NCBI GenBank assembly: GCA_041737595.1
Contig: JBGSRK010000010.1
Span: forward strand, 117,375 to 181,374
Reading direction: 5' to 3'
Origin: Patescibacteria group bacterium
GTDB lineage: Bacteria > Patescibacteriota > CPR2 > UBA1875
Length of the DNA: 64,000 nucleotides
Shown here: piece after piece, positions 1-64,000 of the stretch
How the letters are laid out: each line of letters starts with the position of its first letter
Position numbering within the stretch: the first letter of the stretch is position 1
Made by a program: the position numbers and the translations under genes
The notes under the pieces: generated by a model
The model's database searches: none
What the model was told of the DNA's origin: nothing
What the model saw: the letters and a program-made list of their open reading frames with translations, nothing else

Positions 1-877
1 ATAAAAATATTACAGTTTGAATTGATGAAAAACCTAAGTCTAACAAACGATGATGAATGTGTTTTCTATCACCCTCATAAATAGGTTTTCTTGTTATTAA
101 CCTTCTTGCAATCGCAAATAGCGTATCAAATATTGGTATGGCTAGTATTAATATTGGTACAGCAAGAGAAAAAGCTGCTGCAAGTTTAACTGATCCCATA
201 ATAGAAAGCGCAGCAAGTGAAAAGCCTAAAAACATTGAACCCGTATCTCCCATAAATATTCTCGAACGGAAATTATGTGGGAGAAAACCAAGAGCAGAAA
301 ACCCAATAATTAGGGCAAGTACCGCAACAGTAAGTTGACCGTTCAAAAATGCCACAACTGCAATCGTAAAAGCAGATATTGTAGATACACCCGCTGCAAG
401 CCCATCCAAACCATCAATCAGATTTATTGCATTTGTGATACCGATAAGCCAAAAAAATGTTAATGGGAGGGACAATAAATTCATGCTTTGTGGTAAATGC
501 CCTTGGAAAATTGACGCGATATCTATTTGCACTCCAAATGAAATTATAATAATTGCTGCAAGTGATTGAAAAATTAGTTTTGGGATAGCAGAAAGTCCTA
601 AAATATCATCAAAAATCCCAAGAATCACAATTATTGTAGTTGCAATAGCAAAACCTGTTATTTCGGGTGAGGTTCTGTTTAAAAACAAAAAAGCAGCAAT
701 AAAACCTAAAAATATTGCTGCTCCGCCCCCAGACACAGTTGGAGTGGTATGCACTTTTCTAAAATTTGGGATATCTATTGCCCCAATTTTACCAGAAAAC
801 TTTTTTATAAATGGGGTCACAAAATAAGAAACCCCGAAGGCAATTGCTGAAAGTATTAATATTTTTTCAGTACTCAT
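1..877 (-). CDS. Polyprenyl-phosphate phosphosugar transferase, MraY/WecA (GT4) family; partial, 3' end beyond window start
   Basis: Own - strand translation from ATG at about 877: MSTEKILILSAIAFGVSYFVTPFIKKF...NAINLIDGLDGLAAG... It is polytopic and carries the DGLDGLA motif of MraY/WecA. The ORF table misses it because there is no in-window stop. The table ORF 138..338 is its antisense shadow. Confidence 0.7.
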   Translation of the reverse strand, partial: MSTEKILILSAIAFGVSYFVTPFIKKFSGKIGAIDIPNFRKVHTTPTVSGGGAAIFLGFIAAFLFLNRTSPEITGFAIATTIIVILGIFDDILGLSAIPKLIFQSLAAIIIISFGVQIDIASIFQGHLPQSMNLLSLPLTFFWLIGITNAINLIDGLDGLAAGVSTISAFTIAVVAFLNGQLTVAVLALIIGFSALGFLPHNFRSRIFMGDTGSMFLGFSLAALSIMGSVKLAAAFSLAVPILILAIPIFDTLFAIARRLITRKPIYEGDRKHIHHRLLDLGFSSIQTVIFL

Positions 878-964
878 ATAACCACTTGATTATAACAACT
901 ATTATTAATTTTTTGAAGCAAGTTGCTTATAGTCTAATCATTAAACCTTCTATATAATATTAGT

Positions 965-1441
965 GTGAAAAAAATATTATTCGTTACAGGGTCAGGGGGA
1001 CACAGTACAGAATCATTAATACTGTTTGAACAAATAAAAGATAAGTTTGAATTTGAATTTTTATTAGAAAACGACGATCCTTTTACAAAAAAACAAATTA
1101 AAGAACTAAAAATTTACGAAGCAATTACTATTAGAGGTAAGAAAGAAAACTTTCTGTTTACTATATTTAGGGGAATAAAATGTTCTATAGAATCTTTTTT
1201 TGTATTTATAAAATCTAAACCAGATATAATCCTAAGCGCTGGACCAGGTATTGCTATCCCAATATCATACTTAGGCAAGTTGTTTGGGAAAAAAATAATA
1301 TTTATAGAAAGTTGGTCAAGAGTTAACACTAAATCAATTGCTGGCAAATTTATCTACCCAATATCTAATCAATTTTATGTTCAATGGCCAGAAATGACTA
1401 AGATATACAAAAAAGGAATTTATAAGGGGAGGTTGGGATGA
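965..1441 (+). CDS. Alg14-like glycosyltransferase accessory subunit (PssD/EpsE/Cps14F-like)
   Basis: 158 aa with GTG start. N-terminal MKKILFVTGSGGHSTE and its length fit the Alg14 family. It overlaps the following Alg13-like gene by 4 nt. Confidence 0.55.
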   Translation: MKKILFVTGSGGHSTESLILFEQIKDKFEFEFLLENDDPFTKKQIKELKIYEAITIRGKKENFLFTIFRGIKCSIESFFVFIKSKPDIILSAGPGIAIPISYLGKLFGKKIIFIESWSRVNTKSIAGKFIYPISNQFYVQWPEMTKIYKKGIYKGRLG

Positions 1442-1875
1442 TTTTTGTAACCGTTGGGACAACTTCTTTTAATACCTTAATAAAAGCCATTGATGAAACA
1501 AAAATCAATGATAAGGTAATTATCCAAAAATCAGATGGGTCATATCTCCCCAAAAATTATGAATTTTTTGAATATACTAATGAAATAAAAAAATATTATA
1601 GCGAGGCAGAAATAATTATCACTCATGGGGGAGCAGGTTCAATCTTTAAATTAGTTGGTATGGGGAAAAAAGTAATTGGTGTTGCAAATGAAGAAAGAAC
1701 CGACAAGCACCAATCTGATATTTTAAAAAAAATGGCTGATGAGAATTATTTGATTTGGTGTAAAGATTTAACCAAAATAAATGAAGCTATTACCAAAGCA
1801 AAGAAAACAAATTTTAAAAAATACACTCCGCCTGAGTGCAATATAGCTGAATATATAACAGAATTTTTAAACTAA
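1438..1875 (+). CDS. Alg13-like UDP-sugar glycosyltransferase catalytic subunit (GT28 C-terminal domain; PssE/EpsF/Cps14G-like)
   Basis: 145 aa with MIFVTVGTTSFNTLI...ITHGGAGSI, the signature of Glyco_tran_28_C / Alg13. Confidence 0.6.
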   Translation: MIFVTVGTTSFNTLIKAIDETKINDKVIIQKSDGSYLPKNYEFFEYTNEIKKYYSEAEIIITHGGAGSIFKLVGMGKKVIGVANEERTDKHQSDILKKMADENYLIWCKDLTKINEAITKAKKTNFKKYTPPECNIAEYITEFLN

Positions 1876-2967
1876 TTATTTTAAATCTTTGAATAATTTA
1901 CTTATATTAGAAAGCCATAAATTATAATCATATTTTTTTATGGCATCTTTTTGCCCATTTTTTGCAATTTCTAAAGCCTTTGAGAGATTATTTATAACAT
2001 ATTCAATTTTTTCCATTAGATCATTACTATTTACATCTTTTGTAACAAAACCAGAAACACTATCTTCTACAATCTCTGGGAGTGATCCTTTTGGTGTAAC
2101 AATAACAGGCAAACCAGTCATCATAGCCTCAACTGTTGCTAGCCCAAAGCCCTCCGAAAGAGATGGTTGGATATAAACATCCCATTTATTTAAATATTTA
2201 TAGATATCGTCTTTTTGGCCCAAAAGTTCAACTTTATTATTTAACCCAAAACTATTAATCATATTCTCAAGATTATTTCTTTCTGCACCTTCACCCATGA
2301 TTTCCAATTTAATATTTTTGTTTTCTACTTGTGATATAGATTTTATAAGTTCACCAAAATTTTTTACTGGGTGTAACCGTCCAATTGAACCAATAACCAA
2401 GCATTTGTCATCCTGAGGCAGAGCCGAAGGATCTATAGATTCTTCGTTACACTCAGAATGAAGCTCAAAAAAAACACCATTATAGATAACTGTTATTTTA
2501 TCTTCTTTGACCCCTTCTTGTATTAGGCCTTTTTTAAGATATTCTGAAACAGTAACATACTTCGAAGTAGCGAAGCGTAAAAGTCTATCAGAAACATAAT
2601 AAATTATTTTTTTAAAAATATTCCTCTGATAATCAGTTTTCCAATCACTATGGATTATAGTTATTACGGGTATTTTATATAAAAATCCCCATAGACGACC
2701 ATAAAAATTTGAAACCATCCCCATTGTTACTATGGTAGAAATATTCTTAAAGTATTTTGATCCAGGGAGAAAAGAAATGCATTTATTAAAAACTTTTGTT
2801 TCAAATTTTAATTCCTTAAGTTCATCTACAAGTGGCCAATTATTTATTGAGTATAAATGAAGATTAATTTTATTATCTTTTTTTAGACCATTAAATAAAT
2901 TTAAAATATAGGTATAAATACCACCTTTGTTTTGTGCCCCACCATATAATATGACTATGTTTTTCAT
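1876..2967 (-). CDS. Glycosyltransferase family 4
   Basis: 363 aa. C-terminal EGFGLATVEAMMTGLPVIVTPKGSLPEIV is the GT4/GT1 EX7E region. Confidence 0.8.
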   Translation of the reverse strand: MKNIVILYGGAQNKGGIYTYILNLFNGLKKDNKINLHLYSINNWPLVDELKELKFETKVFNKCISFLPGSKYFKNISTIVTMGMVSNFYGRLWGFLYKIPVITIIHSDWKTDYQRNIFKKIIYYVSDRLLRFATSKYVTVSEYLKKGLIQEGVKEDKITVIYNGVFFELHSECNEESIDPSALPQDDKCLVIGSIGRLHPVKNFGELIKSISQVENKNIKLEIMGEGAERNNLENMINSFGLNNKVELLGQKDDIYKYLNKWDVYIQPSLSEGFGLATVEAMMTGLPVIVTPKGSLPEIVEDSVSGFVTKDVNSNDLMEKIEYVINNLSKALEIAKNGQKDAIKKYDYNLWLSNISKLFKDLK

Positions 2968-2994
2968 AAATTAATTTATTTTATTATAACAATT

Positions 2995-4245
2995 TCAACT
3001 GTTTTCACCTAAGGAATTACCAAAAATTATTGCTACAGGGATTGAAATTGCTAGGAATTCAAACGTATTAGAAGCAAACATCATAAATGAAAATGCTAAC
3101 ATTGAACTATATAACAAATACTTATAATTGTTTTTAATAAAACTAACCTGGAATATAACAGAGATCAGAAACCCCAAGAAAGTCAAAAACCCCAAGATAC
3201 CAAATTGGATTAAAAATGCTATATATTGATTATCGGTTGTCAAAAGTGGAACATAACCATTCTGCATACCTAAAAAATATATCGGACTCGAATACATTTC
3301 TGCAAATTTACCACCATAGGTGCCCGCACCTGTCCCAATAAATGGATGATTTTTTAATATATATAAACCATTTTTAAAAGACCAAATTCTACCATCTATA
3401 GAAGCATTTAACCAGTATTCTGGGTTAAAGATCACTAAAATTCTGGATTTCAACCCTGTAAAAAATGCAAGGTTACTAATTTTATTTTTAAAATAATTTA
3501 TTGAGATAAATGGCAAAATGCCAAACAGACCTGCAACCCAAGCTGTTCGAGAAAGCGACACAAAAGATGCAGTGATAAAAACCAACATTATAATTATATA
3601 TTTTATATCTTTTTTATCTTTAAATATCGAAAGACAAATAAGAACCATCAAGACCATTAACATACCAAATACATTTGGACTCGTAAAAAATGCACTTGCT
3701 CGACCATAGATTGATTCAAGGGATGATGTTGTGAAAACTACATTCCCACTAAAATACTGCCAAATACCATAAATTGCCAACGGCAAACTGCTAAATAATA
3801 AGCTATTCAATAGTTTTATAGTCGATTGAGCTTGTGCCCAAATAAATGCTATAAAAAATAAAATAATTAACATTATATACATAGGAGCGTTTAGTCCGGC
3901 TTCGCCCCTAATAACTGCTAAAAAACTTGAACATATAGAAATTAACAAAAAACCAATATACCAATAATGTACTTTATATATCTTAATCTTACTTTTATCA
4001 GCAAATATAAGCGCAAAAAATAATAATATAAATGGCAATATATCTACTACATTACCCGGCAACATTATTTTAAACATTGGCTCATACCAACTTACAACAA
4101 GTGCAATTATCCCTAAGAAAAAAGATAATTTAGTATTTTTATATTGAAATAGTTCTAATATTTTAGATTCTTTTATTTTTTTATCAACGGAGTTAATAAA
4201 TAAATTATTAACAACCCATGAATTTTTAAATAAATTAATCTTCAT
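2995..4245 (-). CDS. O-antigen ligase / Wzy_C-family polytopic membrane protein (possible O-oligosaccharyltransferase or polymerase)
   Basis: 416 aa with more than 10 predicted TM helices and a periplasmic loop, the usual Wzy_C/WaaL/WsaB topology. Confidence 0.5.
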   Translation of the reverse strand: MKINLFKNSWVVNNLFINSVDKKIKESKILELFQYKNTKLSFFLGIIALVVSWYEPMFKIMLPGNVVDILPFILLFFALIFADKSKIKIYKVHYWYIGFLLISICSSFLAVIRGEAGLNAPMYIMLIILFFIAFIWAQAQSTIKLLNSLLFSSLPLAIYGIWQYFSGNVVFTTSSLESIYGRASAFFTSPNVFGMLMVLMVLICLSIFKDKKDIKYIIIMLVFITASFVSLSRTAWVAGLFGILPFISINYFKNKISNLAFFTGLKSRILVIFNPEYWLNASIDGRIWSFKNGLYILKNHPFIGTGAGTYGGKFAEMYSSPIYFLGMQNGYVPLLTTDNQYIAFLIQFGILGFLTFLGFLISVIFQVSFIKNNYKYLLYSSMLAFSFMMFASNTFEFLAISIPVAIIFGNSLGENS

Positions 4246-4633
4246 AATTAAATGATTCGATTACTCCACGTGCAAAAAAACTGCCATGAAGTTCTGCCTT
4301 TTGGCCAATTAATACTCTTTGGCCATTAAAATTATAAACTTCTTCATCTTTTTCGGCTGAGGCTTTTATTGTAACGATAATACCATCATCTGTTTTTTCA
4401 AAAGATTCTATTTCAGAAGCGTTATTAGAACCGTTAAGATAAATTTTTTCACCTTGTTTTATAGATTCTTTTATTAAATCTGCATTTTCAGTTACATGAA
4501 CTCCTAAGGTAGCATAACCAGAGAGTGCTTTTGTTGGAGAATACCAGGAAATAAATAAAAGTAAAAAAAACGAAATAACTGATATTATAATCAGATAATC
4601 AAATAAATTTAGTTTAATTCTCTTATTTTCCAT
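4235..4633 (-). CDS. Hypothetical membrane-anchored protein
   Basis: 132 aa with a single N-terminal TM segment (LIIISVISFFLLLFISWY). Translationally coupled to its neighbours. Confidence 0.4.
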   Translation of the reverse strand: MENKRIKLNLFDYLIIISVISFFLLLFISWYSPTKALSGYATLGVHVTENADLIKESIKQGEKIYLNGSNNASEIESFEKTDDGIIVTIKASAEKDEEVYNFNGQRVLIGQKAELHGSFFARGVIESFNYED

Positions 4634-5303
4634 ATTTCTCCTTAATTATATACCAAATGAACATCAAAAGCCTTGGGAATCTTTTAAACCTTTTTGGTTC
4701 TATAACCATTCTCCAAAGCCATTCTAGCCCAATCCTTTGTATTATCAATGGAGATCTTTTATACACTCCGCTTGCAACATCAAACGAACCACCTGCTGTC
4801 ATTGTGGTTATTTTAAGCTCCCTATGAACCCTTAGAGCTAGCTCTGCGGCTCTTTTCGCCCCCATCCCAATGAAACATACCTTAGCACCAGACTTTTTAA
4901 TATTTTCTATTATTTTGTTATCATCCCCAGTAAAACCATCATGATATCCGACCAAATTTAATCCTTGTGATTTGTAACTTTTTGCGGCTCTTTTAATATT
5001 ATCTTCTGTTGTCCCCCAAATATATGTAGGAGTTTTGGGATATTCTTCAATTAATTGATTTATTAAATCAATCCCGCTTATTTTTTCTATTTTTTTACCA
5101 GTTAAAAACCAATAACCCAAAGATAGTCCAACCCCATCTGCAACAAAAACATCTACATTATTTAAAATATTATCCCAATCATCTTGTTTTTGAATTAAGG
5201 CCCACTTTTCGGCATGAAGAGGAAGAATAAAAACACTTTTTTTTATATTTTTATCCCAAAAGTTATTTGATTTATATATATTTATTCTTCTTAATTTTTG
5301 CAT
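4623..5303 (-). CDS. WecB/TagA/CpsF-family glycosyltransferase (GT26, N-acetylmannosaminyltransferase-like)
   Basis: 226 aa. C-terminal GGSFDVASGVYKRSPLIIQRIGLEWLWRMVIEPKRFKRF is characteristic of Glyco_tran_WecB. Confidence 0.8.
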   Translation of the reverse strand: MQKLRRINIYKSNNFWDKNIKKSVFILPLHAEKWALIQKQDDWDNILNNVDVFVADGVGLSLGYWFLTGKKIEKISGIDLINQLIEEYPKTPTYIWGTTEDNIKRAAKSYKSQGLNLVGYHDGFTGDDNKIIENIKKSGAKVCFIGMGAKRAAELALRVHRELKITTMTAGGSFDVASGVYKRSPLIIQRIGLEWLWRMVIEPKRFKRFPRLLMFIWYIIKEKYGK

Positions 5304-5306
5304 AAG

Positions 5307-6308
5307 TTATTTTAAATATACTTTTTCGGTTTCAGCCCACATTCTTTCAATCGTAAACTTTTTTTTGTATAAATCATAGGCATAAGTATTATTTATTAAT
5401 GCAGTTTTTCCCGCTAATTTTATTATTGATAAGAAATCACCATATTTAGCTTGATATTTATCTGGGATTACTTCAGTTAATGATTCTAAATCAAAGGTTA
5501 TTACGGGTATATTTGCAGAATAAGCCTCCAGGGCCGATAAAGACATTACTTCAGTTGATGATGGGAGAACCATTACTGATATTTGTTCGAAAAATTCAGC
5601 TATATTGTCTATATTACCTAATAAAATAATATTTTTATTGTTTATTAATTTAATATCATTTAAATCTGGTCCATCGCCAGCAATGACAAGTTTGCGGTCA
5701 AGGTTATATAATTTTGCGAATTCTAGTATTCCTTTTTCTTTTGACAATCTCCCTAAATATCCTATCCCAGCACCTCTCTTTTTTACTTCTACTTTTGGAA
5801 CACCATTATAAACTACTGATATTTTTTTATTTGTGATTCCATTAATAATCATTTGATTTTTTAGATAATTTGAAATTGCAATAAAAGAATCTGTTTTTAG
5901 TTGTATTAATTTGTAAAAAGGTCTGACTTTAAGTGGTAACTGGTCAAGCCGATGAAAGGTTCTTATAATCTTAATTTTTGCCCCAAATATTTTTGCAAAA
6001 ACAGATAAAAAATGTTCTCTTAAAAAATGAGTATGGACAATATCAATATTATTTTCTGTAAAATATTTTTTTAATATAAATACAGCCGTCAAGTCGTACC
6101 AACTTTTCATCTTTATTATTTTATATTTAAAAGGTTGATTATCCCCAAAGTTTTTTGGTGAAGTAGCCATATTTTCTAAACCTGGGCCTTCTTTACCAAA
6201 AACAAAAGTAATATTATTCCCACTTTTACGAGCTTCATAACTTAAATAGGTAATATATTTCTCTGCTCCCCCTGTACCTGGATAATCAATAATATGCAAT
6301 ATATTCAT
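5307..6308 (-). CDS. Glycosyltransferase family 4
   Basis: 333 aa. N-terminal MNILHIIDYPGTGGAEKYI fits a GT4 N-terminal domain. Confidence 0.7.
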   Translation of the reverse strand: MNILHIIDYPGTGGAEKYITYLSYEARKSGNNITFVFGKEGPGLENMATSPKNFGDNQPFKYKIIKMKSWYDLTAVFILKKYFTENNIDIVHTHFLREHFLSVFAKIFGAKIKIIRTFHRLDQLPLKVRPFYKLIQLKTDSFIAISNYLKNQMIINGITNKKISVVYNGVPKVEVKKRGAGIGYLGRLSKEKGILEFAKLYNLDRKLVIAGDGPDLNDIKLINNKNIILLGNIDNIAEFFEQISVMVLPSSTEVMSLSALEAYSANIPVITFDLESLTEVIPDKYQAKYGDFLSIIKLAGKTALINNTYAYDLYKKKFTIERMWAETEKVYLK

Positions 6309-7235
6309 TTATACCTCAAGTATCCCAAGTTTAAATAATATTTTTGCTAAATAATATGCGGTATTATTATTAAAATTATAAACAGTAATAAATAATTTTA
6401 TTTTAATTGGAATAGAGTAATGAGATATTTTTTTTATAGCTAAATCGCTTGATATATAATCCTTATTTAAAATCCCAGAAATTAAAATTCTATTCAAATT
6501 TTTTTTATGACCTAATTTTATATAATCATCTTTATCAGTTAATTCTAACTTGTCGAATATTTTTTCATTTTCAAGATATAATTTTGTTTTATTTGATGAG
6601 AGTGATTGGGGTAAATTTCTCCATGCACATAAAATATCAGGTAAAACTAAAACGCCATATTTTTTTGTAATTCTTAACCATAAATCAAAATCATCAACCC
6701 CGACTAGGTTTTCATCTAAAAATCCAACTTCATTGAAGATTTTTCTAGGAACGATTACAGAACAAGTTGTAATATAATTTGTTAATAAGATTTTTTTATA
6801 TGATTCTGGTGATGGTATATATTCTAATTTTCTTAAAAAGGTATCAATAACATTATTTTTTTTATCAATAACATTGGCTGAAGTGGCGATTATCCCAATT
6901 TTACTTTTGTTATTTGATAAATTATATGACTTTATTTGTTTTTCAATCTTTTCAGGATACCAAACATCATCTTGATCACAAAAAGCGATAAAATCACCTG
7001 TTGATTTTTTTATTCCAAAATTTCTAGGCCTTGCTGGTGATCCACTATTTTTTATTTTGTAATATTTGATTCTAGAGTCATTAACAGATTTAATAATATT
7101 TTCTGAATCATCAGTAGAGCCATCATTAATGATAATCAATTCTATATTTTTATAGGTTTGATTTAAAATAGAATTAATTGACTCTTTGATGGTTTGTGAA
7201 CCATTATAAACAGGGGTAATAACACTAACCTTCAT
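6309..7235 (-). CDS. Glycosyltransferase family 2
   Basis: 308 aa with VITPVYNGSQTIKESINSILNQTYKNIELIIINDGSTDDS, the GT-A/GT2 signature. Confidence 0.8.
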   Translation of the reverse strand: MKVSVITPVYNGSQTIKESINSILNQTYKNIELIIINDGSTDDSENIIKSVNDSRIKYYKIKNSGSPARPRNFGIKKSTGDFIAFCDQDDVWYPEKIEKQIKSYNLSNNKSKIGIIATSANVIDKKNNVIDTFLRKLEYIPSPESYKKILLTNYITTCSVIVPRKIFNEVGFLDENLVGVDDFDLWLRITKKYGVLVLPDILCAWRNLPQSLSSNKTKLYLENEKIFDKLELTDKDDYIKLGHKKNLNRILISGILNKDYISSDLAIKKISHYSIPIKIKLFITVYNFNNNTAYYLAKILFKLGILEV

Positions 7236-8169
7236 TTTTCCCTCCTAATAATTTTGAAGAAATCTTTTTAAAATCACCTTCTAATAAAAGCTTAAAAAAT
7301 ACATTAATCTTTTGAAGTGGAATATAAACAAATTTAGCATATTTAATCCAACTAGGAACTGTTTTGTACTCATTTTTACTATATGCCATATGTTTTAAAT
7401 CCATAAATTTGACATAAAACCAACCAAAACCATCTTCTTTATAAAATTTATGTTCATCTGGCTCAATATTTTTCCACCTAGACATATATAAATCAGAATT
7501 ACTCTTATTTAATTGAAATCTTCCTTCTGAAATACTCTCATAATGTGTAACTACCGATTTTGGAGTATAAATTATATCATAACCGGCTTTTTTAATTTTT
7601 AAGCATAAATCAATATCCTCTAAGCCATTTACATATAATTCATCAAAACCATCTACTTCAGAAAATATTTTTTTAGGTATTGCTATACAAGCTGCTGTAA
7701 CTGCTGTGTAATATCTTTTTTTATTAGCGCTAATTAAATTAGATTTTTCATAAGAATAAATATGTCTTGGTATTTTATCCTCTGAAATAACAACTCCAGC
7801 ATGTTGAATCTTACCATTAGGGAAAAGGAGTTTTACTCCGACTGCTCCAATATTTATTTCTTCTAAAAAAATATTTTCAATTTCTTTAAGCCAACCAGAA
7901 TGAACCTCTGTATCATTATTTAAAAAAATTAAAATTTCGCCTCTGGCTTTTTTGGCACCTTGATTACACGCTTTTGAAAAATTTTTATTTACACTATTGG
8001 TAATTAAAATTATATCTTTTTGTTTTTTTAAATAATCCACAGAGCCATCCGTGGAACCATTATCAATAACAATAATTTCTAAACCAAAACCTTCTTTTCT
8101 TAAAGATTGTAAGCATTTTTTTGTATATTCTTTATTATTAAAAGAGGGTATAATTGTGCTAAAATTCAC
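7225..8169 (-). CDS. Glycosyltransferase family 2
   Basis: 314 aa with IIPSFNNKEYTKKCLQSL...IIVIDNGSTDGS. Confidence 0.8.
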   Translation of the reverse strand: MNFSTIIPSFNNKEYTKKCLQSLRKEGFGLEIIVIDNGSTDGSVDYLKKQKDIILITNSVNKNFSKACNQGAKKARGEILIFLNNDTEVHSGWLKEIENIFLEEINIGAVGVKLLFPNGKIQHAGVVISEDKIPRHIYSYEKSNLISANKKRYYTAVTAACIAIPKKIFSEVDGFDELYVNGLEDIDLCLKIKKAGYDIIYTPKSVVTHYESISEGRFQLNKSNSDLYMSRWKNIEPDEHKFYKEDGFGWFYVKFMDLKHMAYSKNEYKTVPSWIKYAKFVYIPLQKINVFFKLLLEGDFKKISSKLLGGKNEG

Positions 8170-8195
8170 ATAGAGATATTAACACAGAAAGAGAT

Positions 8196-9578
8196 ATGAA
8201 AAAAGATATAATAATTTTATCTGTAGGTCCAGTGCCCACTCAAGATAATAAGATCGTTGAGGGGGGAGGGCTAAGAGCCTGGGGGTTAGCTAACGGTTTA
8301 AGCCAGAATGATATTAAAGTCACTGTGGCAGTACCAGACTCTTACAAAATAGAAGACCAGAACATTAACAACATTAATATTGTTAGTTGGGATTTTAACA
8401 ATGTAATCGATTTATGCAACAAATACAATACCGTATGTGTTTTGTACTCTAGGGCAGATCTGATGCAATTTTTAACAGACAATCTTGACCCTAAAAAAGT
8501 AGTGATCATAGATTTGTATGTACCAATATACATAGAGTCGTTAGCTCGAAAAGTTCCTAGAGATATTAATGGGGTTAATAACCATTTGCAAAATATTAAA
8601 TATTGGAATTCAGCATTCACGAGAGGGGATTATTTTATTTGTGCAAACAAGAATCAACATCATTTGTATACTGGATTATTAAGCGCCTTTGGCAGGATAA
8701 GCCCAGTTAGTAAAGTAGAAAATATATTAAAAGAAGTCCCTTTTGGAATCTATAGCACTCCAATAGGAAACAAGGCTAAACTGCCCGCTAAATATAAAAA
8801 ACAAAATGGCGATTTTGTTATTCTTTGGTTTGGGGGCATATATCCCTGGTTTGACATAGAGCCACTACTAAAAACTATTAAAGATCTTTCTGATAAGAAT
8901 AGCCAGTTAAAGTTATATGTAGTCGGTGGCAAAAACCCGTTTGTGAAGGATGAACAATTTATTAAGAAATATAAGGATACAGTTAACCTAGCTAAGAAGA
9001 TGGGTCTTTTGGATAAAAACATATTTTTTAAGGATTGGATTTCTTACGAAGATAGAGAGTCCTGGTATAACACGGCCGATATAATAATTAATTTACATAA
9101 TCCTGGCAGTGAGTCAATGTATGCATGGAGAACAAGGGTAGTCGACTTCATTTGGGCTGGAAGACCAATAATATCTAGCGGAGGAGACGAACTAAGCTCT
9201 ATGATGGAGAAAAAAGATGCTGCTTATATCCTCAAAAGTAACACAGAAGAAGAGATTTCAAAAGCTATATTAAAGGTTAAAGATGACAAGAAATATAGAG
9301 AGAAAATAATAAATAACCTGAAAGAAATGCAAAAAAGCTTGTACTGGGAAAATACAACAAAAGAGTTGTCTAGATTTATAAATAATCCTCAAATTGCAAA
9401 GGATCGTGACTTCTTTTTAAAGAACCATATAAATTTTAGTCCCCTAGAAAAAACTCATCACAATTCCAAAGAAAATAGGAAATATAACCAGCTTTCCAGG
9501 GCTGTTTTTATCTATAAATCTGAGGGCTTAAAGTCTTTATTGAAAAGAACCAGAAATTATCTAGGAAAGTTTTTTTAA
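8196..9578 (+). CDS. Glycosyltransferase (GT4-like, two-domain)
   Basis: 460 aa. C-terminal DFIWAGRPIISSGGDELSSMMEKKDAAYIL resembles the GT1/GT4 C-domain. Divergently oriented to the flanking genes. Confidence 0.5.
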   Translation: MKKDIIILSVGPVPTQDNKIVEGGGLRAWGLANGLSQNDIKVTVAVPDSYKIEDQNINNINIVSWDFNNVIDLCNKYNTVCVLYSRADLMQFLTDNLDPKKVVIIDLYVPIYIESLARKVPRDINGVNNHLQNIKYWNSAFTRGDYFICANKNQHHLYTGLLSAFGRISPVSKVENILKEVPFGIYSTPIGNKAKLPAKYKKQNGDFVILWFGGIYPWFDIEPLLKTIKDLSDKNSQLKLYVVGGKNPFVKDEQFIKKYKDTVNLAKKMGLLDKNIFFKDWISYEDRESWYNTADIIINLHNPGSESMYAWRTRVVDFIWAGRPIISSGGDELSSMMEKKDAAYILKSNTEEEISKAILKVKDDKKYREKIINNLKEMQKSLYWENTTKELSRFINNPQIAKDRDFFLKNHINFSPLEKTHHNSKENRKYNQLSRAVFIYKSEGLKSLLKRTRNYLGKFF

Positions 9579-10940
9579 ATAAAGATTCTCAATTTGGCTT
9601 GAGTATTCTTTTATAGATTTTGGAGGTTTTATTCTTCTCTGAAATTTGTTAATATTCTCTGGATCATTTGAGAAATATGACATAGCCCTCTCTAAATCCC
9701 CCGTCTTATCAGGGTTAAAGATTAAGCCATCTACATTATTTTTGACCCTTTCGGGCATTCCACCTCTATTAGAAATAATTACAGGTTTACCAAATGTATG
9801 AGCTTCATCTACAACTAACCCATAAATCTCATTCCATAACGATGGGACTACTACTACGTCTATCTTGTTCATTATTTTTGCTATATCAGTCGGTTTATAT
9901 ATACCACCATATTCAATTGAACTGATTTTACTTACTTCACTTAATGCCTCTCTAATTTTATTGTCTTTTTCGTCATATGAGCCATATATCTTTAAAGCGA
10001 CATCTTTGTTTTTGTCTGATAAACTCTTAAATTCATTTAATAACAGGTAAAAACCCTTATCTTTTGTTATGTGAGAGATAAAACCAAAGTTAACTTTTTC
10101 TCCTTTATGAATTTTTATTGCATTATCATTTAACTTAATCCCATGTTCTATATATTGTATCTTTTTAAAATTTATACCAAAATTAGTAGCTTCATTTTTT
10201 AAGTAATTTGAAGGAGATATTATTACATCGGCCATATTATAATATTCTTTAAATAAATTATTCCTTACTGATATCTCTTTTGGATCAATGTGCTTTTCAA
10301 GATCTCCGGCAATACTTTTTTTCTTTAATAGGTCAAAATTCCTTAAAAACCTAATAAATGCATCAGAAATTGGCTTAATTATTGGTAATCTTCTAAATAC
10401 TACATATGTTTTATATGCTAATGATTTTAATCTATACTTAAAACTTTTATCTCTAGGTTGCATAAGTCTCATACAATCTTCACAATCGTGTAGTATATTT
10501 TTGTTTTTAAAATTACAGTTTTTATCATGTTTGTAACCACGTATATACGGACATTTAAACCACATATCATGTAATGTTAAGAATAGAGGGATATTTTTTC
10601 CCTTTACTATAGAAATAAAATCTAGGGAAAAGTTGATAAGATGTTGAATATGTATAATATCTGGCTTAACTTCATCGATTACTTTTTTAAATTCATTATT
10701 AAAATAATCATTTTTATAAGTTTCTTGTGGGATTAATTTTTCGCGAGAATCAAAAACCTTAATAATATTTATTCCATCCTCTTTGTATGTTATTCTTTGC
10801 CTTTCTTCTTTGCTCTTAGCTTTTGTAAAAATATATAATTCATGTTTTTTTGCTAATTCAAAAGCTAAATCATGGGTATGATTTTCAACTCCAGCCCTAT
10901 GTTCTGGCCAATAATCATGTATAACAAATAATATTTTCAT
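9561..10940 (-). CDS. Glycosyltransferase family 4 with Cys-rich insertion
   Basis: 459 aa. MKILFVIHDYWPEHRAGVENHTHDLAFELAKKHELYIF is a GT4 N-terminal domain, and there is an HDCEDC Cys cluster. Confidence 0.7.
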   Translation of the reverse strand: MKILFVIHDYWPEHRAGVENHTHDLAFELAKKHELYIFTKAKSKEERQRITYKEDGINIIKVFDSREKLIPQETYKNDYFNNEFKKVIDEVKPDIIHIQHLINFSLDFISIVKGKNIPLFLTLHDMWFKCPYIRGYKHDKNCNFKNKNILHDCEDCMRLMQPRDKSFKYRLKSLAYKTYVVFRRLPIIKPISDAFIRFLRNFDLLKKKSIAGDLEKHIDPKEISVRNNLFKEYYNMADVIISPSNYLKNEATNFGINFKKIQYIEHGIKLNDNAIKIHKGEKVNFGFISHITKDKGFYLLLNEFKSLSDKNKDVALKIYGSYDEKDNKIREALSEVSKISSIEYGGIYKPTDIAKIMNKIDVVVVPSLWNEIYGLVVDEAHTFGKPVIISNRGGMPERVKNNVDGLIFNPDKTGDLERAMSYFSNDPENINKFQRRIKPPKSIKEYSSQIENLYLKKLS

Positions 10941-10941
10941 T

Positions 10942-12114
10942 TTAAAATATTTTTTTTAATTTTTCCGTTAATAACTCAAAAAAACATTTTTTTTTCTTCA
11001 TTTGAATTATTAGATCTCTTGAAGATTGTAATTCTTTATGAGCGACTTCCAATGATTTTTCAAGATTTTTTATATGTTTATCTTCTTCTATTAATTTAGA
11101 AAAATTATTTTCATATTTTTTAGTAATATTCAATAAATATTGGAATTCACATAATAACTCTCCGGATGATATTTTTGATTTTTTAAATCCATCTTTTATC
11201 ACTGATCCATATAAATTAATTAATTTATTAATATTGTTATCTAAACCATGATCTTGATGAATTGATTTATAAATAAGTTTTGGATTGTTATTATTATATT
11301 TTTTTATTTCTTTAATTAAATCATTTTCTGTATATTTAAGCCTATATTTACGACCAGAAAAATTATTATATCTAATTTTATTGAAATTATTAATTGTAAC
11401 CAAACCATCAGCTCCAAAAATATCATATACTATTACATTTCTATTACATGCGAGTGATTCTAATACCCCCCTACCCAAAGTTATTATTATATCTGAATTA
11501 TTAATTTGCTCAACTATATTTTCTTTAACATTATTAGGTAGACCAACATGTTGGTATTTAATATTAATTTTTTTACATGCTGCTTTAATAACTTTTTCAA
11601 CATTTAAATCTAGATGATTACTTAAAACTAAAACTTTTTTTGGAATTTTATTCCCAATTGAGGTTGGTTTAAATCTTTTAAGATCCACTGAATTATAGAT
11701 TTTTATTATATTACTTTTTGGAATTTTATATTTATTTTTATAATGATTTTCTATTTCATCACTTGTAACAATATATTTAGAAATACCAAGATTAACTGAA
11801 GGAGGTTGTTCTATTTCAGGGATAAAGCCGTGTGACATAAATACCATTGGAGTATTTGGAAAATAAGATCGTGCCATAATTGCTGTAATATTATGTTGAG
11901 AATGAATTATATCTATTTTTACTTTTTTAAAATTATCTAAATTATCTGTAATTTCAATATTATATTTTTTTAAACTATAACTTAAATCACCTATAATTGG
12001 TGAATATATAAAAACATTATTCCCCTTTTTACTTAGATTAATTGCTAAATCTCTTGTAAAAATTTCACTTCCAGAAAGAGTGGAAAATTTTTGCACTGTA
12101 ATTAATATATTCAT
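10942..12114 (-). CDS. Glycosyltransferase-like protein with C-terminal coiled coil
   Basis: 390 aa. The N-terminal half is GT4-like and the C-terminal 80 aa are heptad/coiled-coil-like. Confidence 0.4.
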   Translation of the reverse strand: MNILITVQKFSTLSGSEIFTRDLAINLSKKGNNVFIYSPIIGDLSYSLKKYNIEITDNLDNFKKVKIDIIHSQHNITAIMARSYFPNTPMVFMSHGFIPEIEQPPSVNLGISKYIVTSDEIENHYKNKYKIPKSNIIKIYNSVDLKRFKPTSIGNKIPKKVLVLSNHLDLNVEKVIKAACKKINIKYQHVGLPNNVKENIVEQINNSDIIITLGRGVLESLACNRNVIVYDIFGADGLVTINNFNKIRYNNFSGRKYRLKYTENDLIKEIKKYNNNNPKLIYKSIHQDHGLDNNINKLINLYGSVIKDGFKKSKISSGELLCEFQYLLNITKKYENNFSKLIEEDKHIKNLEKSLEVAHKELQSSRDLIIQMKKKKCFFELLTEKLKKIF

Positions 12115-14090
12115 TTCTTCGGATGTATTTTAATTGAATTATCTATTGCTGATTCCCAAGGATATAATGTTCTATTAAAATCTGATTTAAGATGGACTGC
12201 CTTACCTTTTCTATTCAACCATTTAGTAGAATACATGGGGAAATTATTGGCATAATAATCACAAGTATCTTCCCATTGTTTAATAGATATTGATTTGCCA
12301 TAATGTTGTGAGAAAAATTTTGTAATAATTTTACCATCAACAAAAGGTTCCCTTGCATCAATACCGGAAAATTTTACGCTTGGGTTATTCCGCCAAATCA
12401 TTAGAATATCTCTTCTTTCTGGGCCAAAATATTGTCTAAAATTTAATAGTTTTCCATTTCTATATGGGGATTTATCGTTGGTTGTTATATAAGCATCAAA
12501 TAGACTAATACGAATACCATTAATATCTAAAGACTCTTTACTTAATAAATATTTTTTTATATCACCAATAAAACGCTCATCTGCATCAAAATAAAAGAAC
12601 CATTTTGGGTTGTATTTTCTACCTGCTTCTAATAATAATTGACGGCTTTCTGTTTCTTCTACTGCTCTATCCTTTTTCCATATTTTATTATTTATCACTT
12701 CTATAACTTTTGGATGAGAATAAACTTTATCTAGGGTATCATCCGTACTAGCATCATTTAATACAATAATTTTATCTACAAATTTACTAACATGATCAAT
12801 TGTATCCTGTATTATTAAACTTTCATTCCTAACTCTAGTTAGCCCAATTATTTCAATATTATCATGCCAAAAACTACCTGACGAAATTATAGCTGGAGTT
12901 TTTGTAATGTTCTGTATATAAAATTTATGAGATTTAAACTTTTCAAAATATACTTCATCACTTTTCAAATCTCTAATACTAATTGATATTTGATAAATTC
13001 CAGTTTTAATGCTCGGTATCGAAATTTTAAAATAAAATTTTTTAGTGTCAAATAATTCATCAATCATTCTTATAGAATCAGCAATAATAAGATTATTCTT
13101 TTCGTCGTAAAGTCCAACTCCTAATAACAATCTTGATCGGATATTAACATCTGATTCCCCATAATCAACCTTTCCGCTTGCAATAATATCATCTCCAACA
13201 AGAAATTCCTGAGTTTTTTCATTTTTGCTATTTTTAAATTCTAAATTATTAACGCTTACGGTTGATTTTTTATCATTTTTATTTTTTTCAGGTAAAATAT
13301 TTAAAATGTTATATTTATGCACAGCTTCCTTAGGACTTCCAATAAATGAAATTTTACCTTTATCAAGCAATAAAACACGATCACAAAATTCTTCAATATT
13401 ACCCATTGAGTGACTAACAAAAACAACTGTTTTACCATTTTGTTTTAATTCTCTAAATTTATCAAAACATTTTTGTTGAAAATTATAATCACCAACAGCT
13501 AAAACCTCATCTATTAATACTATATCTGCATGAGCCTGAACAGCAACAGAAAAAGCTAATCTAACTTGCATACCTGAAGAAAAGTTCTTTAATTTATGAT
13601 CAACAAATTCTTCTAACTCAGCAAATTCAATTATCTCATTAAATTTTGTATCAATTTCTTTTCTAGTAAGGCCAAGTATTGTACCATTTAAATAAACATT
13701 ATCATGTGCCGAAAGTTCGGGATTAAAACCAACACCTAGTTCTAAAAATGGAGATAATCGACCCTTAATGCTTATCTTACCGCTATTAGGTTGGTATATT
13801 TTTGCTAACATCTTTAACATTGTAGATTTACCAGAACCATTTCTCCCAATAATTCCAAAGAACTCCCCCTCATTAATATTAAAAGAAATATCTTCAGCAA
13901 CCTTTAATTCTGTATACTTATTGCGTTTAAATAAGTTAAAAATAAATGATTTTAATGTTTTTCTTTGTTCATGTGGAATCTTAAAAATTTTAGATACATG
14001 GGAAACACTAATCGAAAGATTTTTATTATTAACATCTTTTTTAACTATGTCCTCTTTTTTTTGTTTATAACTAAAAATATTAAAAAACAT
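12111..14090 (-). CDS. Polysaccharide ABC exporter ATP-binding protein (Wzt/TagH-like) fused to a C-terminal GT2-like glycosyltransferase domain
   Basis: 659 aa. Walker A GRNGSGKST, the ABC signature LSGGMQVRLAFS and Walker B DIVLIDEVLAVGD lie in the first 270 aa. The C-terminal roughly 250 aa have TRVRNESLIIQDTIDHV...IIVLNDASTDDT...FYFDADE, a GT-A DXD-type pattern. Confidence 0.75.
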   Translation of the reverse strand: MFFNIFSYKQKKEDIVKKDVNNKNLSISVSHVSKIFKIPHEQRKTLKSFIFNLFKRNKYTELKVAEDISFNINEGEFFGIIGRNGSGKSTMLKMLAKIYQPNSGKISIKGRLSPFLELGVGFNPELSAHDNVYLNGTILGLTRKEIDTKFNEIIEFAELEEFVDHKLKNFSSGMQVRLAFSVAVQAHADIVLIDEVLAVGDYNFQQKCFDKFRELKQNGKTVVFVSHSMGNIEEFCDRVLLLDKGKISFIGSPKEAVHKYNILNILPEKNKNDKKSTVSVNNLEFKNSKNEKTQEFLVGDDIIASGKVDYGESDVNIRSRLLLGVGLYDEKNNLIIADSIRMIDELFDTKKFYFKISIPSIKTGIYQISISIRDLKSDEVYFEKFKSHKFYIQNITKTPAIISSGSFWHDNIEIIGLTRVRNESLIIQDTIDHVSKFVDKIIVLNDASTDDTLDKVYSHPKVIEVINNKIWKKDRAVEETESRQLLLEAGRKYNPKWFFYFDADERFIGDIKKYLLSKESLDINGIRISLFDAYITTNDKSPYRNGKLLNFRQYFGPERRDILMIWRNNPSVKFSGIDAREPFVDGKIITKFFSQHYGKSISIKQWEDTCDYYANNFPMYSTKWLNRKGKAVHLKSDFNRTLYPWESAIDNSIKIHPKK

Positions 14091-14932
14091 TAAACATCCT
14101 CTGCAAAACTATTAGACATTTTATTAAAAATAATATAACCAATAATAAATGTTATTAAAACTATAATCATAGGCAACCAGCTAAAGCACCAAAAATCGTT
14201 TGTAGTTAAAGTAGCGCCCTCCCCAATTAATATTATTCTCATATCAGAAATTACCTGTGCTAAAGGTGAAAGCATTTGAAATTTAGCATATTTAATTGGC
14301 ACTAAACTAAGTGGATAAATAATTGGAGTAGCATAAAATAATATTTGATTTAATACTTCCCAAATATGGCCCAAGTCTCTAAATTTAACAAAAATAGAAG
14401 AAAGTGCCAAACCAACACCTAAAATAAATAAATATAACTCGAAAATATATAAAAGAATAAATAATACACCAAAGTTGAAATTAACACCGTTAATAATTGC
14501 AAAAACAAAAACAGCAAACATATTTAAAACAAAAGTAAGTAATGCTGTAAAAGTTGATGAAATAACTAAAATTATTCTAGGGAAATATACTTTTCTAATT
14601 AAATCACCTTTTGAAGTAATGGACTGCATAGCTGCAGATGTTGCTTCGGCCCAAAACCCAAATGTTACAACACCTAATAATAAATATATTGGGTAATGGG
14701 GGATTGAATCCCCTAATTTAAAAACACTAGTAAATACAACATATAAAACCATGAAATATGCCAAAGGTTTGCCTAGTGACCAAAAATAACCAAGGATTGA
14801 TCTCTCATACTTTAGTTTAAAGTCTGTAAAAGAAAGTTCTTTAATTAGTTCCCAATAATTATGGTTAGTATTAAATTTATTATTATTTTTCATTAACTTC
14901 AATATACTATCAAATTTGATTATAAAAATCAA
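14090..14932 (-). CDS. ABC-2 type polysaccharide export permease (Wzm/TagG-like)
   Basis: 280 aa with 6 TM helices, an ABC-2 membrane profile, and a start overlapping the ATPase stop. Confidence 0.75.
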   Translation of the reverse strand: MIFIIKFDSILKLMKNNNKFNTNHNYWELIKELSFTDFKLKYERSILGYFWSLGKPLAYFMVLYVVFTSVFKLGDSIPHYPIYLLLGVVTFGFWAEATSAAMQSITSKGDLIRKVYFPRIILVISSTFTALLTFVLNMFAVFVFAIINGVNFNFGVLFILLYIFELYLFILGVGLALSSIFVKFRDLGHIWEVLNQILFYATPIIYPLSLVPIKYAKFQMLSPLAQVISDMRIILIGEGATLTTNDFWCFSWLPMIIVLITFIIGYIIFNKMSNSFAEDV

Positions 14933-17092
14933 TTAATAGATTATAGGTCCAAGAAAAAGAGAATTAAGTGCATTATTAGAAATTGGAACTATATTACCCC
15001 ATTTATATAATGGATCATAAACACTATGTTCATTAAAAGTTTGTGCACTAAAAACTGGCATTTTAGAACCTGACCCAATAACATAAACTGAACCATTATT
15101 TGAACCAAGTCTAGTTAGACGATTTGGAGAAGGATAATTTAAAAGAAAGGTATTATTTTTAGTATAAAAAATATTTATCCATGCAAACCCCCAATTATAA
15201 AAAGTATCTACATCAACGATTGGCCTTTTACCATCATCATCCATAAAATAAACCGAACCGCCATACGAATAGGTTACCAAACGTGGAAAAGTAATAAGTG
15301 CTCCTTTTGTCATTAAATTATAGGTATTTGCTGAAATTTTTTTAATATCACCCCATCCTAAACCCCAATTATCTTTAAATATATTAAAAGTGTCTGAGTC
15401 ATTAATTGGTCTTAATTTACCTTCTTGGGCCAAATAAACACTCCCAGTGTACAAAGCTAATTGAGTTAGTGGTTCTCCAGTTGGATATGTGTTAATAGTT
15501 GATAATGGTGCCCAATATACATTATCCCAATTAAAACCCCAATTATTGAATATACTACTATTTATAATTGGTCTCTTGTAGCCATTTTCAATATAAAAAA
15601 CACCACCAAGATTATATGATCCAATAAGATAGTCTTCAAAATTAACATTAAAAGTAACTGAATTTGCGTCGTGGCTATTTTGGGTAATTCTTATTTTATT
15701 CGCAGAATCATAAAACTCTCCTCCATCAGTAAGGGCAATATCTGACCAATTATTTGCTGGAGTCATATCTAAAAGATATGTGTCAAAAGGAACAGGCGGA
15801 TTATAATAAGGAGTATTAAAATAATCGGTATAAATTCTCCCAATAAGTCCCCTCGTAACCCCGGTGGGAAGATTAATGTCAAACCCTGTCGGTTGGCGAT
15901 ATTCAAACCAATAATAATCACTGGTGTTTGGTTTGGCGATTTTTAAAGCATGGTATCCCATTGTCGAGCTTTCCAAATCATCAATCGTATATGTCCCCGA
16001 CGTAGTAATGGTTCTCACCTTACCGTCCGGGACCCAACCTGCTTTATTTTTCCAGGCTGCATTCATATGAAAAACATTTGTCCAGCTACCGTTGCCACCC
16101 ATAACATCATATGCATCCTCATATCCTGTTGCCCCAGGCGTGCAAGAGGCATAAGCAACGATTGTTGATGCTCCGCAGTCTAAATTGCTTGAATGACCAG
16201 CACCGAAATTGTGCCCTAATTCATGAGAATAAACAAACCGGTCATTGTTTCCATTGTACCAAGTTTCGTCCCCGGAGACTTCTCCTAAACCTGCCCAACT
16301 ACACGACAAATTGTATGGGAAAATATACATAAATTTGGCATAGCTTGCTAAATTATATCCAGCATCTGTTGCGGCAGTGCGAGCAGCAACAGTCCATTGA
16401 TCTAATAGATTCCCAACTCCATAATATGAACATCCGACACCACTACTAAAAGGAATCGTGAGCCAACTTGACGTAACATTAGTAACGGTGCCATTTATTG
16501 ATACTTCTCCATTAGAAGCTTGTTTATAATAACTATTTGCCGAATCGGCATTTGAAAAAATCTGACCAGTAATTAGTGCCTGAGTAAAAGGCGCTGCTGA
16601 TGGGTCATTTTCCCAATTAAAAGTAATTGCAAGAACATCTTGCTGGCCGGTAATTTCTCTAACTGGTGGAATTAGAGTTTTGACTGTTTCAGCAACAAAT
16701 AAACCATCTATTTGATAACCTTCAACATTAACAGTTGAACCTGATTCTGCCATTTTCGTATCTTTTAAACCATAAAGATCAAATTTATTATTATCAGTTT
16801 CTAAAATAGTTATTTCAGTACTAGTATTCTCAGATGAAGCAATTAATCTTTTCACTTCTCCTTTTATACTTATCTTGGGAATATCTTTAAAATCATCTTT
16901 TATGAGCGCTTTTGAATCTGTTTGTATTTTTTTAATTAAACTTTTTTTATCAGAAATATGGGTGTACGTTTTTTGTTTATCTGGATTATTTATTTTAAAT
17001 TGTAATTGATTATTAACATCAATAGAATTTGGACTACCCCAAAACAAGACTAAAGCAAAAACAAACAATAGAAGATGTAATATTTTCTTCAT
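14933..17092 (-). CDS. Secreted metzincin-family zinc metalloprotease with C-terminal ~40-aa repeat domain
   Basis: 719 aa with a signal peptide (MKKILHLLLFVFALVLFWG) and VYSHELGHNFGAGHS, which is HEXXHXXGXXH. The C-terminal roughly 210 aa consist of repeated G-x-Y-x-I-x-x-G-x-[KR]-R-P-I...F...GF-W units shared with the next gene. Confidence 0.6.
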   Translation of the reverse strand: MKKILHLLLFVFALVLFWGSPNSIDVNNQLQFKINNPDKQKTYTHISDKKSLIKKIQTDSKALIKDDFKDIPKISIKGEVKRLIASSENTSTEITILETDNNKFDLYGLKDTKMAESGSTVNVEGYQIDGLFVAETVKTLIPPVREITGQQDVLAITFNWENDPSAAPFTQALITGQIFSNADSANSYYKQASNGEVSINGTVTNVTSSWLTIPFSSGVGCSYYGVGNLLDQWTVAARTAATDAGYNLASYAKFMYIFPYNLSCSWAGLGEVSGDETWYNGNNDRFVYSHELGHNFGAGHSSNLDCGASTIVAYASCTPGATGYEDAYDVMGGNGSWTNVFHMNAAWKNKAGWVPDGKVRTITTSGTYTIDDLESSTMGYHALKIAKPNTSDYYWFEYRQPTGFDINLPTGVTRGLIGRIYTDYFNTPYYNPPVPFDTYLLDMTPANNWSDIALTDGGEFYDSANKIRITQNSHDANSVTFNVNFEDYLIGSYNLGGVFYIENGYKRPIINSSIFNNWGFNWDNVYWAPLSTINTYPTGEPLTQLALYTGSVYLAQEGKLRPINDSDTFNIFKDNWGLGWGDIKKISANTYNLMTKGALITFPRLVTYSYGGSVYFMDDDGKRPIVDVDTFYNWGFAWINIFYTKNNTFLLNYPSPNRLTRLGSNNGSVYVIGSGSKMPVFSAQTFNEHSVYDPLYKWGNIVPISNNALNSLFLGPIIY
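15334..15509. repeat. ~177-bp near-identical segment shared between the two paralogous secreted-protein genes (copy 1)
   Basis: Direct comparison: ...tttaatatcaccccatcctaaaccccaattatctttaaatatattaaaagtgtctgagtcattaattggtcttaatttaccttcttgggcc... There are 2 mismatches against 17543..17718, and the flanks are about 80% identical. Confidence 0.8.
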
Positions 17093-17141
17093 TGTATTTA
17101 TTATAACAAAATAATTAGTATTTTATTTTAAAAATAAAATA

Positions 17142-19205
17142 CTAATAAATAATTTCTCCCAATTGTAATAAAGAGAGTGGATAATCAGAAATTGGTACAA
17201 CATCTTCCCAGCGATATAATGGATCAAATGTACTGTGGTTAATAAACGATTGAGCACTTGAAATTGGTCTTTTTGTTTTATTTTCAATGAGATAAATTGA
17301 CCCACGGTTAGAAACTAATCTAGTTAAGCGATTAGGGGAGGGGTAATTTAAAAGAAAGTTATTATTTTTAGTATAAAAAATATTATTCCAAATAAACCCA
17401 AAATTATTAAAAGTATCAATACTGTTAATTGGTCTTTTGCCATCGATATCCATAAAAAAAACTGAACCACCATATGAATAGGTAACTATTCTAGGAAAAT
17501 ATATTTTCACACCGACATTATAATAATTAAATAGATCAGTAGAAATTTTTTTAATATCACCCCATCCTAAGCCCCAATTATCTTTAAATATATTAAAAGT
17601 GTCTGAGTCATTAATTGGTCTTAATTTACCTTCTTGGGCCAAATAAACACTCCCAGAGTACAAAGCTAATTGAGTTAGTGGTTCTCCAGTTGGATATGTG
17701 TTAATAGTTGATAATGGTAAATTTGTATAATTATTTGGATACCCCCATGAATTATTTATTTCAATTTTATTTGCGGGTCTTTTTTCTCCACCATCAATCA
17801 AATAGTAACCATTTAGACCTTTTGTAGATACCCAAGGATTAACATTTGACCCTATAGATAAAAAATTAATAGAACTATCATCTAATATTGTAATATTATA
17901 ATCTTCAAGTTTTAATATAGCTATTAGTTGGTCGGAAATTAATTTTTTATTTCCATCATCAATAATATATTTTAAACCACTACTACCCTTAACTATAAAT
18001 GAAGAAAAATTATTCCCTAATATAAAATTAATATCACTTGAAATATCAGTAATTTTTATTTTAGGATAACCTAATTGTGAAATTAATTCTGGGTTTGTGA
18101 TATATCTCAATATCCCGTTATCCATAAAATAAAATTTACCGCTTTCTGGCTTTCTTATTATTTGTGATAATGACCCAATATCGTTTAACGTATATGAATT
18201 AATTGTATTAAGAATAATAATATCATCCCAATTAAACCCCCATAAATTAAATTGTTCTGGACTTACTATACCAAGTCTTGACCCTCTATCTATAAAATAA
18301 ACATGACCATTAATATTTATTAGCTTTGTTAAATTAACTAAACTTGTTGTATAACTATTAAAACTTTCTTCTGTAATATAATAAATTTTTCTTGTATTAA
18401 ATCCCCAACTATTAAAAATATTTGCTGGAATTGGATATTTTTTATTATTATCGACTAGATATACTCCCGTAGGGTTGTTTTCATTAACAATCAAATATGG
18501 GCCATCAGAATTAACAGTGCTAAAAAAATTTGTAAAAATTAGATAAAACGATGTTTGGATATGTGGCGTATATCTATACAAGGCTGCGGTTGGTCCATTT
18601 TTAATAATAAATGTTTGGCCATCAATTGTTATCGGATAATCAACCCAGTATTTAGTAGTACCAAAATCATTATATTCACTATGAGAAATTGCATAATCAG
18701 ACCACTTTTTTAGTCCAAAAGAACCCCATGCGACCTGCATTGAAAACCCCTTATAAACAGATAAAGTAATGCCACTTTCTAAATAGCCATAACCCATAGC
18801 TCCGTCTAATGAACTTTGCCCATTAAGTAACACTGAATTAGTAATTAAACTTTGTTCTTTTTGAAGTGTTACAAGAATTACTTTTGGGCTAAGACCATTC
18901 CAAATTGCACAATTATATATAATTTTTGATGCAGACCAACCCTTAACATTAACCGAGGGGCCTATATATACATCATTCGGCTCAGTATAATTTTTAAGAT
19001 AACTATTTTTTTCAACTAAAAATGACTGAATTTCAGCTTCATTCATAGAATATCTATTATAATATACCCCTTCATCAATAACTAAACTATTATCAAGGGC
19101 TGCCAATACTTCACTGGGGTTAAAAATAAGAAACAAACATGAAACAAAAAACATTAACCCTAGGATAATTAGTTTTGAATTAAATTTAAAGATAGTTAAT
19201 TTCAT
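17142..19205 (-). CDS. Secreted repeat protein, paralog of the preceding gene's C-terminal domain
   Basis: 687 aa with a signal peptide. The C-terminal region is near-identical to the 14933..17092 product (STINTYPTGEPLTQLALY.GSVYLAQEGKLRPINDSDTFNIFKDNWGLGWGDIKKIS...) and more internal repeats of the same type follow. Confidence 0.55.
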   Translation of the reverse strand: MKLTIFKFNSKLIILGLMFFVSCLFLIFNPSEVLAALDNSLVIDEGVYYNRYSMNEAEIQSFLVEKNSYLKNYTEPNDVYIGPSVNVKGWSASKIIYNCAIWNGLSPKVILVTLQKEQSLITNSVLLNGQSSLDGAMGYGYLESGITLSVYKGFSMQVAWGSFGLKKWSDYAISHSEYNDFGTTKYWVDYPITIDGQTFIIKNGPTAALYRYTPHIQTSFYLIFTNFFSTVNSDGPYLIVNENNPTGVYLVDNNKKYPIPANIFNSWGFNTRKIYYITEESFNSYTTSLVNLTKLININGHVYFIDRGSRLGIVSPEQFNLWGFNWDDIIILNTINSYTLNDIGSLSQIIRKPESGKFYFMDNGILRYITNPELISQLGYPKIKITDISSDINFILGNNFSSFIVKGSSGLKYIIDDGNKKLISDQLIAILKLEDYNITILDDSSINFLSIGSNVNPWVSTKGLNGYYLIDGGEKRPANKIEINNSWGYPNNYTNLPLSTINTYPTGEPLTQLALYSGSVYLAQEGKLRPINDSDTFNIFKDNWGLGWGDIKKISTDLFNYYNVGVKIYFPRIVTYSYGGSVFFMDIDGKRPINSIDTFNNFGFIWNNIFYTKNNNFLLNYPSPNRLTRLVSNRGSIYLIENKTKRPISSAQSFINHSTFDPLYRWEDVVPISDYPLSLLQLGEIIY
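17543..17718. repeat. ~177-bp near-identical segment (copy 2)
   Basis: Second copy of the repeat at 15334..15509. Confidence 0.8.
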
Positions 19206-19252
19206 AATATTTTACGATATGAATTATATCATAATGAAATGTTTTTTCTAAG

Positions 19253-20143
19253 TTAATTTAAATATAAATTTAATGATTCTTCCCAATCCGCAATATAAAT
19301 TCCACCCTCTTTTGCTTTTGTAAGATCTAGCGCTGAATAAGCAGGACGATTGGCAATTTTACTCGTATCTTTCCCGGCATAATATTCTTCAGTGGTAACA
19401 TATTTAACGTTTGAATTTTTGCCGGCAATTTCAAATATTTTCTTTGCAAAATCAGCCCAGGAAATAATTGGTCCATCACCAGTTACATGATAAATACCAG
19501 GGGGGATAGGAGTGGAAGAAGGAGATTGCCGCGTCGCAAGCTCCTCGCAATGACGGAGGGTCGAGAGAGAAATATCATACATTGCGCGAGCAAGATCGAG
19601 TGCATAGGTTGGTCGACCAACTTGATCTGAAACTACAGTTAATTCTGGATATTTTTCAGAAAGATCAATCATTGTTTTTACAAAGTTTTTACCATCACCA
19701 TAAACCCACGACGTTCGAAGAACATAACCACCTACTGCAAGTGTATGTTTTTCACCGGCTAGTTTTGTGGCACCATAAACACTTATTGGGTTAGGGGTTG
19801 CGTCTGGCTTGATTGGGCTAGTTGCGGTTCCATCAAAAACATAATCAGTTGAAATATAAATCATTTTAACGCCATGTTTTTGGCATGAAATTGCCAGATT
19901 TTCTGTCCCCCTATCATTAACAAGTGTACAAATATCTTTATTTTCTTCACATCCATCTACATTTGTATATGCAGCACAATGGAATAACCATTCTGGTTTA
20001 AATTTAATAAATGTTTTTTCTATTGCCTCTAAATCTGTAATATCCATATCATCAGAATCAGTAAAAAGAGTTACTTCATCTTTTAATACTTCTGAGAGTG
20101 CATGACCAAGCTGACCATGACCGCCAGTAACTAATACTTTCAT
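19253..20143 (-). CDS. rfbD: dTDP-4-dehydrorhamnose reductase
   Basis: 296 aa with MKVLVTGGHGQLGHAL, an RmlD-type Rossmann start. Confidence 0.8.
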   Translation of the reverse strand: MKVLVTGGHGQLGHALSEVLKDEVTLFTDSDDMDITDLEAIEKTFIKFKPEWLFHCAAYTNVDGCEENKDICTLVNDRGTENLAISCQKHGVKMIYISTDYVFDGTATSPIKPDATPNPISVYGATKLAGEKHTLAVGGYVLRTSWVYGDGKNFVKTMIDLSEKYPELTVVSDQVGRPTYALDLARAMYDISLSTLRHCEELATRQSPSSTPIPPGIYHVTGDGPIISWADFAKKIFEIAGKNSNVKYVTTEEYYAGKDTSKIANRPAYSALDLTKAKEGGIYIADWEESLNLYLN

Positions 20144-20193
20144 ATATTCTCCTTTCTTCGTTATTCAAATATAGACTGTAATGAAGAAATATT

Positions 20194-20769
20194 TTAGGTT
20201 AATTCTTTTAAAAGAGAATGGGATTTGTCCTTATCGGATATAATAGCCTCCGAAAGAGGAATGGGCCAATCTATGGCAAGGTCTGGGTCTGCAAGGTTTA
20301 TTAGAGTGTATTTTGCTTCTGGCGACCAGTGGGCATCTACTAAATAAGTATATAAAACATCTGGCGTTAGGGTTTGAAATGAGTTGGCACAGCCTTTGGG
20401 CACAAACAGTGCCTTTTGGGGATTCATCTCAAAAGTCTCTACCATCCCATAAGTATCTCCCTCTCGCAAATCAACTATCGCCGTAAATGCTCTTCCGGTT
20501 TGGATACTAATAAACTTGCTCCATGGTTCTGCATGGATACCCCTAGTGACACCTCTTTCTTTATTCGCAGATACGCTTAATTGTACTGGGACAAAATCTT
20601 CTGGAAGTCCGGCTATTCTCAGTTTTTCTAATTGGAAACTTTCCTTGAACCAACCTCTTTCATCACCGTTTAAAACCAAATCAAAAAATAATAGTCCAGG
20701 TATGCGGGTTTTATGGGACCTAATTTCTTTGTTTTCATACAGCGACTTATCGTAGTTGTCGTTTTTCAT
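20194..20769 (-). CDS. rfbC: dTDP-4-dehydrorhamnose 3,5-epimerase
   Basis: 191 aa with cupin-fold RmlC motifs (RGIHAEPW...FVPKGCANSFQTL). Confidence 0.85.
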   Translation of the reverse strand: MKNDNYDKSLYENKEIRSHKTRIPGLLFFDLVLNGDERGWFKESFQLEKLRIAGLPEDFVPVQLSVSANKERGVTRGIHAEPWSKFISIQTGRAFTAIVDLREGDTYGMVETFEMNPQKALFVPKGCANSFQTLTPDVLYTYLVDAHWSPEAKYTLINLADPDLAIDWPIPLSEAIISDKDKSHSLLKELT

Positions 20770-20774
20770 AATAA

Positions 20775-22498
<1,724 letters not shown>

Positions 22499-22566
22499 AA
22501 AATCTCCTTTTTAATAGTAGATATATTTTAACCTATAGGATTTTTTTGTCAAAAGAGTTACTAAGA

Positions 22567-23430
22567 TTAGCTAATCTCTTTTTCTAAATATTTTTTTAGT
22601 TCATCTTTGAAACCATCGTGTTTTAATGCCATTGAGATGGTTGCCTTTAAAAAACCAAGCTTATCACCTGTATCATAAACTGTCCCTTTGTAATTTTTAC
22701 CCATTAAACCTTCTTTTTTTGCCATTTCAAGCATCGCGTCAGTAAGTTCTATCTCCCCTCTTTCAGAAAAACCAACATCTTCAAGATATTTAAATATTAC
22801 AGGGTCAAATACATATCGCCCAAGGATAGAATAATTTGATGGAGCATCTTTTAGTTTTGGTTTTTCAACTACACCTTTTATCATAAATTCTTCACCTTTT
22901 TCTTTAGGATCAATAATCCCATATAGATGAACCTTTTCATCGGGGACTTCAGATGCTGTTATTGTTGAAATCCCTGTTTTTTCATAATTATCAATTAGGT
23001 CTTTTAAACAATCCGGCCCATTTGCGACTAAAACATCTGGGAGTAACACTGCAAATGGTTCATCTCCGATAATGTCCTTTGCTCTAAGAACTGCGTGCCC
23101 AAGGCCAAGTGGTTCTTTTTGACGAATATAAATAATATTTGCCATCTCTGAGATTGCTTCCATTTCATGAAGTAGTTCTAATTTATTTTTTTTCTTTAAT
23201 GCATCTTCGAGTTCATATGAATGATCAAAATAGTCTTCAATTGCAGATTTACCGCGCCCAGTAATAAAGATGATATCAGTAATACCCGCTTTAACTGCTT
23301 CTTCTACTGCATAATGAATCGCCGGCTTATCAATGATTGGGACCATCTCTTTTGGCATTGATTTTGTGGCTGGTAAAAATCTTGTCCCAAACCCCGCTGC
23401 GGGGATTACTGCTTTTCTAACTTTTTTCAT
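22567..23430 (-). CDS. galU: UTP--glucose-1-phosphate uridylyltransferase
   Basis: 287 aa. KAVIPAAGFGTRFLPATKSMPKEMVPIIDKPAIHYAVEEAVKAGITDIIFITGRGKSAIEDYFD aligns with E. coli GalU. Confidence 0.85.
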   Translation of the reverse strand: MKKVRKAVIPAAGFGTRFLPATKSMPKEMVPIIDKPAIHYAVEEAVKAGITDIIFITGRGKSAIEDYFDHSYELEDALKKKNKLELLHEMEAISEMANIIYIRQKEPLGLGHAVLRAKDIIGDEPFAVLLPDVLVANGPDCLKDLIDNYEKTGISTITASEVPDEKVHLYGIIDPKEKGEEFMIKGVVEKPKLKDAPSNYSILGRYVFDPVIFKYLEDVGFSERGEIELTDAMLEMAKKEGLMGKNYKGTVYDTGDKLGFLKATISMALKHDGFKDELKKYLEKEIS

Positions 23431-23505
23431 ATCAGTATTTTATATTTAAAACACCCCTCCGTCAAATACCCATATTAATCTCTTTTTATTATATTATTTA
23501 TAGTA

Positions 23506-23537
23506 CTTATGCTTTAGTAATGTACATTAGTAAAGTG
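23506..23537. repeat. 32-bp direct repeat copy A1 containing 12-bp perfect palindrome TAATGTACATTA (candidate operator), in galU promoter region
   Basis: cttatgctttagtaatgtacattagtaaagtg is identical to 23970..24001. The central 24 bp are near-palindromic. Confidence 0.8.
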
Positions 23538-23573
23538 ATATCTAGGTGGTTTAATATTGTAAATTATAGCTGT

Positions 23574-23954
23574 TTATCTTTTAGATATCGGTATTATGCC
23601 TGGAATACCCTTGTATTTTACTTTATGACTTTTTGAATAATTAATAATTACATCTTTTATATTATCAATATTTTTTCTAGTATTTCTAGAAGGATTTCTG
23701 CGAAAACCATACCCAATATGGTTACTAAGTCTAGCAATAATAGTTGAGCTAACCTTAACTTCTTGTTGAATCATTGAATATGAATATCCTGCATTAAGCA
23801 TTTCGAGTATTTTAAGTCTTCTTGCCATATCATTAATTTCACGAGGAGTTAAAATTCTTTCAAAAAGTAACTCAACATCTTTTGTTGTATTTGTAGAGGC
23901 AACTATTTTAATTAAATCTTTAATTTCTTTTTCAAACCAGATATCAATTGACAT
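23574..23954 (-). CDS. TrpR-like DNA-binding protein, YerC/YecD family
   Basis: 126 aa. ...FERILTPREINDMARRLKILEMLNAGYSYSMIQQEVKVSSTIIARLSNHIGYGF matches the YerC/YecD (Trp repressor-like) family. Its paralog lies at 58845..59201. Confidence 0.7.
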   Translation of the reverse strand: MSIDIWFEKEIKDLIKIVASTNTTKDVELLFERILTPREINDMARRLKILEMLNAGYSYSMIQQEVKVSSTIIARLSNHIGYGFRRNPSRNTRKNIDNIKDVIINYSKSHKVKYKGIPGIIPISKR

Positions 23955-23969
23955 GAGTTCTCCTTTATC

Positions 23970-24001
23970 CTTATGCTTTAGTAATGTACATTAGTAAAGT
24001 G
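23970..24001. repeat. 32-bp direct repeat copy A2 (same palindrome), immediately upstream of the TrpR-like gene
   Basis: Identical to 23506..23537. It lies in the promoter region of 23574..23954. Confidence 0.8.
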
Positions 24002-24031
24002 TTTATATATTTATTATTTCAAAGTATTTTT

Positions 24032-25783
24032 TTATAAATAGACTAAATAAATATCAAGCTTGGGGACTGTTGTTTTTTCGCCAGAATCAAAAACTAGAAT
24101 ATTGCCCGAGATATCAATACGAGGTAAATAATAAATTGGGAAATCAATTATTGTTTCCGTGGATGAGCTAATGTCATAGATATGGATGTAATAATAACCA
24201 CTTTCAAATTTTGTATAAACAATACGCCCTGAATCTATTCGAATCGCGCCAGAAACACCTCCGTCTGTAATCAATTTTTCTTCTCTGGTCTTAATATTTA
24301 TTGAATATAATTTTTTATCCTTTTCCCAAATAATATAATCTTCTGAAATATCTATTGTCCCCGTTGACCCAATATTTGTTTTTATCAACTCTTCAGCGCC
24401 CCCAATTTCTTTAAGGTATAAATCGGTCCGGTTCCCAATTCTTGTATCTTTCCAAATAACATTATCTTCTGAAATTTTTGGTTGATATTGACTCCCGGTC
24501 CCAGTTACAAAAGGAATTTCTCCGTTTGACTTATTTAAATCAAGATAATAAATATCAGAATCCTTACCATTCCGCATATCACTCCAAACAACAATCCCGC
24601 TATCATTTAAAACTGGGCTTAATTGATCTTTTGGCGCATTTGTGACCAAAAAAGGCGAGTTTGATATAAAACTATAACAATAAATATTCGTTGCAGTTGA
24701 ACTAAAATGTGAATCTTGGGCTGTATAACATGCATAATCTCCACCAACTTGTGGCTCTTGGGCAATACTTACACCTTCTATTGCAATATTTACACCCTTA
24801 ATTTCACCATCTGAAATATCATAATAAAATAACTTTTTGGGGCTATTGCCGTTTTCGTTTTTCTTCCAATCCTGCCAAACAATTATTTTCCCATTCGTAG
24901 TCGGATATCTTTGACTTTCGGGATCGTTTGTAACATTAATAACTTCTCTTTTCAGTTCAATTGATTTTTCTTCAGATTCAGCCGTTAGACCATTATTAAA
25001 GTAAGTAATGACTCGATAATAATAATTTTTACCTGTTAATAGATTTTTATCTTCATAATTTAATTTATTAACATCATTGGTTTCGAAAATTGGTGAAAAC
25101 CCAGCCCCAGATTCGAGGGAACGCTCTAAAACATACTTATTAAAATCTGAGTCTTCTGATTTAGCCCAAGAAATATTAATCGAGTTACTTTGAGAATTAA
25201 GTACAATTTCTGAACCTTTTTGTGGTCGATGAGAATCTATAAAATCAGTAGGTGAATAATAAAAATCTTTAATATTTTCTTTATCTAACCCGCTCGGCCA
25301 ATAATTCGCCTTTAGATTATTTTTTCTAATTTCAAAATGTAAATGTGATGCCCATCTCCCATCGGCATTTCCTATTTTTCCAATACAATCACCTTTTTTT
25401 AATAATTGACCTTCATTTACATTAATTTCAGAAAGATGTGCATATTGTGACCAAACTGTTATTGGGTTATCATGTTTTATTAAAACTATTTTTCCCCAAC
25501 CACTACCATAATCTTTTGCACTTATAATAGTTCCGTCTGAGATGGAATATACAGGGTCCCCATAATCATCTTCACCACTTCCCCTGTTCCAATCTTCTCC
25601 TGGATGCCAAATTGTTCCGTTCCATTCAAGATAACCCCATCCATCATTCCCACCAAATATTTCACCTCTTTTATAATTATCTCCATCGGGTTTGCCCGCA
25701 GGATAATCAAAACCAGCATTACTTGCAAAAGTAATATTTGGTAATAATAACATAAGAATTATAAGGTAAAAAAAATTAAACAT
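24032..25783 (-). CDS. Secreted M23-family peptidoglycan endopeptidase with FN3-like and beta-propeller-like C-terminal domains
   Basis: 583 aa with a signal peptide. GDPVYSISDGTIISAKDYGSGWGKIVLIKHDN...YAHLSEINVNEGQLLKKGDCIGKIGN...HLHFEIRK is the LytM/M23 motif set. The C-terminal half has repeated Y/W-rich propeller-like blades. Confidence 0.75.
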   Translation of the reverse strand: MFNFFYLIILMLLLPNITFASNAGFDYPAGKPDGDNYKRGEIFGGNDGWGYLEWNGTIWHPGEDWNRGSGEDDYGDPVYSISDGTIISAKDYGSGWGKIVLIKHDNPITVWSQYAHLSEINVNEGQLLKKGDCIGKIGNADGRWASHLHFEIRKNNLKANYWPSGLDKENIKDFYYSPTDFIDSHRPQKGSEIVLNSQSNSINISWAKSEDSDFNKYVLERSLESGAGFSPIFETNDVNKLNYEDKNLLTGKNYYYRVITYFNNGLTAESEEKSIELKREVINVTNDPESQRYPTTNGKIIVWQDWKKNENGNSPKKLFYYDISDGEIKGVNIAIEGVSIAQEPQVGGDYACYTAQDSHFSSTATNIYCYSFISNSPFLVTNAPKDQLSPVLNDSGIVVWSDMRNGKDSDIYYLDLNKSNGEIPFVTGTGSQYQPKISEDNVIWKDTRIGNRTDLYLKEIGGAEELIKTNIGSTGTIDISEDYIIWEKDKKLYSINIKTREEKLITDGGVSGAIRIDSGRIVYTKFESGYYYIHIYDISSSTETIIDFPIYYLPRIDISGNILVFDSGEKTTVPKLDIYLVYL

Positions 25784-25790
25784 AGCTTTA

Positions 25791-26573
25791 TTAATCAGTC
25801 ATATTAAAAATAATTTGTTCCGCTATATTGATTAAATCACCGTTATTTGATCCTAAAATATTTAGATCAAATATTTTATTATTAAAAATATATACATAAT
25901 TTCTAGTTTCACCCATCGAAAGCCAATCAAAGTAGACACCTTTTTTAGATGCTATTTTAAAATCTTTTCTATCTAAAAAACCTTCCACATTAAATGTTTC
26001 CTGATCACCTATAAATAAATACTTATTTTCATCTACCCATTTTGATATATCTGTTTCTTTTTCTAAATTATTATAAACAGAAATCGAAATCCCAGGGAAT
26101 TCAGATTCACTATCTTTATATACTGAAGAAATAATATTAATATGATTACTATTATTGTTAACAATAAAGTCTTCTGGGTATTTTAGCTCAAATCCTAATT
26201 CTTCATTTTTATAAGTCTTCCAATCTTTAAAATTACTCGAATTTGTATTATCAAAATTATTAGAATTAGTAAAAGAATCATTATTTTTATATGTAAAGGC
26301 GGCATTATAAAAAGGGTTTCCTACTGCCGGGATTACGGCCGCAAGTGGTTTTGCGATGTCATTTTTAATTCCTTCTCTAATTGACCCTCTGGTTTCTTTT
26401 GGTATAAAATCTGGTTTATCTTTAGTATAAATAGCCATAAAAAAACAAATTATCGTTCCAATTATTAATATTGTAATAACAATTATTGAAATTAATAATA
26501 GAGTTTTTCGATCCATTAATTTAAAAATATTTTTTGAATTTCGCCACTTAATATATTTTTCTTTAAGTCTCAT
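25791..26573 (-). CDS. Hypothetical signal-anchored membrane protein (start uncertain)
   Basis: The table ORF is 25791..26645, but its first 24 codons run through a terminator hairpin at 26637..26655. A sigma70-like promoter (TTGACC-N17-TATGAT, 26580..26608, - strand) points to a start at Met25 (26573, possibly leaderless) or Met44 (26516). A TM segment follows MDRK. Confidence 0.4.
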   Translation of the reverse strand: MRLKEKYIKWRNSKNIFKLMDRKTLLLISIIVITILIIGTIICFFMAIYTKDKPDFIPKETRGSIREGIKNDIAKPLAAVIPAVGNPFYNAAFTYKNNDSFTNSNNFDNTNSSNFKDWKTYKNEELGFELKYPEDFIVNNNSNHINIISSVYKDSESEFPGISISVYNNLEKETDISKWVDENKYLFIGDQETFNVEGFLDRKDFKIASKKGVYFDWLSMGETRNYVYIFNNKIFDLNILGSNNGDLINIAEQIIFNMTD

Positions 26574-26579
26574 ATATTT

Positions 26580-26608
26580 ATCATAAGCATAATGAATAAT
26601 ACGGTCAA
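26580..26608 (-). promoter_or_regulatory. Sigma70-like promoter TTGACC-N17-TATGAT
   Basis: On the - strand: TTGACCgtattattcattatgctTATGAT, with the -10 ending about 7 nt before the ATG at 26573. Confidence 0.45.
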
Positions 26609-26636
26609 GTATTTTATCTATACAGAAAATGAAACA

Positions 26637-26655
26637 CCCCTGCATATAGCAGGGG
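26637..26655 (-). terminator. Hairpin (cccctgc-atata-gcagggg) followed by U-rich tract on - strand
   Basis: 7-bp GC-rich stem, then UGUUUCAUUUUCUGU on the - strand, directly after the stop of ORF 26677..27024. Confidence 0.4.
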
Positions 26656-26676
26656 CTTTGTGCGACACAATGGTCG

Positions 26677-27024
26677 CTAGTTCGGGTTCAACACCGGGTT
26701 GGCTTCGAGGATATTCCCAATAATGCGATCGAAAACAATCGGGAGACCATCGATACCCTGAAGGGTACCACAACGCCGGCTGACACCATCAACGTTGCCG
26801 AGGTCAGGAGTTGATATGAAAGTGATGTCATCGTTTGGTGCACGATGAACCACAAACATGCCCTCAGGGCCCTGATATGACACGCAGTGACCTTCCTTCA
26901 GAGTTACAGCAACACGACGATCTTCACCAATTCCGTAGGTAGTATCAAACTGACCTGCGTAGGCTGGGAATGTCTCGAGAAATTGCTCAAGACGTGTCCG
27001 GACCTTACATGTACTTGCCTTCAT
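26677..27024 (-). CDS. Hypothetical protein encoded in an anomalously GC-rich (~50% GC) islet
   Basis: 115 aa: MKASTCKVRTRLEQFLETFPAYAGQFDTTYGIGEDRRVAVTLKEGHCVSYQGPEGMFVVHRAPNDD... Its codon usage is GC3-rich, unlike every neighbouring gene, and I recognise no family. Confidence 0.4.
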   Translation of the reverse strand: MKASTCKVRTRLEQFLETFPAYAGQFDTTYGIGEDRRVAVTLKEGHCVSYQGPEGMFVVHRAPNDDITFISTPDLGNVDGVSRRCGTLQGIDGLPIVFDRIIGNILEANPVLNPN

Positions 27025-27086
27025 CTACACTCCTCTTTTCGAGATGAACACACAAGCAGAAATTATATCAAACTTTAGGCTTTATG

Positions 27087-27117
27087 TCAAAGAAAAGTCC
27101 ACTCTTTCGAGTGGACT
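27087..27117 (-). terminator. Rho-independent terminator of hsp20
   Basis: AGTCCACTC-tttc-GAGTGGACT hairpin followed by UUUCUUUG on the - strand, 26 nt after the hsp20 stop. Confidence 0.65.
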
Positions 27118-27142
27118 TTTATAATAAACACCCTCCGCAAAT

Positions 27143-27583
27143 TTATTGAGAAATCTTTAATTTCACAGATTGATTCTTTTTAGATCTTGGGACTCGAACT
27201 GTTAAAATACCATTTTTAAAAGTAGCTCTTGCACCCTCTGGATCACCTTCAACTGGGAAAGTTACAGTTCTTGAAAAAGTACCCCAATAACATTCTCTTG
27301 TATGATAATTATCTTCAGCTACTTCTTTTTCCTCTTTTCTTTCGCCTCTAATAGAAATTTGTTCTGGTTGGACTGTTATATCTATATCAGTTTCATTAAC
27401 ACCTGCAACAGGAGCCTTAACAACAATATCATTTTGAGTTTGATAGATATCTACTGCAAGATTTCCTTCTGTTTGTGCTTGACTTAACCAATCTTGAGCA
27501 ACTGAATCAGAAAAAGCATCCCCAAGGAGAAATTCCTCTTCTGAAAGCTGACTATTAAGATTTGCGATCGCTTTTTTTACCAC
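27143..27583 (-). CDS. hsp20: Small heat-shock protein, Hsp20/alpha-crystallin family
   Basis: 146 aa with ...AVDIYQTQNDIVVKAPVAGVNETDIDITVQ...ISIRGERKEE...GTFSRTVTFP...GILTVRVPR. Confidence 0.85.
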   Translation of the reverse strand: MVKKAIANLNSQLSEEEFLLGDAFSDSVAQDWLSQAQTEGNLAVDIYQTQNDIVVKAPVAGVNETDIDITVQPEQISIRGERKEEKEVAEDNYHTRECYWGTFSRTVTFPVEGDPEGARATFKNGILTVRVPRSKKNQSVKLKISQ

Positions 27584-27727
27584 AATTACCCTCCTTAAAT
27601 TTTATTGAGTATTATAAAATATAATTCTCATGAGGAACGAACTGCATTCATATTAAATAAAGAGTACGCCCTCCGTAACTTTACTTATTTTATTTTATTG
27701 ATATTTTTTGATAAAATCAATAGCAAT

Positions 27728-28417
27728 ATGCAAAAGCTTAAGAATTATATTACAGATTTATTTTTCCCGGCTAAGTGCCTTATATGTAATAAAATTAGCC
27801 AAAATATTTGTATTGATTGTATTAATAAGATACAGGAAGTTATAAATCAAACTTGTCCTAATTGTAATAAATTATCAAAATATGGTGCTTATTGTAATCG
27901 GTGTAAGAAAAATAAATATATATCAGGTATTATTGCATTTGGTTATTTTAGAAACCCAATCCTAAAGAAAGTTATTTATGAACTCAAATATGAAGGGGTA
28001 TTTTCGGTTAGTGATCAACTCGCAGGCATGTTAACTAAAACAATTCTTAAGGAAGATATAATTTTTGATATAATTTCATTTGTGCCTATTTCTAAAAAAA
28101 GTTTAAGGCATCGAGGGTATAACCAATCTGAATTAATTGCAAATAGCCTATCAGAGTATTTTAAAAAACCTGTTTTCTCCTTATTAACAAAGACTAAAGA
28201 AACAAAAAGTCAAGTTGGTCTTTCTGGGAAAGAAAGACGTAATAATTTATTTGACGCATTTATAATTAATGAAAAAAATAGTAATAAACTAATTGGAAAA
28301 AAAATACTAATTATCGATGATGTTTGCACCACAGGGTCAACACTTAATGAATGTGCAAAAATATTAAAAAATGGTGGAGCAAAAAAAATCCATGGAGCAG
28401 TTATCGCAAAAGAATAA
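27728..28417 (+). CDS. comF: ComF-family phosphoribosyltransferase-domain protein
   Basis: The table ORF 27605..28417 would start 22 nt from the divergent hsp20 start. The internal Met at 27728 (MQKLKNYITDLFFPAKCLIC...) gives the usual ComF N-terminal Cys pairs (CxxC x2). C-terminal ILIIDDVCTTGSTLNE is a PRTase motif. Confidence 0.65.
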   Translation: MQKLKNYITDLFFPAKCLICNKISQNICIDCINKIQEVINQTCPNCNKLSKYGAYCNRCKKNKYISGIIAFGYFRNPILKKVIYELKYEGVFSVSDQLAGMLTKTILKEDIIFDIISFVPISKKSLRHRGYNQSELIANSLSEYFKKPVFSLLTKTKETKSQVGLSGKERRNNLFDAFIINEKNSNKLIGKKILIIDDVCTTGSTLNECAKILKNGGAKKIHGAVIAKE

Positions 28418-28470
28418 TTGGACTACTTGCTTCTTTTTGCTAAATTCTTTATTCTATTTATGGAGGGTTT

Positions 28471-29031
28471 ATGGACGTTGATACTATTGTAAAAAATAAA
28501 AAAGAAGATAAAAAAGACTTAAAAAAAGAGATTGAGAAGCCAAAAGAAAAAGTCGAGGTTCCAAAAAGAAAAGCTATACTTTCTTGGGAGTCTTCAGATA
28601 ATTTATCTGTTCAAATTAATCCTTTTGTAATAACTTTATTTGTCATATTCAATTTAACAGCAATTGCTTATTTTGTATGGAAAAAGGATTGGTTTCCTAT
28701 ACCTGTTATTGTAATAATTTCAGGTATTTTTATTTGGTATAAAATTTCTATTAAAGAAGAATTAAAAAAATATTCCATTGAAAGAATGGGTGTTAGAATT
28801 AATGATTATTTTTATCCATATTCTGAAATACATTCATTTTGGATTATTTATAACGATAAAGTAAAAAATCTTTATATAACCTTTGTAAAAAGATATTTAC
28901 CATCAATTGTAATTGATCTTAGTAACGCAAACCCACACAATGTAAAAATTGCTTTAAGCCGACGCATACCCGAACAAACTCAAAAATCTGAAAATCTTTT
29001 AGATAAATTAGTAAGATTACTTAACCTTTAG
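28471..29031 (+). CDS. Hypothetical membrane protein (Lys-rich N-terminus, 2 TM)
   Basis: 186 aa with no recognisable family. Confidence 0.35.
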   Translation: MDVDTIVKNKKEDKKDLKKEIEKPKEKVEVPKRKAILSWESSDNLSVQINPFVITLFVIFNLTAIAYFVWKKDWFPIPVIVIISGIFIWYKISIKEELKKYSIERMGVRINDYFYPYSEIHSFWIIYNDKVKNLYITFVKRYLPSIVIDLSNANPHNVKIALSRRIPEQTQKSENLLDKLVRLLNL

Positions 29032-29776
29032 ATAGGGTTAATAATTCGCGACCCTGTGACATTATTTTAGTTTGAGCATCTATCGCAGAAAAAAGTACTT
29101 CCCATGTGTAGTGATAATCTTTACCATCTTTAATCCCTGCATCATTTGTTATTACTCCAAGTGAATCATACCCTTTTATAAGCAGAATGTGATAAGTATT
29201 ATCTCGACCATAATGTGGATTTTCTAAAGAATGAGTCATAACTGGCACAAGAACGGGACTGCCTTGTGAAATTAATTCTTTAATATTTTCTTTTGTACCA
29301 TTATTAACTATTGAATATTTATATTTATAATAATCATTTGCAAACTTCCCAAGCTTAATTATAGATAGATCAGGTTCTTCTCCATAATTATTTTTTTGCC
29401 ACGTTTTCATTGCCCTTATATCTTTATCTACTTCTAATTGATCAAGATTTGATGAACTATTTTCTATAAGGTATTGATGATACATTAAAATTGCTGCCTC
29501 CTCGCAAGATTCTTCATGAACAGTCCAATTTGCAAATGGGGCTTGGACTGTGAATGGAACTGATAATAAATTATTTTCTTTAATTATTAATTTTGGTTCT
29601 ATTTCTTTTGGAGTTTCTTGCTCGGATTCTTCATTTATAATTTCAGGCTTAATTAGATTATTATTCTTTTTTGCTAAAAACCCCAACACTCCAAATGTAA
29701 TAAATAATAAAGAAAGAGCCATAAATAAATAGGCCCTTTTTTGATAGAATTCTGAAATTCGATTATTTTTCTTCAT
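29021..29776 (-). CDS. Secreted/membrane-anchored peptidase C39-like domain protein
   Basis: 251 aa with an N-terminal TM/signal. VPFTVQAPFANWTVHEESCEEAAILM...H... resembles Peptidase_C39_2 (Q/C/H). Confidence 0.45.
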   Translation of the reverse strand: MKKNNRISEFYQKRAYLFMALSLLFITFGVLGFLAKKNNNLIKPEIINEESEQETPKEIEPKLIIKENNLLSVPFTVQAPFANWTVHEESCEEAAILMYHQYLIENSSSNLDQLEVDKDIRAMKTWQKNNYGEEPDLSIIKLGKFANDYYKYKYSIVNNGTKENIKELISQGSPVLVPVMTHSLENPHYGRDNTYHILLIKGYDSLGVITNDAGIKDGKDYHYTWEVLFSAIDAQTKIMSQGRELLTLSKG

Positions 29777-29826
29777 GTTATTTGATTGATTTTATTTCTC
29801 TGAAACTCTGAAATTTTTTTCGACAT

Positions 29827-29919
29827 TGGCGGTGAGGGAGAGATTCGAACTCTCGCGCCGGATTACTCCGACCTACAGGTTTAGCAAACCCGCCCCTTCA
29901 GCCTCTTGGGTACCTCACC
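29827..29919 (-). tRNA. tRNA-Ser (anticodon GCU), CCA encoded
   Basis: Reverse complement GGTGAGGTACCCAAGAGGCTGAAGGGGCGGGTTTGCTAAACCTGTAGGTCGGAGTAATCCGGCGCGAGAGTTCGAATCTCTCCCTCACCGCCA. It folds as a cloverleaf with a long variable arm and a T-loop TTCGAAT. Confidence 0.85.
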
Positions 29920-30212
29920 TCGTCAGCGTAAGCTGACGAGCTTCAAAATCTTTTTATAAAAAATTTCTATGCTCTTTCGCTACGCTTCCTCTGCAGTTGA
30001 AATCGACAGATTTCAACTGGAAAGAAACAGCTTAAGCCATTTAAATCTCTTCCTTTAACTAATATGGCGGGGTAAAGATTCCCCTTCGCTCCAACTCAGG
30101 GTCCGGGTCACTGCACACCGAAAGCTCCAGGTTTTCGCTTTCTCTCGCTCCCTTCGAATCCCCTTTATCTACAATTATTTTTACGTTCTAGACAAGCTAG
30201 ATCGTAAAAATA
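29920..30212 (-). ncRNA. Candidate structured ncRNA between the two tRNA-Ser genes (5' part tmRNA-like); identity unresolved
   Basis: The stretch has no ORF, is GC-elevated, and has perfect hairpins at 29920..29940 (9 bp) and 29994..30019 (11 bp). The - strand at about 30165..30120 reads GGGGAUUCGAAGGGAGCGAGAGAAAGCGAAAACCUGG, which resembles the conserved tmRNA 5' region GGAUUCGACGGGA...GCGAAACCC. I could not find a canonical GGGG acceptor 5' end or a T-arm/CCA 3' end. Confidence 0.25.
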
Positions 30213-30302
30213 TGGCGGAGAGGGAGGGATTCGAACCCCCGGTACCCTTGCGGGTACAACAGTTTTCAAGACTGCCGCAATCGACCACTCTGCCACCTCT
30301 CC
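30213..30302 (-). tRNA. tRNA-Ser (anticodon UGA), CCA encoded
   Basis: Reverse complement GGAGAGGTGGCAGAGTGGTCGATTGCGGCAGTCTTGAAAACTGTTGTACCCGCAAGGGTACCGGGGGTTCGAATCCCTCCCTCTCCGCCA. Confidence 0.85.
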
Positions 30303-30359
30303 AGGTCTAAAACTACAAAAGAGCTTGCTATCGCTCCTTTACTGATTAATCTGTTTTTC

Positions 30360-30435
30360 TGGTGAGCCCGGTGCGACTCGAACGCACGACCAATTGCTTA
30401 AAAGGCAACTGCTCTACCAACTGAGCTACGGGCCC
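30360..30435 (-). tRNA. tRNA-Lys (anticodon UUU), CCA encoded
   Basis: Reverse complement GGGCCCGTAGCTCAGTTGGTAGAGCAGTTGCCTTTTAAGCAATTGGTCGTGCGTTCGAGTCGCACCGGGCTCACCA. Confidence 0.85.
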
Positions 30436-30506
30436 GTAAAAAGCTTTTAGATTTTACATCAAAATGAACCATTTTTCAAGACTACTATTTGTAGTATGAT
30501 TGTAAT

Positions 30507-32120
30507 ATGCAGGAGGGTACACAAAAAGATATACGGTCAGTTGTTTCTTCATATAACCGAGATGAAATAGAGAAAGCGACTGAAGAACAAGCAAAGGAAT
30601 TGAAGATTCCTTATTATGATGTTAGAAAATCTGAAATCGCAACCGATATTCTTTCATTAATAAATAAAGAAGAAGCTCAAAGAGGAGTTATTCCGATTAT
30701 GTTGAAGAATAAATCTTTGAGTCTTGGAGTTACTGATGTTCGCGAAGATAAGATCCAAGATATTATTAGTTATTTAAAAAATAGTTTTAATATTAATAAA
30801 GTATTAATTTCTTGGGCATCTGTTAAAGATATTCTCCCAAGATACGATGGGTTAATAAAAAGAAATCTTGAAGAAAAAGAAGATTATGAGATCACCGCAA
30901 CTGAAGGAATATTAACTTTTTCTGAATTAGAAAGCCAAATAAATTCTGCACCACTCCAAAATATTTTAAGCTTTATTGTTTCTTCGGCTATTTCTTCTAA
31001 TGCCTCTGATATACACCTAGAACCTCAAAAAGAGGGGGCAAGAATTAGATTCCGAGTTGATGGAGTACTACATGTTGTTGGTACTATGGGTGAGGAGAGA
31101 TTTAAATATATTTTATCTCAAATAGAACTTTCTGGTGGGATGAAGCTTAATGTAGATGAAGCTCAAGAAGGAAGAATTGAGATAAAAATGGCTAAAAAAA
31201 ATATCAGTGTTCGTATTGAAACAATGCCAACACTTTATGGCGATGATATTTCTTTGCGTATTTTTAATACAGAGTCAACTTTGCTGAATCTTTCAGATTT
31301 AGGGTTATATGATTATAATTTAAAATTAATTAATAATTCACTAGCCAGACCCCAAGGAATGATTTTGGTTGTTGGACCAACTGGAGCAGGAAAAACCTCG
31401 ACAATTTATGCGGTATTAAATGTACTAAATAAACCAGAAGTAAAAATTATTACCCTCGAAGACCCAATTGAATATGCTCTAACTGGAATTACTCAAAGTC
31501 AAATACATGAAGATGAGAGCTTTAATATAAGGCTTAAAGCTGTTTTAAGGGAAGACCCAGATATTGTTATGGTTGGAGAAATTAGAGATGCTGAAACAGC
31601 CGATGTAGCACTCCACGCAGCATTAACTGGCCATGTTATGATATCAACCTTTCACGCCTACAACGCCGCAACAGCGGTTACATTACTCAGGGAGATTGCA
31701 ACTAATGGAACATTACTAGCTTCTGCAATAAATTTAATAATTGCTCAGAGATTAGTTAGAAGAATTTGTGAAAAATGTAAAATAGAAAAAAAATTGACTG
31801 AAAAAGAATACCAATATGCTGCAGATTTGTTTGATGAAATACCTGATGAAATAAAAGGTGAAAGAAAATTATCATTCTTTGAGGGCAAAGGTTGTGAAGA
31901 ATGTAAGGGGATCGGATATAAAGGTAGAATTGCTATTCATGAAATGCTACAAATGAATGTTGAATTTCAAAAAGTTGTCGCAAGAGAAGATATAACTGTT
32001 AGTGAAATCCAAGAAGCGGCAAAAAAATCTGGAATGGTTACTATGGAACAAGATGGGCTCTTAAAAGCAATTGATGGGATTACATCACTTTCAGAAGTAA
32101 TGAAGGCAATAAAAGAATAA
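30507..32120 (+). CDS. GspE/PilB-family secretion/pilus assembly ATPase
   Basis: 537 aa. Walker A VVGPTGAGKTS, ITLEDPIEY, a His box, and the C-terminal tetracysteine CEKC...CEEC motif of PilB/GspE are all present. Confidence 0.8.
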   Translation: MQEGTQKDIRSVVSSYNRDEIEKATEEQAKELKIPYYDVRKSEIATDILSLINKEEAQRGVIPIMLKNKSLSLGVTDVREDKIQDIISYLKNSFNINKVLISWASVKDILPRYDGLIKRNLEEKEDYEITATEGILTFSELESQINSAPLQNILSFIVSSAISSNASDIHLEPQKEGARIRFRVDGVLHVVGTMGEERFKYILSQIELSGGMKLNVDEAQEGRIEIKMAKKNISVRIETMPTLYGDDISLRIFNTESTLLNLSDLGLYDYNLKLINNSLARPQGMILVVGPTGAGKTSTIYAVLNVLNKPEVKIITLEDPIEYALTGITQSQIHEDESFNIRLKAVLREDPDIVMVGEIRDAETADVALHAALTGHVMISTFHAYNAATAVTLLREIATNGTLLASAINLIIAQRLVRRICEKCKIEKKLTEKEYQYAADLFDEIPDEIKGERKLSFFEGKGCEECKGIGYKGRIAIHEMLQMNVEFQKVVAREDITVSEIQEAAKKSGMVTMEQDGLLKAIDGITSLSEVMKAIKE

Positions 32121-32121
32121 G

Positions 32122-33231
32122 TTAAAACCAACTTTTGTCTGATTCAAATTCCTCAAGAAGTTTTTTCTGTTTCCCGGAAAGTTTTGAGGGAGTTTCTACA
32201 ATAACAGTTACAAAATGATCTCCCTTTCTTGATGAATGGAGCTTTGGAAGCCCTCTTTCTGTTAATTTAAATACTTTCCCAGATTGTGTCCCCGAAGGGA
32301 TCTTTAGCGATATATCGCCATGGACAGTCTCTACCTCTATAGTTGTCCCAAGAGCTGCTTGGGGGAAAGATATTTTACTTTCTGAAAAGATATTTGAACC
32401 ATCTCTGTGAAATTTATGATCAGATTTAATATGTATTGAAAGGTAAAGATCGCCTGAAGGGACACCAGAAGGTCCTGCTTCACCATAACCCTCCATTCTT
32501 ATTGTTTGACCGTCATCTATCCCTGCAGGAATTTTTACTTTGATAGATTTTCTGTCTTTAATTCGTCCCTCTCCACTACATTTACTACACGGTTTTTCAG
32601 GAACTTTCCCTGTTCCATTACAAGTTTCACAAATAGAAGCCTGGGCAAAAGTCCCAAACATAGTGTGTTGTTCACGTCTTACCTGTCCGGATCCATTACA
32701 TGTTGAACAAGTTTTTTTACTCGTACCCGGTTCTGCACCACTCCCATTACATTTGTCGCAGGTATTATATTTATCAAGAGTTATTTCACGTTCAACCCCA
32801 TTTACAACATCAGAGAATTCAATTGAAATAGTTGCCTCAATGTCTGACCCCTTTTTAGGTTTTCTACTTTTTGATGATCCTCCAGTAAACATTTCAAAAA
32901 TATCACCTATACCCCCAAGGTCATCAAAATTTACATTAAACCCTTGTTGATTAAACCCTTGTTGATATTGTCCGTAATCAAAACCACCTTGACCACCGCC
33001 ACCCATCCTTGAACCGGCATGACCAAATTGATCATACATTTTCTTTTTTTCTGGGTCAGAAAGTGTTTGATATGCTTCATTAACTTCTTTAAATTTTGTC
33101 TCGTCTTCTTTACTACCACCTTTATCTGGATGATATTTTAATGCAAGCTTGCGATAAGCTTTTTTTATTTCATCTGTAGTGGCACTTTTAGAAAGACCCA
33201 ACAGTTCGTAGTAATCTTTTTTTTCTGACAT
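32122..33231 (-). CDS. dnaJ: Chaperone DnaJ
   Basis: J-domain [31 protein letters not shown], a G/F region, and four CxxCxGxG zinc-finger repeats. I take the start at MSEKKDYY (33231) rather than the table's 33243. Confidence 0.9.
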
Positions 33232-33291
33232 TTTTTCTTTCAAAGGGTTGGGCCATTAATTAGATTAATAACCCAACCCTTATTTTAAGTT

Positions 33292-35684
<2,393 letters not shown>

Positions 35685-35692
<8 letters not shown>

Positions 35693-36389
35693 TAATTTCC
35701 TCCAAAATTTTTCTTAATTCTTTTACTGCTGCAATTGTTCTTGGATAACTCATTCTCATTGGTCCAATTACTCCTAAATAACCATTATTCCCAAAAGGTG
35801 TTCTAAATTGAGAAACTACGAGTGAACATTCTGCTGATTTCCCTATTGGTGATTCTGAACCAATATATATTTGGGTGTCAAAATTACCGGGCAGTTCTTC
35901 TATTAAGTGATCCAGGTTATCAATAATCTCTGCCGCACCTAAGACTTTATCAGAAGTTAAAAATTCTTTTTGCGAAAATAAATTACCAAGCCCATGAGAG
36001 AATATTTCGCCCTGAAAACCAACAAATGCTGTATTTTCGGTTAAATTTGAAAGAATTTGAGAGGCTACTTCAAGCTGTTTTTCATATCTGTCACCTCTAG
36101 AAAAAATCCCTTTTCTAGAAACGGTGCTTTCTGGAGCTAAAAGTGCTTTTTCTTCTTCTATCATGTTTACAAAGTACCGATAGCCAGTTTCGGTTGGGAT
36201 TCTTCCCGCCGAAGTGTGGGGGTGCATAAGATATCCCATTCTTTCTAGCTCAGCCATTTCTGCTCTTACTGTTGCTGCTGAAAAAGGGAATTGATATTTA
36301 TCAACAACAATCGTCGACCCTACAGGAATACTTGTATCTGTATATTCCCTTACTATGGCATCTAATATTGCTTCCTTTCGACTATCCAT
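35685..36389 (-). CDS. hrcA: Heat-inducible transcription repressor HrcA (short form)
   Basis: 234 aa with an N-terminal winged-helix LDAIVREYTDTSIPVGSTIV. It is immediately downstream of a CIRCE element. Confidence 0.75.
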
Positions 36390-36398
36390 TTGTTCTCC

Positions 36399-36425
36399 TT
36401 AGCACTCTTGATGTTTGAGTGCTAA
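36399..36425 (-). promoter_or_regulatory. CIRCE operator (TTAGCACTC-N9-GAGTGCTAA)
   Basis: Perfect match ttagcactc ttgatgttt gagtgctaa, 10 nt upstream of the hrcA start codon. Confidence 0.9.
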
Positions 36426-36542
36426 TATAATATATCAAATCTTTAATATAGCTGTCAATAACTTTTTTTAATGTTTCCAATTGTATTTTTCTTCATTTAA
36501 ACTTAAAATTTATATAGAACTGTATAGTAAGGGAGGGTCAAA

Positions 36543-36905
36543 TTGTCAAAAGCACTTATTATCTCCTCTGATGAAGGGGCCAGATATCTTTATCAAGTTG
36601 TAATTTCTTATCAAAAAATATCTGTTATAACAGCTGATTCTATTGCAAAAGGGATTAAAACAGTAGAAAAAGATGTTCCAGATATTATTATTTTAGATAT
36701 TATGGTTTCAGATTTTAAAGATGTGGGACTATTAAAAGATTTAAAAGAAAAATTAGGGTCAATGCCACTAGTTATCATGGCTGATATTAAAAGTTCATCA
36801 AGTAAAAAGGAAGTTTCAATTCTTGGTGCGATAAAATATATGGTTAAAGGAGAAAGTTCACTTAGTGATCTAATTAAAACCGTTAGAAAAGTAGTTAATA
36901 AATAG
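36543..36905 (+). CDS. Single-domain response-regulator receiver protein (atypical acidic pocket)
   Basis: 120 aa with a TTG start and a CheY-like fold pattern (IIILDIMV...PLVIMAD...K). The N-terminal DD pair is replaced by SDE. Confidence 0.55.
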   Translation: MSKALIISSDEGARYLYQVVISYQKISVITADSIAKGIKTVEKDVPDIIILDIMVSDFKDVGLLKDLKEKLGSMPLVIMADIKSSSSKKEVSILGAIKYMVKGESSLSDLIKTVRKVVNK

Positions 36906-36920
36906 TTATATGGAGGGGTT

Positions 36921-38546
36921 TTGGAACGTAAAGGGTTTTTAACTGACTATAAAAGAATCCAAGTAATATCTGGGCTTGCTGCTCTTTCTGGGGCAATTAT
37001 GACTCTTATTATTCTGTTTTTTTTACCAATAAATTATATTGATAAAAGAAATATTATTATTATTGTTGTCTCAGTAATAATTTTTGTAGCAATATTTTAT
37101 ACAATTCCAGCTTTATATTTAAATAAAAAACTTTCTATGGTTTCTGATCTTTTTTATATTTTAGCTATTACTTTAGTCATGAAAAATATTGGCGATTATG
37201 GATATATATATTTTACTTTTTATATGATATTGGCCGCGGTGGATGCATTTATTTTCCCTGCTTATCAATACGCTATTTTAATATCTGCAATGTGTGTTGG
37301 AATACTTGTAGCAAATATTAGCCCTGATTTCATTATTCAAAATCAAATTATTTATCAAATATACGGAGTTTTAACTCTTTCTATTATATTAAGATTAATT
37401 GCTCGGGATGCATTACTCATAAAAGAAAGAAAAGAAGTACTTGAAACAGATATTACCGAGCTTGAAAATGACAAAAGAGAAATAAGAATATTACTCGGAT
37501 CTTTAGCAGAAGGGATGTTTATTGTCGATGAAAAAAATAAGATTACTTTTTTTAATAAATCAGCTTTGGAAATATTAAATGTAATTGCTCCAGAAGATAA
37601 AATTATTAGTAGAGATATTAATGATATTTTAAAAACAGTTGGACCAAATGGTCCAGAATCTGTAACAAAAGACCCTTTTGGAAAACTTGAGCCATCAAGA
37701 AGAAATGATTTTAGAATTATATTTCCAGATAGAGTTGTGAAGCTCCATACAAATGTCAGCCCAGTTATTGGAGAAAGGGGTGAAGTTTCCGGAGCAATAA
37801 TATTTTTTAGAGACATAACGAAAGAAAAAAACCTCGAAGAGCAACGTGCAGAATTTAACGCCATTGCTTCACACGAGTTAAGGTCTCCACTTTCTGTAAT
37901 TGAAGGTTATTTATTCTTCTTATTAGACCCTGCATCAAAAGCAAAATATGACAATGTTACTCGTGGCTATATTGAAAAAGCTCATGATGCCTCTAGAGAA
38001 TTGATTCAATTAATTACTGATGTTTTAACGGTGGTTAAGGCAGAAAATAATGAACTTGAATTAAATATTTCAGACGTAGATGTAAAAAAAATAATAGAAA
38101 AATCAAAAAAAGAATACGAGAAACAAGCAGAAATAAAAAAAATAAAATTAGAACTAGTTTTAGCGGTTAAAAATATCCCAATAATAAAATCAGATGATAT
38201 AAAGATAAAAGAAATAGCCAATAATTTAATTGGAAATGCTCTTAAGTTTACAGAAAAAGGATCTGTTACTATTGAGATTGGCATGTTGGAAAATGAAATA
38301 ATTATTTCTGTTACAGATACTGGCCCCGGTATTTCAAAAGAAGATCAAGCGCTTGTTTTTAAAAAGTTTTTCCGATCAGAAGACTGGAAAACAAGAAAAA
38401 CTGGTGGAACTGGGCTTGGTTTATACATTGTAAAGACACTCACTGAAAGATTGGGAGGACGAGCTGGACTTCAATCTGTTGTAGATAAGGGTTCAAAGTT
38501 TTATTTTACTTTACCCCTTGAATTAAATAATAAAGAGAAGAAATAA
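36921..38546 (+). CDS. Membrane sensor histidine kinase (5-6 TM, PAS, HisKA, HATPase_c)
   Basis: 541 aa with H-box AIASHELRSPLSVIEGY, N/G1/G2 boxes (NLIGNALKFT, DTGPGIS, GGTGLGLYIV), and a polytopic N-terminus. Confidence 0.8.
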   Translation: MERKGFLTDYKRIQVISGLAALSGAIMTLIILFFLPINYIDKRNIIIIVVSVIIFVAIFYTIPALYLNKKLSMVSDLFYILAITLVMKNIGDYGYIYFTFYMILAAVDAFIFPAYQYAILISAMCVGILVANISPDFIIQNQIIYQIYGVLTLSIILRLIARDALLIKERKEVLETDITELENDKREIRILLGSLAEGMFIVDEKNKITFFNKSALEILNVIAPEDKIISRDINDILKTVGPNGPESVTKDPFGKLEPSRRNDFRIIFPDRVVKLHTNVSPVIGERGEVSGAIIFFRDITKEKNLEEQRAEFNAIASHELRSPLSVIEGYLFFLLDPASKAKYDNVTRGYIEKAHDASRELIQLITDVLTVVKAENNELELNISDVDVKKIIEKSKKEYEKQAEIKKIKLELVLAVKNIPIIKSDDIKIKEIANNLIGNALKFTEKGSVTIEIGMLENEIIISVTDTGPGISKEDQALVFKKFFRSEDWKTRKTGGTGLGLYIVKTLTERLGGRAGLQSVVDKGSKFYFTLPLELNNKEKK

Positions 38547-38600
38547 ATTTATTTTAGATATGTATTCGCTTTGCTATACTAATATGACAAGGGAGGGAAG

Positions 38601-38969
38601 ATGAAACCAACAATTTTAGTAGTCGATGATGACACAAATCTTACCGGGTTATATGAAGCTGCTCTTTCGGCTAGAGGTTACCGAGTAGTAGTTTGTAATA
38701 ATGGGGAAACCGCCCTTGATTTAGCTGAAAAAGAAAATCCAGATTTAATTCTCTTAGATATTATGATGCCCGCTATTCATGGTTTACATGTACTTGATAT
38801 ATTAAAAGCAACTCCTCAAACCGAGGATTCAAAAGTAATTATGTTAACTGCACTTGGAGACGAAGCAACAAAAGAAAAAGCACTTGCAACGGGGGCCATT
38901 GATTATATTGTAAAATCAGACAGCAGTATGGCAGATATTTTAAATAGAATTCAAAAGGCGTTAGATTAA
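38601..38969 (+). CDS. Single-domain response-regulator receiver protein (CheY-like)
   Basis: 122 aa with MKPTILVVDDDTNL...LILLDIMMP...IMLTALGD...K. Confidence 0.75.
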   Translation: MKPTILVVDDDTNLTGLYEAALSARGYRVVVCNNGETALDLAEKENPDLILLDIMMPAIHGLHVLDILKATPQTEDSKVIMLTALGDEATKEKALATGAIDYIVKSDSSMADILNRIQKALD

Positions 38970-39952
38970 TGGCAAAAGTAATTTTTGAAAATAATTTGAA
39001 AGAGCTAGCACTCTCACTTAGTAAAGATGCTAAGGTTTTTGCTCCTGTTAAGACTCATCCAAATTCCACTTATAGCCAATATTCTTTTGTTGAATTCTCA
39101 AAAGAGATGGAACTTGTAATTGATTATCCAACAACTAATTTGCCTCCCAAAGAATTTTTGCTGCCCCCAAAAGATATCTTATTTACATATAGCAATGGGC
39201 AATCACAATCTCCAGTAATAGAAAAAAAAGTTATTTTTGGCCTTTCATATGAAGATCTTTATGGAGTAGAAAAGCTAACAAAGTTATTTTCATCTCCAAT
39301 AAAAGATGATCATTTTCTAGAAATCAAAGATTCTACATTAATTATTGGAGCCGATCATTTTTCGCCTCCAAAAAGTCTTAATTTTGACCTTTATCTCCAA
39401 AAAATTAACTCAGAGATATATGTTGGACATGCTGGAACAAAAAAAGGTAGCCAAATATTAAAAAATTCTTTGTTTAAAAATCAAGAAATTAAAATTCCAA
39501 AAGTTTCAAAGAAAAAAGACTTACTTCTTTCAAACCCAGATCTCCCAAAAATTATCATGAAATCTAAGGATCATCCAGTTTGGAATGATTTAGCAAAAAT
39601 ATGTTTGGGCTGTGGAATTTGTAGTTATGTTTGTCCTCTTTGTTACTGTTTTGAGATTGATGACGAAATTGATATAACCAAAGATGATATTTGTTCTACA
39701 AAATGTAGAACTTGGGATTCGTGTATGTTAAATTCTTTTGCAGAAACAAATGCTGGTAATTTTCGAGGAGAACTTTCTGAACGAATTTATAATTGGTATT
39801 TTCATAAATTTGTAAGAATGCCAAAAGAATATGGGTTTAGCGGTTGTGTTGATTGTAACCGATGTGTTATTTTTTGCCCTGCAAAAATAAATTATAGAAA
39901 CACGCTTATGAGACTCGTTAAAGATTGGGAATCAAAAAATGAAAGATCATAA
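38969..39952 (+). CDS. hydB: Group 3b [NiFe]-hydrogenase (sulfhydrogenase-type) beta subunit, Fe-S protein
   Basis: 327 aa with Cys clusters CLGCGICSYVCPLCYC...CVDCNRCVIFCP. It is first in a B-G-D-A gene order. Confidence 0.65.
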   Translation: MAKVIFENNLKELALSLSKDAKVFAPVKTHPNSTYSQYSFVEFSKEMELVIDYPTTNLPPKEFLLPPKDILFTYSNGQSQSPVIEKKVIFGLSYEDLYGVEKLTKLFSSPIKDDHFLEIKDSTLIIGADHFSPPKSLNFDLYLQKINSEIYVGHAGTKKGSQILKNSLFKNQEIKIPKVSKKKDLLLSNPDLPKIIMKSKDHPVWNDLAKICLGCGICSYVCPLCYCFEIDDEIDITKDDICSTKCRTWDSCMLNSFAETNAGNFRGELSERIYNWYFHKFVRMPKEYGFSGCVDCNRCVIFCPAKINYRNTLMRLVKDWESKNERS

Positions 39953-40751
39953 TTATATCCCTCAAAAAGCAAAGGTTGTTGAGAGAGAAAGTCTTTCACC
40001 TGATTGTTTAGGATTAAAAATTAGATTCCCAAAAAATTATCAATTTAACTTCCACCCGGGCCAATTTGTAATGGTTTCTGTTCCCGGTTTTTCTGAAGTT
40101 CCAATAGGCATTACTACGGCCCCAGATAAAAATGATTTTGAAATCGGTGTAAGATCAGCTGGGACGGTTACTAAAAAGATTGTATCTCTTATGGTTGGAG
40201 ATGATATATATATTAATGGCCCTTTTGGGAATGGATTTCCATTACAAAAAATGAAGGGTAAAAATATTGTAATTATTGCAGCGGGCATTGGTATATTCCC
40301 ACTTAGATCGCTAATCAGATATTTAGGTAATAATAAAAAAATATTCAAATCTTTAACTATATTTGTTGGTTCAAAATGTCCAGAAAGTCTAATATATAAA
40401 AAAGAATATAAAGAATGGGAAAAATTTGCAAAAGTTTATACTACCGTTGATAGTTGTGGCCCAACATGGGACGGCTGTATTGGAAATATTACTACACTCT
40501 TTGATAAAAATAAGATTAATAAAGGTTCATTAATGATTGCGTGTGGTCCTCCTATTATTTATAAATCAATTATTAATCGTTATGTTGGTAAATCTATTGC
40601 AGAAAATGATTTATATTTCATGCTTGAGCGTAAAATGAAATGTGGAGTTGGGAAATGCCAACACTGTACCTGTGGAGAATTATATGTTTGTACAGACGGC
40701 CCAGTTTTTTCTTATGACCAAATCAAATATAATACCGAGGCATTATCATGA
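39939..40751 (+). CDS. hydG: Group 3b hydrogenase gamma subunit (FAD/NAD(P)-binding, 2Fe-2S)
   Basis: 270 aa with a ferredoxin-NADP reductase-like fold (GQFVMVSVPG..., IAAGIGIFP) and a C-terminal CGVGKCQHCTC cluster. Confidence 0.65.
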   Translation: MKDHNYIPQKAKVVERESLSPDCLGLKIRFPKNYQFNFHPGQFVMVSVPGFSEVPIGITTAPDKNDFEIGVRSAGTVTKKIVSLMVGDDIYINGPFGNGFPLQKMKGKNIVIIAAGIGIFPLRSLIRYLGNNKKIFKSLTIFVGSKCPESLIYKKEYKEWEKFAKVYTTVDSCGPTWDGCIGNITTLFDKNKINKGSLMIACGPPIIYKSIINRYVGKSIAENDLYFMLERKMKCGVGKCQHCTCGELYVCTDGPVFSYDQIKYNTEALS

Positions 40752-41524
40752 ATAAAGTAAAAATAGCAATATTTGATTTAACAGACTGTGAAGGATGTGA
40801 ATTACAGTTTATCGCGCTAAGAGAAAAATTGTTAAAAAGAGGTAATGATTTTGAGATAACAAACTGGAGATTGGCAAATGAAATTAATTCTAATGGTCCA
40901 TTTGATGTTACTTTTATTGAGGGTTCCCCGATAGCAGAAACAGACATTGAGACATTAAAACAAGCAAGAAAAATGTCAAAGATTATTATTACTCTGGGAG
41001 CTTGCGCCGATCTTGGTGGTATGCAATCAGCTCTTCTAGAAAAAAAGAGAGAAAGAGACCTATTAGAAGTTTATGGTCCTAAATATAAAACAAATTCACT
41101 CCCTCCAAAGCCTGTTTCTTATTATGTTGATGTGGATTTACATTTGCCCGGTTGCCCTGTCAACGAAGAAGAGCTTGAAAGGCTTCTTTCTTCACTTTTT
41201 ATTGGCAAAAAGTTTTCGCCTAAAAATCATTCGGTTTGTCTCGACTGTAAGGTTGCTGGTAACCCTTGTTTATTTTTAGATGAAGGTTTTTGTTTGGGCC
41301 CCGTCACTCGAGGTGGATGCAAAGCTCCTTGCCCAGCCAATGGAATTCGTTGCTTTGGTTGTTTTGGTCCAATAGAGGCTGCTAATTTACCTGCTCTAAA
41401 AAGTGCGGGCGAAAAACATAATTCGGTTGAAAATATAGATAATACTTTAAGTTTGTTTTTTTCAAAGCAAGATGTGTATAAAGAATATAAAATATCACAG
41501 AAAAAGGGGAAAAATGTCTCATAA
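40748..41524 (+). CDS. hydD: [NiFe]-hydrogenase small (delta) subunit
   Basis: 258 aa with CEGCELQF...GACADLGGMQ...C, the Nuo 20-kDa / hydrogenase small subunit pattern. Confidence 0.75.
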   Translation: MNKVKIAIFDLTDCEGCELQFIALREKLLKRGNDFEITNWRLANEINSNGPFDVTFIEGSPIAETDIETLKQARKMSKIIITLGACADLGGMQSALLEKKRERDLLEVYGPKYKTNSLPPKPVSYYVDVDLHLPGCPVNEEELERLLSSLFIGKKFSPKNHSVCLDCKVAGNPCLFLDEGFCLGPVTRGGCKAPCPANGIRCFGCFGPIEAANLPALKSAGEKHNSVENIDNTLSLFFSKQDVYKEYKISQKKGKNVS

Positions 41525-42770
41525 TACATTAAGCCAATTCATTTCAAAAATTGAAGGGCATGGTAAATTAAAATATAATATCGCTGAATCATGTGTGAGT
41601 GTCAACATTGATGAAGGGGAGAGGCTCTTTGAACGACTAGTAATTGGTAGGAGTTATACTGAGCTTGCATTTATTACTGCAAGAATTTGCGGAGTTTGCC
41701 CAACAGCACATGCTATTGCCGCCACAAGAGCCATAGAAGATGCTTTTGGAGTTGATCTTAATGATAAAATAAATAGTTTAAGGTATGCAATTGAGGCAGG
41801 ACAAATTATACAGTCTCATGCTCTACATTTATTTTTTCTTGCTCTCCCTGATTATATTAAAGTCCAGAATGGTCTAGAATTACATGAAAAAGATCCTGGA
41901 TTATTCAAAATCGCAAGCGAACTAAAGTCTGCAGGAGATGAGGTTATAAAAGTAATTGGAGGAAGAGCTATCCATCCATTAACACCTACTGTTGGGGGAT
42001 TTACAAAAGTCCCAACCAAAAAAGAAATTGAAAAACTTATTATTAAAATAAGATCCGCCCAAAGACTTGCAATAGAAACTCTTGAAATTTTTGCCGGGCT
42101 AAAATATCCACATTTAAATAAAAAGGAAGAATATTTTTCTTTAACAAAAAATGGTTTTGTAGATATTTTAGGAGACAAATTAATGTCTACAGAGGGAGTA
42201 GAATCTGATGTTAAAAGTTATCAATATGTAATTAAAGAAATAGTTAAAAAGAACTGTACTGCAAAACATGCGCTTCATGACGGACATGGGTTTATTGTGG
42301 GAGCAACTGCCCGCGTTAATCTTATGAGCGAAGATGATTTCAACCCAAAAACTCAAAAAGCCCTAAAGATGTTGAAAATCAAACTTCCTATCACAAACAG
42401 CTTTAAAAATAACCTAGCTCAAGCAATCGAAATCTTACATTTTTGCGAAGAAATAGAAAAACAACTGACAAGCTTTATTTGGAGTAAAGATGAAAGAACT
42501 AAAGTTGGGTATAAGATTAAGGCTGGGGTTGGAGTTGGAGCAACTGAAGCCCCTAGAGGGACTTTATTCCATATGTATGAATTTGATGAAAAAGGGATTG
42601 TTATTAATTGCGATATTATCACTCCTACAGTCCAAAACCTTACCAGCCTGGAAGATGATGCTAATGAGTATTTGAAACAAAATAAATCTGTCTCTATCCC
42701 AAGACGACAAAAAGAACTTGAAATGCTAATTCGGGCATATGACCCCTGTATTACTTGTAGTGTCCATTAA
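41514..42770 (+). CDS. hydA: [NiFe]-hydrogenase large (alpha) subunit
   Basis: N-terminal RICGVCPTAH and C-terminal DPCITCSVH are the Ni-binding CxxC motifs. I take the start at MSHNTL (41514), overlapping the hydD stop, rather than the table's 41472. Confidence 0.85.
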   Translation: MSHNTLSQFISKIEGHGKLKYNIAESCVSVNIDEGERLFERLVIGRSYTELAFITARICGVCPTAHAIAATRAIEDAFGVDLNDKINSLRYAIEAGQIIQSHALHLFFLALPDYIKVQNGLELHEKDPGLFKIASELKSAGDEVIKVIGGRAIHPLTPTVGGFTKVPTKKEIEKLIIKIRSAQRLAIETLEIFAGLKYPHLNKKEEYFSLTKNGFVDILGDKLMSTEGVESDVKSYQYVIKEIVKKNCTAKHALHDGHGFIVGATARVNLMSEDDFNPKTQKALKMLKIKLPITNSFKNNLAQAIEILHFCEEIEKQLTSFIWSKDERTKVGYKIKAGVGVGATEAPRGTLFHMYEFDEKGIVINCDIITPTVQNLTSLEDDANEYLKQNKSVSIPRRQKELEMLIRAYDPCITCSVH

Positions 42771-42803
42771 AAAGGCAAAGTCTCCGTCAGTTGACAGAGA
42801 CTC

Positions 42804-43424
42804 TTAGAGCCCTAGTGCCTCTTTAGCACGCTTTGTAGCTCTTTGTAGCTGGGTTCCTTCGTAGTTTAGTGTCCCGACCCTGTCAACAGCTTTCATGAAC
42901 TCCATGTCGCTTGCTTGTTCGAATAGTAGTTGTTCTATTTCTTTCTTTGTGCATCTAGAAGAAAAAACTCCTCCAAGATGAGCAACAAGGTTCCCTCTCT
43001 GAGAACCAAGCGGAATAAGCCCTTCAAAAGAGATTATCCGCCCTTCATTTTGGTAAATCCCATTTGTTAGCGGTAACAAGGTGTGGGCAACTGCTCGAAT
43101 TTCTGGCTCAATCTCTCTTGCAACAGACAAAACCCCCAGCTGAGCCTCTTCGTTCATATCTCGATAATGGTCAGGGAGACCATACCTGTGTAGAACGGAG
43201 TTTGCCGTAATCACGCCATTGATGCCCTGTTCTTTCAATTTCTGTATGGAGTTCTCGGCAATTGGCATAAGATCAGCCGGAATCATACCCTCAAGGTTCT
43301 CGAGGGCTGATTTGTTTAATGCTGTAGCCACGATAAACATTGGGCCAACGTCTCCTCCACAAGTAGCAAGAGAAGAGACCAATACTTTAAGCGCTTGGCT
43401 TGTAATAAGTGTCACTTCTCTCAC
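42804..43424 (-). CDS. Hypothetical protein adjacent to hypC (hydrogenase-associated?), elevated GC (~45%)
   Basis: 206 aa: MREVTLITSQALKVLVSSLATCGGDVGPMFIVATALNK... I recognise no family. It is 3 nt downstream of hypC on the same strand. Confidence 0.35.
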   Translation of the reverse strand: MREVTLITSQALKVLVSSLATCGGDVGPMFIVATALNKSALENLEGMIPADLMPIAENSIQKLKEQGINGVITANSVLHRYGLPDHYRDMNEEAQLGVLSVAREIEPEIRAVAHTLLPLTNGIYQNEGRIISFEGLIPLGSQRGNLVAHLGGVFSSRCTKKEIEQLLFEQASDMEFMKAVDRVGTLNYEGTQLQRATKRAKEALGL

Positions 43425-43427
43425 CTC

Positions 43428-43646
43428 CTATGCGGTTTCGTTTGATCTACGAATCAAATCTAGTATATCATGGGCATCTTTTTCGGGTAAAATTGAAATA
43501 CCAATTTCCCCGTGTGCCATTATCCAGTCTCCTACTTTTGCCTTTGGGATTAATTGTAATGAAACATTAAAGGTTTTACTATCATGTTCAACAGTAGCTA
43601 TTTCTTTATCTATTTTTTTTATTTGTATCGGGGTTGCAAGGCACAT
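43428..43646 (-). CDS. hypC: Hydrogenase maturation factor HypC/HupF
   Basis: 72 aa with the N-terminal MCLATP signature (MC[LI][AG][IV]P). Confidence 0.8.
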   Translation of the reverse strand: MCLATPIQIKKIDKEIATVEHDSKTFNVSLQLIPKAKVGDWIMAHGEIGISILPEKDAHDILDLIRRSNETA

Positions 43647-43660
43647 ATATTCCTTTTATT

Positions 43661-43736
43661 TGGTGGGCCCGGTAGGATTCGAACCTACGACCAATCAGTT
43701 ATGAGCCGACTGCTCTAACCACTGAGCTACGGGCCC
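43661..43736 (-). tRNA. tRNA-Met (anticodon CAU; elongator Met or Ile2-type)
   Basis: Reverse complement GGGCCCGTAGCTCAGTGGTTAGAGCAGTCGGCTCATAACTGATTGGTCGTAGGTTCGAATCCTACCGGGCCCACCA. The acceptor stem is fully paired. Confidence 0.8.
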
Positions 43737-43787
43737 GCGATTTTTAGATTTTAACTTATTTTGTGCTTATTTTCAATAATTTATTGA

Positions 43788-44231
43788 TTATTTATTTACA
43801 ACAATGTGTCTATTATAACCTTCTCCATAGCTCTCAGACTTGTACCCAGATTCAGTTAAAAAGCTATGAGCAATTCTTCGTTCATATGAACTCATCGGTG
43901 GTAACTCCTGTGATTTGCCTGTTTTCTCAAGTAATGTAATTGCTTTCCCGGCCATATCTTTAATTCTGTCTTCTTTTCGTGCCAAGTAACCCGCAACATC
44001 AACTGATATTATTAAATCTTGTCCAAGCTCTTTTTTTAATACAATAGAAAGAATATGTCTTAATGATCTTAAATTATCACCATGAAATCCTATTAACAAA
44101 GGAGAGTCTTCTCCTTCTATTTCAATTTTTAAATATTCCTCAACTGTAAATACTTTAGAAACAGCTTTTACATCAAGCTTATCTAAAAAATCATTAACAA
44201 TTTCTTGGGCTTTATTTTCTTTTTTTACCAT
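43788..44231 (-). CDS. jag: Jag/KhpB-like RNA-binding protein (R3H domain)
   Basis: 147 aa with a C-terminal R3H-like ERRIAHSFLTESGYKSESYGEG. It sits in the conserved position after yidC. Confidence 0.65.
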   Translation of the reverse strand: MVKKENKAQEIVNDFLDKLDVKAVSKVFTVEEYLKIEIEGEDSPLLIGFHGDNLRSLRHILSIVLKKELGQDLIISVDVAGYLARKEDRIKDMAGKAITLLEKTGKSQELPPMSSYERRIAHSFLTESGYKSESYGEGYNRHIVVNK

Positions 44232-44997
44232 TTTTATTCTCTTCTAGTGTTTCTACTTCTTTATTCATTATTAAATATTGCTGGCCCACTGCAAACAAAG
44301 TTGAAGTTGCCCAATAAAGTGCTAGTGCGCCCGGTAATATATATGCAAACCAAACTGTCATAAGTGGCATAAGATAGGTCATTTGTGACGTAATAGCACT
44401 AGCTTTATCATTTTCTTGTTTCTTTGGCATTAACATTTTTGATTGTATAAATTGTAATACACCTGCAAGAGCACCTAAAAAGAGATTAACAGGGGCCTTA
44501 ACTGCAGCCAAATCTAGTAACCCAAACATTGAGGTGTTTAGTGTTGTAATTGAATTAGTAAAATTAGTAACTAAGCTTGTGTTTTTTAAAAAGGGATAGA
44601 TTTGGGTCATTATTCCTGAGTCAGCTGAAATTTTAATAAATTCAGGATCTACAAATTTTCTAAAAACTGCAAAAAGTGCGAACAAAAAAGGAAGCTGTAT
44701 TAGGGTTGTTAAACAAGAAGAAAAAGGGTTAACCTCTTTTTCTTTATATAATTCCATTACTGCGGCATTTAATTTTTGTGAATCTCCTTTATATTTTTCT
44801 TTAAGCTTGTTCATTTCAGGTTGAATTGCAGTTATTGCTCTTTGAGAATGAAGTTGTTTAGAAACAATGGGCCAAAGTACAATTCTGACAAGAATTGTAA
44901 TTAATATTACTGCGACCCCAAAATCGTGGCCAGGAACAACTGACGAAAAGAAAAACAGTATATTTAGAAGTGGTTTTACAAAAATTGTATCAAACAT
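44212..44997 (-). CDS. yidC: Membrane protein insertase YidC/Oxa1 (short form)
   Basis: 261 aa and polytopic, in the rnpA-yidD-yidC synteny. Confidence 0.8.
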   Translation of the reverse strand: MFDTIFVKPLLNILFFFSSVVPGHDFGVAVILITILVRIVLWPIVSKQLHSQRAITAIQPEMNKLKEKYKGDSQKLNAAVMELYKEKEVNPFSSCLTTLIQLPFLFALFAVFRKFVDPEFIKISADSGIMTQIYPFLKNTSLVTNFTNSITTLNTSMFGLLDLAAVKAPVNLFLGALAGVLQFIQSKMLMPKKQENDKASAITSQMTYLMPLMTVWFAYILPGALALYWATSTLFAVGQQYLIMNKEVETLEENKNGKKRK

Positions 44998-45018
44998 ATC
45001 GAATCCTTTCTTTAATCT

Positions 45019-45249
45019 CTATTTAATGGGGTCAAATCCACCCTTATTCCAAGGGTTACATCTTAATAATCGCCTAAACCCCTTTGCCATACCACCCAAA
45101 CTCCCATATTTATCAATAGCATCTATAGTATATTGGCTACAAGTGGGCTGAAATCTACAAACATGCTGTACCCCACCTGAAAACCATCCATGGTCTGGGG
45201 ATAGGGTTTTTTGGTATATTTTTATAATATAAATTAATATTTTTTTCAT
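45019..45249 (-). CDS. yidD: Membrane protein insertion efficiency factor YidD
   Basis: 76 aa with ...QPTCSQYTIDAIDKYG...GFRRLLRCNPWNKGGFDP. Confidence 0.8.
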   Translation of the reverse strand: MKKILIYIIKIYQKTLSPDHGWFSGGVQHVCRFQPTCSQYTIDAIDKYGSLGGMAKGFRRLLRCNPWNKGGFDPIK

Positions 45250-45250
45250 T

Positions 45251-45583
45251 TTATTTAATATTTTTAATACCTTCTATTATGGTTCTTTCTATTTCGGCAA
45301 AATCCACAATTTTTGACTTTTCCTTAATAACTATAATAACATCAAAACCGGTTGGTATATCAAGATATATTTTTCTAATAATTTCTCTGTATTTTCTTTT
45401 AATACTGTTTCTTTCTGTTGCTTTTGTTGATATTTTTTTACCAACAACAACCCCAACGCGCGTATTTCTGGTTTTGTTTATAAGCCAATTTAAAGAAAAT
45501 AGAGGCGCCGAAAAAAAGGATCCTTTTTGATAGACCCTTTTGAAATCACGACCATTTACTAGTCTTTGGTGTTTTGGAAGCAT
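45251..45583 (-). CDS. rnpA: RNase P protein component
   Basis: 110 aa with [21 protein letters not shown]..., and a start overlapping the rpmH stop (TAATG). Confidence 0.8.
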   Translation of the reverse strand: MLPKHQRLVNGRDFKRVYQKGSFFSAPLFSLNWLINKTRNTRVGVVVGKKISTKATERNSIKRKYREIIRKIYLDIPTGFDVIIVIKEKSKIVDFAEIERTIIEGIKNIK

Positions 45584-45729
45584 TAAACCCCCGCTTTAGG
45601 CGTGAGCTTTTTTCTTCCTTTTAATCTACGAGCGGCTATTACGTTGCGCCCACCCTTTGTTGCCATACGAACAAGGAAGCCATGTACTTTACCAACTCTT
45701 GCTTTTTTGGGTTGAAATGTTCTTTTCAT
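45583..45729 (-). CDS. rpmH: 50S ribosomal protein L34
   Basis: Not in the ORF table (48 aa). Own translation: [48 protein letters not shown]. Confidence 0.85.
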
Positions 45730-45803
45730 GTGACCTATATTAACTTAAATTTAACAATATTTCAAGTACACTTAACGGCAGATTAGTGTATATTTATTTA
45801 TAC

Positions 45804-45841
45804 TGTGGAAAATCGATCTTAAAAAATACTCTTGTGGAAAA
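45804..45841. promoter_or_regulatory. Two DnaA-box-like sites (TGTGGAAAA) upstream of dnaA
   Basis: tgtggaaaa at about 45804..45812 and 45833..45841, in the rpmH-dnaA divergent intergenic region. Confidence 0.6.
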
Positions 45842-45888
45842 CTATTTATTTGCTCTATAATAGTACTACTAAAGTATAGGGCTTTTAT

Positions 45889-47238
45889 ATGGTAGATAAA
45901 TCCAGCGCATGGCAGGCTGTATTAGGGGAACTGGAGGTCGGCTTATCGCGGGCTAATTTTACGACGTGGTTTAAAAACACCAGCCTTTCTGATTATCAAG
46001 ATGGTATTGTAATAGTTTCTGTTCCAAATATTTTTACCAAAGAATGGCTTGAGAACAAATACCATAAACAAATAGCGGATGCCCTTAGAAAGATTATTCC
46101 AGAAATTAAATCTGTAACATATCAAGTTGGCGGAAATATTGTAAAAAGTGAATCTATCACGCCTACTATCGAAGAGGTAGTAAAAATTGAAGAAAAAACC
46201 CTTCCTGAATCTTTTGGTGATCTAAACCAAAAATATACTTTTGAAAGCTTTGTCCCTGGGGATAATTCTAAGCTTGCATTTGCAGCAGCTCAATCTGTTG
46301 CAAACAATCCAGGAGAAGAATATAATCCTCTCTTTATTTATGGTGGAGTTGGTCTTGGAAAAACACATTTAATGCAAGCAATAGCACATGCCATATTAAA
46401 AAAAGATCCTAAGAAAAAAATTGAATATGTCTCGAGTGAAAAATTTACCTCTGATTTTGTTAATTCTTTAATGAATAAAAGTACAAATCGTTTTAAAGAT
46501 AAATATAGAAAAATTGATGTTTTATTAGTTGATGATTTACAGTTTTTAGGTGGTAAAGAACAAACTCAAGTTGAATTTTTTCATACGTTTAATGAATTAC
46601 ATCAAGCAAAAAAACAGATTATTTTAGCATCTGATAGACCACCAAGATCTATCCCTACTCTTGAGGATAGGTTGCGCTCTCGTTTTGAGTGGGGATTGAT
46701 TGTTGATATACAACCTCCTGATCTTGAAACAAGAATTGCAATTTTACAAAGAAAGGCACAATTAAGAGGAATAAATATTCCTTTAGAGGCCTTGGATTAT
46801 ATTGCTAAACAAATTCAAAATAATATTCGAGAATTAGAGGGTGCTTTAAATAGAATTTTTGCTTATTGTGAATTAAATAATACTCAACCTGATTTACCAA
46901 CTATTACAAACATTTTAGGAGGCTTACTTGCTGGTTCAAAAAGAAGAGGTGTGACTCCAAAACAAATTTTAGATAAAACAGCAGATTTTTATGATATAAG
47001 TATTGAAGAAATTACTGGTCCTAAAAGAGATAAAGATATCGTTTTACCACGTCAAGTTGCTATGTATTTAATGAGAGAAGAACTTCATTTATCATATCCT
47101 AAAATAGCAGCAGAGGTAGGTAAAAAAGACCATACAACAATTATGCACGGGGTTATTAAAATTGAAAAAGAAATTGATGCAAATGAAAGATTAAGACAAG
47201 AAATTGGTTTAGTTAGAGAAAGGTTATATATGAGGTAA
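45889..47238 (+). CDS. dnaA: Chromosomal replication initiator DnaA
   Basis: 449 aa with AAA+ Walker A GGVGLGKTHL, and a C-terminal DNA-binding helix VAMYLMREELHLSYPKIA...DHTTIMH. Confidence 0.95.
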   Translation: MVDKSSAWQAVLGELEVGLSRANFTTWFKNTSLSDYQDGIVIVSVPNIFTKEWLENKYHKQIADALRKIIPEIKSVTYQVGGNIVKSESITPTIEEVVKIEEKTLPESFGDLNQKYTFESFVPGDNSKLAFAAAQSVANNPGEEYNPLFIYGGVGLGKTHLMQAIAHAILKKDPKKKIEYVSSEKFTSDFVNSLMNKSTNRFKDKYRKIDVLLVDDLQFLGGKEQTQVEFFHTFNELHQAKKQIILASDRPPRSIPTLEDRLRSRFEWGLIVDIQPPDLETRIAILQRKAQLRGINIPLEALDYIAKQIQNNIRELEGALNRIFAYCELNNTQPDLPTITNILGGLLAGSKRRGVTPKQILDKTADFYDISIEEITGPKRDKDIVLPRQVAMYLMREELHLSYPKIAAEVGKKDHTTIMHGVIKIEKEIDANERLRQEIGLVRERLYMR

Positions 47239-47506
47239 TTAGTTAAAACTGTGTAAAAGTAGTTATTTTCTGTGGATAAAACCGATATACTGGGTACAAC
47301 TTATATAATATATAATATATAAAGAATATTATACACAGATAATAATTAATAAATCAGACTAAAAATCACAAGTAACACACATTATTAAAAACCAATTTTT
47401 TACTATTATATAAGGTAAAAATACACTTATAACCAATATCCACAAAGTATATAGTAATAATAATTAATTTAATAAAAGAAATATATTATTAAAAGAAGGA
47501 GATTAA
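47239..47506. other. Probable oriC: AT-rich dnaA-dnaN intergenic region with DnaA boxes
   Basis: 268 bp at more than 80% AT. It has a perfect DnaA box tgtggataa (47271..47279) and tatccacaa (47437..47445). Confidence 0.65.
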
Positions 47507-48607
47507 ATGAAAATATCTTGTTTACAAGAAAATCTAAATAAAGGGGTAACAACTGTTTCTAGGCTTGTTTCTATTAAAGGAACATTAGAAATACTTTCAC
47601 ATATTTTAATATCTACAGAGAATGGAAGATTAAAATTATCAGCTACTAATTTAGAAATGGGAATAAATTATAAAGTTGGTGCAAAAATTGAAAAAGAAGG
47701 TTCAATAACCGTACCAGCAAAACTTTTTTCTGAATTAATTTCACAATTACCATTAGGAAAAATTGATTTAGAAGAAAAAGATGAAACTTTATATGCAAAA
47801 ATTGATGGATTTAACTCTCAAATAAAAGGTTTATCTTCAGAAGAATTTCCTTTGATTCCAAAAATTAAAGAGAAAAAAATCATTTCAGTAACAGCTGGTG
47901 AACTTAAAGATGCAATCCAGATGGTTTTCTTTTCTGCTGCACCTGATGAAACAAGGCCAGTGCTTTCTGGTATTTATTTTAAAGTTGAAAAATTAAAAAT
48001 TTATTTAGCTTCTACAGATTCTTATAGATTATCTGAAAAAATAATTAATTTAAAAGAAAAAGAAACTTCTATAAAAGAAATTATTATTCCTGCAAAAACA
48101 ATGATTGAATTATCACGTGTTTTAGATGACCCTGAAAAAATAGTTAATATATATATAAATGAAACACAAATAATGTTTGAAACAGATGATTTTGAAATAA
48201 CATCAAGATTAATAGAAGGTAAATTCCCGGATTATAAACAAATTATACCGACCGGAGCAGAAACAAAAGCAGTTTTAGATAAAGATAAATTTTTAAGTGT
48301 TATAAAAGTAGCATCACTTTTTTCTAGAGATACTGCTGGTAGTATTACTTTAAATTTTTCAACAAAAGGAAAAATAGAAGTAATTGCTTCTGGTTCTCAA
48401 TATGGTGAAACAGATTCAACTTGTGATGCCGAAGTAACTGGAAAAGATTCTGACATTATATTTAATAGTAAATATATATTAGATGTCTTAAATAATTTAC
48501 CATCAGGGAATATTACACTTGAAATATCAGGTAAATTAAACCCGGGTGTACTAAAAAAAGAAGGCGACAAAGATTACACATATGTGATTATGCCTCTAAG
48601 GGCTTAA
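47507..48607 (+). CDS. dnaN: DNA polymerase III beta sliding clamp
   Basis: 366 aa with a three-domain clamp pattern (MKISCLQENLNKGV...). Strong RBS aaggagattaaATG. Confidence 0.9.
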   Translation: MKISCLQENLNKGVTTVSRLVSIKGTLEILSHILISTENGRLKLSATNLEMGINYKVGAKIEKEGSITVPAKLFSELISQLPLGKIDLEEKDETLYAKIDGFNSQIKGLSSEEFPLIPKIKEKKIISVTAGELKDAIQMVFFSAAPDETRPVLSGIYFKVEKLKIYLASTDSYRLSEKIINLKEKETSIKEIIIPAKTMIELSRVLDDPEKIVNIYINETQIMFETDDFEITSRLIEGKFPDYKQIIPTGAETKAVLDKDKFLSVIKVASLFSRDTAGSITLNFSTKGKIEVIASGSQYGETDSTCDAEVTGKDSDIIFNSKYILDVLNNLPSGNITLEISGKLNPGVLKKEGDKDYTYVIMPLRA

Positions 48608-48608
48608 A

Positions 48609-49688
48609 TTGAAAATTAAAGAAATTAAACTTACTAATTTTCGTAATTGGGAAGAAGATTCTTTTAATTTTTCTGATAGAGTTTTAATTTATGGTCCAAA
48701 TGCACAAGGGAAAACAAATATACTAGAAGCACTCTATTTAATTGCAACAACCAGTTCTTTTAGAGGCAGGGATGCAGAAGTTATTACAAAAGATAAAGAC
48801 TTTATGCGTCTTTGCGCTAAAATTGAAAAAGAAAAGGAAATAGAAGTTAGTGCGGTTTACCAAAAAATCGAAAATGGAATACAAAAAGAATTTGTAATAA
48901 ATAATAAAAAGAGGCCTTCTATAGATTTTGTTGGAGAATTTTCAGCAATTATTTTTTCACCAGAAGATATTGCCTTAATTTCTGGAACCCCGGAAATTAA
49001 AAGAAGATATCTTTCTTTTACAATAGGACAAAAGGATAGAGAATACCTTTATGATCTTTTGAATTATAAAAAAGTATTAAGACAACGGAACGATTTATTA
49101 AAACGCTGGGACATAGGAATAATAAGAGCAGAAATAGATATTTGGGATATAAAACTTGCTGAATATGGCCAAAATATAATTATAAAAAGAAAAGAATTAG
49201 AAGAATTCATTAATACAAAAATAAGTTATTATTATCGTGAAATATCCAGAGAAGATAAAGAAATAAAATTTATTTATGAACCATCACTAGAAAAAGATGA
49301 TCTACTCAAATCATTAACAGAGAATAGAGAACGGGACATAAGAGAAAAATCCACCACAAACGGTCCACACCGCGACAGCTGGACGATTACCATCAATGGA
49401 GTATCATCGGCCAAATTTGCATCTAGAGGTGAAGCCAGGACCGTTATACTGGCTCTTAAATTATGTGAAAGAGATTGGTTCTTAGAAAAAGGCGGGGATG
49501 AGCCGGTTATACTCTTGGACGATGTTTTTTCTGAGCTTGATGAAGATCGTAGAAAATATCTGGTTGATGCTTTCTTGGGTTCACAACTTATTATCACAAC
49601 AACAGACCTAGAACATTTAGATAAAGAATTTATTTCAGAAACTCAATTAATTAATATTAAAAAAGAAGAACCCTTTATTATTTCTTAA
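48609..49688 (+). CDS. recF: DNA replication and repair protein RecF
   Basis: 359 aa with Walker A GPNAQGKTNILEA, an SMC-like signature, and LLDDVFSELD. Confidence 0.9.
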   Translation: MKIKEIKLTNFRNWEEDSFNFSDRVLIYGPNAQGKTNILEALYLIATTSSFRGRDAEVITKDKDFMRLCAKIEKEKEIEVSAVYQKIENGIQKEFVINNKKRPSIDFVGEFSAIIFSPEDIALISGTPEIKRRYLSFTIGQKDREYLYDLLNYKKVLRQRNDLLKRWDIGIIRAEIDIWDIKLAEYGQNIIIKRKELEEFINTKISYYYREISREDKEIKFIYEPSLEKDDLLKSLTENRERDIREKSTTNGPHRDSWTITINGVSSAKFASRGEARTVILALKLCERDWFLEKGGDEPVILLDDVFSELDEDRRKYLVDAFLGSQLIITTTDLEHLDKEFISETQLINIKKEEPFIIS

Positions 49689-49708
49689 TAATTATATATT
49701 CTAATGTT

Positions 49709-49975
49709 ATGGGTAATTTAGGAAATATATTAAAAAACAAAATAGAAGAACTTGGAATTTCAAAACAAGTTGAAGCGGTTGATATTGTAGAGCGCGCAAC
49801 TAAAGAAATTGCAAAATTTATTCCAGCAGAAGACTTTGAAGTTGTTAGTTTTAATAAGGGAATAATAAAAATAGCAGTAAAATCATCTTCAGTAGCCAAT
49901 GAAATATTATTTTTAAAACCAAAAATTATTATTTTAAAAACTAATAAGCTTAAAATAAATCAAATAAACCATTAA
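49709..49975 (+). CDS. DUF721 (DciA-like) small protein following recF
   Basis: 88 aa. Its position after recF and its pattern (..QVEAVDIVERA...VVSFNKGIIKIAVKSSSVANEI) fit DUF721. Confidence 0.45.
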   Translation: MGNLGNILKNKIEELGISKQVEAVDIVERATKEIAKFIPAEDFEVVSFNKGIIKIAVKSSSVANEILFLKPKIIILKTNKLKINQINH

Positions 49976-50661
49976 ACTGGTACTTCACTGATAATTACAT
50001 TTTCTGGATTAGCCCCAACAGATGTGAGCCAGTCTTTTATTAGTTCATTTATTACAGAAATAGGTTTTTTGTTTGAATATTGGACCTGAATCTCGGTTGT
50101 ACCATTACGATTTTCAAATGCATGTACGATAGTAAAAAAATCTTTTTCTATTGGAATATCTTTAACAAATTCGAACCCTTCCACATAGCCTTCTTCGAAT
50201 TGGTCAGTTCTTTCTGTGTCTAACCTTTCTAGATAGGGGCTTATTTCATCTAAATTATTTAACTCTCTTGTTATAAATAATATTTCTAGACCCCTCCCCT
50301 TTATACCAGTAATACCAATCGGGAATATTAGTAATTTGTATTCCGTATTAGGAAAAAGTTTTTGGCCCTCTTTACTCTTAATTTTTAATATTTTCCCATC
50401 AGAAAAGCCAATAAGTTCATTTTTAACACCAATTTTATCTGAAAATAATTGAATATTATTAATTTGATTAGAGTTTATTTTTTTACTAAAAGTTAGATTA
50501 ATATTGGGCTCAAGTGAAACATTCTTACTCCCATTTTCTGGTTCGACAGCCACGATTTTTGGCGGAGAAATATATACAACAACTCCAACAATAATAACCC
50601 AAAACAATAAAGCCAAAACCGCTATAAGTATAAATTTATTATTTTTATAAGAATCATTCAT
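49972..50661 (-). CDS. Membrane-anchored protein with Ig-like domain (possible VirB8-like component of the adjacent T4SS module)
   Basis: 229 aa with an N-terminal TM and PKIVAVEPENGSKNVSLEPNINLTF, a bacterial Ig-like segment. The stop abuts the CHAP gene start. Confidence 0.35.
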   Translation of the reverse strand: MNDSYKNNKFILIAVLALLFWVIIVGVVVYISPPKIVAVEPENGSKNVSLEPNINLTFSKKINSNQINNIQLFSDKIGVKNELIGFSDGKILKIKSKEGQKLFPNTEYKLLIFPIGITGIKGRGLEILFITRELNNLDEISPYLERLDTERTDQFEEGYVEGFEFVKDIPIEKDFFTIVHAFENRNGTTEIQVQYSNKKPISVINELIKDWLTSVGANPENVIISEVPV

Positions 50662-51768
50662 TTAATACCTCGTTAAACTGCCGACATTTGTCCACCTGCT
50701 GCGTCCATAGTCTCTATAACTATTTTTTTCTACACATGTTCCAGAATTTCCCTCTATAGTATAAAGGGTTGTCCCAACAATTTTCCAAACAATTCCCACA
50801 TGACCCGTTCCACCGCTTCTTGGAGCATAAACAATATCTCCTGCCTGCGGGACTACAACATCTATATCATATTCATATGGCATTGATTTATAAGAAAGAA
50901 GTGCACCACAAGTTTTGGGAATATTAGAGCCAGCTTTATTATACACCCAACTGACAAAGGCAGCACACCAAGGTGCTCCACAGGCGCAACCTGCATATAA
51001 TTGATATTTACATACTGGGCCATAATTTTGTTGACTGCCAGTACCGCAAACCGGTAAATTTGCCTCTACCAGTGCAATATCAACAATCATCCCCTTTACG
51101 CCACTTGGACTGCCCGGAGTAGTTGGCGGCGCCACAACAGTTGGCGGCGCGGTTCCCCCTCCTACACCAGTCGGGACTGGACTCCCAATAAATCCAATAA
51201 TTCCCGAGACAACAAACCCGACTAAAATTAAAACAAGAATAATCGCGATAACTACTAAAATCGCCCAACCAATGGGATTACTAACTAAAAAAGCAATAGC
51301 GCCTCCACCCTCTGTTGCAGCTGTAGCTGTTTCTGCCGCTTCAACAGCAACTTCTGTTGCTTCTAGGGCTGCTTCTGCTGCTTCGGCAGCTTCTGCTATC
51401 TCACCAGCCTCACCCCCTAATTCACCAAGCTCACCAGCCTCACCTAACTCTCCTGTTTCTCCTAGTTCACCGCCCTCAGCTCCTTCACCGCCCTCAGGTC
51501 CTTCATTAGTTTCATTAGATTCAGAATTTTTTTCTTTATCATTTTCGGTTTCATTTTTTTCTTTATCTTCTTTATCTTCTTTTTTGTCTTCCTTGTTGTC
51601 CTCTTTTTCTTTTTTCTCTCTTTCGTTGTCATTGTCCCGATCATCATCATCATCTTCTTCATCATCATCATCAAATTCATCATCAAATTCATCATCCTCA
51701 AAATCATCTAAATAATCTTTATCTGGGTCAAAGTCTGGATCATAAAAATTTGGGCTAGCCTGTGCCAT
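50662..51768 (-). CDS. CHAP-domain peptidoglycan hydrolase with acidic low-complexity N-terminus and TM anchor (VirB1/PrgK-like)
   Basis: 368 aa. A D/E-rich N-terminus and (G-E-[LA]) repeats precede TM IAFLVSNPIGWAILVVIAIILVLILVGFVV. The C-terminal CHAP domain has Cys (CGAPWCAAFVSWVY) and His (GHVGIV). Confidence 0.7.
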   Translation of the reverse strand: MAQASPNFYDPDFDPDKDYLDDFEDDEFDDEFDDDDEEDDDDDRDNDNEREKKEKEDNKEDKKEDKEDKEKNETENDKEKNSESNETNEGPEGGEGAEGGELGETGELGEAGELGELGGEAGEIAEAAEAAEAALEATEVAVEAAETATAATEGGGAIAFLVSNPIGWAILVVIAIILVLILVGFVVSGIIGFIGSPVPTGVGGGTAPPTVVAPPTTPGSPSGVKGMIVDIALVEANLPVCGTGSQQNYGPVCKYQLYAGCACGAPWCAAFVSWVYNKAGSNIPKTCGALLSYKSMPYEYDIDVVVPQAGDIVYAPRSGGTGHVGIVWKIVGTTLYTIEGNSGTCVEKNSYRDYGRSRWTNVGSLTRY

Positions 51769-53536
51769 TATTGCTTTCCTCTAATCTGTTTAATTGTTCA
51801 GGGTTTGTTGTAATTAATATATCCTCTGCATAAGACGGAGTTATTTCAATCGCAGCATGATCTTGTCCTGCAAAAAACAATCCTTCGCCGACTTCACAAT
51901 TAAGTAAGAAAAATTTTTCTGCTTGAGTTAAGTTAAAAGCCTCTACAACCATGTCAACTGCAGACGGATGTTGTTTTAATAAAATACTCATTGATGAATT
52001 ACTAATAATAGCTTTGCCATAATTAGAACCCAAAAAATCTTCTACATCTTGGACTATAGTTGTTATTCCTAAATAATACTTTCTTGCTCTTTTTGCCATA
52101 GAAAAAAGAAATTGAGCTGAATCTCGATATTTCATTAATATCCAAGCTTCATCAACCGCTAAAATCCTTTTTTTACGAGAACCTTTTATTCTATTCCAAA
52201 TAAAGTTTAAAACCATATACATTACCATTGGCCTTAGTTCGTCCTCAAGGTCTCGTATAGAGAAAACAATAAATCTATTATCAAGGCTTATATTTGATCT
52301 TCTATTAAAAATACCAGCAAAAGTTCCACTAACAAATTTACTTAAAGATGAGTTTAGTGTTTCAGCTCCTTTTAAGGATGAAAGTATTTTTATTAAATCA
52401 TCCATAATAGGGGGTTCTAGCCCGTGGGTAGATGGGTCTTTTGTGATACCCCTTGATGCATAACATTGAACTAGGGCTTGATCTAGCAGATTATCTTCAA
52501 CGGGCGATATTTTCCCTCCAGCCATTATTCTTAACAATCCATGTAAAAGAATAATATTTGATCTTAAGCTATTACCTGCATCTTCTGGATCATCTGGGTC
52601 TACCACCGGTAAATCAAATGGGTTAATAACATATTCAGAATTAATATTTAAGTTTAGATATGAACCTCCCACTGCCTTACAAAGCCGTTCATATTCGTTT
52701 TCTGGATCTATTACAAGTACTTCTGTCCCGGTTATCAAATATCTTAAGAGTTCTAGTTTTACCGAATAACTTTTCCCAGAGCCAGACTTTGCGAGTATTA
52801 CAGAATTTGCATTTTCCAAACCAAAACGATCAAAGAATATAAGCCCATTTGTGTGCTTATTTAAGCCATAAAGTATCCCATCATTTCTAGACATATTACT
52901 TGAAGCAAATGGGAAAAATGTTGAAAGTGCACCAGTATCAAGATTTTTTGAAACCATTAAGTCATCTTTACCATAAGGGAAAGAGACATTTAGCCCTTGT
53001 TCTTGTTGGAAAATAGCAGGCTTCATCATAATTAAGGACCCACCTAAAAGATTTTCTAGTACCTTTGTTAATGATTCTAGCTCTTCTTTAGATGAAGCAA
53101 AAATTGTGAAGTACAAAGATGCTTTAAATAATTTTGCTTCACCTCTTTGGAGTGAATCTCTAAGATCTTCTACATCAAAATGAGCCGTTTCTAAAAGAGG
53201 ATCACGAACCTTACCTTTTACCTGATTCTCATAAACTTGAGATTCGATTTGAGCAGATTTGTTTCTTAATTTTTTTAAAGTATCTTGTGTTTCAACAGGA
53301 TAAATAAACAAAGAAGTATTAAGTGAAAAATCTATATTAACAACAGGTGAAAGCCAATCGGTGTATAGAACTCTTGGGTAAGCATAAACAAAAAAAGTTC
53401 TTACATAATATGTTCCAAGTTGGATATAACTTGATTCAACCGAAATTGCTGAAGGGGAAATAATATCTATTATTGATGTTCCTCCTTCACTTATTATTTT
53501 TTGATCATTGTTTTTATTATTATTAAAAATGTTCAT
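51755..53536 (-). CDS. VirB4/TrsE/PrgJ-like type IV secretion ATPase, C-terminal two-thirds
   Basis: 593 aa with YVRTFFVYAYPRVL, Walker A AKSGSGKSYS, Walker B ILAVDEAW, and a C-terminal VirB4 motif. Confidence 0.85.
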   Translation of the reverse strand: MNIFNNNKNNDQKIISEGGTSIIDIISPSAISVESSYIQLGTYYVRTFFVYAYPRVLYTDWLSPVVNIDFSLNTSLFIYPVETQDTLKKLRNKSAQIESQVYENQVKGKVRDPLLETAHFDVEDLRDSLQRGEAKLFKASLYFTIFASSKEELESLTKVLENLLGGSLIMMKPAIFQQEQGLNVSFPYGKDDLMVSKNLDTGALSTFFPFASSNMSRNDGILYGLNKHTNGLIFFDRFGLENANSVILAKSGSGKSYSVKLELLRYLITGTEVLVIDPENEYERLCKAVGGSYLNLNINSEYVINPFDLPVVDPDDPEDAGNSLRSNIILLHGLLRIMAGGKISPVEDNLLDQALVQCYASRGITKDPSTHGLEPPIMDDLIKILSSLKGAETLNSSLSKFVSGTFAGIFNRRSNISLDNRFIVFSIRDLEDELRPMVMYMVLNFIWNRIKGSRKKRILAVDEAWILMKYRDSAQFLFSMAKRARKYYLGITTIVQDVEDFLGSNYGKAIISNSSMSILLKQHPSAVDMVVEAFNLTQAEKFFLLNCEVGEGLFFAGQDHAAIEITPSYAEDILITTNPEQLNRLEESNNGTG

Positions 53537-53539
53537 TTT

Positions 53540-54196
53540 TTATTTTCCTGTAACCATGTCACCGCTTATGGAATTTATGGCATTCCCAATCTTAATATTT
53601 GTTGCAATATCGGGGTTGTAAAGAATATAAATTAAATCTGCAATTTGTTCAGTATTTAATACTTTTCCCGTAAGTCCCATAGACGTTACTCCATTAACAA
53701 TTTGTTCTATTCTGGCCATTAAACCTTTTTTATTTTCCTCAAATTCAGACATGGGGTTTGTTTTTGAACCAAAAAACCCACCTTTATTTAAATTAACAGG
53801 GTAAAAAGACACAACTATATAAAACTCCTTATCCATAATATTTGCCTGTGTAAGTAACATTTCTATAAATGTTTTATATTCTTCTGCCTGGATTTTTATA
53901 AAGGGGCTTTGCTCAGCTCCAATTATTGTTTCTAACTTAGTTAAATAATCAGTTAAATCTAATTTTCTTGAAACAGAAAGTATTTGAATTGGGAATTCTA
54001 TTGAATTTAAAAAGGATTGGTATGCATAAGAAACAGATTCTTTTTCCGTTTCACTTTTTAAAGATAAATTAATCGAAGAAATAGAAACAATAGAACGGAG
54101 ACTTCCGTCCTTCATAATTATTACACCCTCCTTAATATCCTTTATTGGGACAATATTTTGGCTAGGTGCAGAAGATTTTTTATTCCCCTGTGACAT
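53540..54196 (-). CDS. VirB4-like N-terminal domain encoded as a separate ORF (split gene or pseudogene fragment)
   Basis: 218 aa. IVPIKDIKEGVIIMKDGSLRSIVSISSINLSLKSETEKESVSYAYQSFLNSIEFPIQI is the typical N-terminus of Gram-positive VirB4 homologs. It is separated from the ATPase ORF by a single TAA. Confidence 0.6.
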   Translation of the reverse strand: MSQGNKKSSAPSQNIVPIKDIKEGVIIMKDGSLRSIVSISSINLSLKSETEKESVSYAYQSFLNSIEFPIQILSVSRKLDLTDYLTKLETIIGAEQSPFIKIQAEEYKTFIEMLLTQANIMDKEFYIVVSFYPVNLNKGGFFGSKTNPMSEFEENKKGLMARIEQIVNGVTSMGLTGKVLNTEQIADLIYILYNPDIATNIKIGNAINSISGDMVTGK

Positions 54197-54234
54197 ATAA
54201 TAAGTTTAACAGATTATCGCACTTGTTTTAATAT

Positions 54235-54828
54235 CTAATTTCTTCGTCTTCTTTTAATTTCAATTTGAGGATTGTCAAAATTTTGTTTTGGAGATACGCT
54301 AGCAAGCTGCGAAAGAAGGGGTTCGGCATCTTTTTTTGAATTAACAGTACTGTTAATTGTACTATCTAAAAAACTATTTTTTTCCATTATTGGGTCCGGG
54401 GCTCCCGGATAATCAAAATTAGATTTATCAGAAACCCTAGCTGCGTTTTTTAATTTCTCCTGTATTTGTTCTAGACTTTCTCGTTTAACGGCTCGAGGAG
54501 TTTCTTCTCTTTTGTTCGGTTCTGTTTGTTCTATTTTTTCAGCCTCTCTTTTCCAAACCATTTTACGAGGATTAATGTATGAACCAATAGCATCAATAAT
54601 AATTTTTTCTAGGTGTTGACCGCCATAATCAAAAAAAGCTAATCCAAGTGCTCCTGCAATAATTATCATAGAAAAAAGATAAAAGAAAAATCTAATGGGC
54701 CCGTATAGTGCAAAATTTAATACAATAATTAGTCCAACCCCAATTAAGATTATAATAAATTGCCTAAGCGTTAATGGCCCGACAACCTTATCTTCTATAT
54801 CTATATTTTGTGGGACTTTGTATTCCAT
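54235..54828 (-). CDS. VirB3/PrgI-like small membrane protein
   Basis: 197 aa with two N-terminal TM helices after LTLRQFIIILIGVGL. It is positioned between the VirB6-like and VirB4 genes. Confidence 0.5.
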   Translation of the reverse strand: MEYKVPQNIDIEDKVVGPLTLRQFIIILIGVGLIIVLNFALYGPIRFFFYLFSMIIIAGALGLAFFDYGGQHLEKIIIDAIGSYINPRKMVWKREAEKIEQTEPNKREETPRAVKRESLEQIQEKLKNAARVSDKSNFDYPGAPDPIMEKNSFLDSTINSTVNSKKDAEPLLSQLASVSPKQNFDNPQIEIKRRRRN

Positions 54829-54840
54829 AATATTAAAATA

Positions 54841-56751
54841 TTATTTAAACTTAGGGTCATTAATTGTGTCTTGACTAGTACCGGGTCCCATTGAGGCTGC
54901 CATTTTAGACCTTGCTTCTCTGCTATCATTTGTAGCACGTTCACTCCAATTGCGCGCATTCTTTGGATCTGCAAAATAATCTACATAATGGTTTTGAGCT
55001 TCTGCGGCCCATTGTTGTTCACCATCCCAATTGCCCGCAGCATCAATAACGTCTGCCATTTTGCCAGACATATTAATAGGGTTAACCTTGTCAATCTCTG
55101 CCTTAGCCATTTTGCGGGCATTTCTAATGGTTTTTGCTTGAGCTGCAACTGTTCCACCTTCGCCCTCCATTGCAGTTAATTGAGCTTCTGACATATTTAT
55201 TCTTGCACTTTGATCAGTGTCTTTGGCAATATCAAGTGCATAATCTTTTACCATAGAAGATAGCCCTGCACTGTGGCCGTTTTTTAATAACATATTCCTT
55301 AAATCGCCATTTTCTGGTCCTTTTAATGCGGCCGGGTTATCTTTGTGAACTAATCTTAATAGTGCTATTTCTTCATTCTCACTTAAATTACCCTTCCTAA
55401 GAAGTTCAACCATTTCCTCATAACCCTTACCTTCATGTATTTCTGAAAATGCACCTTGCTGTTGCTGATTAAATCTATTTTGAGCGCTCTTATCTTCTTC
55501 TGTCCCAATAAGTTTATCAAGCCCCAATAATCTTCTCCCAAGTGGATTATTTTCATTGGCAAGCATTCTACCGGTCTTGGCGCGTCGAAGCGTTCTATTG
55601 CGAGCTGCTTTATCTTTCCATCCTTGAGACATCAATCCTAGTCCGGATTTATCAGATGCGTAACCAAGCGCCGCCCCCTTGGCCACCCCACCTATTTTTG
55701 AAAGAACTCCCCCAATTCCAGCCGTAACTGCCCCTCCGTTTTTTATTGGAATAGCAAATGCCATAAAAAATGCAACACAAAGCATCAAAGAAGCCATTAT
55801 AAAGTCATTTATCCCAGAAAATGCCATTATCGCCGAACCAATAAATAAAATAGCCATAATTTGGATTCCCATAAGACCCCACTTAAAAAATTCAGACCAC
55901 CACTTTTTGTATAAACTTTCAGTGAAAGGCAAAAGATTTGCAAGAGCCGCTAACGGTGAAATTACAATTAATAGATAAAGCATAAAAACTCTTACTCCCA
56001 GAAGAATCCAAAGCCCAATTGCAGGGAAAAGTATGATTATAGAAACGATTACGGCTAGCACAAGATTAATAACTGCCGTCGCAGTCCCAATTCCGGAAGT
56101 TGCAGCTACCCCCATATCTCTAAATGGTTTATACCAATCCCCGCCAGGGATAACAACATTATATATATTATCCACTAACATGTTTTCTATAGCACTAAAA
56201 AAACCAAGCAAGAAATCCGCAATAGCATAACTGAAAAGAGCTAAAAATAGAGTAACGACTAATTTTGGTATAATCTTCCCTAGCCCATATTTATCTCTTT
56301 GAAGGTTTAAGATATTCATTACGGCAATAATGATTATTGCTACTGAAAGTAGCCCTAATCCCAAATCTCTAAAATGAGTCCAAACTCGCTCCATGCTTCC
56401 ACTGTAAGTTGGGCTATAGGTAAGATTATTTCCCCAATCAAGAGCAGTTTTTATTGCAAAAATACAAAAACTAGAAACCCCGCCAAGTATCGCCCTACCA
56501 ATATCGGTAATAAAATTATTAATCAGCCCTGTGATACATAGTGACCATTGCCAAGGGAGAAGACTACCGCATTCTGGTGGGGTTGTGGTTGGGATTGGGG
56601 TGGGTGGAGTATATGTTGGGACGGTGTATGTTGGTGAAGCTCCTCCTCCAGGGCCAACAGAAGCAGCTCTCAAACTAACAGGAATAAATAAGCTCTGGGA
56701 CATAAATAGCGCCAGAGTCAAACTGATAATTATTTTTTTAAACACCCTCAT
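54841..56751 (-). CDS. VirB6/TrbL-like polytopic membrane protein with Pro/Thr-rich N-terminal stalk
   Basis: 636 aa with a signal peptide, PTYTVPTYTPPTPIPTTTPP, more than 6 TM helices, and a hydrophilic C-terminal 250-aa domain. Confidence 0.5.
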   Translation of the reverse strand: MRVFKKIIISLTLALFMSQSLFIPVSLRAASVGPGGGASPTYTVPTYTPPTPIPTTTPPECGSLLPWQWSLCITGLINNFITDIGRAILGGVSSFCIFAIKTALDWGNNLTYSPTYSGSMERVWTHFRDLGLGLLSVAIIIIAVMNILNLQRDKYGLGKIIPKLVVTLFLALFSYAIADFLLGFFSAIENMLVDNIYNVVIPGGDWYKPFRDMGVAATSGIGTATAVINLVLAVIVSIIILFPAIGLWILLGVRVFMLYLLIVISPLAALANLLPFTESLYKKWWSEFFKWGLMGIQIMAILFIGSAIMAFSGINDFIMASLMLCVAFFMAFAIPIKNGGAVTAGIGGVLSKIGGVAKGAALGYASDKSGLGLMSQGWKDKAARNRTLRRAKTGRMLANENNPLGRRLLGLDKLIGTEEDKSAQNRFNQQQQGAFSEIHEGKGYEEMVELLRKGNLSENEEIALLRLVHKDNPAALKGPENGDLRNMLLKNGHSAGLSSMVKDYALDIAKDTDQSARINMSEAQLTAMEGEGGTVAAQAKTIRNARKMAKAEIDKVNPINMSGKMADVIDAAGNWDGEQQWAAEAQNHYVDYFADPKNARNWSERATNDSREARSKMAASMGPGTSQDTINDPKFK

Positions 56752-56831
56752 AACTCTATTATATATTTAAGTTGTTATTACGCAATAAAAAAAATACCAA
56801 ATAACTTTAGTATTTTTTTATTTTTTAAAAT

Positions 56832-57143
56832 TTACGCAGTGGCGATTGTTTTTGCCCAGTTTAAGATAACAAGAGCCAAAACAACAACAATTACACCGAT
56901 GACTGCATTTAAGATAGCTGTTCTTGCTTCAGACGCTTTTCCAGAATCTCCTTGAGCTAAAATATATTTAACACCTGCATATACTATATATGCAACTGCA
57001 ATAGCTCCAACAAACCAAAGAATATATTCAAATATTCTTATAATTGTTGCCTTTGGGTCTCCTGCACCACTGGCTAGAGTGATGTTTAAGTCACCTGAAC
57101 TGATTGCAATCTTAGTCCCCATGGCTAATAATTTTTCGTTCAT
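56832..57143 (-). CDS. VirB2/TrbC-like pilin paralog 4
   Basis: 103 aa. Two hydrophobic helices flank GDSGKASEAR. Paralog of the three genes upstream. Confidence 0.45.
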   Translation of the reverse strand: MNEKLLAMGTKIAISSGDLNITLASGAGDPKATIIRIFEYILWFVGAIAVAYIVYAGVKYILAQGDSGKASEARTAILNAVIGVIVVVLALVILNWAKTIATA

Positions 57144-57194
57144 AATTCCTCCTTCTTAATAAATGATATTAATTTTATCTGAATAAGTCAACTT

Positions 57195-57509
57195 TTATAT
57201 TAATACTTCTCCCCAAAAACTAGATACCCAGTTTATAATTACAGCAGATATGCCGATTAAAACAACTCCAATTACAGATATTAAAATAATTTTTCTTGCT
57301 TCGGCAGCTTTCCCCGCGTCTCCTTCGGCCATAATATATTTAACCCCCCCATATATAATTGAACCAAGCCCAACCCCAACTAAAATAGGCACTAATAGGT
57401 TGTTTAAATATTTAAAAACCAAATCTTGAATACTACTACCTCCATACACGGCCGAACCTGGGAGAGTGACTGTAGCAAAATTAGTTATATTTTTTACATA
57501 TTTTTTCAT
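57195..57509 (-). CDS. VirB2/TrbC-like pilin paralog 3
   Basis: 104 aa with ...GGVKYIMAEGDAGKAAEARKIILISVIGVVLIG... Confidence 0.45.
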   Translation of the reverse strand: MKKYVKNITNFATVTLPGSAVYGGSSIQDLVFKYLNNLLVPILVGVGLGSIIYGGVKYIMAEGDAGKAAEARKIILISVIGVVLIGISAVIINWVSSFWGEVLI

Positions 57510-57513
57510 AATA

Positions 57514-57846
57514 TTAACTCGTGATACTTATAAATGTGCTAATAATAAATCCCGACGCAATAATTATTGAAAGTCCGACAAGAGAGGCGATTATTATTTT
57601 TCTCGCTTCAGTAACCTTATTTTGATCACCACCAGACATAAATAATTTGAATATACCCCAGAAAAACATTGAGACTGCTATTGCCCCAACAGCTCCAATT
57701 GCTATATTTTTTACTATGTTAACAAAAATAATTAAATCACTCGCGGTAGCGGGGTTTGGACCATTTAACCAACTAAAAATACCAGCTGCATTTACTGCTT
57801 TTGGTGTTATTAAATAATGAATTATTTCTATTAATGCCATATACAT
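57514..57846 (-). CDS. VirB2/TrbC-like pilin paralog 2
   Basis: 110 aa with ...FKLFMSGGDQNKVTEARKIIIASLVGLSIII... Confidence 0.45.
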   Translation of the reverse strand: MYMALIEIIHYLITPKAVNAAGIFSWLNGPNPATASDLIIFVNIVKNIAIGAVGAIAVSMFFWGIFKLFMSGGDQNKVTEARKIIIASLVGLSIIIASGFIISTFISITS

Positions 57847-58229
57847 GATGCCAGGGTATTTATCCCTAAAAAATTATAGATTAAAAAATAAGAAAATAAA
57901 AGCAACCCAAGGCCTGAAAGTACACCATAAATATACTCTTTTGCTTTGTCTATTTTATTTGTGTCACCAGCAGAAGTCATCCATAGATATCCAGCAAAAA
58001 TAAGTACAAGAGTAGCAACGGGGATTAAAAGTCCAGATATCCATTGCCAGACACTACAAATCCAACAATCATAATCCATAGAACCCGAAATACCACTACG
58101 ACATGATTCCCAGGGATCTCCCGGCGCAGCGAAAGCAATCTTTGCATAAAGGTTTAATAAGAAAGAGTATAATAATATTTTTTTCAATTTCATCTCTTTT
58201 ATAATATATAAGAAAAAATCTTTTCTCAA
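57831..58229 (-). CDS. VirB2/TrbC-like pilin paralog 1 with Cys-rich N-terminal extension
   Basis: 132 aa with a signal peptide ...AKIAFA/APGDP, five Cys in the N-terminal region, then ...MTSAGDTNKIDKAKEYIYGVLSGLG... Confidence 0.45.
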   Translation of the reverse strand: MRKDFFLYIIKEMKLKKILLYSFLLNLYAKIAFAAPGDPWESCRSGISGSMDYDCWICSVWQWISGLLIPVATLVLIFAGYLWMTSAGDTNKIDKAKEYIYGVLSGLGLLLFSYFLIYNFLGINTLASCIWH

Positions 58230-58256
58230 GTTCTTTTTATCTAGTATAATAAATAC

Positions 58257-58742
58257 ATGACACTTTCATGGGACCTATTTGTACTTCTTTTTACCGGAAT
58301 TATTGTTGTATATTCTATTCTTTTAGGTAGAAATAGAATAGTCGGTATTCTTATAAATATATATATTTCTCTTGCTGTAACATTAGTTGTTGGTGATGCG
58401 GTTTATAATTTAGTTTCTAATTTTACAATTATCTCGAATAGATTTTCCGTAACTGAATTTGCCGTAAAAACAATATTCCTAGTAACCGTCACGGCTCTAC
58501 TTTCAATTAAAAGTGAAATCGCTGGACTTGATAGTGGAGGATCAGTATCAAAAATTCAAGCAGGCATTTATGGGTTTTTGACTTCTGGTTTTATTCTTTC
58601 TACAATCTTTTCATTTATGGCTGATTCGCAAATAATTGCCCTTGATTCAAATTTTGTAAATTTAATAGTAAGTTTTTATATGGTACTTGTTGTTGCCCCA
58701 ATATTATTTATGATTGGAACTGCATTTACTAAAAAGTTCTAA
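58257..58742 (+). CDS. CvpA-family-like small membrane protein
   Basis: 161 aa with 4-5 TM helices. The N-terminal DLFVLLFTGIIVVYSILLGRNRIVG resembles Colicin_V/CvpA. Confidence 0.4.
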   Translation: MTLSWDLFVLLFTGIIVVYSILLGRNRIVGILINIYISLAVTLVVGDAVYNLVSNFTIISNRFSVTEFAVKTIFLVTVTALLSIKSEIAGLDSGGSVSKIQAGIYGFLTSGFILSTIFSFMADSQIIALDSNFVNLIVSFYMVLVVAPILFMIGTAFTKKF

Positions 58743-58798
58743 AAAATATTTAACTTTAACAATTTTAGTTTATAAATTATCTTTTATATTATTTATCA

Positions 58799-58817
58799 CT
58801 ACACTACTACGTAGTAA
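58799..58817. repeat. 19-bp repeat copy B1 with 12-bp perfect palindrome TACTACGTAGTA, downstream of the second TrpR-like gene
   Basis: ctacactactacgtagtaa is identical to 59266..59284. Confidence 0.75.
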
Positions 58818-58844
58818 GACAGTGGTAAAAAAATATTTTAAGAT

Positions 58845-59201
58845 TTAATTAGGAATAATTCTTTTAATAACAGCAGGAGAACCTTTATAACCACGAGGAG
58901 AATATTTATGAATAGGTTTCTTATTATTTATTGCAATCTTTTTAGAAGTTCTTCTAAAACCAAAACCAATTTGATTGGCAACCCTTCCTATGGTGGTTGG
59001 GCTTACACGAAGTATATCTTGTATCTCTAAATATGAAGTACCCATATCTAATAATCTGACAATTTCTAATCTTTTAGCCATATCATTTATTTCACGAGGT
59101 GTTAATATTCTATCAAAAAGTACACGAACTTCTTTGTCGCTATTTGTCTTTGCAATAACTTGAATCAATTTATTGATTTCTTTTTCTCTCCAGTAATCCA
59201 T
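58845..59201 (-). CDS. TrpR-like DNA-binding protein, YerC/YecD family (paralog 2)
   Basis: 118 aa. MDYWREKEINKLIQVIAKTNSDKEVRVLFDRILTPREINDMAKRLEIVRLLDMGTSYLEIQ... is about 55% identical to 23574..23954. Confidence 0.7.
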   Translation of the reverse strand: MDYWREKEINKLIQVIAKTNSDKEVRVLFDRILTPREINDMAKRLEIVRLLDMGTSYLEIQDILRVSPTTIGRVANQIGFGFRRTSKKIAINNKKPIHKYSPRGYKGSPAVIKRIIPN

Positions 59202-59265
59202 ATTATTTATTATACTTATGTTTTTAAATAATTTAAAGATTATAATAAAATCTACACCTATTTTG

Positions 59266-59284
59266 CTACACTACTACGTAGTAA
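59266..59284. repeat. 19-bp repeat copy B2 (palindrome TACTACGTAGTA) in promoter region of TrpR-like paralog 2
   Basis: Identical to 58799..58817, about 65 nt upstream of the start codon at 59201. Confidence 0.75.
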
Positions 59285-59436
59285 TGTAGTGTTAATTACT
59301 TGTTGTTGATACTCTAAATCTATAAATTATATATTAATAAAAAATATTAGTAACGATAGCGTTAAAAATATAAAGAATATTAAAATCTTAATCAAAAGAG
59401 CCCGCTTGGGGGAGCGGACTCAAAAACAGGGGAAAG

Positions 59437-60471
59437 CTATTTTGTGGGGAAAAATTTATCTCGGATACTTTTTTCAATTTCATCAAAAGATTTTGGATTA
59501 TCACGAAGATATTGTTTAGCGGCTTCTCTCCCTTGGCCAATTTTTTCACCTTTATATTCATACCAAGAGCCAGCCTTAGAAACTATTTCCTCCCTTACAG
59601 CGAGATCTAACACGTCGGCTTGTCTAGAAATTCCTTCATTATACATGATGTCAAATTCAGCCGTTTTAAATGGTGGGGCTATTTTATTTTTAACCACCTT
59701 AACCTTAATATGATTTCCAATTACATTGTCACCATCTTTAATTTGTTCTGTTCTCCGAATATCCATTCTGACTGAAGAATAAAATTTAAGGGCGTTTCCA
59801 CCAGAAGTTGTTTCTGGGTTACCAAACATTACTCCAATTTTCATTCTTATTTGATTAATAAAAATAACAGTCGTGTTTGATTTAGATATAACTCCAGTTA
59901 GTTTTCTTAATGCTTGAGACATGAGTCTTGCTTGAAGCCCCATATGTGAATCACCCATCTCGCCTTCGATTTCAGCTCTTGGGACAAGTGCTGCAACAGA
60001 ATCAACAACCAAGACATCCATTGCATTTGAACGAACCAAAGTTTCTGCAATCTCTAGGGCCTGTTCACCGTTATCTGGTTGAGAGATAAGTAATTTTTCA
60101 ATATTTACACCGATATTTTTTGCATATTCCGGATCAAGAGCATGCTCTGCGTCAATAAAAGCAGCGAGCCCACCTCTTTTTTGAGCTTCAGCAATAATAT
60201 GATAAGCAAGTGTAGTTTTTCCTGAGGATTCAGGACCATATATTTCAACAATTCTTCCTTTTGGAACTCCTCCAGCCCCTAGGGCTATATCAAGTGACAG
60301 GGAACCGGTTGGTGTAGTTTGTACATTTAATTTTGTTGATTCGCCAAGGCGCATAATTGCACCTCGACCGAACTGTTTTTCAATTTGGTCAACAGCCATA
60401 TCAACTGCAGTTATTTTACCGGCTAATTCTTTTTCTTTCGCATCTTTTACGGATTTTTTTTCCTCTGGCAT
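59437..60471 (-). CDS. recA: Recombinase RecA
   Basis: 344 aa with Walker [10 protein letters not shown] and L1/L2 loops. Highly conserved. Confidence 0.95.
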
Positions 60472-60576
60472 CTTTCCCCCTTACGTCCAGCAAATCAATT
60501 ATTTATTGAATAGCTATTTACGTATTAATTATTTTATAATTACAAAACTTAAAACCTTTTTAATAATATTTTAAAC

Positions 60577-60972
60577 TTATATATGTTTAGTTCTTATGCT
60601 TACATTATAATGTTCTTTTGTCACTCTTTTGTCAAGCGAACGGATTCTCGAAACAACCATTTTATCAAGTAATGAAAGTCGATTTTCTGTTTGTTTATAC
60701 GAATAATAACTTATTGAATTACCACTATATAAAAGATCGAGATAATATCTTGCTTCAAAAATTGAATTTCTTACATCTGAAAAATATCTCATTTTATCTT
60801 CATCAAAATCTCTTGCTTGTCCTTCAAAAACTGCAACAGGAATTTTAGATACAATTTGACGTAAAGAAATAGCCGCACTTTTGTTTTTTTTAGCTCTTCC
60901 TGAGACTCTAAAAACTATCATTACAAGTTCGTGTGCTTTTTTCTTTAATTGTTGTTCTATATATTCTCTCAT
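60577..60972 (-). CDS. Four-helix-bundle protein (23S rRNA intervening-sequence protein family)
   Basis: 131 aa. KKAHELVMIVFRV...EARYYLDLLYS fits the PF05635 pattern. It lies between lexA and recA. Confidence 0.55.
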   Translation of the reverse strand: MREYIEQQLKKKAHELVMIVFRVSGRAKKNKSAAISLRQIVSKIPVAVFEGQARDFDEDKMRYFSDVRNSIFEARYYLDLLYSGNSISYYSYKQTENRLSLLDKMVVSRIRSLDKRVTKEHYNVSIRTKHI

Positions 60973-60993
60973 TTTAATTCCTAATTTATTAAT

Positions 60994-61620
60994 TTAACTA
61001 AAATTCTTTATTACCCCGATTACCTTACCTTGGATCATAAATGTGCCAAGTTTAGGGATGATTGATTTATGTTCTTTATTTGATGATACTGGTTCAAATA
61101 TTACTTTATTTTTATCAAGTCTTAATCTTTTTACTGTTGCTTCTGTCCCGATTAAAACAACCACTTTATCTCCTGGCAATCCTGAACTTTGTTTTCTAAA
61201 AACGATATAATCTCCATTATCAATCCCAGCCATATTCATTGAGTCTCCTTTTGCCCGTAACATAAATACGTCTTGAGTTTGTCCAACTAGTTTAGTTGAA
61301 ATTGGGATCCATTCTTCAATCATTTCTTCTGCCCAAATTGGCATCCCACAGGCAACATTCCCAACAAGCGGGACTTGAACCATTTCGTCTGGCGCCTTAC
61401 CTGTTTCATTAGAAACAACAATGATACCACGAGCTTTTCCTTCGATTTTTTTAATGAAACCTTTTGCCTCCAGAGAGCGTAAATGGGCAACAACTCCCAT
61501 TGGTGCAGCACAACCTATTTTAAGTTGCAGTTCTCGTACGGTAGGTGCCTGACCAGTTAAATTAATTGATTCTTTAATCCAGCCAAGGACTTTTTTCTGT
61601 TTTTCTGTTAATTGTTTCAT
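60994..61620 (-). CDS. lexA: LexA repressor
   Basis: N-terminal wHTH (LTEKQKKVLGWIKESINLTGQAPTVRELQ) and a C-terminal S24 peptidase with Ser (GDSMNMAGI) and Lys (VKRL). I take the start at MKQLTEKQ (61620) rather than the table's 61644. Confidence 0.85.
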   Translation of the reverse strand: MKQLTEKQKKVLGWIKESINLTGQAPTVRELQLKIGCAAPMGVVAHLRSLEAKGFIKKIEGKARGIIVVSNETGKAPDEMVQVPLVGNVACGMPIWAEEMIEEWIPISTKLVGQTQDVFMLRAKGDSMNMAGIDNGDYIVFRKQSSGLPGDKVVVLIGTEATVKRLRLDKNKVIFEPVSSNKEHKSIIPKLGTFMIQGKVIGVIKNFS

Positions 61621-61649
61621 ATAAGCACTCCCCTTGTATACCACTATTG

Positions 61650-61740
61650 TACACTATAACTTATCCACAGGTCAAGAATATTATAAATATATAAATATAG
61701 TATACATAAAGCTAAATAGCAAATATTATGTATACTATAT
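61650..61740. promoter_or_regulatory. Three copies of 11-mer TGTAYACTATA (two forming a 13-nt inverted repeat) upstream of lexA; candidate SOS/LexA boxes
   Basis: tgtacactata (about 61650), atatagtatacat (61695..61707) and atgtatactatat (61728..61740) are reverse complements of each other. Confidence 0.4.
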
Positions 61741-61762
61741 ATAAAAGAGACTATTTTATATA

Positions 61763-62266
61763 TTATCTATAATTATTAAATTGAAGTGGGACTGTAATAT
61801 CCTCTCGAGTTCTTAGAAGTTGCATTACTCCCTGAAGTTCATCTCTTGATGTTGAGGAGACTCGTATTGTATCACCCTGGATATTTGCTTTCACTTTTGG
61901 GTATACTTCACGAATAATTTTAGTAATTGATTTTGCTTTTTCGGAATCAAGCCCTTTTTTAAATGGAACCTTTTTTCTTACTCTCCCACCTGATGCTTCT
62001 TCATTTGTTACTGATTTATCAAGAATTTTGAGTGAAAGATCTCTTTTCACCATTTTTGATTCTAAAATATCTATAAGGGCGGTTAATTTATAATCAGAAT
62101 CTACATTTATAATAAGACCAGATTTATTTTCATCAAAGTCAATTTGTGGGTTAGTCCCCTTAAAATCATATCTATTCTCGGCTTCTCTTTTTGTTTGGTC
62201 TACAGCGTTATTCATTTCCTGAATGTCAAATTCAGATACGATATCAAACGTTGATTCTTTACTCAT
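61763..62266 (-). CDS. yajQ: YajQ-family nucleotide-binding protein (UPF0234)
   Basis: 167 aa. MSKESTFDIVSEFDIQEMNNAVDQTKREAENRYDFKG aligns with YajQ. Confidence 0.8.
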   Translation of the reverse strand: MSKESTFDIVSEFDIQEMNNAVDQTKREAENRYDFKGTNPQIDFDENKSGLIINVDSDYKLTALIDILESKMVKRDLSLKILDKSVTNEEASGGRVRKKVPFKKGLDSEKAKSITKIIREVYPKVKANIQGDTIRVSSTSRDELQGVMQLLRTREDITVPLQFNNYR

Positions 62267-62274
62267 AAAACCTC

Positions 62275-63252
62275 CTAAATTGAATTTTTATTATATTCTT
62301 TGTTATTTATTTTTTCACCAGGTCTACCAAGAACACCAAGATCATTTCCGTTTAAATTAACCCGAACACTTCCACCATCAGATGCTGTAATTACGATCTT
62401 TTCTTTTGCTCTTACAGTTTGGACTGAACCTGGAAGCATAACAGCATTTTTTTCAGAAAGAGGCTTCCCATCCACCTCAATATAAAAGGAAACTGAGTTT
62501 GGTCCAATATCAAATTTTGCAACCAAATCTTGGTCTTGTCCATTATTATTTATAATTATTGCTTGTGGTTTTGAAAGAACCGTAATTGATTTATCGGTTT
62601 GTTTCCCAAGCTTGTTTTTACTTGTTATATTTATTAAATTAACACCTTCTTGTAAACTTACTTTTTCTTTAAATTTACCATCCGGTGTTGCACTAATTTG
62701 AATATTGTTTATAAATACATCCGAGCCACTATCAGTAAAGCCATCGACAATTATCGAGTCCTCTTCAACTTTTGTATTATCAGCAGGACTTGTTATTGTA
62801 ATTTTTGGTGGCGCTGCGAGGATACTTATTTGCCAACTTATATAAAAAACTATTAATAAAGCAGAGAATATTGCTGAACCGATAGCTAATTTTTTTGGTG
62901 TTATAAGCACCTTTTGAGGTTTAAATTTAGTTTTTTTTGGTTCATTCTTCTCTGGGGTTGTAGCTTTTTTTATATTTTCAGAAAGACCTCTTTCTCTTAA
63001 ATATAAATTAACCACTTTTACGGGGTCTAGTTTCAGAAATATCGCATAATTTTTTAAAAATCCTTTTACATAAACATCTGGTGGTAGTTTTGAAAAATCA
63101 CCACTTTCCAATGCTTCAATATGTTTTGCTCTAATTCTTGTGGCTCTTTCTGTTTCTTTTATATCATAACCCAAAGAAAATCGCTTTTTAGCGAGTTTTT
63201 CACCGAGTGCTTCACGCTCGGGGATTGTTTTTCTAGTAAATTTTGGGGTCAT
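62275..63252 (-). CDS. RodZ-like membrane protein (N-terminal XRE-type HTH, TM, periplasmic domain)
   Basis: 325 aa with HTH ...LGEKLAKKRFSLGYDIKETERATRIRAKHIEALESGDF, and a TM at about residue 120. Confidence 0.5.
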   Translation of the reverse strand: MTPKFTRKTIPEREALGEKLAKKRFSLGYDIKETERATRIRAKHIEALESGDFSKLPPDVYVKGFLKNYAIFLKLDPVKVVNLYLRERGLSENIKKATTPEKNEPKKTKFKPQKVLITPKKLAIGSAIFSALLIVFYISWQISILAAPPKITITSPADNTKVEEDSIIVDGFTDSGSDVFINNIQISATPDGKFKEKVSLQEGVNLINITSKNKLGKQTDKSITVLSKPQAIIINNNGQDQDLVAKFDIGPNSVSFYIEVDGKPLSEKNAVMLPGSVQTVRAKEKIVITASDGGSVRVNLNGNDLGVLGRPGEKINNKEYNKNSI

Positions 63253-63332
63253 GGGGGGTTGGTTAATTATTTAAATAAAATTTTTACTTCTTGATTTTAG
63301 AATTAAATCGTAATAAAAAATAAAAATTTTAT

Positions 63333-64000
63333 TTAAATTTCTTCATCTTGTTCTTCAACTTCTTCTAAAACCTCAGAAATATCTGAAACTAGTACATCTC
63401 TTGGTCTTGCTCCATCGGCAGGGCCGATTATATCACGTTCTTCTAGTAGGTCCAAGAGTCTTGCTGCCCTCGCGTAACCTATCCTAAGACGTCTTTGCAG
63501 AAGAGATGCAGAGGCCTTACCTGCTGCGATTACACAATCTGCAGCATCAATAAACAAGTCATCATCTGGCGCACTAAGATCACCTAAAGACCCACGAACT
63601 GGCTGTTTTAATATTTCTTCATTATACTCTGGTTCTCCCTGAGATTTTATAAAGCTAGCGATACTATTAATCTCTTTTTCTCCAACCATCGCACCCTGAA
63701 TACGTTTTGGTTTTGGAGTTTCAGCTGAAACAAACAGCATATCACCCATTCCTAGTAATTTTTCTGCTCCAGATTGATCAAGAATTGTTCTTGAATCAAT
63801 TTGCGAAGCAACAGAAAAAGCAACTCTAGTTGTGACATTTGCTTTAATTAACCCTGTAATAACATCAACAGAAGGTCTTTGAGTTGCAAGAATAAGATGG
63901 ATCCCAATTGCACGAGCGAGTTGAGCAAGTCTAACAATATAGCCTTCAACCTCTTTCGCTGAGATTGCCATAAGTTGAGCAAGTTCATCAATCACAATTA
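63333..64000 (-). CDS. ftsK: DNA translocase FtsK/SpoIIIE, C-terminal part (5' portion beyond window end)
   Basis: ...LILATQRPSVDVITGLIKANVTTRVAFSVASQIDSRTILD... is the motor domain. The C-terminal winged-helix gamma domain reads SLLQRRLRIGYARAARLLDLLEERDII. The in-frame ORF is open to position 64000. Confidence 0.85.
   Translation of the reverse strand, partial: IVIDELAQLMAISAKEVEGYIVRLAQLARAIGIHLILATQRPSVDVITGLIKANVTTRVAFSVASQIDSRTILDQSGAEKLLGMGDMLFVSAETPKPKRIQGAMVGEKEINSIASFIKSQGEPEYNEEILKQPVRGSLGDLSAPDDDLFIDAADCVIAAGKASASLLQRRLRIGYARAARLLDLLEERDIIGPADGARPRDVLVSDISEVLEEVEEQDEEI

Follow-up and report, generated by a model that had tools for sequence, protein, structure and literature searches.

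It is well established that, in ABC-dependent glycan pathways, chain termination is linked to export by the carbohydrate-binding module (CBM) of Wzt. The characterised systems carry their terminators in coiled-coil proteins and use the Wzt CBM to read the cap (PMC11231755); the terminating activity is encoded next to wzt, and CBM-bearing Wzt exports finished chains only (PMC11231755, PMC2943079). The S-layer glycan of Anoxybacillus tepidamans is capped with MurNAc and GlcNAc (PMC2943079). No description of a terminator or a glycosyltransferase (GT) fused to Wzt was found in the literature that we searched. A natural single chain of ABC nucleotide-binding domain (NBD), CBM and GT would be direct genetic evidence of a modifying enzyme working at the transporter, and GT fusions to a coiled-coil protein and to polymerase modules would be evidence of a like kind.

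Here we describe a protein of 659 amino acids that almost certainly has this three-domain architecture, with an NBD followed by a Wzt-type CBM and a GT-A domain (Table 1). It is encoded by a Patescibacteria group bacterium (CPR2; UBA1875) in a stretch of 64,000 nt (assembly GCA_041737595.1, contig JBGSRK010000010.1, positions 117,375-181,374 of the forward strand) that was analysed as a whole and that we refer to as the window. Like the Wzm/Wzt exporters (A. aeolicus, 7K2T/8DKU; E. coli O9a and Raoultella O12 Wzt), the protein has an adjacent ABC-2 permease, a full set of NBD motifs and a beta-sandwich right after the NBD; unlike them, it has an extra GT-A enzyme of 250 aa beyond the CBM, and the CBM itself is too divergent to be detected by Pfam Wzt_C. 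Because the organism is a CPR bacterium and lacks an outer membrane, the product of the window's pathway is not an LPS O antigen.

Table 1. Features of the exporter locus and surrounding glycan cluster, in window coordinates.
Feature	Position	Strand	Basis
Three-domain ORF, 659 aa: Wzt NBD + Wzt_C-type CBM + WsbG-family GT-A	12111..14090	-	Pfam, NCBIfam, AF2
ABC nucleotide-binding domain, residues ~22-265	13296..14027	-	Pfam, NCBIfam, fold match, motifs
Predicted Wzt_C-type carbohydrate-binding beta-sandwich, residues ~279-393	12912..13256	-	AF2, Foldseek, alignment, homolog
GT-A glycosyltransferase domain, WsbG family, residues ~414-655	12126..12851	-	Pfam, alignment, model
wzm, ABC-2 permease partner	14090..14932	-	PF01061, E 1e-12
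Downstream partner, 390 aa: GT4-like N-terminal domain + C-terminal coiled coil	10942..12114	-	homologs, domain searches
rmlA, rmlB, rmlC, rmlD (dTDP-L-rhamnose synthesis), oriented as the exporter genes	19253..22498	-	
Remaining glycan assembly cluster	1876..10940	- (one + strand gene)	
GT4	9561-10940	-	
GT1-type	8196-9578	+	
Two GT2	7225-8169; 6309-7235	-	
GT4	5307-6308	-	
WecG/TagA	4623-5303	-	
132-aa ORF	between WecG/TagA and Wzy_C-like gene in cluster listing	-	
Wzy_C/O-antigen-ligase-like protein	2995-4245	-	
GT4	1876-2967	-	

Architecture and authenticity of the fusion protein

The preliminary description of this DNA had proposed a Wzt/TagH-type ABC ATPase fused to a GT2-like GT, and a single ORF does indeed carry both an ABC_tran and a Glyco_tranf_2_4 match. 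In the whole-protein AF2 model (pLDDT 86) the chain folds into an NBD (residues 22-265), a beta-sandwich (279-393) and a GT-A domain (414-655); a coiled coil is absent from the model, and the protein has no transmembrane segments. The Pfam ABC_tran match covers residues 66-196 (E 6.8e-22) and the ATPase motif set is intact, comprising the Walker A motif (GRNGSGKST, 82-90; DNA 13821-13847), the signature (FSSGM, 170-174), the Walker B motif (IVLIDE, 190-195) and the H-loop (SH, 226-227). The TagH/Wzt ATPases of NCBIfam align with residues 26-276 (E 1e-55 to 1e-50), with scores for NF010065, NF010066 and NF050108 (189, 170 and 175 bits) that lie below the equivalog cut-offs (538, 320 and 400), and Foldseek matches the fold of the domain to the NBDs of Wzt and TagH. 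The ATPase is a relative of the TagH and galactan Wzt equivalog families that falls outside their membership. Upstream, wzm ends in a stop codon that shares letters with the start codon of the fusion ORF (TAATG), and downstream the start of the 390-aa partner overlaps its stop (ATGA), such that the genes for wzm, the fusion and the partner all overlap at their junctions.

The 659-aa frame runs without interruption despite lying in a region of ~27% G+C that is rich in stop codons, and an identical protein is present in a public collection (P0001). In most genomes wzt and the GT are separate genes with overlapping ends, and indels are possible in MAG assemblies; a frameshift or assembly error could in this way have joined wzt to a downstream GT gene. 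Such an artefact is, however, extremely improbable, since an independent read-level assembly contains an identical ORF of 659 aa, seven full-length homologs of the fusion (49-57% identity) all come from other samples or sources, the NBD-CBM-GT junction is gap-free in an alignment of the fusions, and an independent fusion is present in the genome of an isolate (Pseudomonas gingeri).

A predicted carbohydrate-binding module between ATPase and glycosyltransferase

The region after the NBD had been described initially as a linker, and the catalytic GT had been set against the usual Wzt CBM. Both points need to be revised, as residues ~279-393 form a folded Wzt_C-type beta-sandwich; the CBM has been kept and the GT added after it. 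In the AF2 model this region is all-beta, with eight beta-strands and a pLDDT of mostly ~90. Full-length A. aeolicus Wzt, NBD plus CBD, provides the best PDB matches of the fusion model in Foldseek, and residues ~20-400 superpose on it (7K2T/8DKU) over 384-395 aligned columns at 32-33% identity. The Wzt_C domains of 50 two-domain Wzt proteins also align onto residues ~279-393, and the closest homolog of the fusion (P0002) has a Pfam Wzt_C match at the corresponding position (E 4e-10). The rows of the CBM alignment are fusions and two-domain Wzt proteins, with GT-only proteins left out; an earlier mixed alignment that included GT-only proteins was dropped because MAFFT set CBMs under the GT domain. 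Pfam Wzt_C gives no significant match to the middle region of the window protein itself, so that its assignment as a CBM is based on structure, alignment and homologs. On these grounds the region between the NBD and the GT is a Wzt-type CBM, and is predicted to bind glycan.

The C-terminal domain belongs to the WsbG family

The C-terminal domain matches Glyco_tranf_2_4 (PF13704) over residues 421-507, scoring 37.3 bits against a gathering score of 27.5, and is modelled with a pLDDT of 94.7 as a GT-A (single Rossmann-like) fold. It contains the motifs RVRNE (419-423), NDASTDD (445-451), FDADE (501-505) and QHYGK (595-599). The DxD motif is present as an intact DAD (residues 502-504; DNA 12579-12587) and is invariant in 48/48 aligned homologs; ~40 residues, among them NE, DxSxD, DADER, QHYGK and W..TC.YY, are invariant across these 48 homologs, and all are present in the window protein. 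The C-terminal GT-A fold with a DXD motif that had been suggested from the first reading is in agreement with these data, and the GT-A model and invariant DxD rule out that the C-terminal domain is a non-catalytic carbohydrate-binding sandwich or a fold that lacks the DxD. The invariance of the DxD, the DxSxD and ~40 further residues is a pattern typical of active enzymes, and judging from sequence the GT domain is likely to be catalytically competent. It is highly unlikely that the domain is catalytically dead and functions in sensing nucleotide sugars, as a scaffold or as an additional glycan-binding module, given that the window protein keeps all these residues and that they do not vary across phyla.

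WsbG from the S-layer glycosylation cluster of A. tepidamans (UniProt A2BD20) is the only named member of the family. The window GT is 49-64% identical to 47 family members and 54-56% identical to WsbG over the whole GT domain. No published activity for any member of the WsbG family was found in the searchable literature, outside which the original G. tepidamans cluster paper lies. The gene order in A. tepidamans is wzm, wzt (with Wzt_C) and wsbG, and like the window GT, WsbG comes directly after the wzm-wzt parts and is followed by a homolog of the 390-aa partner. The A. tepidamans slg cluster also resembles the window in having rml genes, several GTs and a Wzy_C-type transferase. Unlike the window GT, WsbG is a free-standing protein of 283 aa, the start of its gene overlapping the wzt stop by 13 nt.

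In structural searches with the GT domain SunS and ThuS come first, followed by classic GT2 enzymes. Since the best profile and fold matches are to peptide and protein S-/O-glycosyltransferases (SunS, ThuS, GmaR), and since orphan Bradyrhizobium copies of the GT occur outside glycan clusters, the domain might instead glycosylate a protein or peptide, for which the transporter or one of its partners could be the target, and its association with Wzt would then be regulatory. We think this improbable. The similarity mainly concerns the nucleotide-binding half (178 of ~250 residues, 24% identity, Foldseek TM ~0.5), and the acceptor-side C-terminal ~70 residues are specific to the WsbG family; the fusion lacks the TPR and other peptide-binding domains of SunS-type enzymes, and the genes to which the family is linked encode glycan exporters and GTs. 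SunS/ThuS and GmaR, which are GT2 enzymes of GT-A fold, differ from the window GT in having an unrelated acceptor-side region and an entirely different genomic context.

Genomic distribution and origin of the fusion

The preliminary description had raised the question of whether the fusion is conserved in relatives or split elsewhere, and we find both: it is fused in relatives at 49-57% identity and split in ~22 distinct loci. The survey of GT loci covered the best 80 of roughly 226+ genomes with the family. Among these best 80, a separate GT gene lies downstream of wzt on the same strand in 27 locus records (the ~22 distinct loci), which come from Bacillota, Cyanobacteria, Beta- and Gammaproteobacteria, Campylobacterota, Actinobacteria, Saccharibacteria and Moranbacteria, that is, from six or more phyla. 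The stop and start overlap by 4-155 nt in 24/27 split records, and the remaining 3 are spaced by 53-1940 nt. The window clade has the fused form, as do a Moraniibacteriota MAG and the cultured P. gingeri isolate, each of which has a split sister (from Collimonas in the case of P. gingeri); in a quick tree the in-frame fusions occupy three separate places, and the fusion occurs in at least three lineages. Such fusions are rare and form a single cluster when grouped at 50% identity. The tree built from the NBDs agrees with that built from the GTs. The window protein goes back to an in-frame joining of wzt to a wsbG-like gene; elsewhere these two genes lie side by side with overlapping stop and start, and the GT family moves together with wzt as one unit. 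Nevertheless, ~50 alphaproteobacterial homologs (44-49% identity; again among the best 80 of ~226+) have no wzt within 6 kb, and the WsbG-like family is therefore not strictly tied to the exporter. The one Bradyrhizobium copy that we inspected is an orphan among P450, kinase and transposase genes, a context that is uninformative as to function.

Homologs of the 390-aa partner follow the GT in 24/29 wzt-linked loci as against 3/50 unlinked ones (best 80 of ~226+), and combine a GT4-like domain with a conserved coiled coil. The GT is fused to this GT4-like partner in two cases (P0356 and L040), and the GT4-like partner is itself fused to polymerase GT2/GT1 modules in proteins of 1030-1270 aa (L003, L060). 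As for the rest of the cluster, the Wzt of the window bears a CBM, and since no methyltransferase or kinase was found in the window cluster, any cap would have to be a sugar. The rml genes are part of the window cluster and lie within 6 kb in 8-11/29 wzt-linked loci; their co-occurrence was considered as a clue to a rhamnosyl donor and, at this frequency, is not decisive.

A putative role in capping and export

On balance, we favour the view that the protein is an exporter ATPase whose fused GT works within a conserved assembly that terminates and exports a lipid-linked glycan of rhamnose type. In this CPR bacterium, a Wzm/Wzt-type ABC exporter of such a surface glycan would have the protein as its ATPase subunit. 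Its GT domain would act in the cytoplasm, using a nucleotide sugar and a divalent cation (DxD) to transfer a sugar onto the undecaprenyl-diphosphate-linked glycan, most likely at or near the non-reducing end, and this sugar would then be read by the adjacent CBM. Wzt, the GT and the GT4-like partner could form one membrane-associated assembly in which the chain is finished and handed to the transporter, with tethering holding modification, recognition and ATP-driven export no more than a few nanometres apart. That the GT is functionally associated with the exporter and a termination complex is probable; that it specifically adds a cap or terminates the chain is plausible, if somewhat short of probable.

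Like the systems of WbdD, WbbB, the K. pneumoniae O4/O7 terminators and WsaE, the locus has, next to wzt, a coiled-coil protein associated with GT modules. Unlike in the known terminators (WbdD, WbbB GT99, GT137), the coiled-coil ruler is in the next gene and not in the fused GT, and PDB searches gave no sequence or fold match of the GT to WbbB-type or other known terminators. By the precedent of WbbB and WbdD, the GT4-like coiled-coil partner is an equally good or better candidate for the terminator than the GT-A domain.

It is also possible, if rather unlikely, that the domain is an ordinary pathway GT, either a primer or adaptor enzyme acting near the reducing end or a repeat-unit polymerase module, and that it became fused only through the adjacency of genes with overlapping stop and start. 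The fusion would in that event provide stoichiometry or co-localisation, and no special link from the last sugar to export. Conservation across phyla would fit a common primer or adaptor acceptor or a conserved donor (dTDP-rhamnose), for which the rml genes of the window and of the 8-11/29 linked loci also speak; yet most linked loci have no rml genes within 6 kb, and initiating enzymes vary among clusters, WecG/TagA being encoded in the window and L003 clusters and nowhere within a 20-kb stretch of A. tepidamans. Overlaps of 4-155 nt would make accidental fusion easy, although the fusion recurs in three lineages and has been kept across a clade of 49-57% identity. An ordinary GT would be consistent with the window-clade CBM not being co-conserved with the GT and with the example of mycobacterial GlfT1, an adaptor-stage GT that is also encoded between wzt and wzm homologs, whereas the late, terminating steps of the pathway are indicated by the additional fusions that involve a methyltransferase or the coiled-coil partner.

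A broader proposal, which we put forward tentatively and consider doubtful, is that Wzt with its CBM, the GT-A enzyme of the WsbG family and the GT4-like coiled-coil protein might constitute a cap-and-export cassette that is portable and has passed among at least six phyla, with a common sugar cap made from universal precursors, for example GlcNAc/MurNAc as in A. tepidamans. If so, the pairwise fusions, namely Wzt-GT (window), GT-GT4-like (P0356, L040) and GT4-like-polymerase (L003, L060), would be natural evidence of terminator machinery docked on the cytoplasmic face of the exporter.

That the parts of the fusion occur as separate neighbouring genes in many other bacteria points to an undescribed enzyme partner of glycan exporters. 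With a conservation equal to that of the ATPase and a linkage to wzt in many phyla, this uncharacterised GT family makes a concrete target for biochemistry, A. tepidamans WsbG and the P. gingeri fusion being examples, and the fused form would be convenient for cryo-EM of an exporter-enzyme complex. The locus also adds to the little that is known of how surface glycans are assembled in CPR bacteria.

Further fusions and divergence of the domains

One homolog of the fusion (P0007) has an additional C-terminal SAM methyltransferase, and the fusion partners of other Wzt NBDs are O-methyltransferases, an ATP-grasp or GT2 modules. Median identity is 52% for the GT and 53% for the NBD. The CBMs of the window clade have a median identity of 17% within CPR and 15% to non-CPR, figures that are uncalibrated against Wzt CBMs of known different caps, whereas the non-CPR CBMs share a common motif set and have a median identity of 30%; a pooled CBM identity of 20% had mixed the two groups and was replaced by these separate values. 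We also note that the GT is highly conserved but the window-clade CBM is very divergent, where a shared cap would predict otherwise.

Domain architecture

The fusion gene is a single open reading frame whose product matches ABC_tran (residues 66-196, E 6.8e-22) and Glyco_tranf_2_4 (PF13704; residues 421-507, over the gathering score) in Pfam, which bears out the preliminary description of a Wzt/TagH-type ATPase joined to a glycosyltransferase (GT). Residues 26-276 align to NCBIfam export ATPases of the TagH and Wzt/RfbE types (E 1e-55 to 1e-50) with scores below the equivalog cut-offs, and the ATPase is thus a relative of these families rather than a member. The nucleotide-binding domain (NBD) retains an intact Walker A motif (82-90), signature FSSGM (170-174), Walker B motif (190-195) and H-loop, the GT carries RNE (421-423), DASTD (446-450), DADE (502-505) and QHYGK (595-599), and we found no transmembrane segment in the protein. 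We reject the possibility that the reading frame is an artefact: both a 190-kb NCBI contig and an independent read-level assembly encode exactly this protein, and seven full-length homologs (49-57% identity) all come from other samples.

Modelled alone with 48 homologs, the GT domain adopts a GT-A fold (pLDDT 94.7, pTM 0.91). Foldseek and the sequence profile are concordant, the profile additionally matching ThuS and GmaR. The catalytic residues are conserved: about 40 positions, the DxD among them, are invariant in the 48 members of the family, and the C-terminal ~70 residues are family-specific. The earlier proposal of a GT-A fold with a DXD motif therefore stands; a non-catalytic carbohydrate-binding beta-sandwich is ruled out by the model, and a GT-A-like fold lacking DXD by the presence of the motif. 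The GT is a member of a GT-A family without characterised function.

The stretch between ATPase and GT, at first taken for a linker, is itself a domain. A full-length AlphaFold model (pLDDT 86, pTM 0.69) comprises the NBD (22-265), an eight-stranded all-beta domain (279-393) and the GT-A domain (414-655), and its top PDB matches are full-length Aquifex aeolicus Wzt chains (7K2T, 8DKU and 8DL0), which, carbohydrate-binding domain included, align over 384-395 columns at 32-33% identity. In an alignment of fusions and two-domain Wzt proteins without GT-only rows, the Wzt_C domains of 50 two-domain proteins fall under fusion residues 281-405, and at the equivalent position of P0002, the fusion homolog nearest to the window's protein, Pfam reports Wzt_C with significance (E 4e-10); Pfam does not detect Wzt_C in the window's own copy, the sequence of which is too divergent. 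Together these results define an NBD-CBM-GT protein in which the GT is appended to the usual carbohydrate-binding module (CBM) and does not take its place. The first 400 residues are thus a CBM-bearing Wzt, to which we also liken the whole protein in its working; the difference is the added GT-A family enzyme.

Distribution and origin

Free-standing homologs of the GT (250-290 aa, 50-64% identity) number in the hundreds. One is WsbG of the S-layer glycosylation (slg) cluster of Anoxybacillus (Geobacillus) tepidamans, where the order is wzm, wzt (ABC_tran plus Wzt_C), wsbG, the last two overlapping by 13 nt. When one genome per species was scanned by pattern, 226 GT relatives were recovered, and among the best 80 loci of these 226, 34 locus records place a Wzt NBD upstream of the GT on the same strand. 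Seven of the records (four distinct loci) are fused in frame, whereas 27 (~22 distinct loci) keep separate genes, with stop and start codons overlapping by 4-155 nt in 24 and the genes 53-1940 nt apart in the other three. Split loci occur in Bacillota, Cyanobacteria, Beta- and Gammaproteobacteria, Campylobacterota, Actinobacteria, Saccharibacteria and Moranbacteria; one of the fused forms is an uninterrupted 704-aa reading frame in an isolate, Pseudomonas gingeri D8001. Neighbor-joining (NJ) trees of NBD and GT are broadly congruent, and in them fused forms occupy three separate positions, each with split relatives beside it. The fusion originated from neighbouring genes and has recurred. It is rare, as judged by a single fusion representative among the best 150 matches in 1.84 billion proteins clustered at 50% identity. 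The fusion and GT sequences are already public under generic database names; neither the Wzt-GT fusion nor wzt-wsbG linkage is described in the searchable literature.

The P. gingeri locus has one wzm flanked by two Wzt-type ATPases, a 510-aa NBD-Wzt_C protein with a strong Wzt_C match and the 704-aa NBD-CBM-GT fusion, in which that match is weak. The wzt-GT pair of a Synechococcus sp. UW140 MAG nests within a betaproteobacterial clade (L014-L016) in both trees, a position that suggests horizontal movement of the module between phyla.

Other enzymes are also attached to Wzt. P0007, an 868-aa fusion homolog adjoined by wzm, has the layout NBD-CBM-GT-MT, its fourth domain (~706-848) being a SAM-dependent methyltransferase. 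Further metagenomic Wzt-like ATPases (P0298, P0340, P0369, P0265, P0378 and P0348) bear TylF-, Methyltransf_11- or FkbM-type methyltransferases, a TupA-like ATP-grasp, two GT2 modules, or Wzt_C plus DUF4915. The Wzt C-terminus looks like a recurrent attachment site for glycan-modifying enzymes.

A conserved coiled-coil partner

The window's wzm, fusion and partner genes each overlap the next, the fusion stop and the partner start sharing ATGA. This three-gene module is conserved: of the 29 loci in which the GT is linked to wzt, 24 have a partner homolog directly after the GT, compared with 3 of the 50 without such linkage. The homologs either stand alone (385-475 aa) or make up the N-terminal module of larger proteins (1030-1270 aa), in which GT2 or GT1 modules follow. 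In 22 of 24 family members the N-terminal domain is GT4-like, and a coiled-coil segment is conserved. This build, a GT4-like domain with a coiled-coil tail, is reminiscent of terminators or molecular rulers in ABC-dependent pathways. In P0356 a WsbG-type GT is fused to a partner-family protein (hhalign probability 100%, E 7e-71), as it is at a Hylemonella locus (L040). The pairwise fusions form a chain: Wzt-GT, GT-GT4-like and GT4-like-polymerase GTs.

Possible roles of the GT

In the cytoplasm the GT would act on undecaprenyl-diphosphate-linked glycan within an assembly that may complete chains and then pass them to the exporter. That it caps them is a tentative proposal, which we hold to be possible but short of probable. 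In its favour, the GT is tightly linked to CBM-type Wzt and fused behind the CBM, P0007 carries an additional methyltransferase, and other Wzt NBDs bear O-methyltransferases, ATP-grasp or GT2 modules. The A. tepidamans glycan has two sugar caps, MurNAc and GlcNAc (PMC2943079), and its cluster two conserved GTs without assigned role; in the polymerase-terminator model, terminators are borne by coiled-coil proteins (PMC11231755). The coiled-coil partner, however, is the more conventional terminator candidate. Also against capping, median identity is 52% for the GT and 53% for the NBD yet 17% for CPR CBMs, the window's included, and orphan GT copies lie outside glycan clusters. For some 50 copies in Alphaproteobacteria (44-49% identity), no wzt lies within 6 kb; at the one inspected in detail, L039 of Bradyrhizobium, the neighbouring genes encode a P450, a histidine kinase, an aromatic hydroxylase and a transposase. 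An adaptor or polymerase role instead of capping is, in our estimate, unlikely. Returning to capping, non-CPR CBMs of WsbG-linked Wzt share the motifs NT.RDD, G.Y, YD, GIP..EG and H.W at a median cross-phylum identity of 30%, a value uncalibrated by any baseline; the shared motifs are compatible with a common ligand.

Genomic context

The cluster runs rmlABCD, two large proteins, wzm, fusion, partner, seven further GTs (including WecG/TagA) and a Wzy_C/ligase-like gene, all on the minus strand save one GT1-type gene, and its logic matches that of Bacillaceae slg clusters (PMC2943079). RecA assigns the organism to the Patescibacteria. The cluster contains no methyltransferase or kinase, and any cap read by the CBM would therefore need to be a sugar. 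The large proteins, of which the 687-aa one has no match in Pfam or NCBIfam, are perhaps secreted or located at the surface, and could be targets of glycosylation.

Features of the window and of loci carrying GT relatives
Feature	Location	Strand	Remarks
Split Alg14-like and Alg13-like (GT28 C-terminal) UDP-GlcNAc transferase	965-1441, 1438-1875	+	overlapping pair, glycan-cluster edge
GT1-type gene	8196-9578	+	
Partner gene	10942-12114	-	390 aa
Fusion gene	12111-14090	-	single ORF, 659 aa; region ~27% G+C
wzm	14090-14932	-	ABC-2 permease
Large protein, 719 aa	14933-17092	-	M11/reprolysin-like metallopeptidase domain, repetitive C-terminal region
Large protein, 687 aa	17142-19205	-	between rmlD and wzm
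PilB-type type IV pilus ATPase	30507-32120	+	
Four-gene run	38969-42770	+	NiFe hydrogenase large subunit last
dnaA	45889-47238	+	
VirB4-like conjugal-transfer ATPase	50662-53536	-	CD1110 family, above cut-off; adjoining 368-aa protein without family match
Partner-family members	L001 10858-12162; L003 4803-8615; L060 6764-10246		homologs after WsbG-type GT
wzm with two Wzt-type ATPases	L060 2261-6762		P. gingeri D8001
P0007	L086 1110-3716		
Synechococcus wzt-GT pair	L028		
Orphan GT loci	L030, L032-L033, L035-L036, L038-L039, L041-L046, L048-L049, L051-L059, L061-L065, L067-L083		mostly Bradyrhizobium, other Alphaproteobacteria

Elsewhere in the window, the presence of dnaA means that a replication origin is probably nearby. 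The NiFe hydrogenase large subunit is closest to the group 3b sulfhydrogenase alpha subunit (E 2e-75, below the equivalog cut-off); it is noteworthy that a small CPR genome encodes such an enzyme.

Follow-up and report, generated by a model that had tools for sequence, protein, structure and literature searches.

The window analyzed here, a 64-kb stretch of DNA from an uncultured, ultrasmall bacterium of the Patescibacteria (CPR), carries two neighboring, co-oriented genes on its minus strand that we refer to as gene A (14933..17092, 719 aa) and gene B (17142..19205, 687 aa). With regard to the taxon, its DnaK shows 85% identity to 'Patescibacteria group' and 81% to candidate division WS5. From its open reading frame and Pfam matches, A comprises a signal peptide, an N-terminal region, an M11 metzincin domain and four repeats, and the open reading frame of B comprises a signal peptide, a lysozyme-like glycosidase domain and eight PlyCB/EccB-like repeats. 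The initial annotation described the two products as secreted paralogous repeat proteins, and our observations agree with it: each has one N-terminal hydrophobic segment of the signal type, a hydropathy search for a second membrane segment in A and B found none in either, and the C-terminal modules are 68% identical (A aa 495-719 against B, over 227 aa by BLASTP). In B this segment (19098..19205, minus strand, aa 1-36) is a predicted signal peptide or N-terminal anchor with a single hydrophobic 15-mer at aa 13 (hydropathy 2.97), no further hydrophobic 19-mer occurs in the protein, and the cleavage site, placed by eye, would lie between the two final alanines of SEVLAA. The stop codon of A abuts the start of the next open reading frame, an ABC-2 permease (14090-14932), which together with an ABC ATPase fused to a GT2 domain (12111-14090) belongs to a Wzm/Wzt-type exporter directly downstream of A (both minus strand, Pfam). 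Directly upstream of B are rmlD, rmlC, rmlB and rmlA for dTDP-rhamnose synthesis (19253..22498, minus strand), with Pfam matches to RmlD_sub_bind (7e-80), dTDP_sugar_isom (7.5e-38), GDP_Man_Dehyd/Epimerase and NTP_transferase (3e-59).

The proposal that the 719-aa protein is a metzincin was borne out by a Peptidase_M11 (gametolysin-type) profile match above the cutoff (PF05548, 16031..16594, minus strand, aa 167-354; E 7.8e-10, 38.7 bits against a cutoff of 21), by its zinc-binding motif and by a conserved downstream Met; the protein also matches Reprolysin_5 in Pfam (E 6.4e-8). The reported stretch HELGHNFGAGHS is indeed present at aa 290-301, with the motif HELGHNFGAGH at aa 290-300 (16193..16225, minus strand), and the extended form HExxHxxGxxH is kept in 118 of 120 A homologs. 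A Met that is ~90% conserved (D-x-M-G, aa 331) follows 29 residues past the third His and, within DVMGG (aa 329-333), is a candidate Met-turn. We found 418 homologs of A, most of them with a precomputed PF05548 match, and essentially none for its N-terminal 140 aa. Judged from these sequence features, protein A is a predicted M11 (gametolysin-type) zinc protease of presumed proteolytic specificity. It shares the above-threshold PF05548 match, the zinc motif and the downstream Met with M11 metzincins that carry C-terminal anchors, and in bacterial homologs this C-terminal position is also occupied by SLH, Ig-like, NEW3 or FN3 modules. It differs from them in its near-orphan N-terminus and in its PlyCB/EccB-like module, which is present in only 2 of the 120 M11 homologs, protein A and P0122.

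The description of the pair was correct for A but overlooked that B also has the features of an enzyme. Residues 31-245 of B (18471..19115, minus strand) have an alpha/beta fold of the lysozyme type, including a groove for the substrate. No Pfam match was obtained for B at E ≤ 1, including to Glucosaminidase (PF01832) and the SLT families, and when 30 B-family members were searched at E ≤ 10 we observed one weak SLT_4 match (0.0046) and none to PF01832; a search of the PDB likewise gave no sequence match to B. Its 1528 homologs are mostly hypothetical proteins of Patescibacteria. LQKE(117)QSL and YRYTPH (210-215) are invariant motifs of the domain, and Glu117, which is unchanged across 30 sequences and located where helix 77-88 ends in the model, is a probable candidate for the catalytic residue. 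We propose that this domain, which had no earlier annotation, is a lysozyme-like (GH73-like) peptidoglycan glycosidase of putative specificity, the closest known system being the GH73 endo-beta-N-acetylglucosaminidases of the lysozyme-like superfamily (LytB, Atl-GL, FlgJ and Auto). A 460-aa architecture consisting of the lysozyme-like domain and four repeats is common, indeed near-ubiquitous, in CPR genomes.

The repeat unit follows the motif G-x-Y-x-I-x-x-G-x-[KR]-R-P-I-x5-F-x3-GF-W as first reported, with a measured period of ~55 aa (53-61) rather than 40 aa. By motif scan and HMM there are four units in A (14936..15628, minus strand, aa 489-719) and eight in B (17145..18476, minus strand, aa 244-687; each unit at E ≤ 1e-16), so the suggested confinement to the C-terminal ~210 aa does not hold for B. 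Only the last four B units are collinear with the four A units, and these units 5-8 (17145..17834, minus strand, BLASTP) are the module common to both proteins. In the model of the four-unit module, DSSP assigns the order b-b-b-a-b-a four times. The EccB repeat and the binding domain of LysIME-EF1 each combine two helices with a four-stranded sheet (PMC4769845, PMC7098653), and structural comparison matched our repeat to solved members of this group with modest fold scores. Each repeat is by this model a small domain with the PlyCB / enterococcal-endolysin binding-domain / EccB-repeat fold. At the sequence level the module of the window has no significant Pfam match, PF05108 (EccB) included, and thus falls below Pfam detection; PF05108 was matched by 12 of 31 related modules (best E 1.5e-6) and by 4 of 50 long relatives.

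The repeat family comprises ~9,500 clusters, mostly fused to peptidoglycan hydrolases. Among 50 long members the partners were Amidase_2 (19), SpoIID (18), S8 (4), Glucosaminidase (2) and M23 (1), with Amidase_2, SpoIID, Glucosaminidase or M23 fused in at least 40 of the 50. Because the family is found mostly on such hydrolases, a wall-binding role is probable, and by analogy the fold and the locus context also point to a cell-wall-binding module, as do the SLH and Ig-like anchors that M11 homologs have at the corresponding C-terminal site. In the streptococcal endolysin PlyC (PlyCA plus PlyCB) and the enterococcal endolysins Lys170 / LysIME-EF1, all of them phage genes, the binding units assemble from separate subunits, whereas in the cellular genes A and B the units are covalently concatenated in one chain and the module model has a pTM of 0.60. 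Since relatives have 3, 5, 6 or 10 repeats besides 4 and 8, a ring of the PlyCB-octamer or Lys170-tetramer type is not implied. The catalytic partners differ as well, being here a novel lysozyme-like domain and proteases, and sequence similarity between those phage proteins and our repeats was undetectable. In contrast to EccB, a T7SS ESX core component with repeats R1-R4, proteins A and B contain neither EccB's central domain nor its N-terminal transmembrane and cytoplasmic parts, no T7SS genes are located near them, and the module is carried by secreted hydrolases rather than by a subunit of a secretion machine.

Within the module, a near-identical core of 177 nt had been reported, and we located it at 15333..15509 in A and 17542..17718 in B (both minus strand); the two copies align in register, 2209 nt apart, with exactly 2 mismatches (175/177 nt). 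It covers the end of unit 1 and most of unit 2 of A. The module as a whole is 72.7% identical over 684 codon-aligned nt. Identity per 20 codons is 63-80% on the gene-3' side of the tract and falls to ~50% on the gene-5' side, behind a small indel, and the flanks are nearer 70-75% identical than the ~80% first given. Counted along the codon alignment, the observed run with ≤ 2 mismatches is 178 nt, a base more than the 177-nt tract. No run of this length arose in 20,000 permutations of mismatch positions, where the maximum was 67 nt. Inside the tract 56 of 59 codons are identical, and among degenerate codons for the same residue 54/56 are identical inside against 58/92 outside (Fisher p = 1e-6). 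Because of the permutation result and the synonymous sites, chance and protein-level selection are ruled out as the origin of the tract. Its first 18 aa share 72% identity with the A-ortholog of a related genome (L002) compared with 39% for B-orthologs. These 18 residues suggest that A was probably the donor and the B copy probably the recipient.

Two other CPR genomes likewise have a protease gene next after a B-like one, the protease being M11 in L002 and a subtilase (S8) in L004. In all three genomes the modules group by genome and not by orthology, which demonstrates concerted evolution, although the comparison comprises three tandem pairs in total and its generality is limited to that extent. 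Module identity between the paralogs of one genome is 67.5, 75.3 and 85.5%, whereas across genomes it is 33-61%; in the window/L002 quartet the paralogs of one genome are united by 96 informative nucleotide sites, and the two alternatives are favored by 6 and 6. Taken with the synonymous identity of the tract, this upholds the initial suggestion of recent gene conversion. The catalytic parts, in contrast, follow orthology (A-A2 43%, B-B2 48%), and so does module unit 1, in which A is 70% identical to A2 (the L002 protease) and 35% to B. The module is therefore old and mosaic, and its homogenization is restricted to units 2-4. Identity along it varies from 45 to 100% per 20 codons, with high-identity tracts at different module positions in each genome. 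The L004 pair has an exactly identical block of 526 nt that ends at the stop codon, and the first unit of its S8 protein is diverged from that of its partner. An exact block of this kind is a repeat type that assemblers can mishandle.

We consider it likely that A and B constitute a two-gene cassette of wall-targeted secreted enzymes whose common module evolves in concert by non-allelic gene conversion. The repeats would most likely function to hold both enzymes non-covalently on one wall polymer, possibly a rhamnose-containing polysaccharide that is synthesized and exported by the genes around the pair (rmlABCD, glycosyltransferase and Wzm/Wzt). The four A units and the last four B units form a single module in which conversion between the tandem genes probably keeps replacing parts of one copy with sequence of the other, the 177-nt tract being the most recent such event. 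The pair has the same setting in the window and in L004, with sugar-nucleotide genes on one side and a Wzm/Wzt-type exporter on the other, that of L004 with Wzt_C. A polyrhamnose backbone is the ligand of PlyCB (bioRxiv 10.1101/2021.03.19.436156), and by analogy, together with these two gene neighborhoods, the rhamnose-containing polysaccharide of the flanking genes is a candidate ligand of the repeats.

The wall that is targeted may be the cell's own or that of a host. Two papers describe cultivated Patescibacteria as obligate episymbionts (PMC12206443, PMC10633639), and an epibiotic CPR cell might direct the pair, as a lytic cassette rather than as an autolysin of its own wall plus a surface protease, at the host envelope, with the repeats binding a host wall polymer. 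The combination of a glycosidase with a protease in one cassette fits this possibility, as does a repeat fold common to the binding domains of phage endolysins, which are aimed at the walls of other cells. We nevertheless regard it as unlikely, as the pairs in the window and L004 lie within, and on the same strand as, a locus by which the cell makes and exports its own wall polysaccharide, the near-ubiquitous 460-aa architecture resembles that of a housekeeping autolysin, and no toxin-immunity or secretion-system linkage was found beside the pair. A host target agrees with the conversion finding and departs from the cassette explanation in target only; if it were true, conversion would keep the two enzymes matched to one host.

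It is improbable that the similarity reflects a single recent acquisition, in which the protease of each lineage independently gained its module by a partial duplication of B at its 3' end. Such an event would account for a protease partner that is M11 in the window and L002 but S8 in L004, for the rarity of the module among M11 homologs and for the L004 block that stops exactly at the stop codon. However, unit 1 of A is orthologous to that of the L002 protease and unlike that of B, and A therefore owned the module before the window and L002 lineages split. The diverged first unit of the L004 S8 protein also argues against this scenario, and the mosaic identity with tracts that differ among genomes is as expected for repeated short conversions.

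We give still less weight to an assembly artefact in which two diverged paralogous segments of a metagenome were collapsed, joined into a chimera or evened out by bubble-popping. The DNA comes from a metagenome-assembled contig, its proteins have an exact match in the NCBI collection on one contig of 190 kb and on no other, De Bruijn assemblers can wipe out the few differences between very similar repeats, and the L004 block is without a single mismatch over its 526 nt. But 2 mismatches remain in the tract and the sequence on either side is unique, which means that the assembly passed through each copy separately, and since its exact runs (29, 85 and 61 nt) are shorter than typical maximum k-mers no collapse was needed for assembly. 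Bubble-popping requires near-identical input; it could slightly inflate the identity of the tract, polishing one but not making it. Furthermore, the grouping by genome extends over the whole module, regions of 63-80% identity included, and the same pattern occurs in three unrelated assemblies, with the L002 pair present in both NCBI and JGI records.

Purifying selection on a constrained peptide, combined with AT-biased codon usage, is scarcely credible as a means of keeping 59 codons alike without DNA transfer: the peptide FNIFKDNWGxGWxDI is kept in all relatives of the clade and a genome of ~31% GC narrows codon choice, but the excess of identical synonymous codons is seen against the flanks of the same genes, the tract includes PLSTINTYPTGEPLTQLA, which is unconserved between orthologs, and orthologs with the same peptide differ in their DNA (A-A2 53-75% in those windows). 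Equally hard to credit is programmed diversification of an exposed antigen as in pilin- or VlsE-type systems. Tract-wise recombination between surface-protein genes would fit it, surface-protein variation was the analogy first drawn for this locus, and L001 has a group of repeat genes, some intact and some fragmented, as potential donors. However, the repeat occurs only in A and B within the 64-kb window, silent cassettes are absent, the transferred part is the most conserved of the module rather than a variable loop, and copying homogenizes two expressed enzymes and is not antigenic variation.

Partial gene conversion between tandem paralogs is known to give concerted evolution with mosaic identity and grouping by genome, and surface enzymes with one common wall-binding module are familiar from the pneumococcal choline-binding proteins, the CWB2 Cwp proteins of C. 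difficile and the SLH proteins. In our literature search we found no paper that joins a shared wall-binding module with concerted evolution for the PlyCB/EccB-type fold. The A-B cassette is like the choline-binding, CWB2 and SLH families in that differing catalytic domains are joined to one wall-targeting repeat module per genome, and it is distinct from them in its conserved tandem arrangement of glycosidase and protease, in a protease of either the M11 or the S8 type and in homogenization that affects units 2-4.

Genes A and B lie next to each other on the reverse strand of the window. Gene A, which encodes the 719-aa secreted metzincin, occupies 14933..17092 (-), and gene B, which encodes the 687-aa secreted lysozyme-like protein, lies upstream at 17142..19205 (-), exactly where the initial annotation had placed the two open reading frames. 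They are co-oriented with a gap of 49 AT-rich bases, and the stop codon of A abuts the start of the following ORF. Each product carries one hydrophobic, signal-type segment, at the N-terminus. With the offset fixed at 2209 nt, no gaps are needed to align the genes over their 3' thirds, and the 177-nt stretch reported as nearly identical is indeed so, with 15333-15509 and 17542-17718 differing at exactly two positions. The repeats were described less accurately. A unit of about 40 aa had been claimed, but the units measure 53-61 aa, and the C-terminal placement stated for both proteins holds for A (four units, aa 489-719) but not for B, whose eight units extend over aa 244-687. Only units 5-8 of B are collinear with the four units of A.

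Over this shared four-unit module A and B are 72.7% identical at the DNA level (684 nt, codon-aligned). Identity on the gene-3' flank of the 177-nt tract is 63-80% per 20 codons, and on the gene-5' side, beyond a small indel, it drops to about 50%. The observed run with no more than two mismatches is 178 nt, while the longest obtained in 20000 random reshufflings of the 187 mismatches was 67 nt. Since no reshuffling matches the observed run, the tract is real and non-random.

Other readings were weighed. Bubble-popping by the assembler could have erased a few true differences where the copies were already alike, but it is unable to generate such a tract, and collapse of the two copies is opposed by the two mismatches that were kept, by unique flanks and by exact-match runs of only 29, 85 and 61 nt. 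Selection alone is ruled out as the cause by synonymous sites. The tract has 56 identical codons out of 59, with two synonymous changes and one replacement, and degenerate codons specifying the same residue are identical in 54 of 56 cases within it versus 58 of 92 outside (Fisher p = 1e-6), so the identity cannot be put down to constraint on the protein. A cassette system of the antigenic-variation type is rejected, as the window has only two copies and the process homogenises them.

The closest homolog of A (P0122, here A2) is 46% identical and is encoded on a 4.5-kb contig (L002, NCBI GCA_964617835.1; L003 at JGI), where it directly follows a 689-aa B-like gene (B2), with order and orientation as in the window. 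In a third, distant genome (MAG DBS2-1.bin108, locus L004) a B-like gene is followed by a four-unit protease, in this case a subtilase (Pfam S8, E 2.5e-49). Among the matches listed there are thus three tandem pairs (window, L002 and L004). A search of genome contigs with A returned one distant locus, a metagenome search with the module alignment confirmed at least one 1.5-kb contig, and a search for sister strains gave no exact protein match in the contig index and single-member clusters for both proteins.

In the comparison of the window with L002, identity over the four-unit module is 67.8% between A and B and 77.9% between A2 and B2, versus 60.6% for the orthologs A and A2 and 48.0% for B and B2. 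Across all three genomes, module identity is 67.5, 75.3 and 85.5% within the window, L002 and L004 pairs, versus 33-61% between genomes. The catalytic parts stay orthologous (A-A2 42.8%, B-B2 48.3%). In a four-sequence codon alignment of the window and L002 genes, 96 informative nucleotide sites group the modules by genome, and the alternative groupings have 6 and 6. These within- and between-genome identities are the pattern of repeated non-allelic gene conversion. Module unit 1 still groups by orthology (A-A2 70% versus A-B 35%), which indicates that A owned its module before the lineages split, and the homogenised part is units 2-4. The high-identity stretches lie at different positions in the window and L002. 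In L004 the two genes (6632-7170 versus 8629-9167) are identical over 526 nt, extending to 539 nt if one mismatch is allowed, in a block that starts abruptly inside module unit 2 and ends precisely at the stop codon; this exact block is more exposed to the assembly concern than the window tract. Over its first 18 residues the tract is 72% identical to A2 and only 39% identical to B2 and to P0002, a further B-like relative. This A-type start suggests that B was probably the recipient of the conversion in the window, a call with few sites behind it.

The repeat has structural relatives in a Streptococcus mutans C-terminal domain (5.4), in the cell-wall-binding domains of the enterococcal endolysins LysIME-EF1 (5.3) and Lys170 (4.9), and in PlyCB (4.2). 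The EccB repeat, of about 55 aa with four strands and two helices, has been noted as PlyCB-like (PMC4769845), and the LysIME-EF1 binding domain is described likewise, as two helices capping a four-stranded sheet (PMC7098653). In a viral fold library, two uncharacterised actinophage proteins were the only matches at E <= 1e-3, and phage lysins matched weakly over single units; this is supportive but not decisive. The window's own module matched no Pfam family, and 12 of 31 related modules matched PF05108 (EccB). In a profile search of 1.84 billion representatives of 50%-identity clusters, the repeat family comprised 9,469 clusters at E <= 1e-3, of which 4,305 remained at E <= 1e-10. Partner domains in 50 long members were Amidase_2 (19), SpoIID (18), S8 (4), Glucosaminidase and CAP (2 each) and M23 (1), and CAP, M23 and BNR partners were also found at the P0002 locus (L001) and on a metagenome contig (L005). 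On the basis of fold and fusion partners, the best reading of the repeat is a predicted cell-wall-binding module. Strict 4/8 ring arithmetic is rejected, since relatives carry 3, 5, 6 and 10 units besides 4 and 8; with these varied counts and a pTM of 0.60, a PlyCB- or Lys170-like ring is not implied.

Two of these loci have features of their own. On L005, a 1.5-kb metagenome contig, positions 226-1452 (+) encode a BNR/PSII_BNR-type propeller segment fused to four units that belong to this module clade and share 52% identity with the module of A; the propeller is another catalytic or binding partner of the module. L001 contains intact repeat genes encoding lysozyme-like plus 8 units, a 476-aa protein with 5 units, CAP plus 10 units and M23 plus 3 units. 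Between them, at 13817-16772 (+), lie five short ORFs of 1-3 repeat units each. In this dense cluster of module genes they have the appearance of repeat genes that were frameshifted or pseudogenised, or else of sequencing errors.

Protein A scores 38.7 bits with Pfam Peptidase_M11 (cutoff 21) and also matches Reprolysin_5. The HExxHxxGxxH motif is kept in 118 of 120 homologs, and a Met at aa 331, about 90% conserved and 29 residues past the third His, is a candidate for the Met-turn. Within these 120 homologs the PlyCB/EccB-like repeat occurs in A and P0122 only, its place being taken in others by SLH, Ig-like, NEW3 or FN3 modules. The stretch of A that follows the signal peptide and precedes the M11 domain (aa 27-150; 16643-17014, -) is essentially without homologs, with one weak match among 240 proteins, and may be a lineage-specific pro-domain.

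Comparison of B with Pfam, NCBIfam and PADLOC yielded nothing meaningful, and its N-terminal 215 aa gave no Pfam, NCBIfam or PDB sequence match. A BrxHI match (E 0.0033, only 27 residues) is noise, a defence-system reading is rejected for want of PADLOC support, and matches to a fatty-acid-binding protein and Trm112 in the PDB (queried with B, the N-domain profile and the module profile) are due to chance. The N-domain was present in all of the best 120 of 1,528 homologs, mostly Patescibacteria 'hypothetical proteins' of 450-470 aa with the N-domain and four repeats, and LQKEQSL and YRYTPH are invariant in the family alignment. B is likely a peptidoglycan glycosidase, with Glu117 the predicted catalytic acid. 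Its N-domain did not match GH73 (PF01832) by sequence, and we therefore describe B as lysozyme-like and closest to GH73, not as a GH73 enzyme.

The pair lies within a wall-polysaccharide locus in both the window and L004. In the window the order on one strand is rmlA, rmlB, rmlC, rmlD, B, A, an ABC-2 permease, an ABC ATPase-GT2 fusion and two GT4 glycosyltransferases. A promoter and terminator scan performed no better than on shuffled sequence, so gene spacing and orientation are the only basis for the operon structure. The L004 pair is flanked by nucleotide-sugar dehydratases/epimerases, GtrA and Wzm/Wzt with a Wzt_C domain, and the P0002 locus has an ABC-2 transporter and a GT4 gene nearby. 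The window's exporter ATPase (12111-14090, -) has ABC_tran at aa 66-196 fused to Glyco_tranf_2_4 at aa 421-507; its L004 counterpart carries the carbohydrate-binding Wzt_C domain in place of this GT2 domain. A 100-aa ORF antisense to the ATPase gene (13768-14070, +) is most likely spurious. Near the locus, a 583-aa Peptidase_M23 protein (24032-25783, -) has about 400 unannotated aa and is without the PlyCB/EccB-like repeat.

We consider it likely that A and B are exported and that their repeat arrays hold them at the wall. PlyCB attaches to streptococcal wall polysaccharides through their polyrhamnose backbone (bioRxiv 10.1101/2021.03.19.436156), and we tentatively suggest that the repeats could bind a rhamnose-containing polymer encoded by the locus. 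Glycosidase and protease would, on balance, jointly remodel the producer's own wall or S-layer; joint action on a host envelope seems unlikely. Conversion between the adjacent genes would keep the modules alike because both enzymes must read one address. The likeness itself is the observed consequence, and it may have been selected for or be a mere by-product of proximity and similarity. Under a more far-reaching proposal, which we regard as distinctly improbable, the pair is a conserved CPR cassette for opening the envelope at the host wall, in which the module recognises the host and conversion copies specificity changes so that both enzymes switch target together when the wall polysaccharides of the host change. 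If so, the module would be a genomic marker of host range for uncultured Patescibacteria.

A large part of bacterial diversity falls within the Patescibacteria, and their surface proteins are mostly annotated 'hypothetical'. There is ample precedent for modular wall hydrolases with common binding repeats and for gene conversion between tandem paralogs. In the open-access literature, where a negative result counts for little, we found no prior description of EccB or PlyCB in CPR or of gene conversion in wall-binding autolysins. What is new is the placement of a very large unannotated CPR repeat family in the PlyCB/EccB fold, the recognition of an unannotated CPR lysozyme-like domain as common as that family, the recurrence of a glycosidase and protease (M11 or S8) pair in the three CPR genomes examined, and a predicted binding module that evolves in concert in every genome examined. 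Through the locus, two very common CPR domains that had no annotation acquire names and functions open to testing, and the pair would be a clean natural case of gene conversion holding two enzymes to the same address. EccB repeats, still without a settled role in type VII secretion, become tied to a large family for which the fusion partners suggest wall binding. Should the neighbouring wall polysaccharide be the ligand of the repeat, ligand and anchored enzymes would be jointly predictable from sequence, and the module could serve to probe for CPR cells or their hosts, or as an affinity handle on them.

The organism belongs to the Patescibacteria (CPR); its DnaK shares 85% identity with a 'Patescibacteria group' sequence and 81% with one from candidate division WS5. 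Elsewhere in the window, a DnaA gene (Bac_DnaA, DnaA_N, DnaA_C) has a 366-aa ORF (47507-48607) behind it, where dnaN usually lies (together 45889-48607, +), so the chromosomal replication origin region is probably inside the window. Further genes encode a T2SSE-type pilus/secretion ATPase (30507-32120, +), a NiFe-hydrogenase large-subunit homolog (41472-42770, +) and a TraG-like P-loop ATPase of type IV secretion or conjugation (51755-53536, -), and there are four tRNA genes, at 29830-30435 and 43664-43736.

Follow-up and report, generated by a model that had tools for sequence, protein, structure and literature searches.

A TrpR/HisR-type regulator gene between two copies of its putative operator in a candidate-phyla-radiation bacterium

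Genes and repeats at the locus

A TrpR-like gene (paralogue A) lies on the minus strand between genes for an M23 peptidase and a galU-like nucleotidyltransferase, with a copy of the same 32-nt sequence on either side. Here, "the window" denotes the whole stretch of DNA that was analysed, 64 kb in length. The features at this locus are as follows.

22567..23430, minus strand: galU-like nucleotidyltransferase gene, the first gene downstream of paralogue A, followed by rmlA/B/C/D homologues
23437..23465, minus strand: sigma-70-like promoter of galU, TTGACG-17-TAAAAT (10/12), with the ATG 6 nt after the -10 element
23506..23537, minus strand: putative downstream operator of paralogue A, matching the upstream copy at 32/32 positions
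23574..23954, minus strand: paralogue A, a TrpR/HisR-like gene encoding 126 aa (PF01371)
23970..24001, minus strand: putative upstream operator of paralogue A; the site proper is 28 nt (23974-24001, CACTTTACTAATGTACATTACTAAAGCA on the gene strand), the other 4 nt being TAAG
24032..25783, minus strand: M23 peptidase gene, upstream of paralogue A

Two exact occurrences of the 32-mer, CTTATGCTTTAGTAATGTACATTAGTAAAGTG, are present in the 64-kb window (23506-23537 and 23970-24001); no further match was found there at ≤3 mismatches, and 100 dinucleotide shuffles contained none. As the preliminary description had reported, the two copies are identical direct repeats that bracket the TrpR-like gene, with a start-to-start distance of 464 bp. 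The downstream copy starts 36 nt past the stop codon, and 75 nt separate its end from the galU ATG at 23430; between the upstream copy and the ATG of paralogue A there are 15 nt, with an AAGGAG ribosome-binding site directly next to the copy. The palindrome noted earlier is also present, with a perfect 12-nt core, TAATGTACATTA, that can be extended to 24 nt at 92%. The gene-strand sequence of the 32-mer is CACTTTA-CTAATGTACATTAC-TAAAGCA-TAAG (CACTTTA-N14-TAAAGca plus TAAG), and this A-type motif has only its two occurrences in the window. When the 200-nt flanks of each of the 65 window genes were compared, just two genes had a long exact match between them, 23574..23954 (32 nt) and 58845..59201 (19 nt), against a median of 9 nt and a third-best value of 12 nt.

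No sigma-70 promoter for paralogue A passed our scan, and two candidates, TTTACT-17-CATAAG inside the site and TTGAAA-18-TTTACT upstream, were rejected as poor both by the scan and by eye. For galU, the position of the ATG 6 nt past the -10 element suggests a leaderless mRNA, and the same promoter arrangement recurs in one related locus (L007). The downstream copy ends 40-44 nt upstream of the galU -35 element and is centred at about -94. A terminator scan returned no terminator-like site in 23300-24200, where no U-tract was seen; the same scan does pick up the canonical terminator after recA in the window. No Rfam family reached its gathering score at the locus, and a sub-threshold match to mir-7637 (24174-24238; 21.2 bits against a gathering score of 88; E 0.32) falls outside both repeat copies. 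The whole window contains only four tRNAs. We also considered GAAAGCATAA as a general promoter or dispersed motif and rejected it, its count in the window being no more than expected by chance.

The protein encoded by paralogue A scores 56.9 bits against the PF01371 Trp_repressor model (cut-off 27), below the NCBIfam YerC/YecD cut-off (TIGR02531; 38.2 < 42.2 bits), and below that of the NCBIfam equivalog TrpR (TIGR01321; 36 < 67.25 bits). Of the label "TrpR-like (YerC/YecD)" given to it earlier, the first part is thus right and the second only approximate. A profile of 31 homologues placed HisR-type structures closest among solved structures (3FRW, 3G1C, and 3KOR; E ~1e-12), with E. coli TrpR at E ~0.1. 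An AlphaFold model (pLDDT 80) predicts a TrpR/HisR helical core with a helix-turn-helix over residues 8-80 and family-specific C-terminal additions, namely a helix (96-108) and a beta-hairpin (111-122). Foldseek target-normalised TM scores of this model were 0.66-0.74 to 3KOR, 3FRW, and 3G1C and 0.5-0.57 to E. coli TrpR.

Invariant among the 31 homologues are T36-P-R-E-I-N-D, R46, Y59, G81xGFR, and Y114 of a YKG motif, in which K115 and G116 are nearly invariant (at least 90%). By hhalign, T36, R46, and R75 map onto T44, R54, and R84 of TrpR, which make corepressor and DNA contacts; T36 and R46 are invariant across the homologues, and position 75 is R or K. This conservation of the equivalents of TrpR ligand contacts makes a small-molecule corepressor likely, possibly an amino-acid-like carboxylate.

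An exhaustive profile search of 1.84 billion representatives yielded ~17 full-length clusters at 50% identity (E ≤ 1e-27), below which scores fall to generic TrpR/YerC proteins, indicating a narrow and distinct subfamily. The subfamily with the C-terminal extension is probably limited to candidate-phyla-radiation (CPR, Patescibacteria) bacteria; one related locus comes from a Candidatus Saccharibacteria MAG, which together with the gene content points to a CPR origin for the window itself. We found no paper on this TrpR/HisR subfamily in CPR bacteria. In 2.9 million viral contigs, both the TrpR-like family and the repeat core were absent, and one apparent viral relative proved to be the HTH of a Mu-B-like ATPase.

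The site pair in related loci and at a second paralogue

Relatives of the locus were gathered by exact-protein look-ups and pattern scans, giving 18 non-redundant loci. In 18/18, the 200-nt flanks upstream and downstream of the TrpR-like gene share an exact word of 13-38 nt (shuffle maximum 10-14). Conservation of the repeat pair in relatives, a question the preliminary description had raised, thus extends to every one of these loci, with a sequence that is lineage-specific. Common to the 18 loci and to a second paralogue described below is a 28-nt frame, CACT..TA.. / ..TA..AGYR, with CACT at positions 1-4, T9A10, T19A20, and AG[TC][GA] at 25-28; T9A10 and T19A20 are present in 23/23 sites. 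The inner sequence is particular to each lineage and each paralogue, as in CACTACACTAATATATATTAGTGTAGTG (L005), CACTTCTCTACATCGATGTAGAGAAGTG (L013), and CACTATCCTACTATATAGTAGGATAGCA (L020), and mean identity is 25.5/28 between the two copies of one locus and 15.7/28 between loci.

A training-independent detector that uses the frame only found strong sites solely beside TrpR-like genes in 73.6 kb of loci. These observations bear on a dispersed genomic repeat (REP or MITE-like) that flanks the gene by chance, a hardly credible reading. Palindromic repeats are typical of REP elements, and our copy count covers 64 kb of the genome; only two copies occur in those 64 kb, however, the position is conserved in 18/18 related loci while the sequence changes, and no copies lie elsewhere in the 73.6 kb of related loci.

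The window also contains a second member of the subfamily with a site pair of its own (58797-59291), which is missing from the preliminary description. Its features, and one further candidate site, are listed here.

58797..58824, minus strand: putative downstream operator of paralogue B, CACTGTCTTACTACGTAGTAGTGTAGTG, 20 nt past the stop codon
58845..59201, minus strand: paralogue B, a TrpR/HisR-like gene encoding 118 aa (PF01371, 62 bits against a cut-off of 27)
59209..59237, minus strand: promoter-like site of paralogue B, TTTAAA-17-TATAAT, with the ATG 7 nt after the -10 element
59264..59291, minus strand: putative upstream operator of paralogue B, CACTACATTACTACGTAGTAGTGTAGCA, with the -35 element 26 nt and the ATG 62 nt further downstream
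2550..2577, without strand assignment: candidate extra site, CAGTAACATACTTCGAAGTAGCGAAGCG, with a weight-matrix score of 24 bits (maximum in shuffles, 12.6)

Paralogues A and B are 50% identical, and the subfamily motifs LTPREINDMAKR, GFGFRR, and YKG occur in both. The ATG of B, only 7 nt past the -10 element, suggests a leaderless mRNA. The downstream site of B is intergenic between convergent genes, with 58257..58742 on the plus strand as the next one; this gene is real and conserved, sharing 45% identity with a gene that neighbours the TrpR-like family in another locus (L021). The candidate site at 2550-2577 lies inside a glycosyltransferase gene (1876..2967, minus strand) and is closer to the B type than to the A type. 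The window holds no third paralogue; a 115-aa ORF (26677..27024) was considered as a family member and rejected for lack of homology.

The two genes are 35 kb apart in one genome, and their sites agree at just 14-16/28 positions. Most persuasive, in our view, for assigning each site to the bracketed protein is the presence of two paralogues with distinct site pairs in the same genome. By eye, SSG.ISK and the site go together in L013 and L019, as do SP.II[AS]R and CTAATAT in L005, L016, and L009; we do not claim covariation between the recognition helix and the inner bases, because it is confounded by phylogeny.

The same comparison speaks to recombination or mobility sites, whether 28 bp long and dif/Xer-like or forming the termini of a small cassette, with the gene as a movable module. 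The sites are 28-bp imperfect palindromes in direct orientation with a single gene between them, and the core TAATGTACATTA resembles what we take to be the centre of E. coli dif, ATAATGTATATTAT. The gene also changes places, preceding a PsbP_2-like gene in L016, L020, and L021 and following the M23 gene in the window, L001, L004, and L007, and several assemblies break at the downstream copy. We nevertheless judge mobility very improbable: the module has no recombinase, two modules in one genome carry sites that differ to an extent (14-16/28 alike) intolerable for a shared Xer machinery, the "empty" M23-nucleotidyltransferase junction of L020 or L021 has no site, the family is absent from the 2.9 million viral contigs, and the half-sites match those of the bracketed protein's own family.

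Symmetry could instead reflect nucleic-acid structure, the palindromes forming RNA or DNA hairpins (mRNA-stabilising or terminating 5'/3' stem-loops, or cruciforms), so that the identity of the copies would follow from structure and not from protein recognition. Many orthologous sites are perfect palindromes of 28-34 nt with strong predicted folds (-11 to -16 kcal/mol, z -3.4 to -7.6). In L016, the upstream and downstream copies differ by a compensatory change of an A/T to a C/G pair, and in L009 an arm of the proximal copy overlaps the ribosome-binding site and a third copy, with GC-rich arms and a T-run, is terminator-like after an EF-P gene. The 32-mer of the window, by contrast, folds at only -2.4 kcal/mol (z = -0.95; 40/200 shuffles fold as well), with no U-tract or terminator match, and the sites of L007, L010, L022, and L004 keep the frame with a non-palindromic centre. 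Specific bases (CACT, T9A10, T19A20, and AGYR) are moreover conserved across lineages, beyond what mere pairing would entail, and they match a published protein operator (PMC9413887). Hairpins as the whole explanation are therefore improbable, but some structural contribution is possible, because the inner positions vary among lineages yet stay symmetric and the difference within L016 is compensatory.

Predicted binding mode and roles of the two copies

We consider it likely, on the strength of comparative sequence evidence, that the TrpR/HisR-type protein encoded by the bracketed gene has the two 32-mers as its cognate operators. The statement that YerC/YecD proteins have no established function is outdated: YerC was identified in 2022 as HisR, a histidine-responsive repressor of the TrpR family, with an EMSA-validated operator (PMC9413887). 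The HisR consensus, cacTTTAnnnnnnTAAAgtg, is a 20-bp site, cacTTTA-N6-TAAAgtg, found upstream of hisR itself in about half of the genomes studied; HisR is a short protein (<100 aa) linked to histidine biosynthesis or transport genes (PMC9413887). The half-sites of the repeat match this consensus and the pair is present in 18/18 loci, which upholds the view that the repeat is the predicted specific site of the gene it brackets.

The 28-nt site can be read as two 20-bp HisR-type operators that overlap with an 8-bp offset, because YACT-like motifs lie at positions 1-4 and 9-12 and AGTR-like motifs at 17-20 and 25-28, where the HisR consensus has CACT at 1-4 and AGTG at 17-20. An 8-bp offset is the register of tandem TrpR dimers (1TRR; PMC9413887), and the protein would accordingly bind the 28-bp site probably as two dimers. 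The fit to tandem dimers is partial: 10/21 sites have YACT at 9-12, 6/21 have AGTR at 17-20, and the inner motifs of the paralogue A site are TAAT/ATTA, which is not canonical.

Autoregulation through the upstream copy, as proposed in the preliminary description, appears well founded from the HisR-type half-sites and the conservation of the pair in 18 loci. Negative autoregulation is suggested by the placement of this copy, which adjoins the ribosome-binding site between the M23 gene and the start codon. Bound protein would occlude the weak internal promoter TTTACT-17-CATAAG or block read-through from upstream genes, and that either may be its effect at paralogue A is suggested by the failure of any independent promoter to pass the scan. 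Across loci, the distance from operator to ATG falls into two classes, 9-27 nt (adjoining the ribosome-binding site) and 44-103 nt (beyond the -35 element). The geometry is not uniform even within one genome, since the B site lies 26 nt upstream of the -35 element and the A site at the ribosome-binding site. Because the position relative to the start varies so widely, no single occlusion mechanism fits all loci.

For the downstream copy, the preliminary description had envisaged a repressor that gates the whole surface-glycan locus of some 20 kb. In its specific form this reading makes the copy the operator of the galU-rmlABCD promoter, through which the protein would switch the glycan locus along with itself. 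Part of the evidence is favourable. The copy lies within the intergenic region upstream of galU; in L005, L016, L020, and L021, the downstream site is placed 9-15 nt upstream of a conserved A-tract and TTGTAA -35 element of a PsbP_2-like/M23/nucleotidyltransferase operon; the gene after the downstream site is co-directional in 17/18 loci; and the candidate site at 2550 falls in a glycosyltransferase gene. In other loci, too, the TrpR-like gene has a PsbP_2-like, M23, and nucleotidyltransferase neighbourhood, a syntenic cell-envelope setting. Given this recurrence, the -35 placement in four loci, and the candidate site at 2550-2577, the regulator may plausibly be linked to cell-envelope genes.

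Other evidence weighs against such a switch. The genes downstream of the site differ between loci, being a PsbP_2-like/M23 cluster, a gene for a TlyA-like methyltransferase (L009 and L018), or galU, and the downstream site of paralogue B sits between convergent genes. The galU gene has its own 10/12 promoter, and the site, centred about -94 relative to it, is too far away for occlusion. The colinear minus-strand operon described earlier is interrupted by a plus-strand ORF (8196..9578). The data thus do not support gating of the entire 20-kb glycan locus as a conserved function for this copy, and control of the galU-rmlABCD promoter in this window, while a serious possibility, is on balance unlikely.

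If the two 32-mers are operators of the protein encoded between them, the downstream copy would belong, together with the gene and the upstream copy, to a single self-contained module. The two copies could act cooperatively by forming a loop of ~460 bp, for which the C-terminal extension is a candidate contact; the distance between upstream and downstream sites (403-548 bp) showed no helical phasing pattern across loci. Alternatively, the downstream copy could serve as a roadblock, shielding the regulator gene from adjacent genes; in the window such a roadblock would limit read-through into galU-rmlABCD without switching galU's own promoter. Looping, a roadblock or insulator, and control of downstream genes are all compatible with the data.

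More speculatively, and with a rather low probability, the operator-gene-operator arrangement may be an insulated autoregulatory module of a CPR-restricted family. Tetramers bound at the two ends would touch through their C-terminal extensions and either loop out the gene or block transcription on either side, and orthogonal paralogues would coexist in one genome. Were this true, regulators in genomes with very short intergenic regions would have a compact means of insulation, and a ready set of orthogonal repressor/operator pairs would be at hand.

Implications and comparison with known systems

To our knowledge, the transcription factors of CPR (Patescibacteria) bacteria are almost entirely uncharacterised. 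A subfamily of ~17 clusters now has explicit lineage-specific operator predictions together with a common 28-bp grammar, and is tied to the experimentally grounded HisR/TrpR binding mode. The two paralogue/operator pairs in one genome make cross-specificity directly testable. In practical terms, the sites are targets for EMSA or DAP-seq and possibly a source of orthogonal repressor/operator pairs, and the biological value hinges on the role of the downstream copy. These are sharp predictions built on a conventional principle. The subfamily has the fold, half-sites, and predicted autoregulation of HisR/TrpR, and differs by a putative 28-bp double-width operator, a C-terminal extension, and an invariant operator-gene-operator arrangement. 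The site geometry and the conserved upstream/downstream bracket are not reported in the HisR work.

HisR (B. subtilis YerC; 3G1C, 3FRW, and 3KOR) is the closest relative of paralogue A by both sequence and fold. The two have in common palindromic sites with half-sites of the cacTTTA / TAAAgtg type, the Thr/Arg/Arg positions, and a site upstream of the regulator's own gene, which is common in HisR. In contrast to HisR, the half-sites here are 8 bp further apart (N14 instead of N6), giving a 28-bp operator, and a second site is always found downstream of the TrpR-like gene. Paralogue A is also ~25 aa longer, with its C-terminal helix, beta-hairpin, and YKG motif (126 and 118 aa in A and B, respectively), and its helix 3 reads LTPREINDMARR against CTINELLSLSQR in HisR. 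No his genes occur in the immediate neighbourhood, where the neighbours are M23 peptidase, galU/rml, recA, and T4SS pilin genes instead.

E. coli TrpR (1TRR and 1TRO) shares the fold, the LTP.E...R motif, the R84 equivalent, and NACT-type half-sites like those described here. The 8-bp register of the overlapping half-sites is that of tandem TrpR dimers, with the tandem arrangement in our case proposed from the site sequences. TrpR is only distant kin of paralogue A (E ~0.1; 36 bits against 67.25), and its target genes differ.

Repressors that loop DNA between their own operators include lambda cI, acting between OL and OR, and those of the lac (O1/O2/O3) and gal (OE/OI) systems. The likeness lies in a regulator gene between two clusters of its own operators, an arrangement in which cooperative looping would sharpen autoregulation. 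Relative to lambda cI, lac, and gal, the candidate described here belongs to an unrelated protein family and would span a much shorter distance (~460 bp).

A second paralogue and a candidate site in a glycosyltransferase gene

Besides the 126-aa TrpR/HisR-like gene that lies between two identical predicted operator copies (paralogue A), the window encodes a second member of the subfamily, paralogue B (118 aa), flanked on both sides by its own 28-bp palindromic sites, which differ from those of paralogue A. Neither this gene nor its site pair figures in the preliminary description. A weight matrix of the 28-nt predicted operator frame also picked out a candidate site within a glycosyltransferase gene, scoring 24 bits compared with a shuffle maximum of 12.6.

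58845-59201, TrpR/HisR-like paralogue B
58797-59291, paralogue B with its flanking sites
2550-2577, candidate site CAGTAACATACTTCGAAGTAGCGAAGCG, 24 bits, inside the glycosyltransferase gene 1876-2967 (-)

The candidate site has 16 nt (AAGTAGCGAAGCGTAA) in common with the first downstream site of L007, one of the related loci carrying a TrpR-like gene, and could be either an additional operator or a random match.

Promoters, gene starts and neighbouring genes

Sigma-70-like promoters of good quality, ending 6-7 nt 5' of the ATG and lacking a Shine-Dalgarno sequence, precede galU, paralogue B and the PsbP_2-like gene, which suggests that leaderless mRNAs are frequent in the source organism.

23437-23465, sigma-70-like promoter of galU
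59209-59237, sigma-70-like promoter of paralogue B
about 26575-26610, promoter TTGACC-17-TATGAT of the PsbP_2-like gene, located by eye

The PsbP_2-like ORF is annotated as starting at 26645, within a terminator hairpin. Its true start probably lies further downstream, more likely at the ATG near 26572. An ORF at 26677-27024 (115 aa, no Pfam match) looks visibly richer in GC than the sequence around it, has a perfect TTGACA-17-TATAAT promoter in front and terminator-like hairpins on its flanks, and may be a recent acquisition. Two neighbouring large genes (14933-17092 and 17142-19205) share long identical stretches with many repeated 20-mers (15151-15406 and 17360-17615), and appear to be a recent tandem pair of paralogues encoding secreted or surface proteins.

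Variation around the downstream site in related loci

Six contigs (L001-L004, L011 and L019), which represent five non-redundant loci, terminate within or just past the downstream site, with the same terminal base in contigs from three different samples. Their five source assemblies comprise four Logan runs and one JGI sample. As the upstream and downstream copies of L001 have only 13-14 nt in common, a k=31 repeat fails to explain the break in that locus; strain-level variation or rearrangement at the downstream site is possible.

The TrpR-like gene of L018 (2938-3312) carries an in-frame TAA at the conserved Lys codon of the family (MRVEKWYE*), so that its called product is truncated N-terminally, starting from a GTG further downstream; the two flanking sites of this locus are inverted relative to each other rather than direct. 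Directly upstream of the TrpR-like gene, L014, L016 and L022 carry a set of NiFe-hydrogenase genes with FAD/NAD-binding, Oxidored_q6 and NiFeSe_Hases domains.

Between the paralogue A stop and its downstream site, ATATTGTAAAT (23555-23565, + strand) matches the conserved -35 region TATTGTAAA located after the downstream site in L005, L016, L020 and L021. Unlike the arrangement in those four loci, it is antisense in the window, pointing into paralogue A, and could be a rearrangement relic or an antisense promoter.

Follow-up and report, generated by a model that had tools for sequence, protein, structure and literature searches.

The 293-nt spacer between two tRNA-Ser genes in a Patescibacteria genome is best read as a probable transcribed spacer inside a tRNA operon

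What kind of DNA lies between two tRNA-Ser genes that are separated by 293 nt, an RNA gene in its own right or a part of the tRNA operon around it? A preliminary description of this region had proposed a reduced or non-canonical ssrA gene, another RNA such as 6S or SRP, or a tRNA-operon leader, with a processed tRNA-operon spacer as the fallback. Here the region is called spacer X (29920-30212, minus strand, hence 30212-29920 in the operon sense) and the whole 64-kb stretch of DNA that was analysed is called the window; all the coordinates are those of the window.

The window is a segment of a low-GC (32%) bacterial chromosome carrying genes for dnaK, dnaJ, a PilB/GspE ATPase, ComF, HSP20 and a C39-like peptidase, and its nearest protein relatives are annotated as Patescibacteria (CPR). 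By ARAGORN and Rfam, the known RNAs in the window were four tRNAs and nothing else. Three of the four are on the minus strand at this locus, each with an encoded CCA, and the locus is arranged, in the operon sense, as follows.

30451..30479, minus strand: promoter-like site TTGAAA-17-TAAAAT upstream of tRNA-Lys, with 10/12 matches in the promoter scan.
30360..30435, minus strand: tRNA-Lys(UUU), first gene of the operon (ARAGORN; Rfam, 71.7 bits).
30303..30359, minus strand: Lys-Ser spacer, 57 nt; its homologue in relatives is the Lys-Ser(GCU) spacer.
30213..30302, minus strand: tRNA-Ser(UGA), CCA encoded (ARAGORN; Rfam, 58.2 bits).
29827..29919, minus strand: tRNA-Ser(GCU), last gene of the operon (ARAGORN; Rfam, 52.6 bits).

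Spacer X is exactly the gap between the two tRNA-Ser genes as delimited by both ARAGORN and Rfam, and its ends coincide exactly with the mature tRNA ends. The promoter-like site is likely the single promoter of the tRNA operon, and its arrangement (TTGAAAAA...TAAAAT) is also conserved in relatives. The Lys-Ser spacer holds a small conserved hairpin (GGAGCgauagcaAGCUCUUUU), with similar sequence in the related loci L015 and L007. The gene of the C39-like peptidase begins 50 nt downstream of tRNA-Ser(GCU), with no terminator between the two. Precisely, the scan of the minus strand from 29600 to 30600 gave no terminator-like sites, and the promoter scan gave no sigma-70-like promoter on the minus strand inside X.

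Since one promoter lies upstream of tRNA-Lys and no terminator is found as far as the C39 gene, X would be an internal spacer of the operon. The best reading of the sequence is thus an operon made of the promoter, tRNA-Lys(UUU), tRNA-Ser(UGA), spacer X and tRNA-Ser(GCU), in which X would be transcribed as an internal spacer. The proposal of a tRNA-operon leader or spacer agrees with what we found (a single sigma-70-like promoter, no operon-strand terminator in X, and boundaries set by the mature tRNAs), and the processed tRNA-operon spacer, given as a fallback, is the best-supported reading of X. In bacterial tRNA operons, internal transcribed spacers are taken out by RNase P together with the nucleases that process the 3′ ends. 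Like them, X is placed between tRNAs of the same strand, with a single promoter upstream, is bounded by mature tRNAs, has no ORF and is unconserved between lineages. Unlike them, it is 293 nt long (4-57 nt in the relatives), it has three strong hairpins and it contains a 99-nt block with the GC content of tRNAs.

The features of the sequence that had been described in X are all present. Its GC content is above that of the surroundings, as had been noted (41.6%, as against 32% for the window and 18-26% for most of the other intergenic gaps). The excess is concentrated in a 99-nt core (30065-30163) with a GC content of 58.6%, to be compared with 58-60% for the tRNAs, and this core ranks among the four GC-richest 100-nt windows in the 64 kb. 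We also confirmed that the gap holds no ORF: there is none of at least 30 aa inside X, and the ORFs that touch it (29826-29936 and 30212-30310 on the plus strand, 30165-30296 and 30181-30288 on the minus strand) mostly cover the tRNA genes. A small protein encoded in X was rejected, as no frame has a start codon and at least 30 aa and the stop-free stretches are explained by the GC content. The features of X, all on the minus strand and in the operon sense, are listed below.

30176..30212, minus strand: hairpin H1, UAUUUUUACGaUCUAG-cuugu-CUAGAaCGUAAAAAUA, 10+5 bp (-12.9 kcal/mol, z -5.5).
30127..30163, minus strand: the 'tmRNA-like' motif GGGGAUUCGAAGGGAGCGAGAGAAAGCGAAAACCUGG, whose first 11 nt match 10/11 bases of the 5′ half of the tRNA-Ser(UGA) T-arm (GGGGGUUCGAA).
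30065..30163, minus strand: the core, 99 nt, purine-rich (G36 A25 C22 U16), 58.6% GC, starting with GGGG and ending with CCCCGCCA.
30065..30084, minus strand: small hairpin GGGG-AAUCUUUA-CCCC, followed by GCCA (4.8 bits, E 0.54, with a structured tRNA-Ser model).
30061..30070, minus strand: 10-nt direct repeat CCGCCAUAUU, second copy, repeating the one at 30209-30218 where tRNA-Ser(UGA) ends.
29994..30019, minus strand: hairpin H3, CAGUUGAAAUC-UGUC-GAUUUCAACUG, a perfect stem of 11 bp (z -4.4), with no U-tract after it.
29941..29993, minus strand: AT-rich stretch (GCAGAGGAAGCGUAGCGAAAGAGCAUAGAAAUUUUUUAUAAAAAGAUUUUGAAG), in which lie an 'AEEA*' frame and a weak A/U hairpin.
29919..29940, minus strand: hairpin H5, CUCGUCAGC-UUAC-GCUGACGAG, a perfect stem of 9 bp (z -4.2).

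The two perfect hairpins of 9 and 11 bp that had been reported are real (29919-29940 and 29994-30019). H1, a strong but imperfect hairpin, was absent from that description; it begins at the first base after the CCA of tRNA-Ser(UGA). In H5, the final G is G+1 of tRNA-Ser(GCU) and forms the last pair of the stem, which would put the RNase P cleavage site at the base of the stem. The 64 kb contain only 10 perfect hairpins whose stem has 9 bp or more and whose loop has 3-8 nt, and two of these fall within X; as a control, 20 shuffles were scored in the same terms and had 0-9 such hairpins each, about 5 on average. All three strong hairpins of X lie at the mature tRNA ends or close to them.

As a whole, the 293 nt of X fold better than their shuffles (z -4.0 for the minus strand and -5.4 for the plus strand). 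The 99-nt core alone, on either strand, folded no better than shuffled sequences (z +1.1, +0.9 and +0.3). As the core is near its shuffles and the hairpins have z values from -4.2 to -5.5, the folding signal of X comes from the three AT-rich hairpins. The 'structured' signal is not from the GC-rich part that bears the tmRNA-like motif.

The hairpins were also considered as rho-independent terminators. Like these, X has strong intergenic stem-loops of 9-15 bp, and the relatives close the operon with a canonical terminator. Unlike these, the hairpins of X lack a U-tract in the operon sense: H1 is followed by AUAAUUGU, H3 by CAGAGGAA and H5 by GUGAGGUA, and the U-run of H1 is on its 5′ side, so that H1 is no canonical terminator. 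This candidate was rejected.

The proposal of a tmRNA had come from the motif GGGGAUUCGAAGGGAGCGAGAGAAAGCGAAAACCUGG, which is present on the minus strand as quoted (30163-30127). The resemblance to the 5′ region of tmRNA is real over a short distance: against positions 13-32 of E. coli ssrA the motif aligns as GGATTCGAAGGGA---GCGA, with 16/17 aligned bases identical, and the comparison of this hand-picked motif with the first 50 nt of E. coli ssrA gives p = 0.0005. It does not extend further, as X against the whole E. coli ssrA gives p = 0.15, which is not significant; the likeness is limited to one local word. With respect to the tmRNA families (RF00023 and the permuted RF04321), X has in common the 13-nt word GGAUUCGAAGGGA, to be compared with GGAUUCGACGGGA, then GCGA(A)AACC, and a position among tRNA genes, whereas it lacks their acceptor stem, G3-U70, T-arm and pseudoknot and has no credible tag frame, obtains no score with the covariance models and is unconserved in the relatives.

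ARAGORN with default settings called no tmRNA in the window, and no Rfam tmRNA family matched at the gathering score, nor at E<=10 on X alone. At the latter threshold X gave two matches in all, both of which were spurious hairpin matches. In a wider stretch of 801 nt the sole match of tmRNA type was to tmRNA_permuted; its 10.9 bits (E 8.8) compare with a gathering score of 47, and the alignment runs over the 3′ end of tRNA-Ser(UGA), H1 and then the start of the core, GGGGAUUCGAAGGGAG. Only at the 80% and 60% thresholds did ARAGORN report a 'tmRNAp', with a 4-residue tag (AEEA*), and these calls span real tRNAs.

A tRNA-like domain of a tmRNA was also looked for in X directly, and neither a 7-bp acceptor stem nor a G3-U70 pair was found, nor a T-arm with a 7-nt acceptor strand behind it. 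The candidates for an acceptor stem are GGGG/CCCC, which makes 4 pairs only, with GCCA directly after CCCC, and the 12 nt before GGAUUCGA (UGUAGAUAAAGG), which have no 3′ partner in X. No pseudoknot segments were evident in the folds of X, which were made with a tool that does not predict pseudoknots, and no plausible tag frame was found in X.

We considered a reduced or permuted tmRNA, made of X alone or of X with the neighbouring tRNA end, as scarcely credible. Its case consists of the 16/17 match with the p value of the chosen motif, of the order T-arm, CCA, hairpin and GGGG..., which mimics a permuted tmRNA gene and obtains the 10.9-bit match, and of the low-threshold ARAGORN calls. These points have to be set against the missing default and covariance-model calls, a score far under 47 for a match that moreover covers the 3′ end of a tRNA-Ser which is itself genuine and conserved, the missing acceptor, T-arm and pseudoknot elements, and a tag of four residues, which is implausible. 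In addition, ssrA is normally conserved, unlike X, which is missing from relatives at the syntenic site. The idea of a reduced or non-canonical ssrA was hence dropped.

The other RNA families fared in the same way. The check with covariance models that had been suggested for the region gave no tmRNA, SRP or 6S hit in X, and the proposal of a 6S or SRP RNA is unsupported, as no model matched on either strand. Bacterial SRP, 6S and RNase P RNAs had no match in X at the gathering score and none at E<=10, and ribozymes and riboswitches had no Rfam match. A single hit of RNase P type was to the Plasmodium RNase_P model (21 bits, as against 100), in an A/T-rich stretch, and was considered spurious. 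Group I introns have been reported as frequent and divergent in tRNA genes of Patescibacteria, and some of them escape the Rfam model RF00028 (PMC13011429). In this case a group I intron, which would be expected between the two halves of one tRNA and typically with 200 nt or more and a P3-P9 core, was rejected because both flanking tRNAs are complete, X contains no tRNA half-exons and there was no match at E<=10.

PilB homologues of 64-75% identity exist, and the readable clusters represent five distinct syntenic relatives (L007/L008, L009-L011 and L013, all with 64% PilB identity, and L015/L016 with 73%). Their shared neighbourhood consists of HSP20, ComF, a hypothetical gene, the C39 peptidase (in some), the tRNAs, pilB, dnaJ, dnaK, grpE and hrcA. 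All five relatives have the tRNAs in the order Lys-Ser(GCU)-Ser(UGA), with 4-16 nt separating the Ser genes and, wherever the contig continues past Ser(UGA), a canonical terminator (hairpin plus T-run). The Lys-Ser spacer is homologous in the window, L015 and L007, but it leads into Ser(UGA) in the window and into Ser(GCU) in the other two loci. None of L007-L011, L013, L015 and L016 has spacer X at the syntenic site; X is missing from lineages at 73% PilB identity or less.

The Ser genes themselves have changed little. With respect to L015 there are 2 differences in Ser(UGA) over 37 comparable nt and 3 in Ser(GCU), and tRNA-Ser(GCU) has a mean column identity of 96% with the relatives. The closeness of the Ser genes to those of L015 argues for vertical inheritance with a local rearrangement. 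In L018, a closer relative whose C39 peptidase is 76% identical in amino acids (82% in nucleotides over 881 nt), Ser(GCU) adjoins the C39 gene through a similar 50-nt junction, and the contig starts inside the tRNA, before the region of X. This junction shows the swapped order in at least one closer lineage too, and the 82% nucleotide identity suggests that the swap need not be old. The short-read contigs of the closest lineages end inside tRNA-Lys.

Further copies or homologues of X were looked for in several ways. No second copy was found in the window or in the fetched loci. Two 20- to 21-mers of the core gave no hits in viral contigs, two anchored patterns gave none in metagenome contigs, and blastn against phages and plasmids gave chance hits only. 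An H1-like tail was searched for in the relatives through a spurious 43-aa ORF over Ser(UGA) and H1, and none was found. A pilB-based search of genome contigs for X returned one unrelated locus, the look-ups of PilB homologues recovered the synteny but not X, and the search by way of the C39 peptidase led to L018, with its contig cut inside the tRNA.

On balance, we consider it probable, with some reserve, that X is a lineage-specific transcribed spacer produced by a rearrangement (by duplication and loss or otherwise) that swapped the two tRNA-Ser genes. In the proposed sequence of events, a local rearrangement in the lineage would have swapped the order of the tRNA-Ser genes and X would have arisen with the swap. 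If the swap came about by simple tandem duplication, three copies and two exact deletions would be required, and the difference in sequence between H1 and H5 would still be unexplained.

Two other explanations of X were considered. The first is that X is a cis-acting leader, that is, an internal promoter or processing signal by which Ser(GCU) and the C39 peptidase could be expressed independently of Lys-Ser(UGA). In the window no terminator stands behind the last tRNA, in contrast to the relatives, and the C39 gene is 50 nt downstream; the conserved Ser(GCU)-C39 junction shared with L018 and some TATAAA-like words in the AT-rich stretch before H5 also fit such a leader. However, the sigma-70-like site that it would use is not found inside X on the minus strand by the promoter scan, and with no U-tract behind any of the three hairpins, termination followed by restart is not evident. 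We consider a leader of this kind unlikely.

In the second explanation, X is what is left of foreign or mobile DNA that was inserted (repair filler, a decayed miniature element, or the scar of an attachment site at a tRNA-Ser 3′ end). With respect to other lineages X is indeed an insertion, the GC content of its core is unlike that of the local intergenic DNA, and the 10-nt repeat CCGCCAUAUU, for which a rough estimate of the chance expectation is ~0.04, has one copy where tRNA-Ser(UGA) ends and another where the core ends, so that 138 nt are bracketed. An inserted element, on the other hand, finds no terminal inverted repeats when the ends of X are read, no integrase or transposase next to X, where the flanking genes are as in the relatives, and no match in phages, plasmids or viral contigs. 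X is also single-copy in the 64-kb window and the fetched loci, and the repeated fragment of the tRNA end is not faithful to the tRNA 3′ end. This origin we likewise regard as improbable, and a mobile element or integrative scar as such was rejected, the 10-nt direct repeat being the only trace of the kind beside the lack of terminal inverted repeats and of a second copy in the window or loci.

Returning to the spacer produced by a rearrangement, the core may preserve something of the rearranged genes. Its G discriminator and CCA are as in the tRNA-Ser genes and its length is about that of a class II tRNA. The small hairpin at 30065..30084 resembles a tRNA 3′ end, but without a T-arm or a 7-nt acceptor strand. 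In a global alignment with lenient gap costs, the core against tRNA-Ser(GCU) has z 4.1, with 0/3000 shuffles reaching the score, and in the corresponding local alignment p is ~0.006; the boundaries of the core were set after its tRNA-like ends had been noticed, which bears on these statistics. The alignment is colinear over words of the D-loop, anticodon loop, variable arm, T-loop and 3′ end. When X was compared with the unit Ser(GCU)-spacer-Ser(UGA), the score was 46, as against 25 +/- 4.6 for the shuffles (p <= 0.002 in two of the four scoring schemes), and the alignment reaches past the core into the AT-rich part. With a sequence-only profile of Ser(GCU), the core was the top hit that is not a tRNA (3.5 bits, E ~0.06, model positions 38-85).

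Under stricter gap costs, by blastn (E >= 0.4) and by nhmmer, no similarity between the core and tRNA-Ser was found. The purine-rich 5′ part of the core resembles the hairpin of the Lys-Ser spacer too, which suggests low-complexity purine coincidences. No cloverleaf was found in X: the Rfam tRNA model and ARAGORN match only the three flanking tRNAs, ARAGORN with introns allowed and an 85% threshold adds nothing in X, and a structured tRNA-Ser(GCU) model has no full-length match there. An unusual, intron-containing or permuted tRNA was also rejected, as the calls of ARAGORN were all implausible when introns were allowed, when the mitochondrial mode was used and when the thresholds were low.

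We consider these comparisons as only suggestive of a tRNA-Ser(GCU) ancestry of the core. More speculatively, duplication and loss, in producing the swap, could have left behind a duplicated Ser(GCU)-Ser(UGA) unit of which the core, perhaps with the stretch after it, is what remains after decay. Such an origin would explain the ends of the core (GGGG...CCCCGCCA), its tRNA-like GC content and the T-loop-like and D-loop-like words that resemble the 5′ region of tmRNA. X is like tRNA pseudogenes or relics in its changed gene order, in a core that is tRNA-like in length, GC content and ends, and in its weak colinear similarity to Ser(GCU); it is unlike them in that neither blastn nor nhmmer finds the similarity significant, there is no cloverleaf, the GC content has not decayed and the path of rearrangement is complicated. 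A neutral relic would be expected to drift towards AT, and 58.6% GC in a genome of 32% GC argues against it, although with 82% nucleotide identity to L018 the event could be rather recent. Similarly, three strong hairpins in 293 nt suggest selection on RNA structure, for which a pure relic has no need.

In one more explanation, the core (30163-30065) would be a lineage-restricted small RNA, co-transcribed with the tRNAs and released by the enzymes that process them; it would perhaps be tRNA-derived and CCA-ending and have acquired a new role, for instance that of a protein decoy or of an RNA that pairs in trans. Consistent with this, the core equals the tRNAs in GC content where most intergenic DNA is at 18-26%, it starts with GGGG and ends with CCCCGCCA as do the neighbouring tRNAs with their encoded CCA, and it has hairpins on both sides within a transcribed operon. 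Yet it folds no better than its shuffles on either strand, its purine excess (G36/C22, A25/U16) limits the pairing that it can form, and it has neither an Rfam match nor a cloverleaf. Furthermore, X is absent at 64-73% PilB identity and no homologue appeared in any search made. We therefore hold a small RNA to be possible but doubtful. Its narrower version, a young tRNA-Ser-derived small RNA that has lost the cloverleaf, kept the G-rich 5′ end and the CCA 3′ end and taken up a new function in a narrow lineage of Patescibacteria, seems to us more doubtful still. A decoy of the CsrA type was rejected as unconvincing: by eye there are six GGA words in the 99 nt, as against ~3 expected from the composition.

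For the reading that we prefer, a lineage-specific internal transcribed spacer, the handling of X can be outlined on the basis of general bacterial tRNA maturation, from which the proposed steps are drawn. The whole operon would be transcribed as one precursor, in which RNase P would generate the 5′ ends of the tRNAs, in the case of Ser(GCU) by a cut at the foot of H5. Endonucleolytic cuts within X would be followed by trimming to the 3′ ends with encoded CCA, and the RNA of the spacer would be degraded afterwards. The hairpins of X could act as insulators of tRNA folding or as endonuclease or processing sites, rather than as terminators.

An annotation of 29920-30212 as ssrA, SRP or 6S RNA is thus unwarranted. 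In more general terms, words derived from tRNAs (UUCGA, GGGG...CCA) that lie in the gaps between tRNA genes can pass for the tRNA-like 5′ region of a tmRNA, and the GC-rich islands of AT-rich genomes are not automatically genes of structured RNAs. X would be moderately interesting only if the core is a stable RNA, and otherwise it matters little beyond annotation. The swap of the two Ser genes is a small example of the turnover of tRNA clusters in reduced genomes.

We compared the tRNA order at 29827-30435 of the window with that of the syntenic loci of relatives (L007, L009-L011, L013 and L015/L016) and of the contig of a closer relative, L018. The tRNA-Ser pair was found to be swapped, the order being Lys-Ser(UGA)-X-Ser(GCU) in the window, where X is the 293-nt spacer at 29920-30212, whereas it is Lys-Ser(GCU)-Ser(UGA) in five syntenic relatives. 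The canonical terminator at the end of the operon, present in the relatives, is missing in the window, and the junction between tRNA-Ser(GCU) and the C39 peptidase gene is common to the window and L018.

In the Lys-Ser spacers of the window (about 30316-30337, minus strand), L007 and L015, a small hairpin with a U-run directly after it, GGAGCgauagcaAGCUCUUUU, is conserved and may represent an attenuator or a processing signal within this operon. In the GC-rich 99-nt core of X, the word GGAGCGA recurs at two places.

Outside the operon, the following hairpins, palindromes and terminator were recorded in the window:

17114-17146: perfect 15-bp hairpin with a 3-nt loop, almost pure A/T, where a short gap separates two ORFs with ends at 17092 and 17142
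23505-23538 and 23969-24002: one repeat of about 31 nt, TTATGCTTTAGTAATGTACATTAGTAAAGTG, present at both positions
27093-27120: canonical bidirectional terminator, AAAAGTCCACTC-TTTC-GAGTGGACTTTT
58797-58825 and 59266-59292: two further palindromes, CTACACTACTACGTAGTAAtGTAG-like and related to each other, both within the AT-rich gap 58743-59436

The first of these is the longest perfect hairpin of the window. The terminator exemplifies the normal terminator form in this genome, and the hairpins of X are unlike it. The gap 26646-27142, between ORFs of at least 120 aa, has a GC content of 47%, unusually high for non-coding DNA of the window; it probably holds a 115-aa ORF (26677-27024, minus strand), and Rfam gave no match in it.

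The two repeat copies near 23.5 kb, each containing a near-perfect 24-bp palindrome, sit on either side of a 126-aa ORF (23574-23954, minus strand) and resemble operators or a terminator that occurs twice. Because the word AGTAATGTA is common to their palindromes and to those near 59 kb, both pairs may be sites of one DNA-binding protein.

Several short-read contigs of the clade break inside tRNA-Lys or tRNA-Ser, namely L002, L003, L012 and L014 (at their 5′ ends), as well as L015/L016 and L018 (at their ends). Therefore, tRNA clusters and the DNA between their genes are systematically absent from those assemblies.
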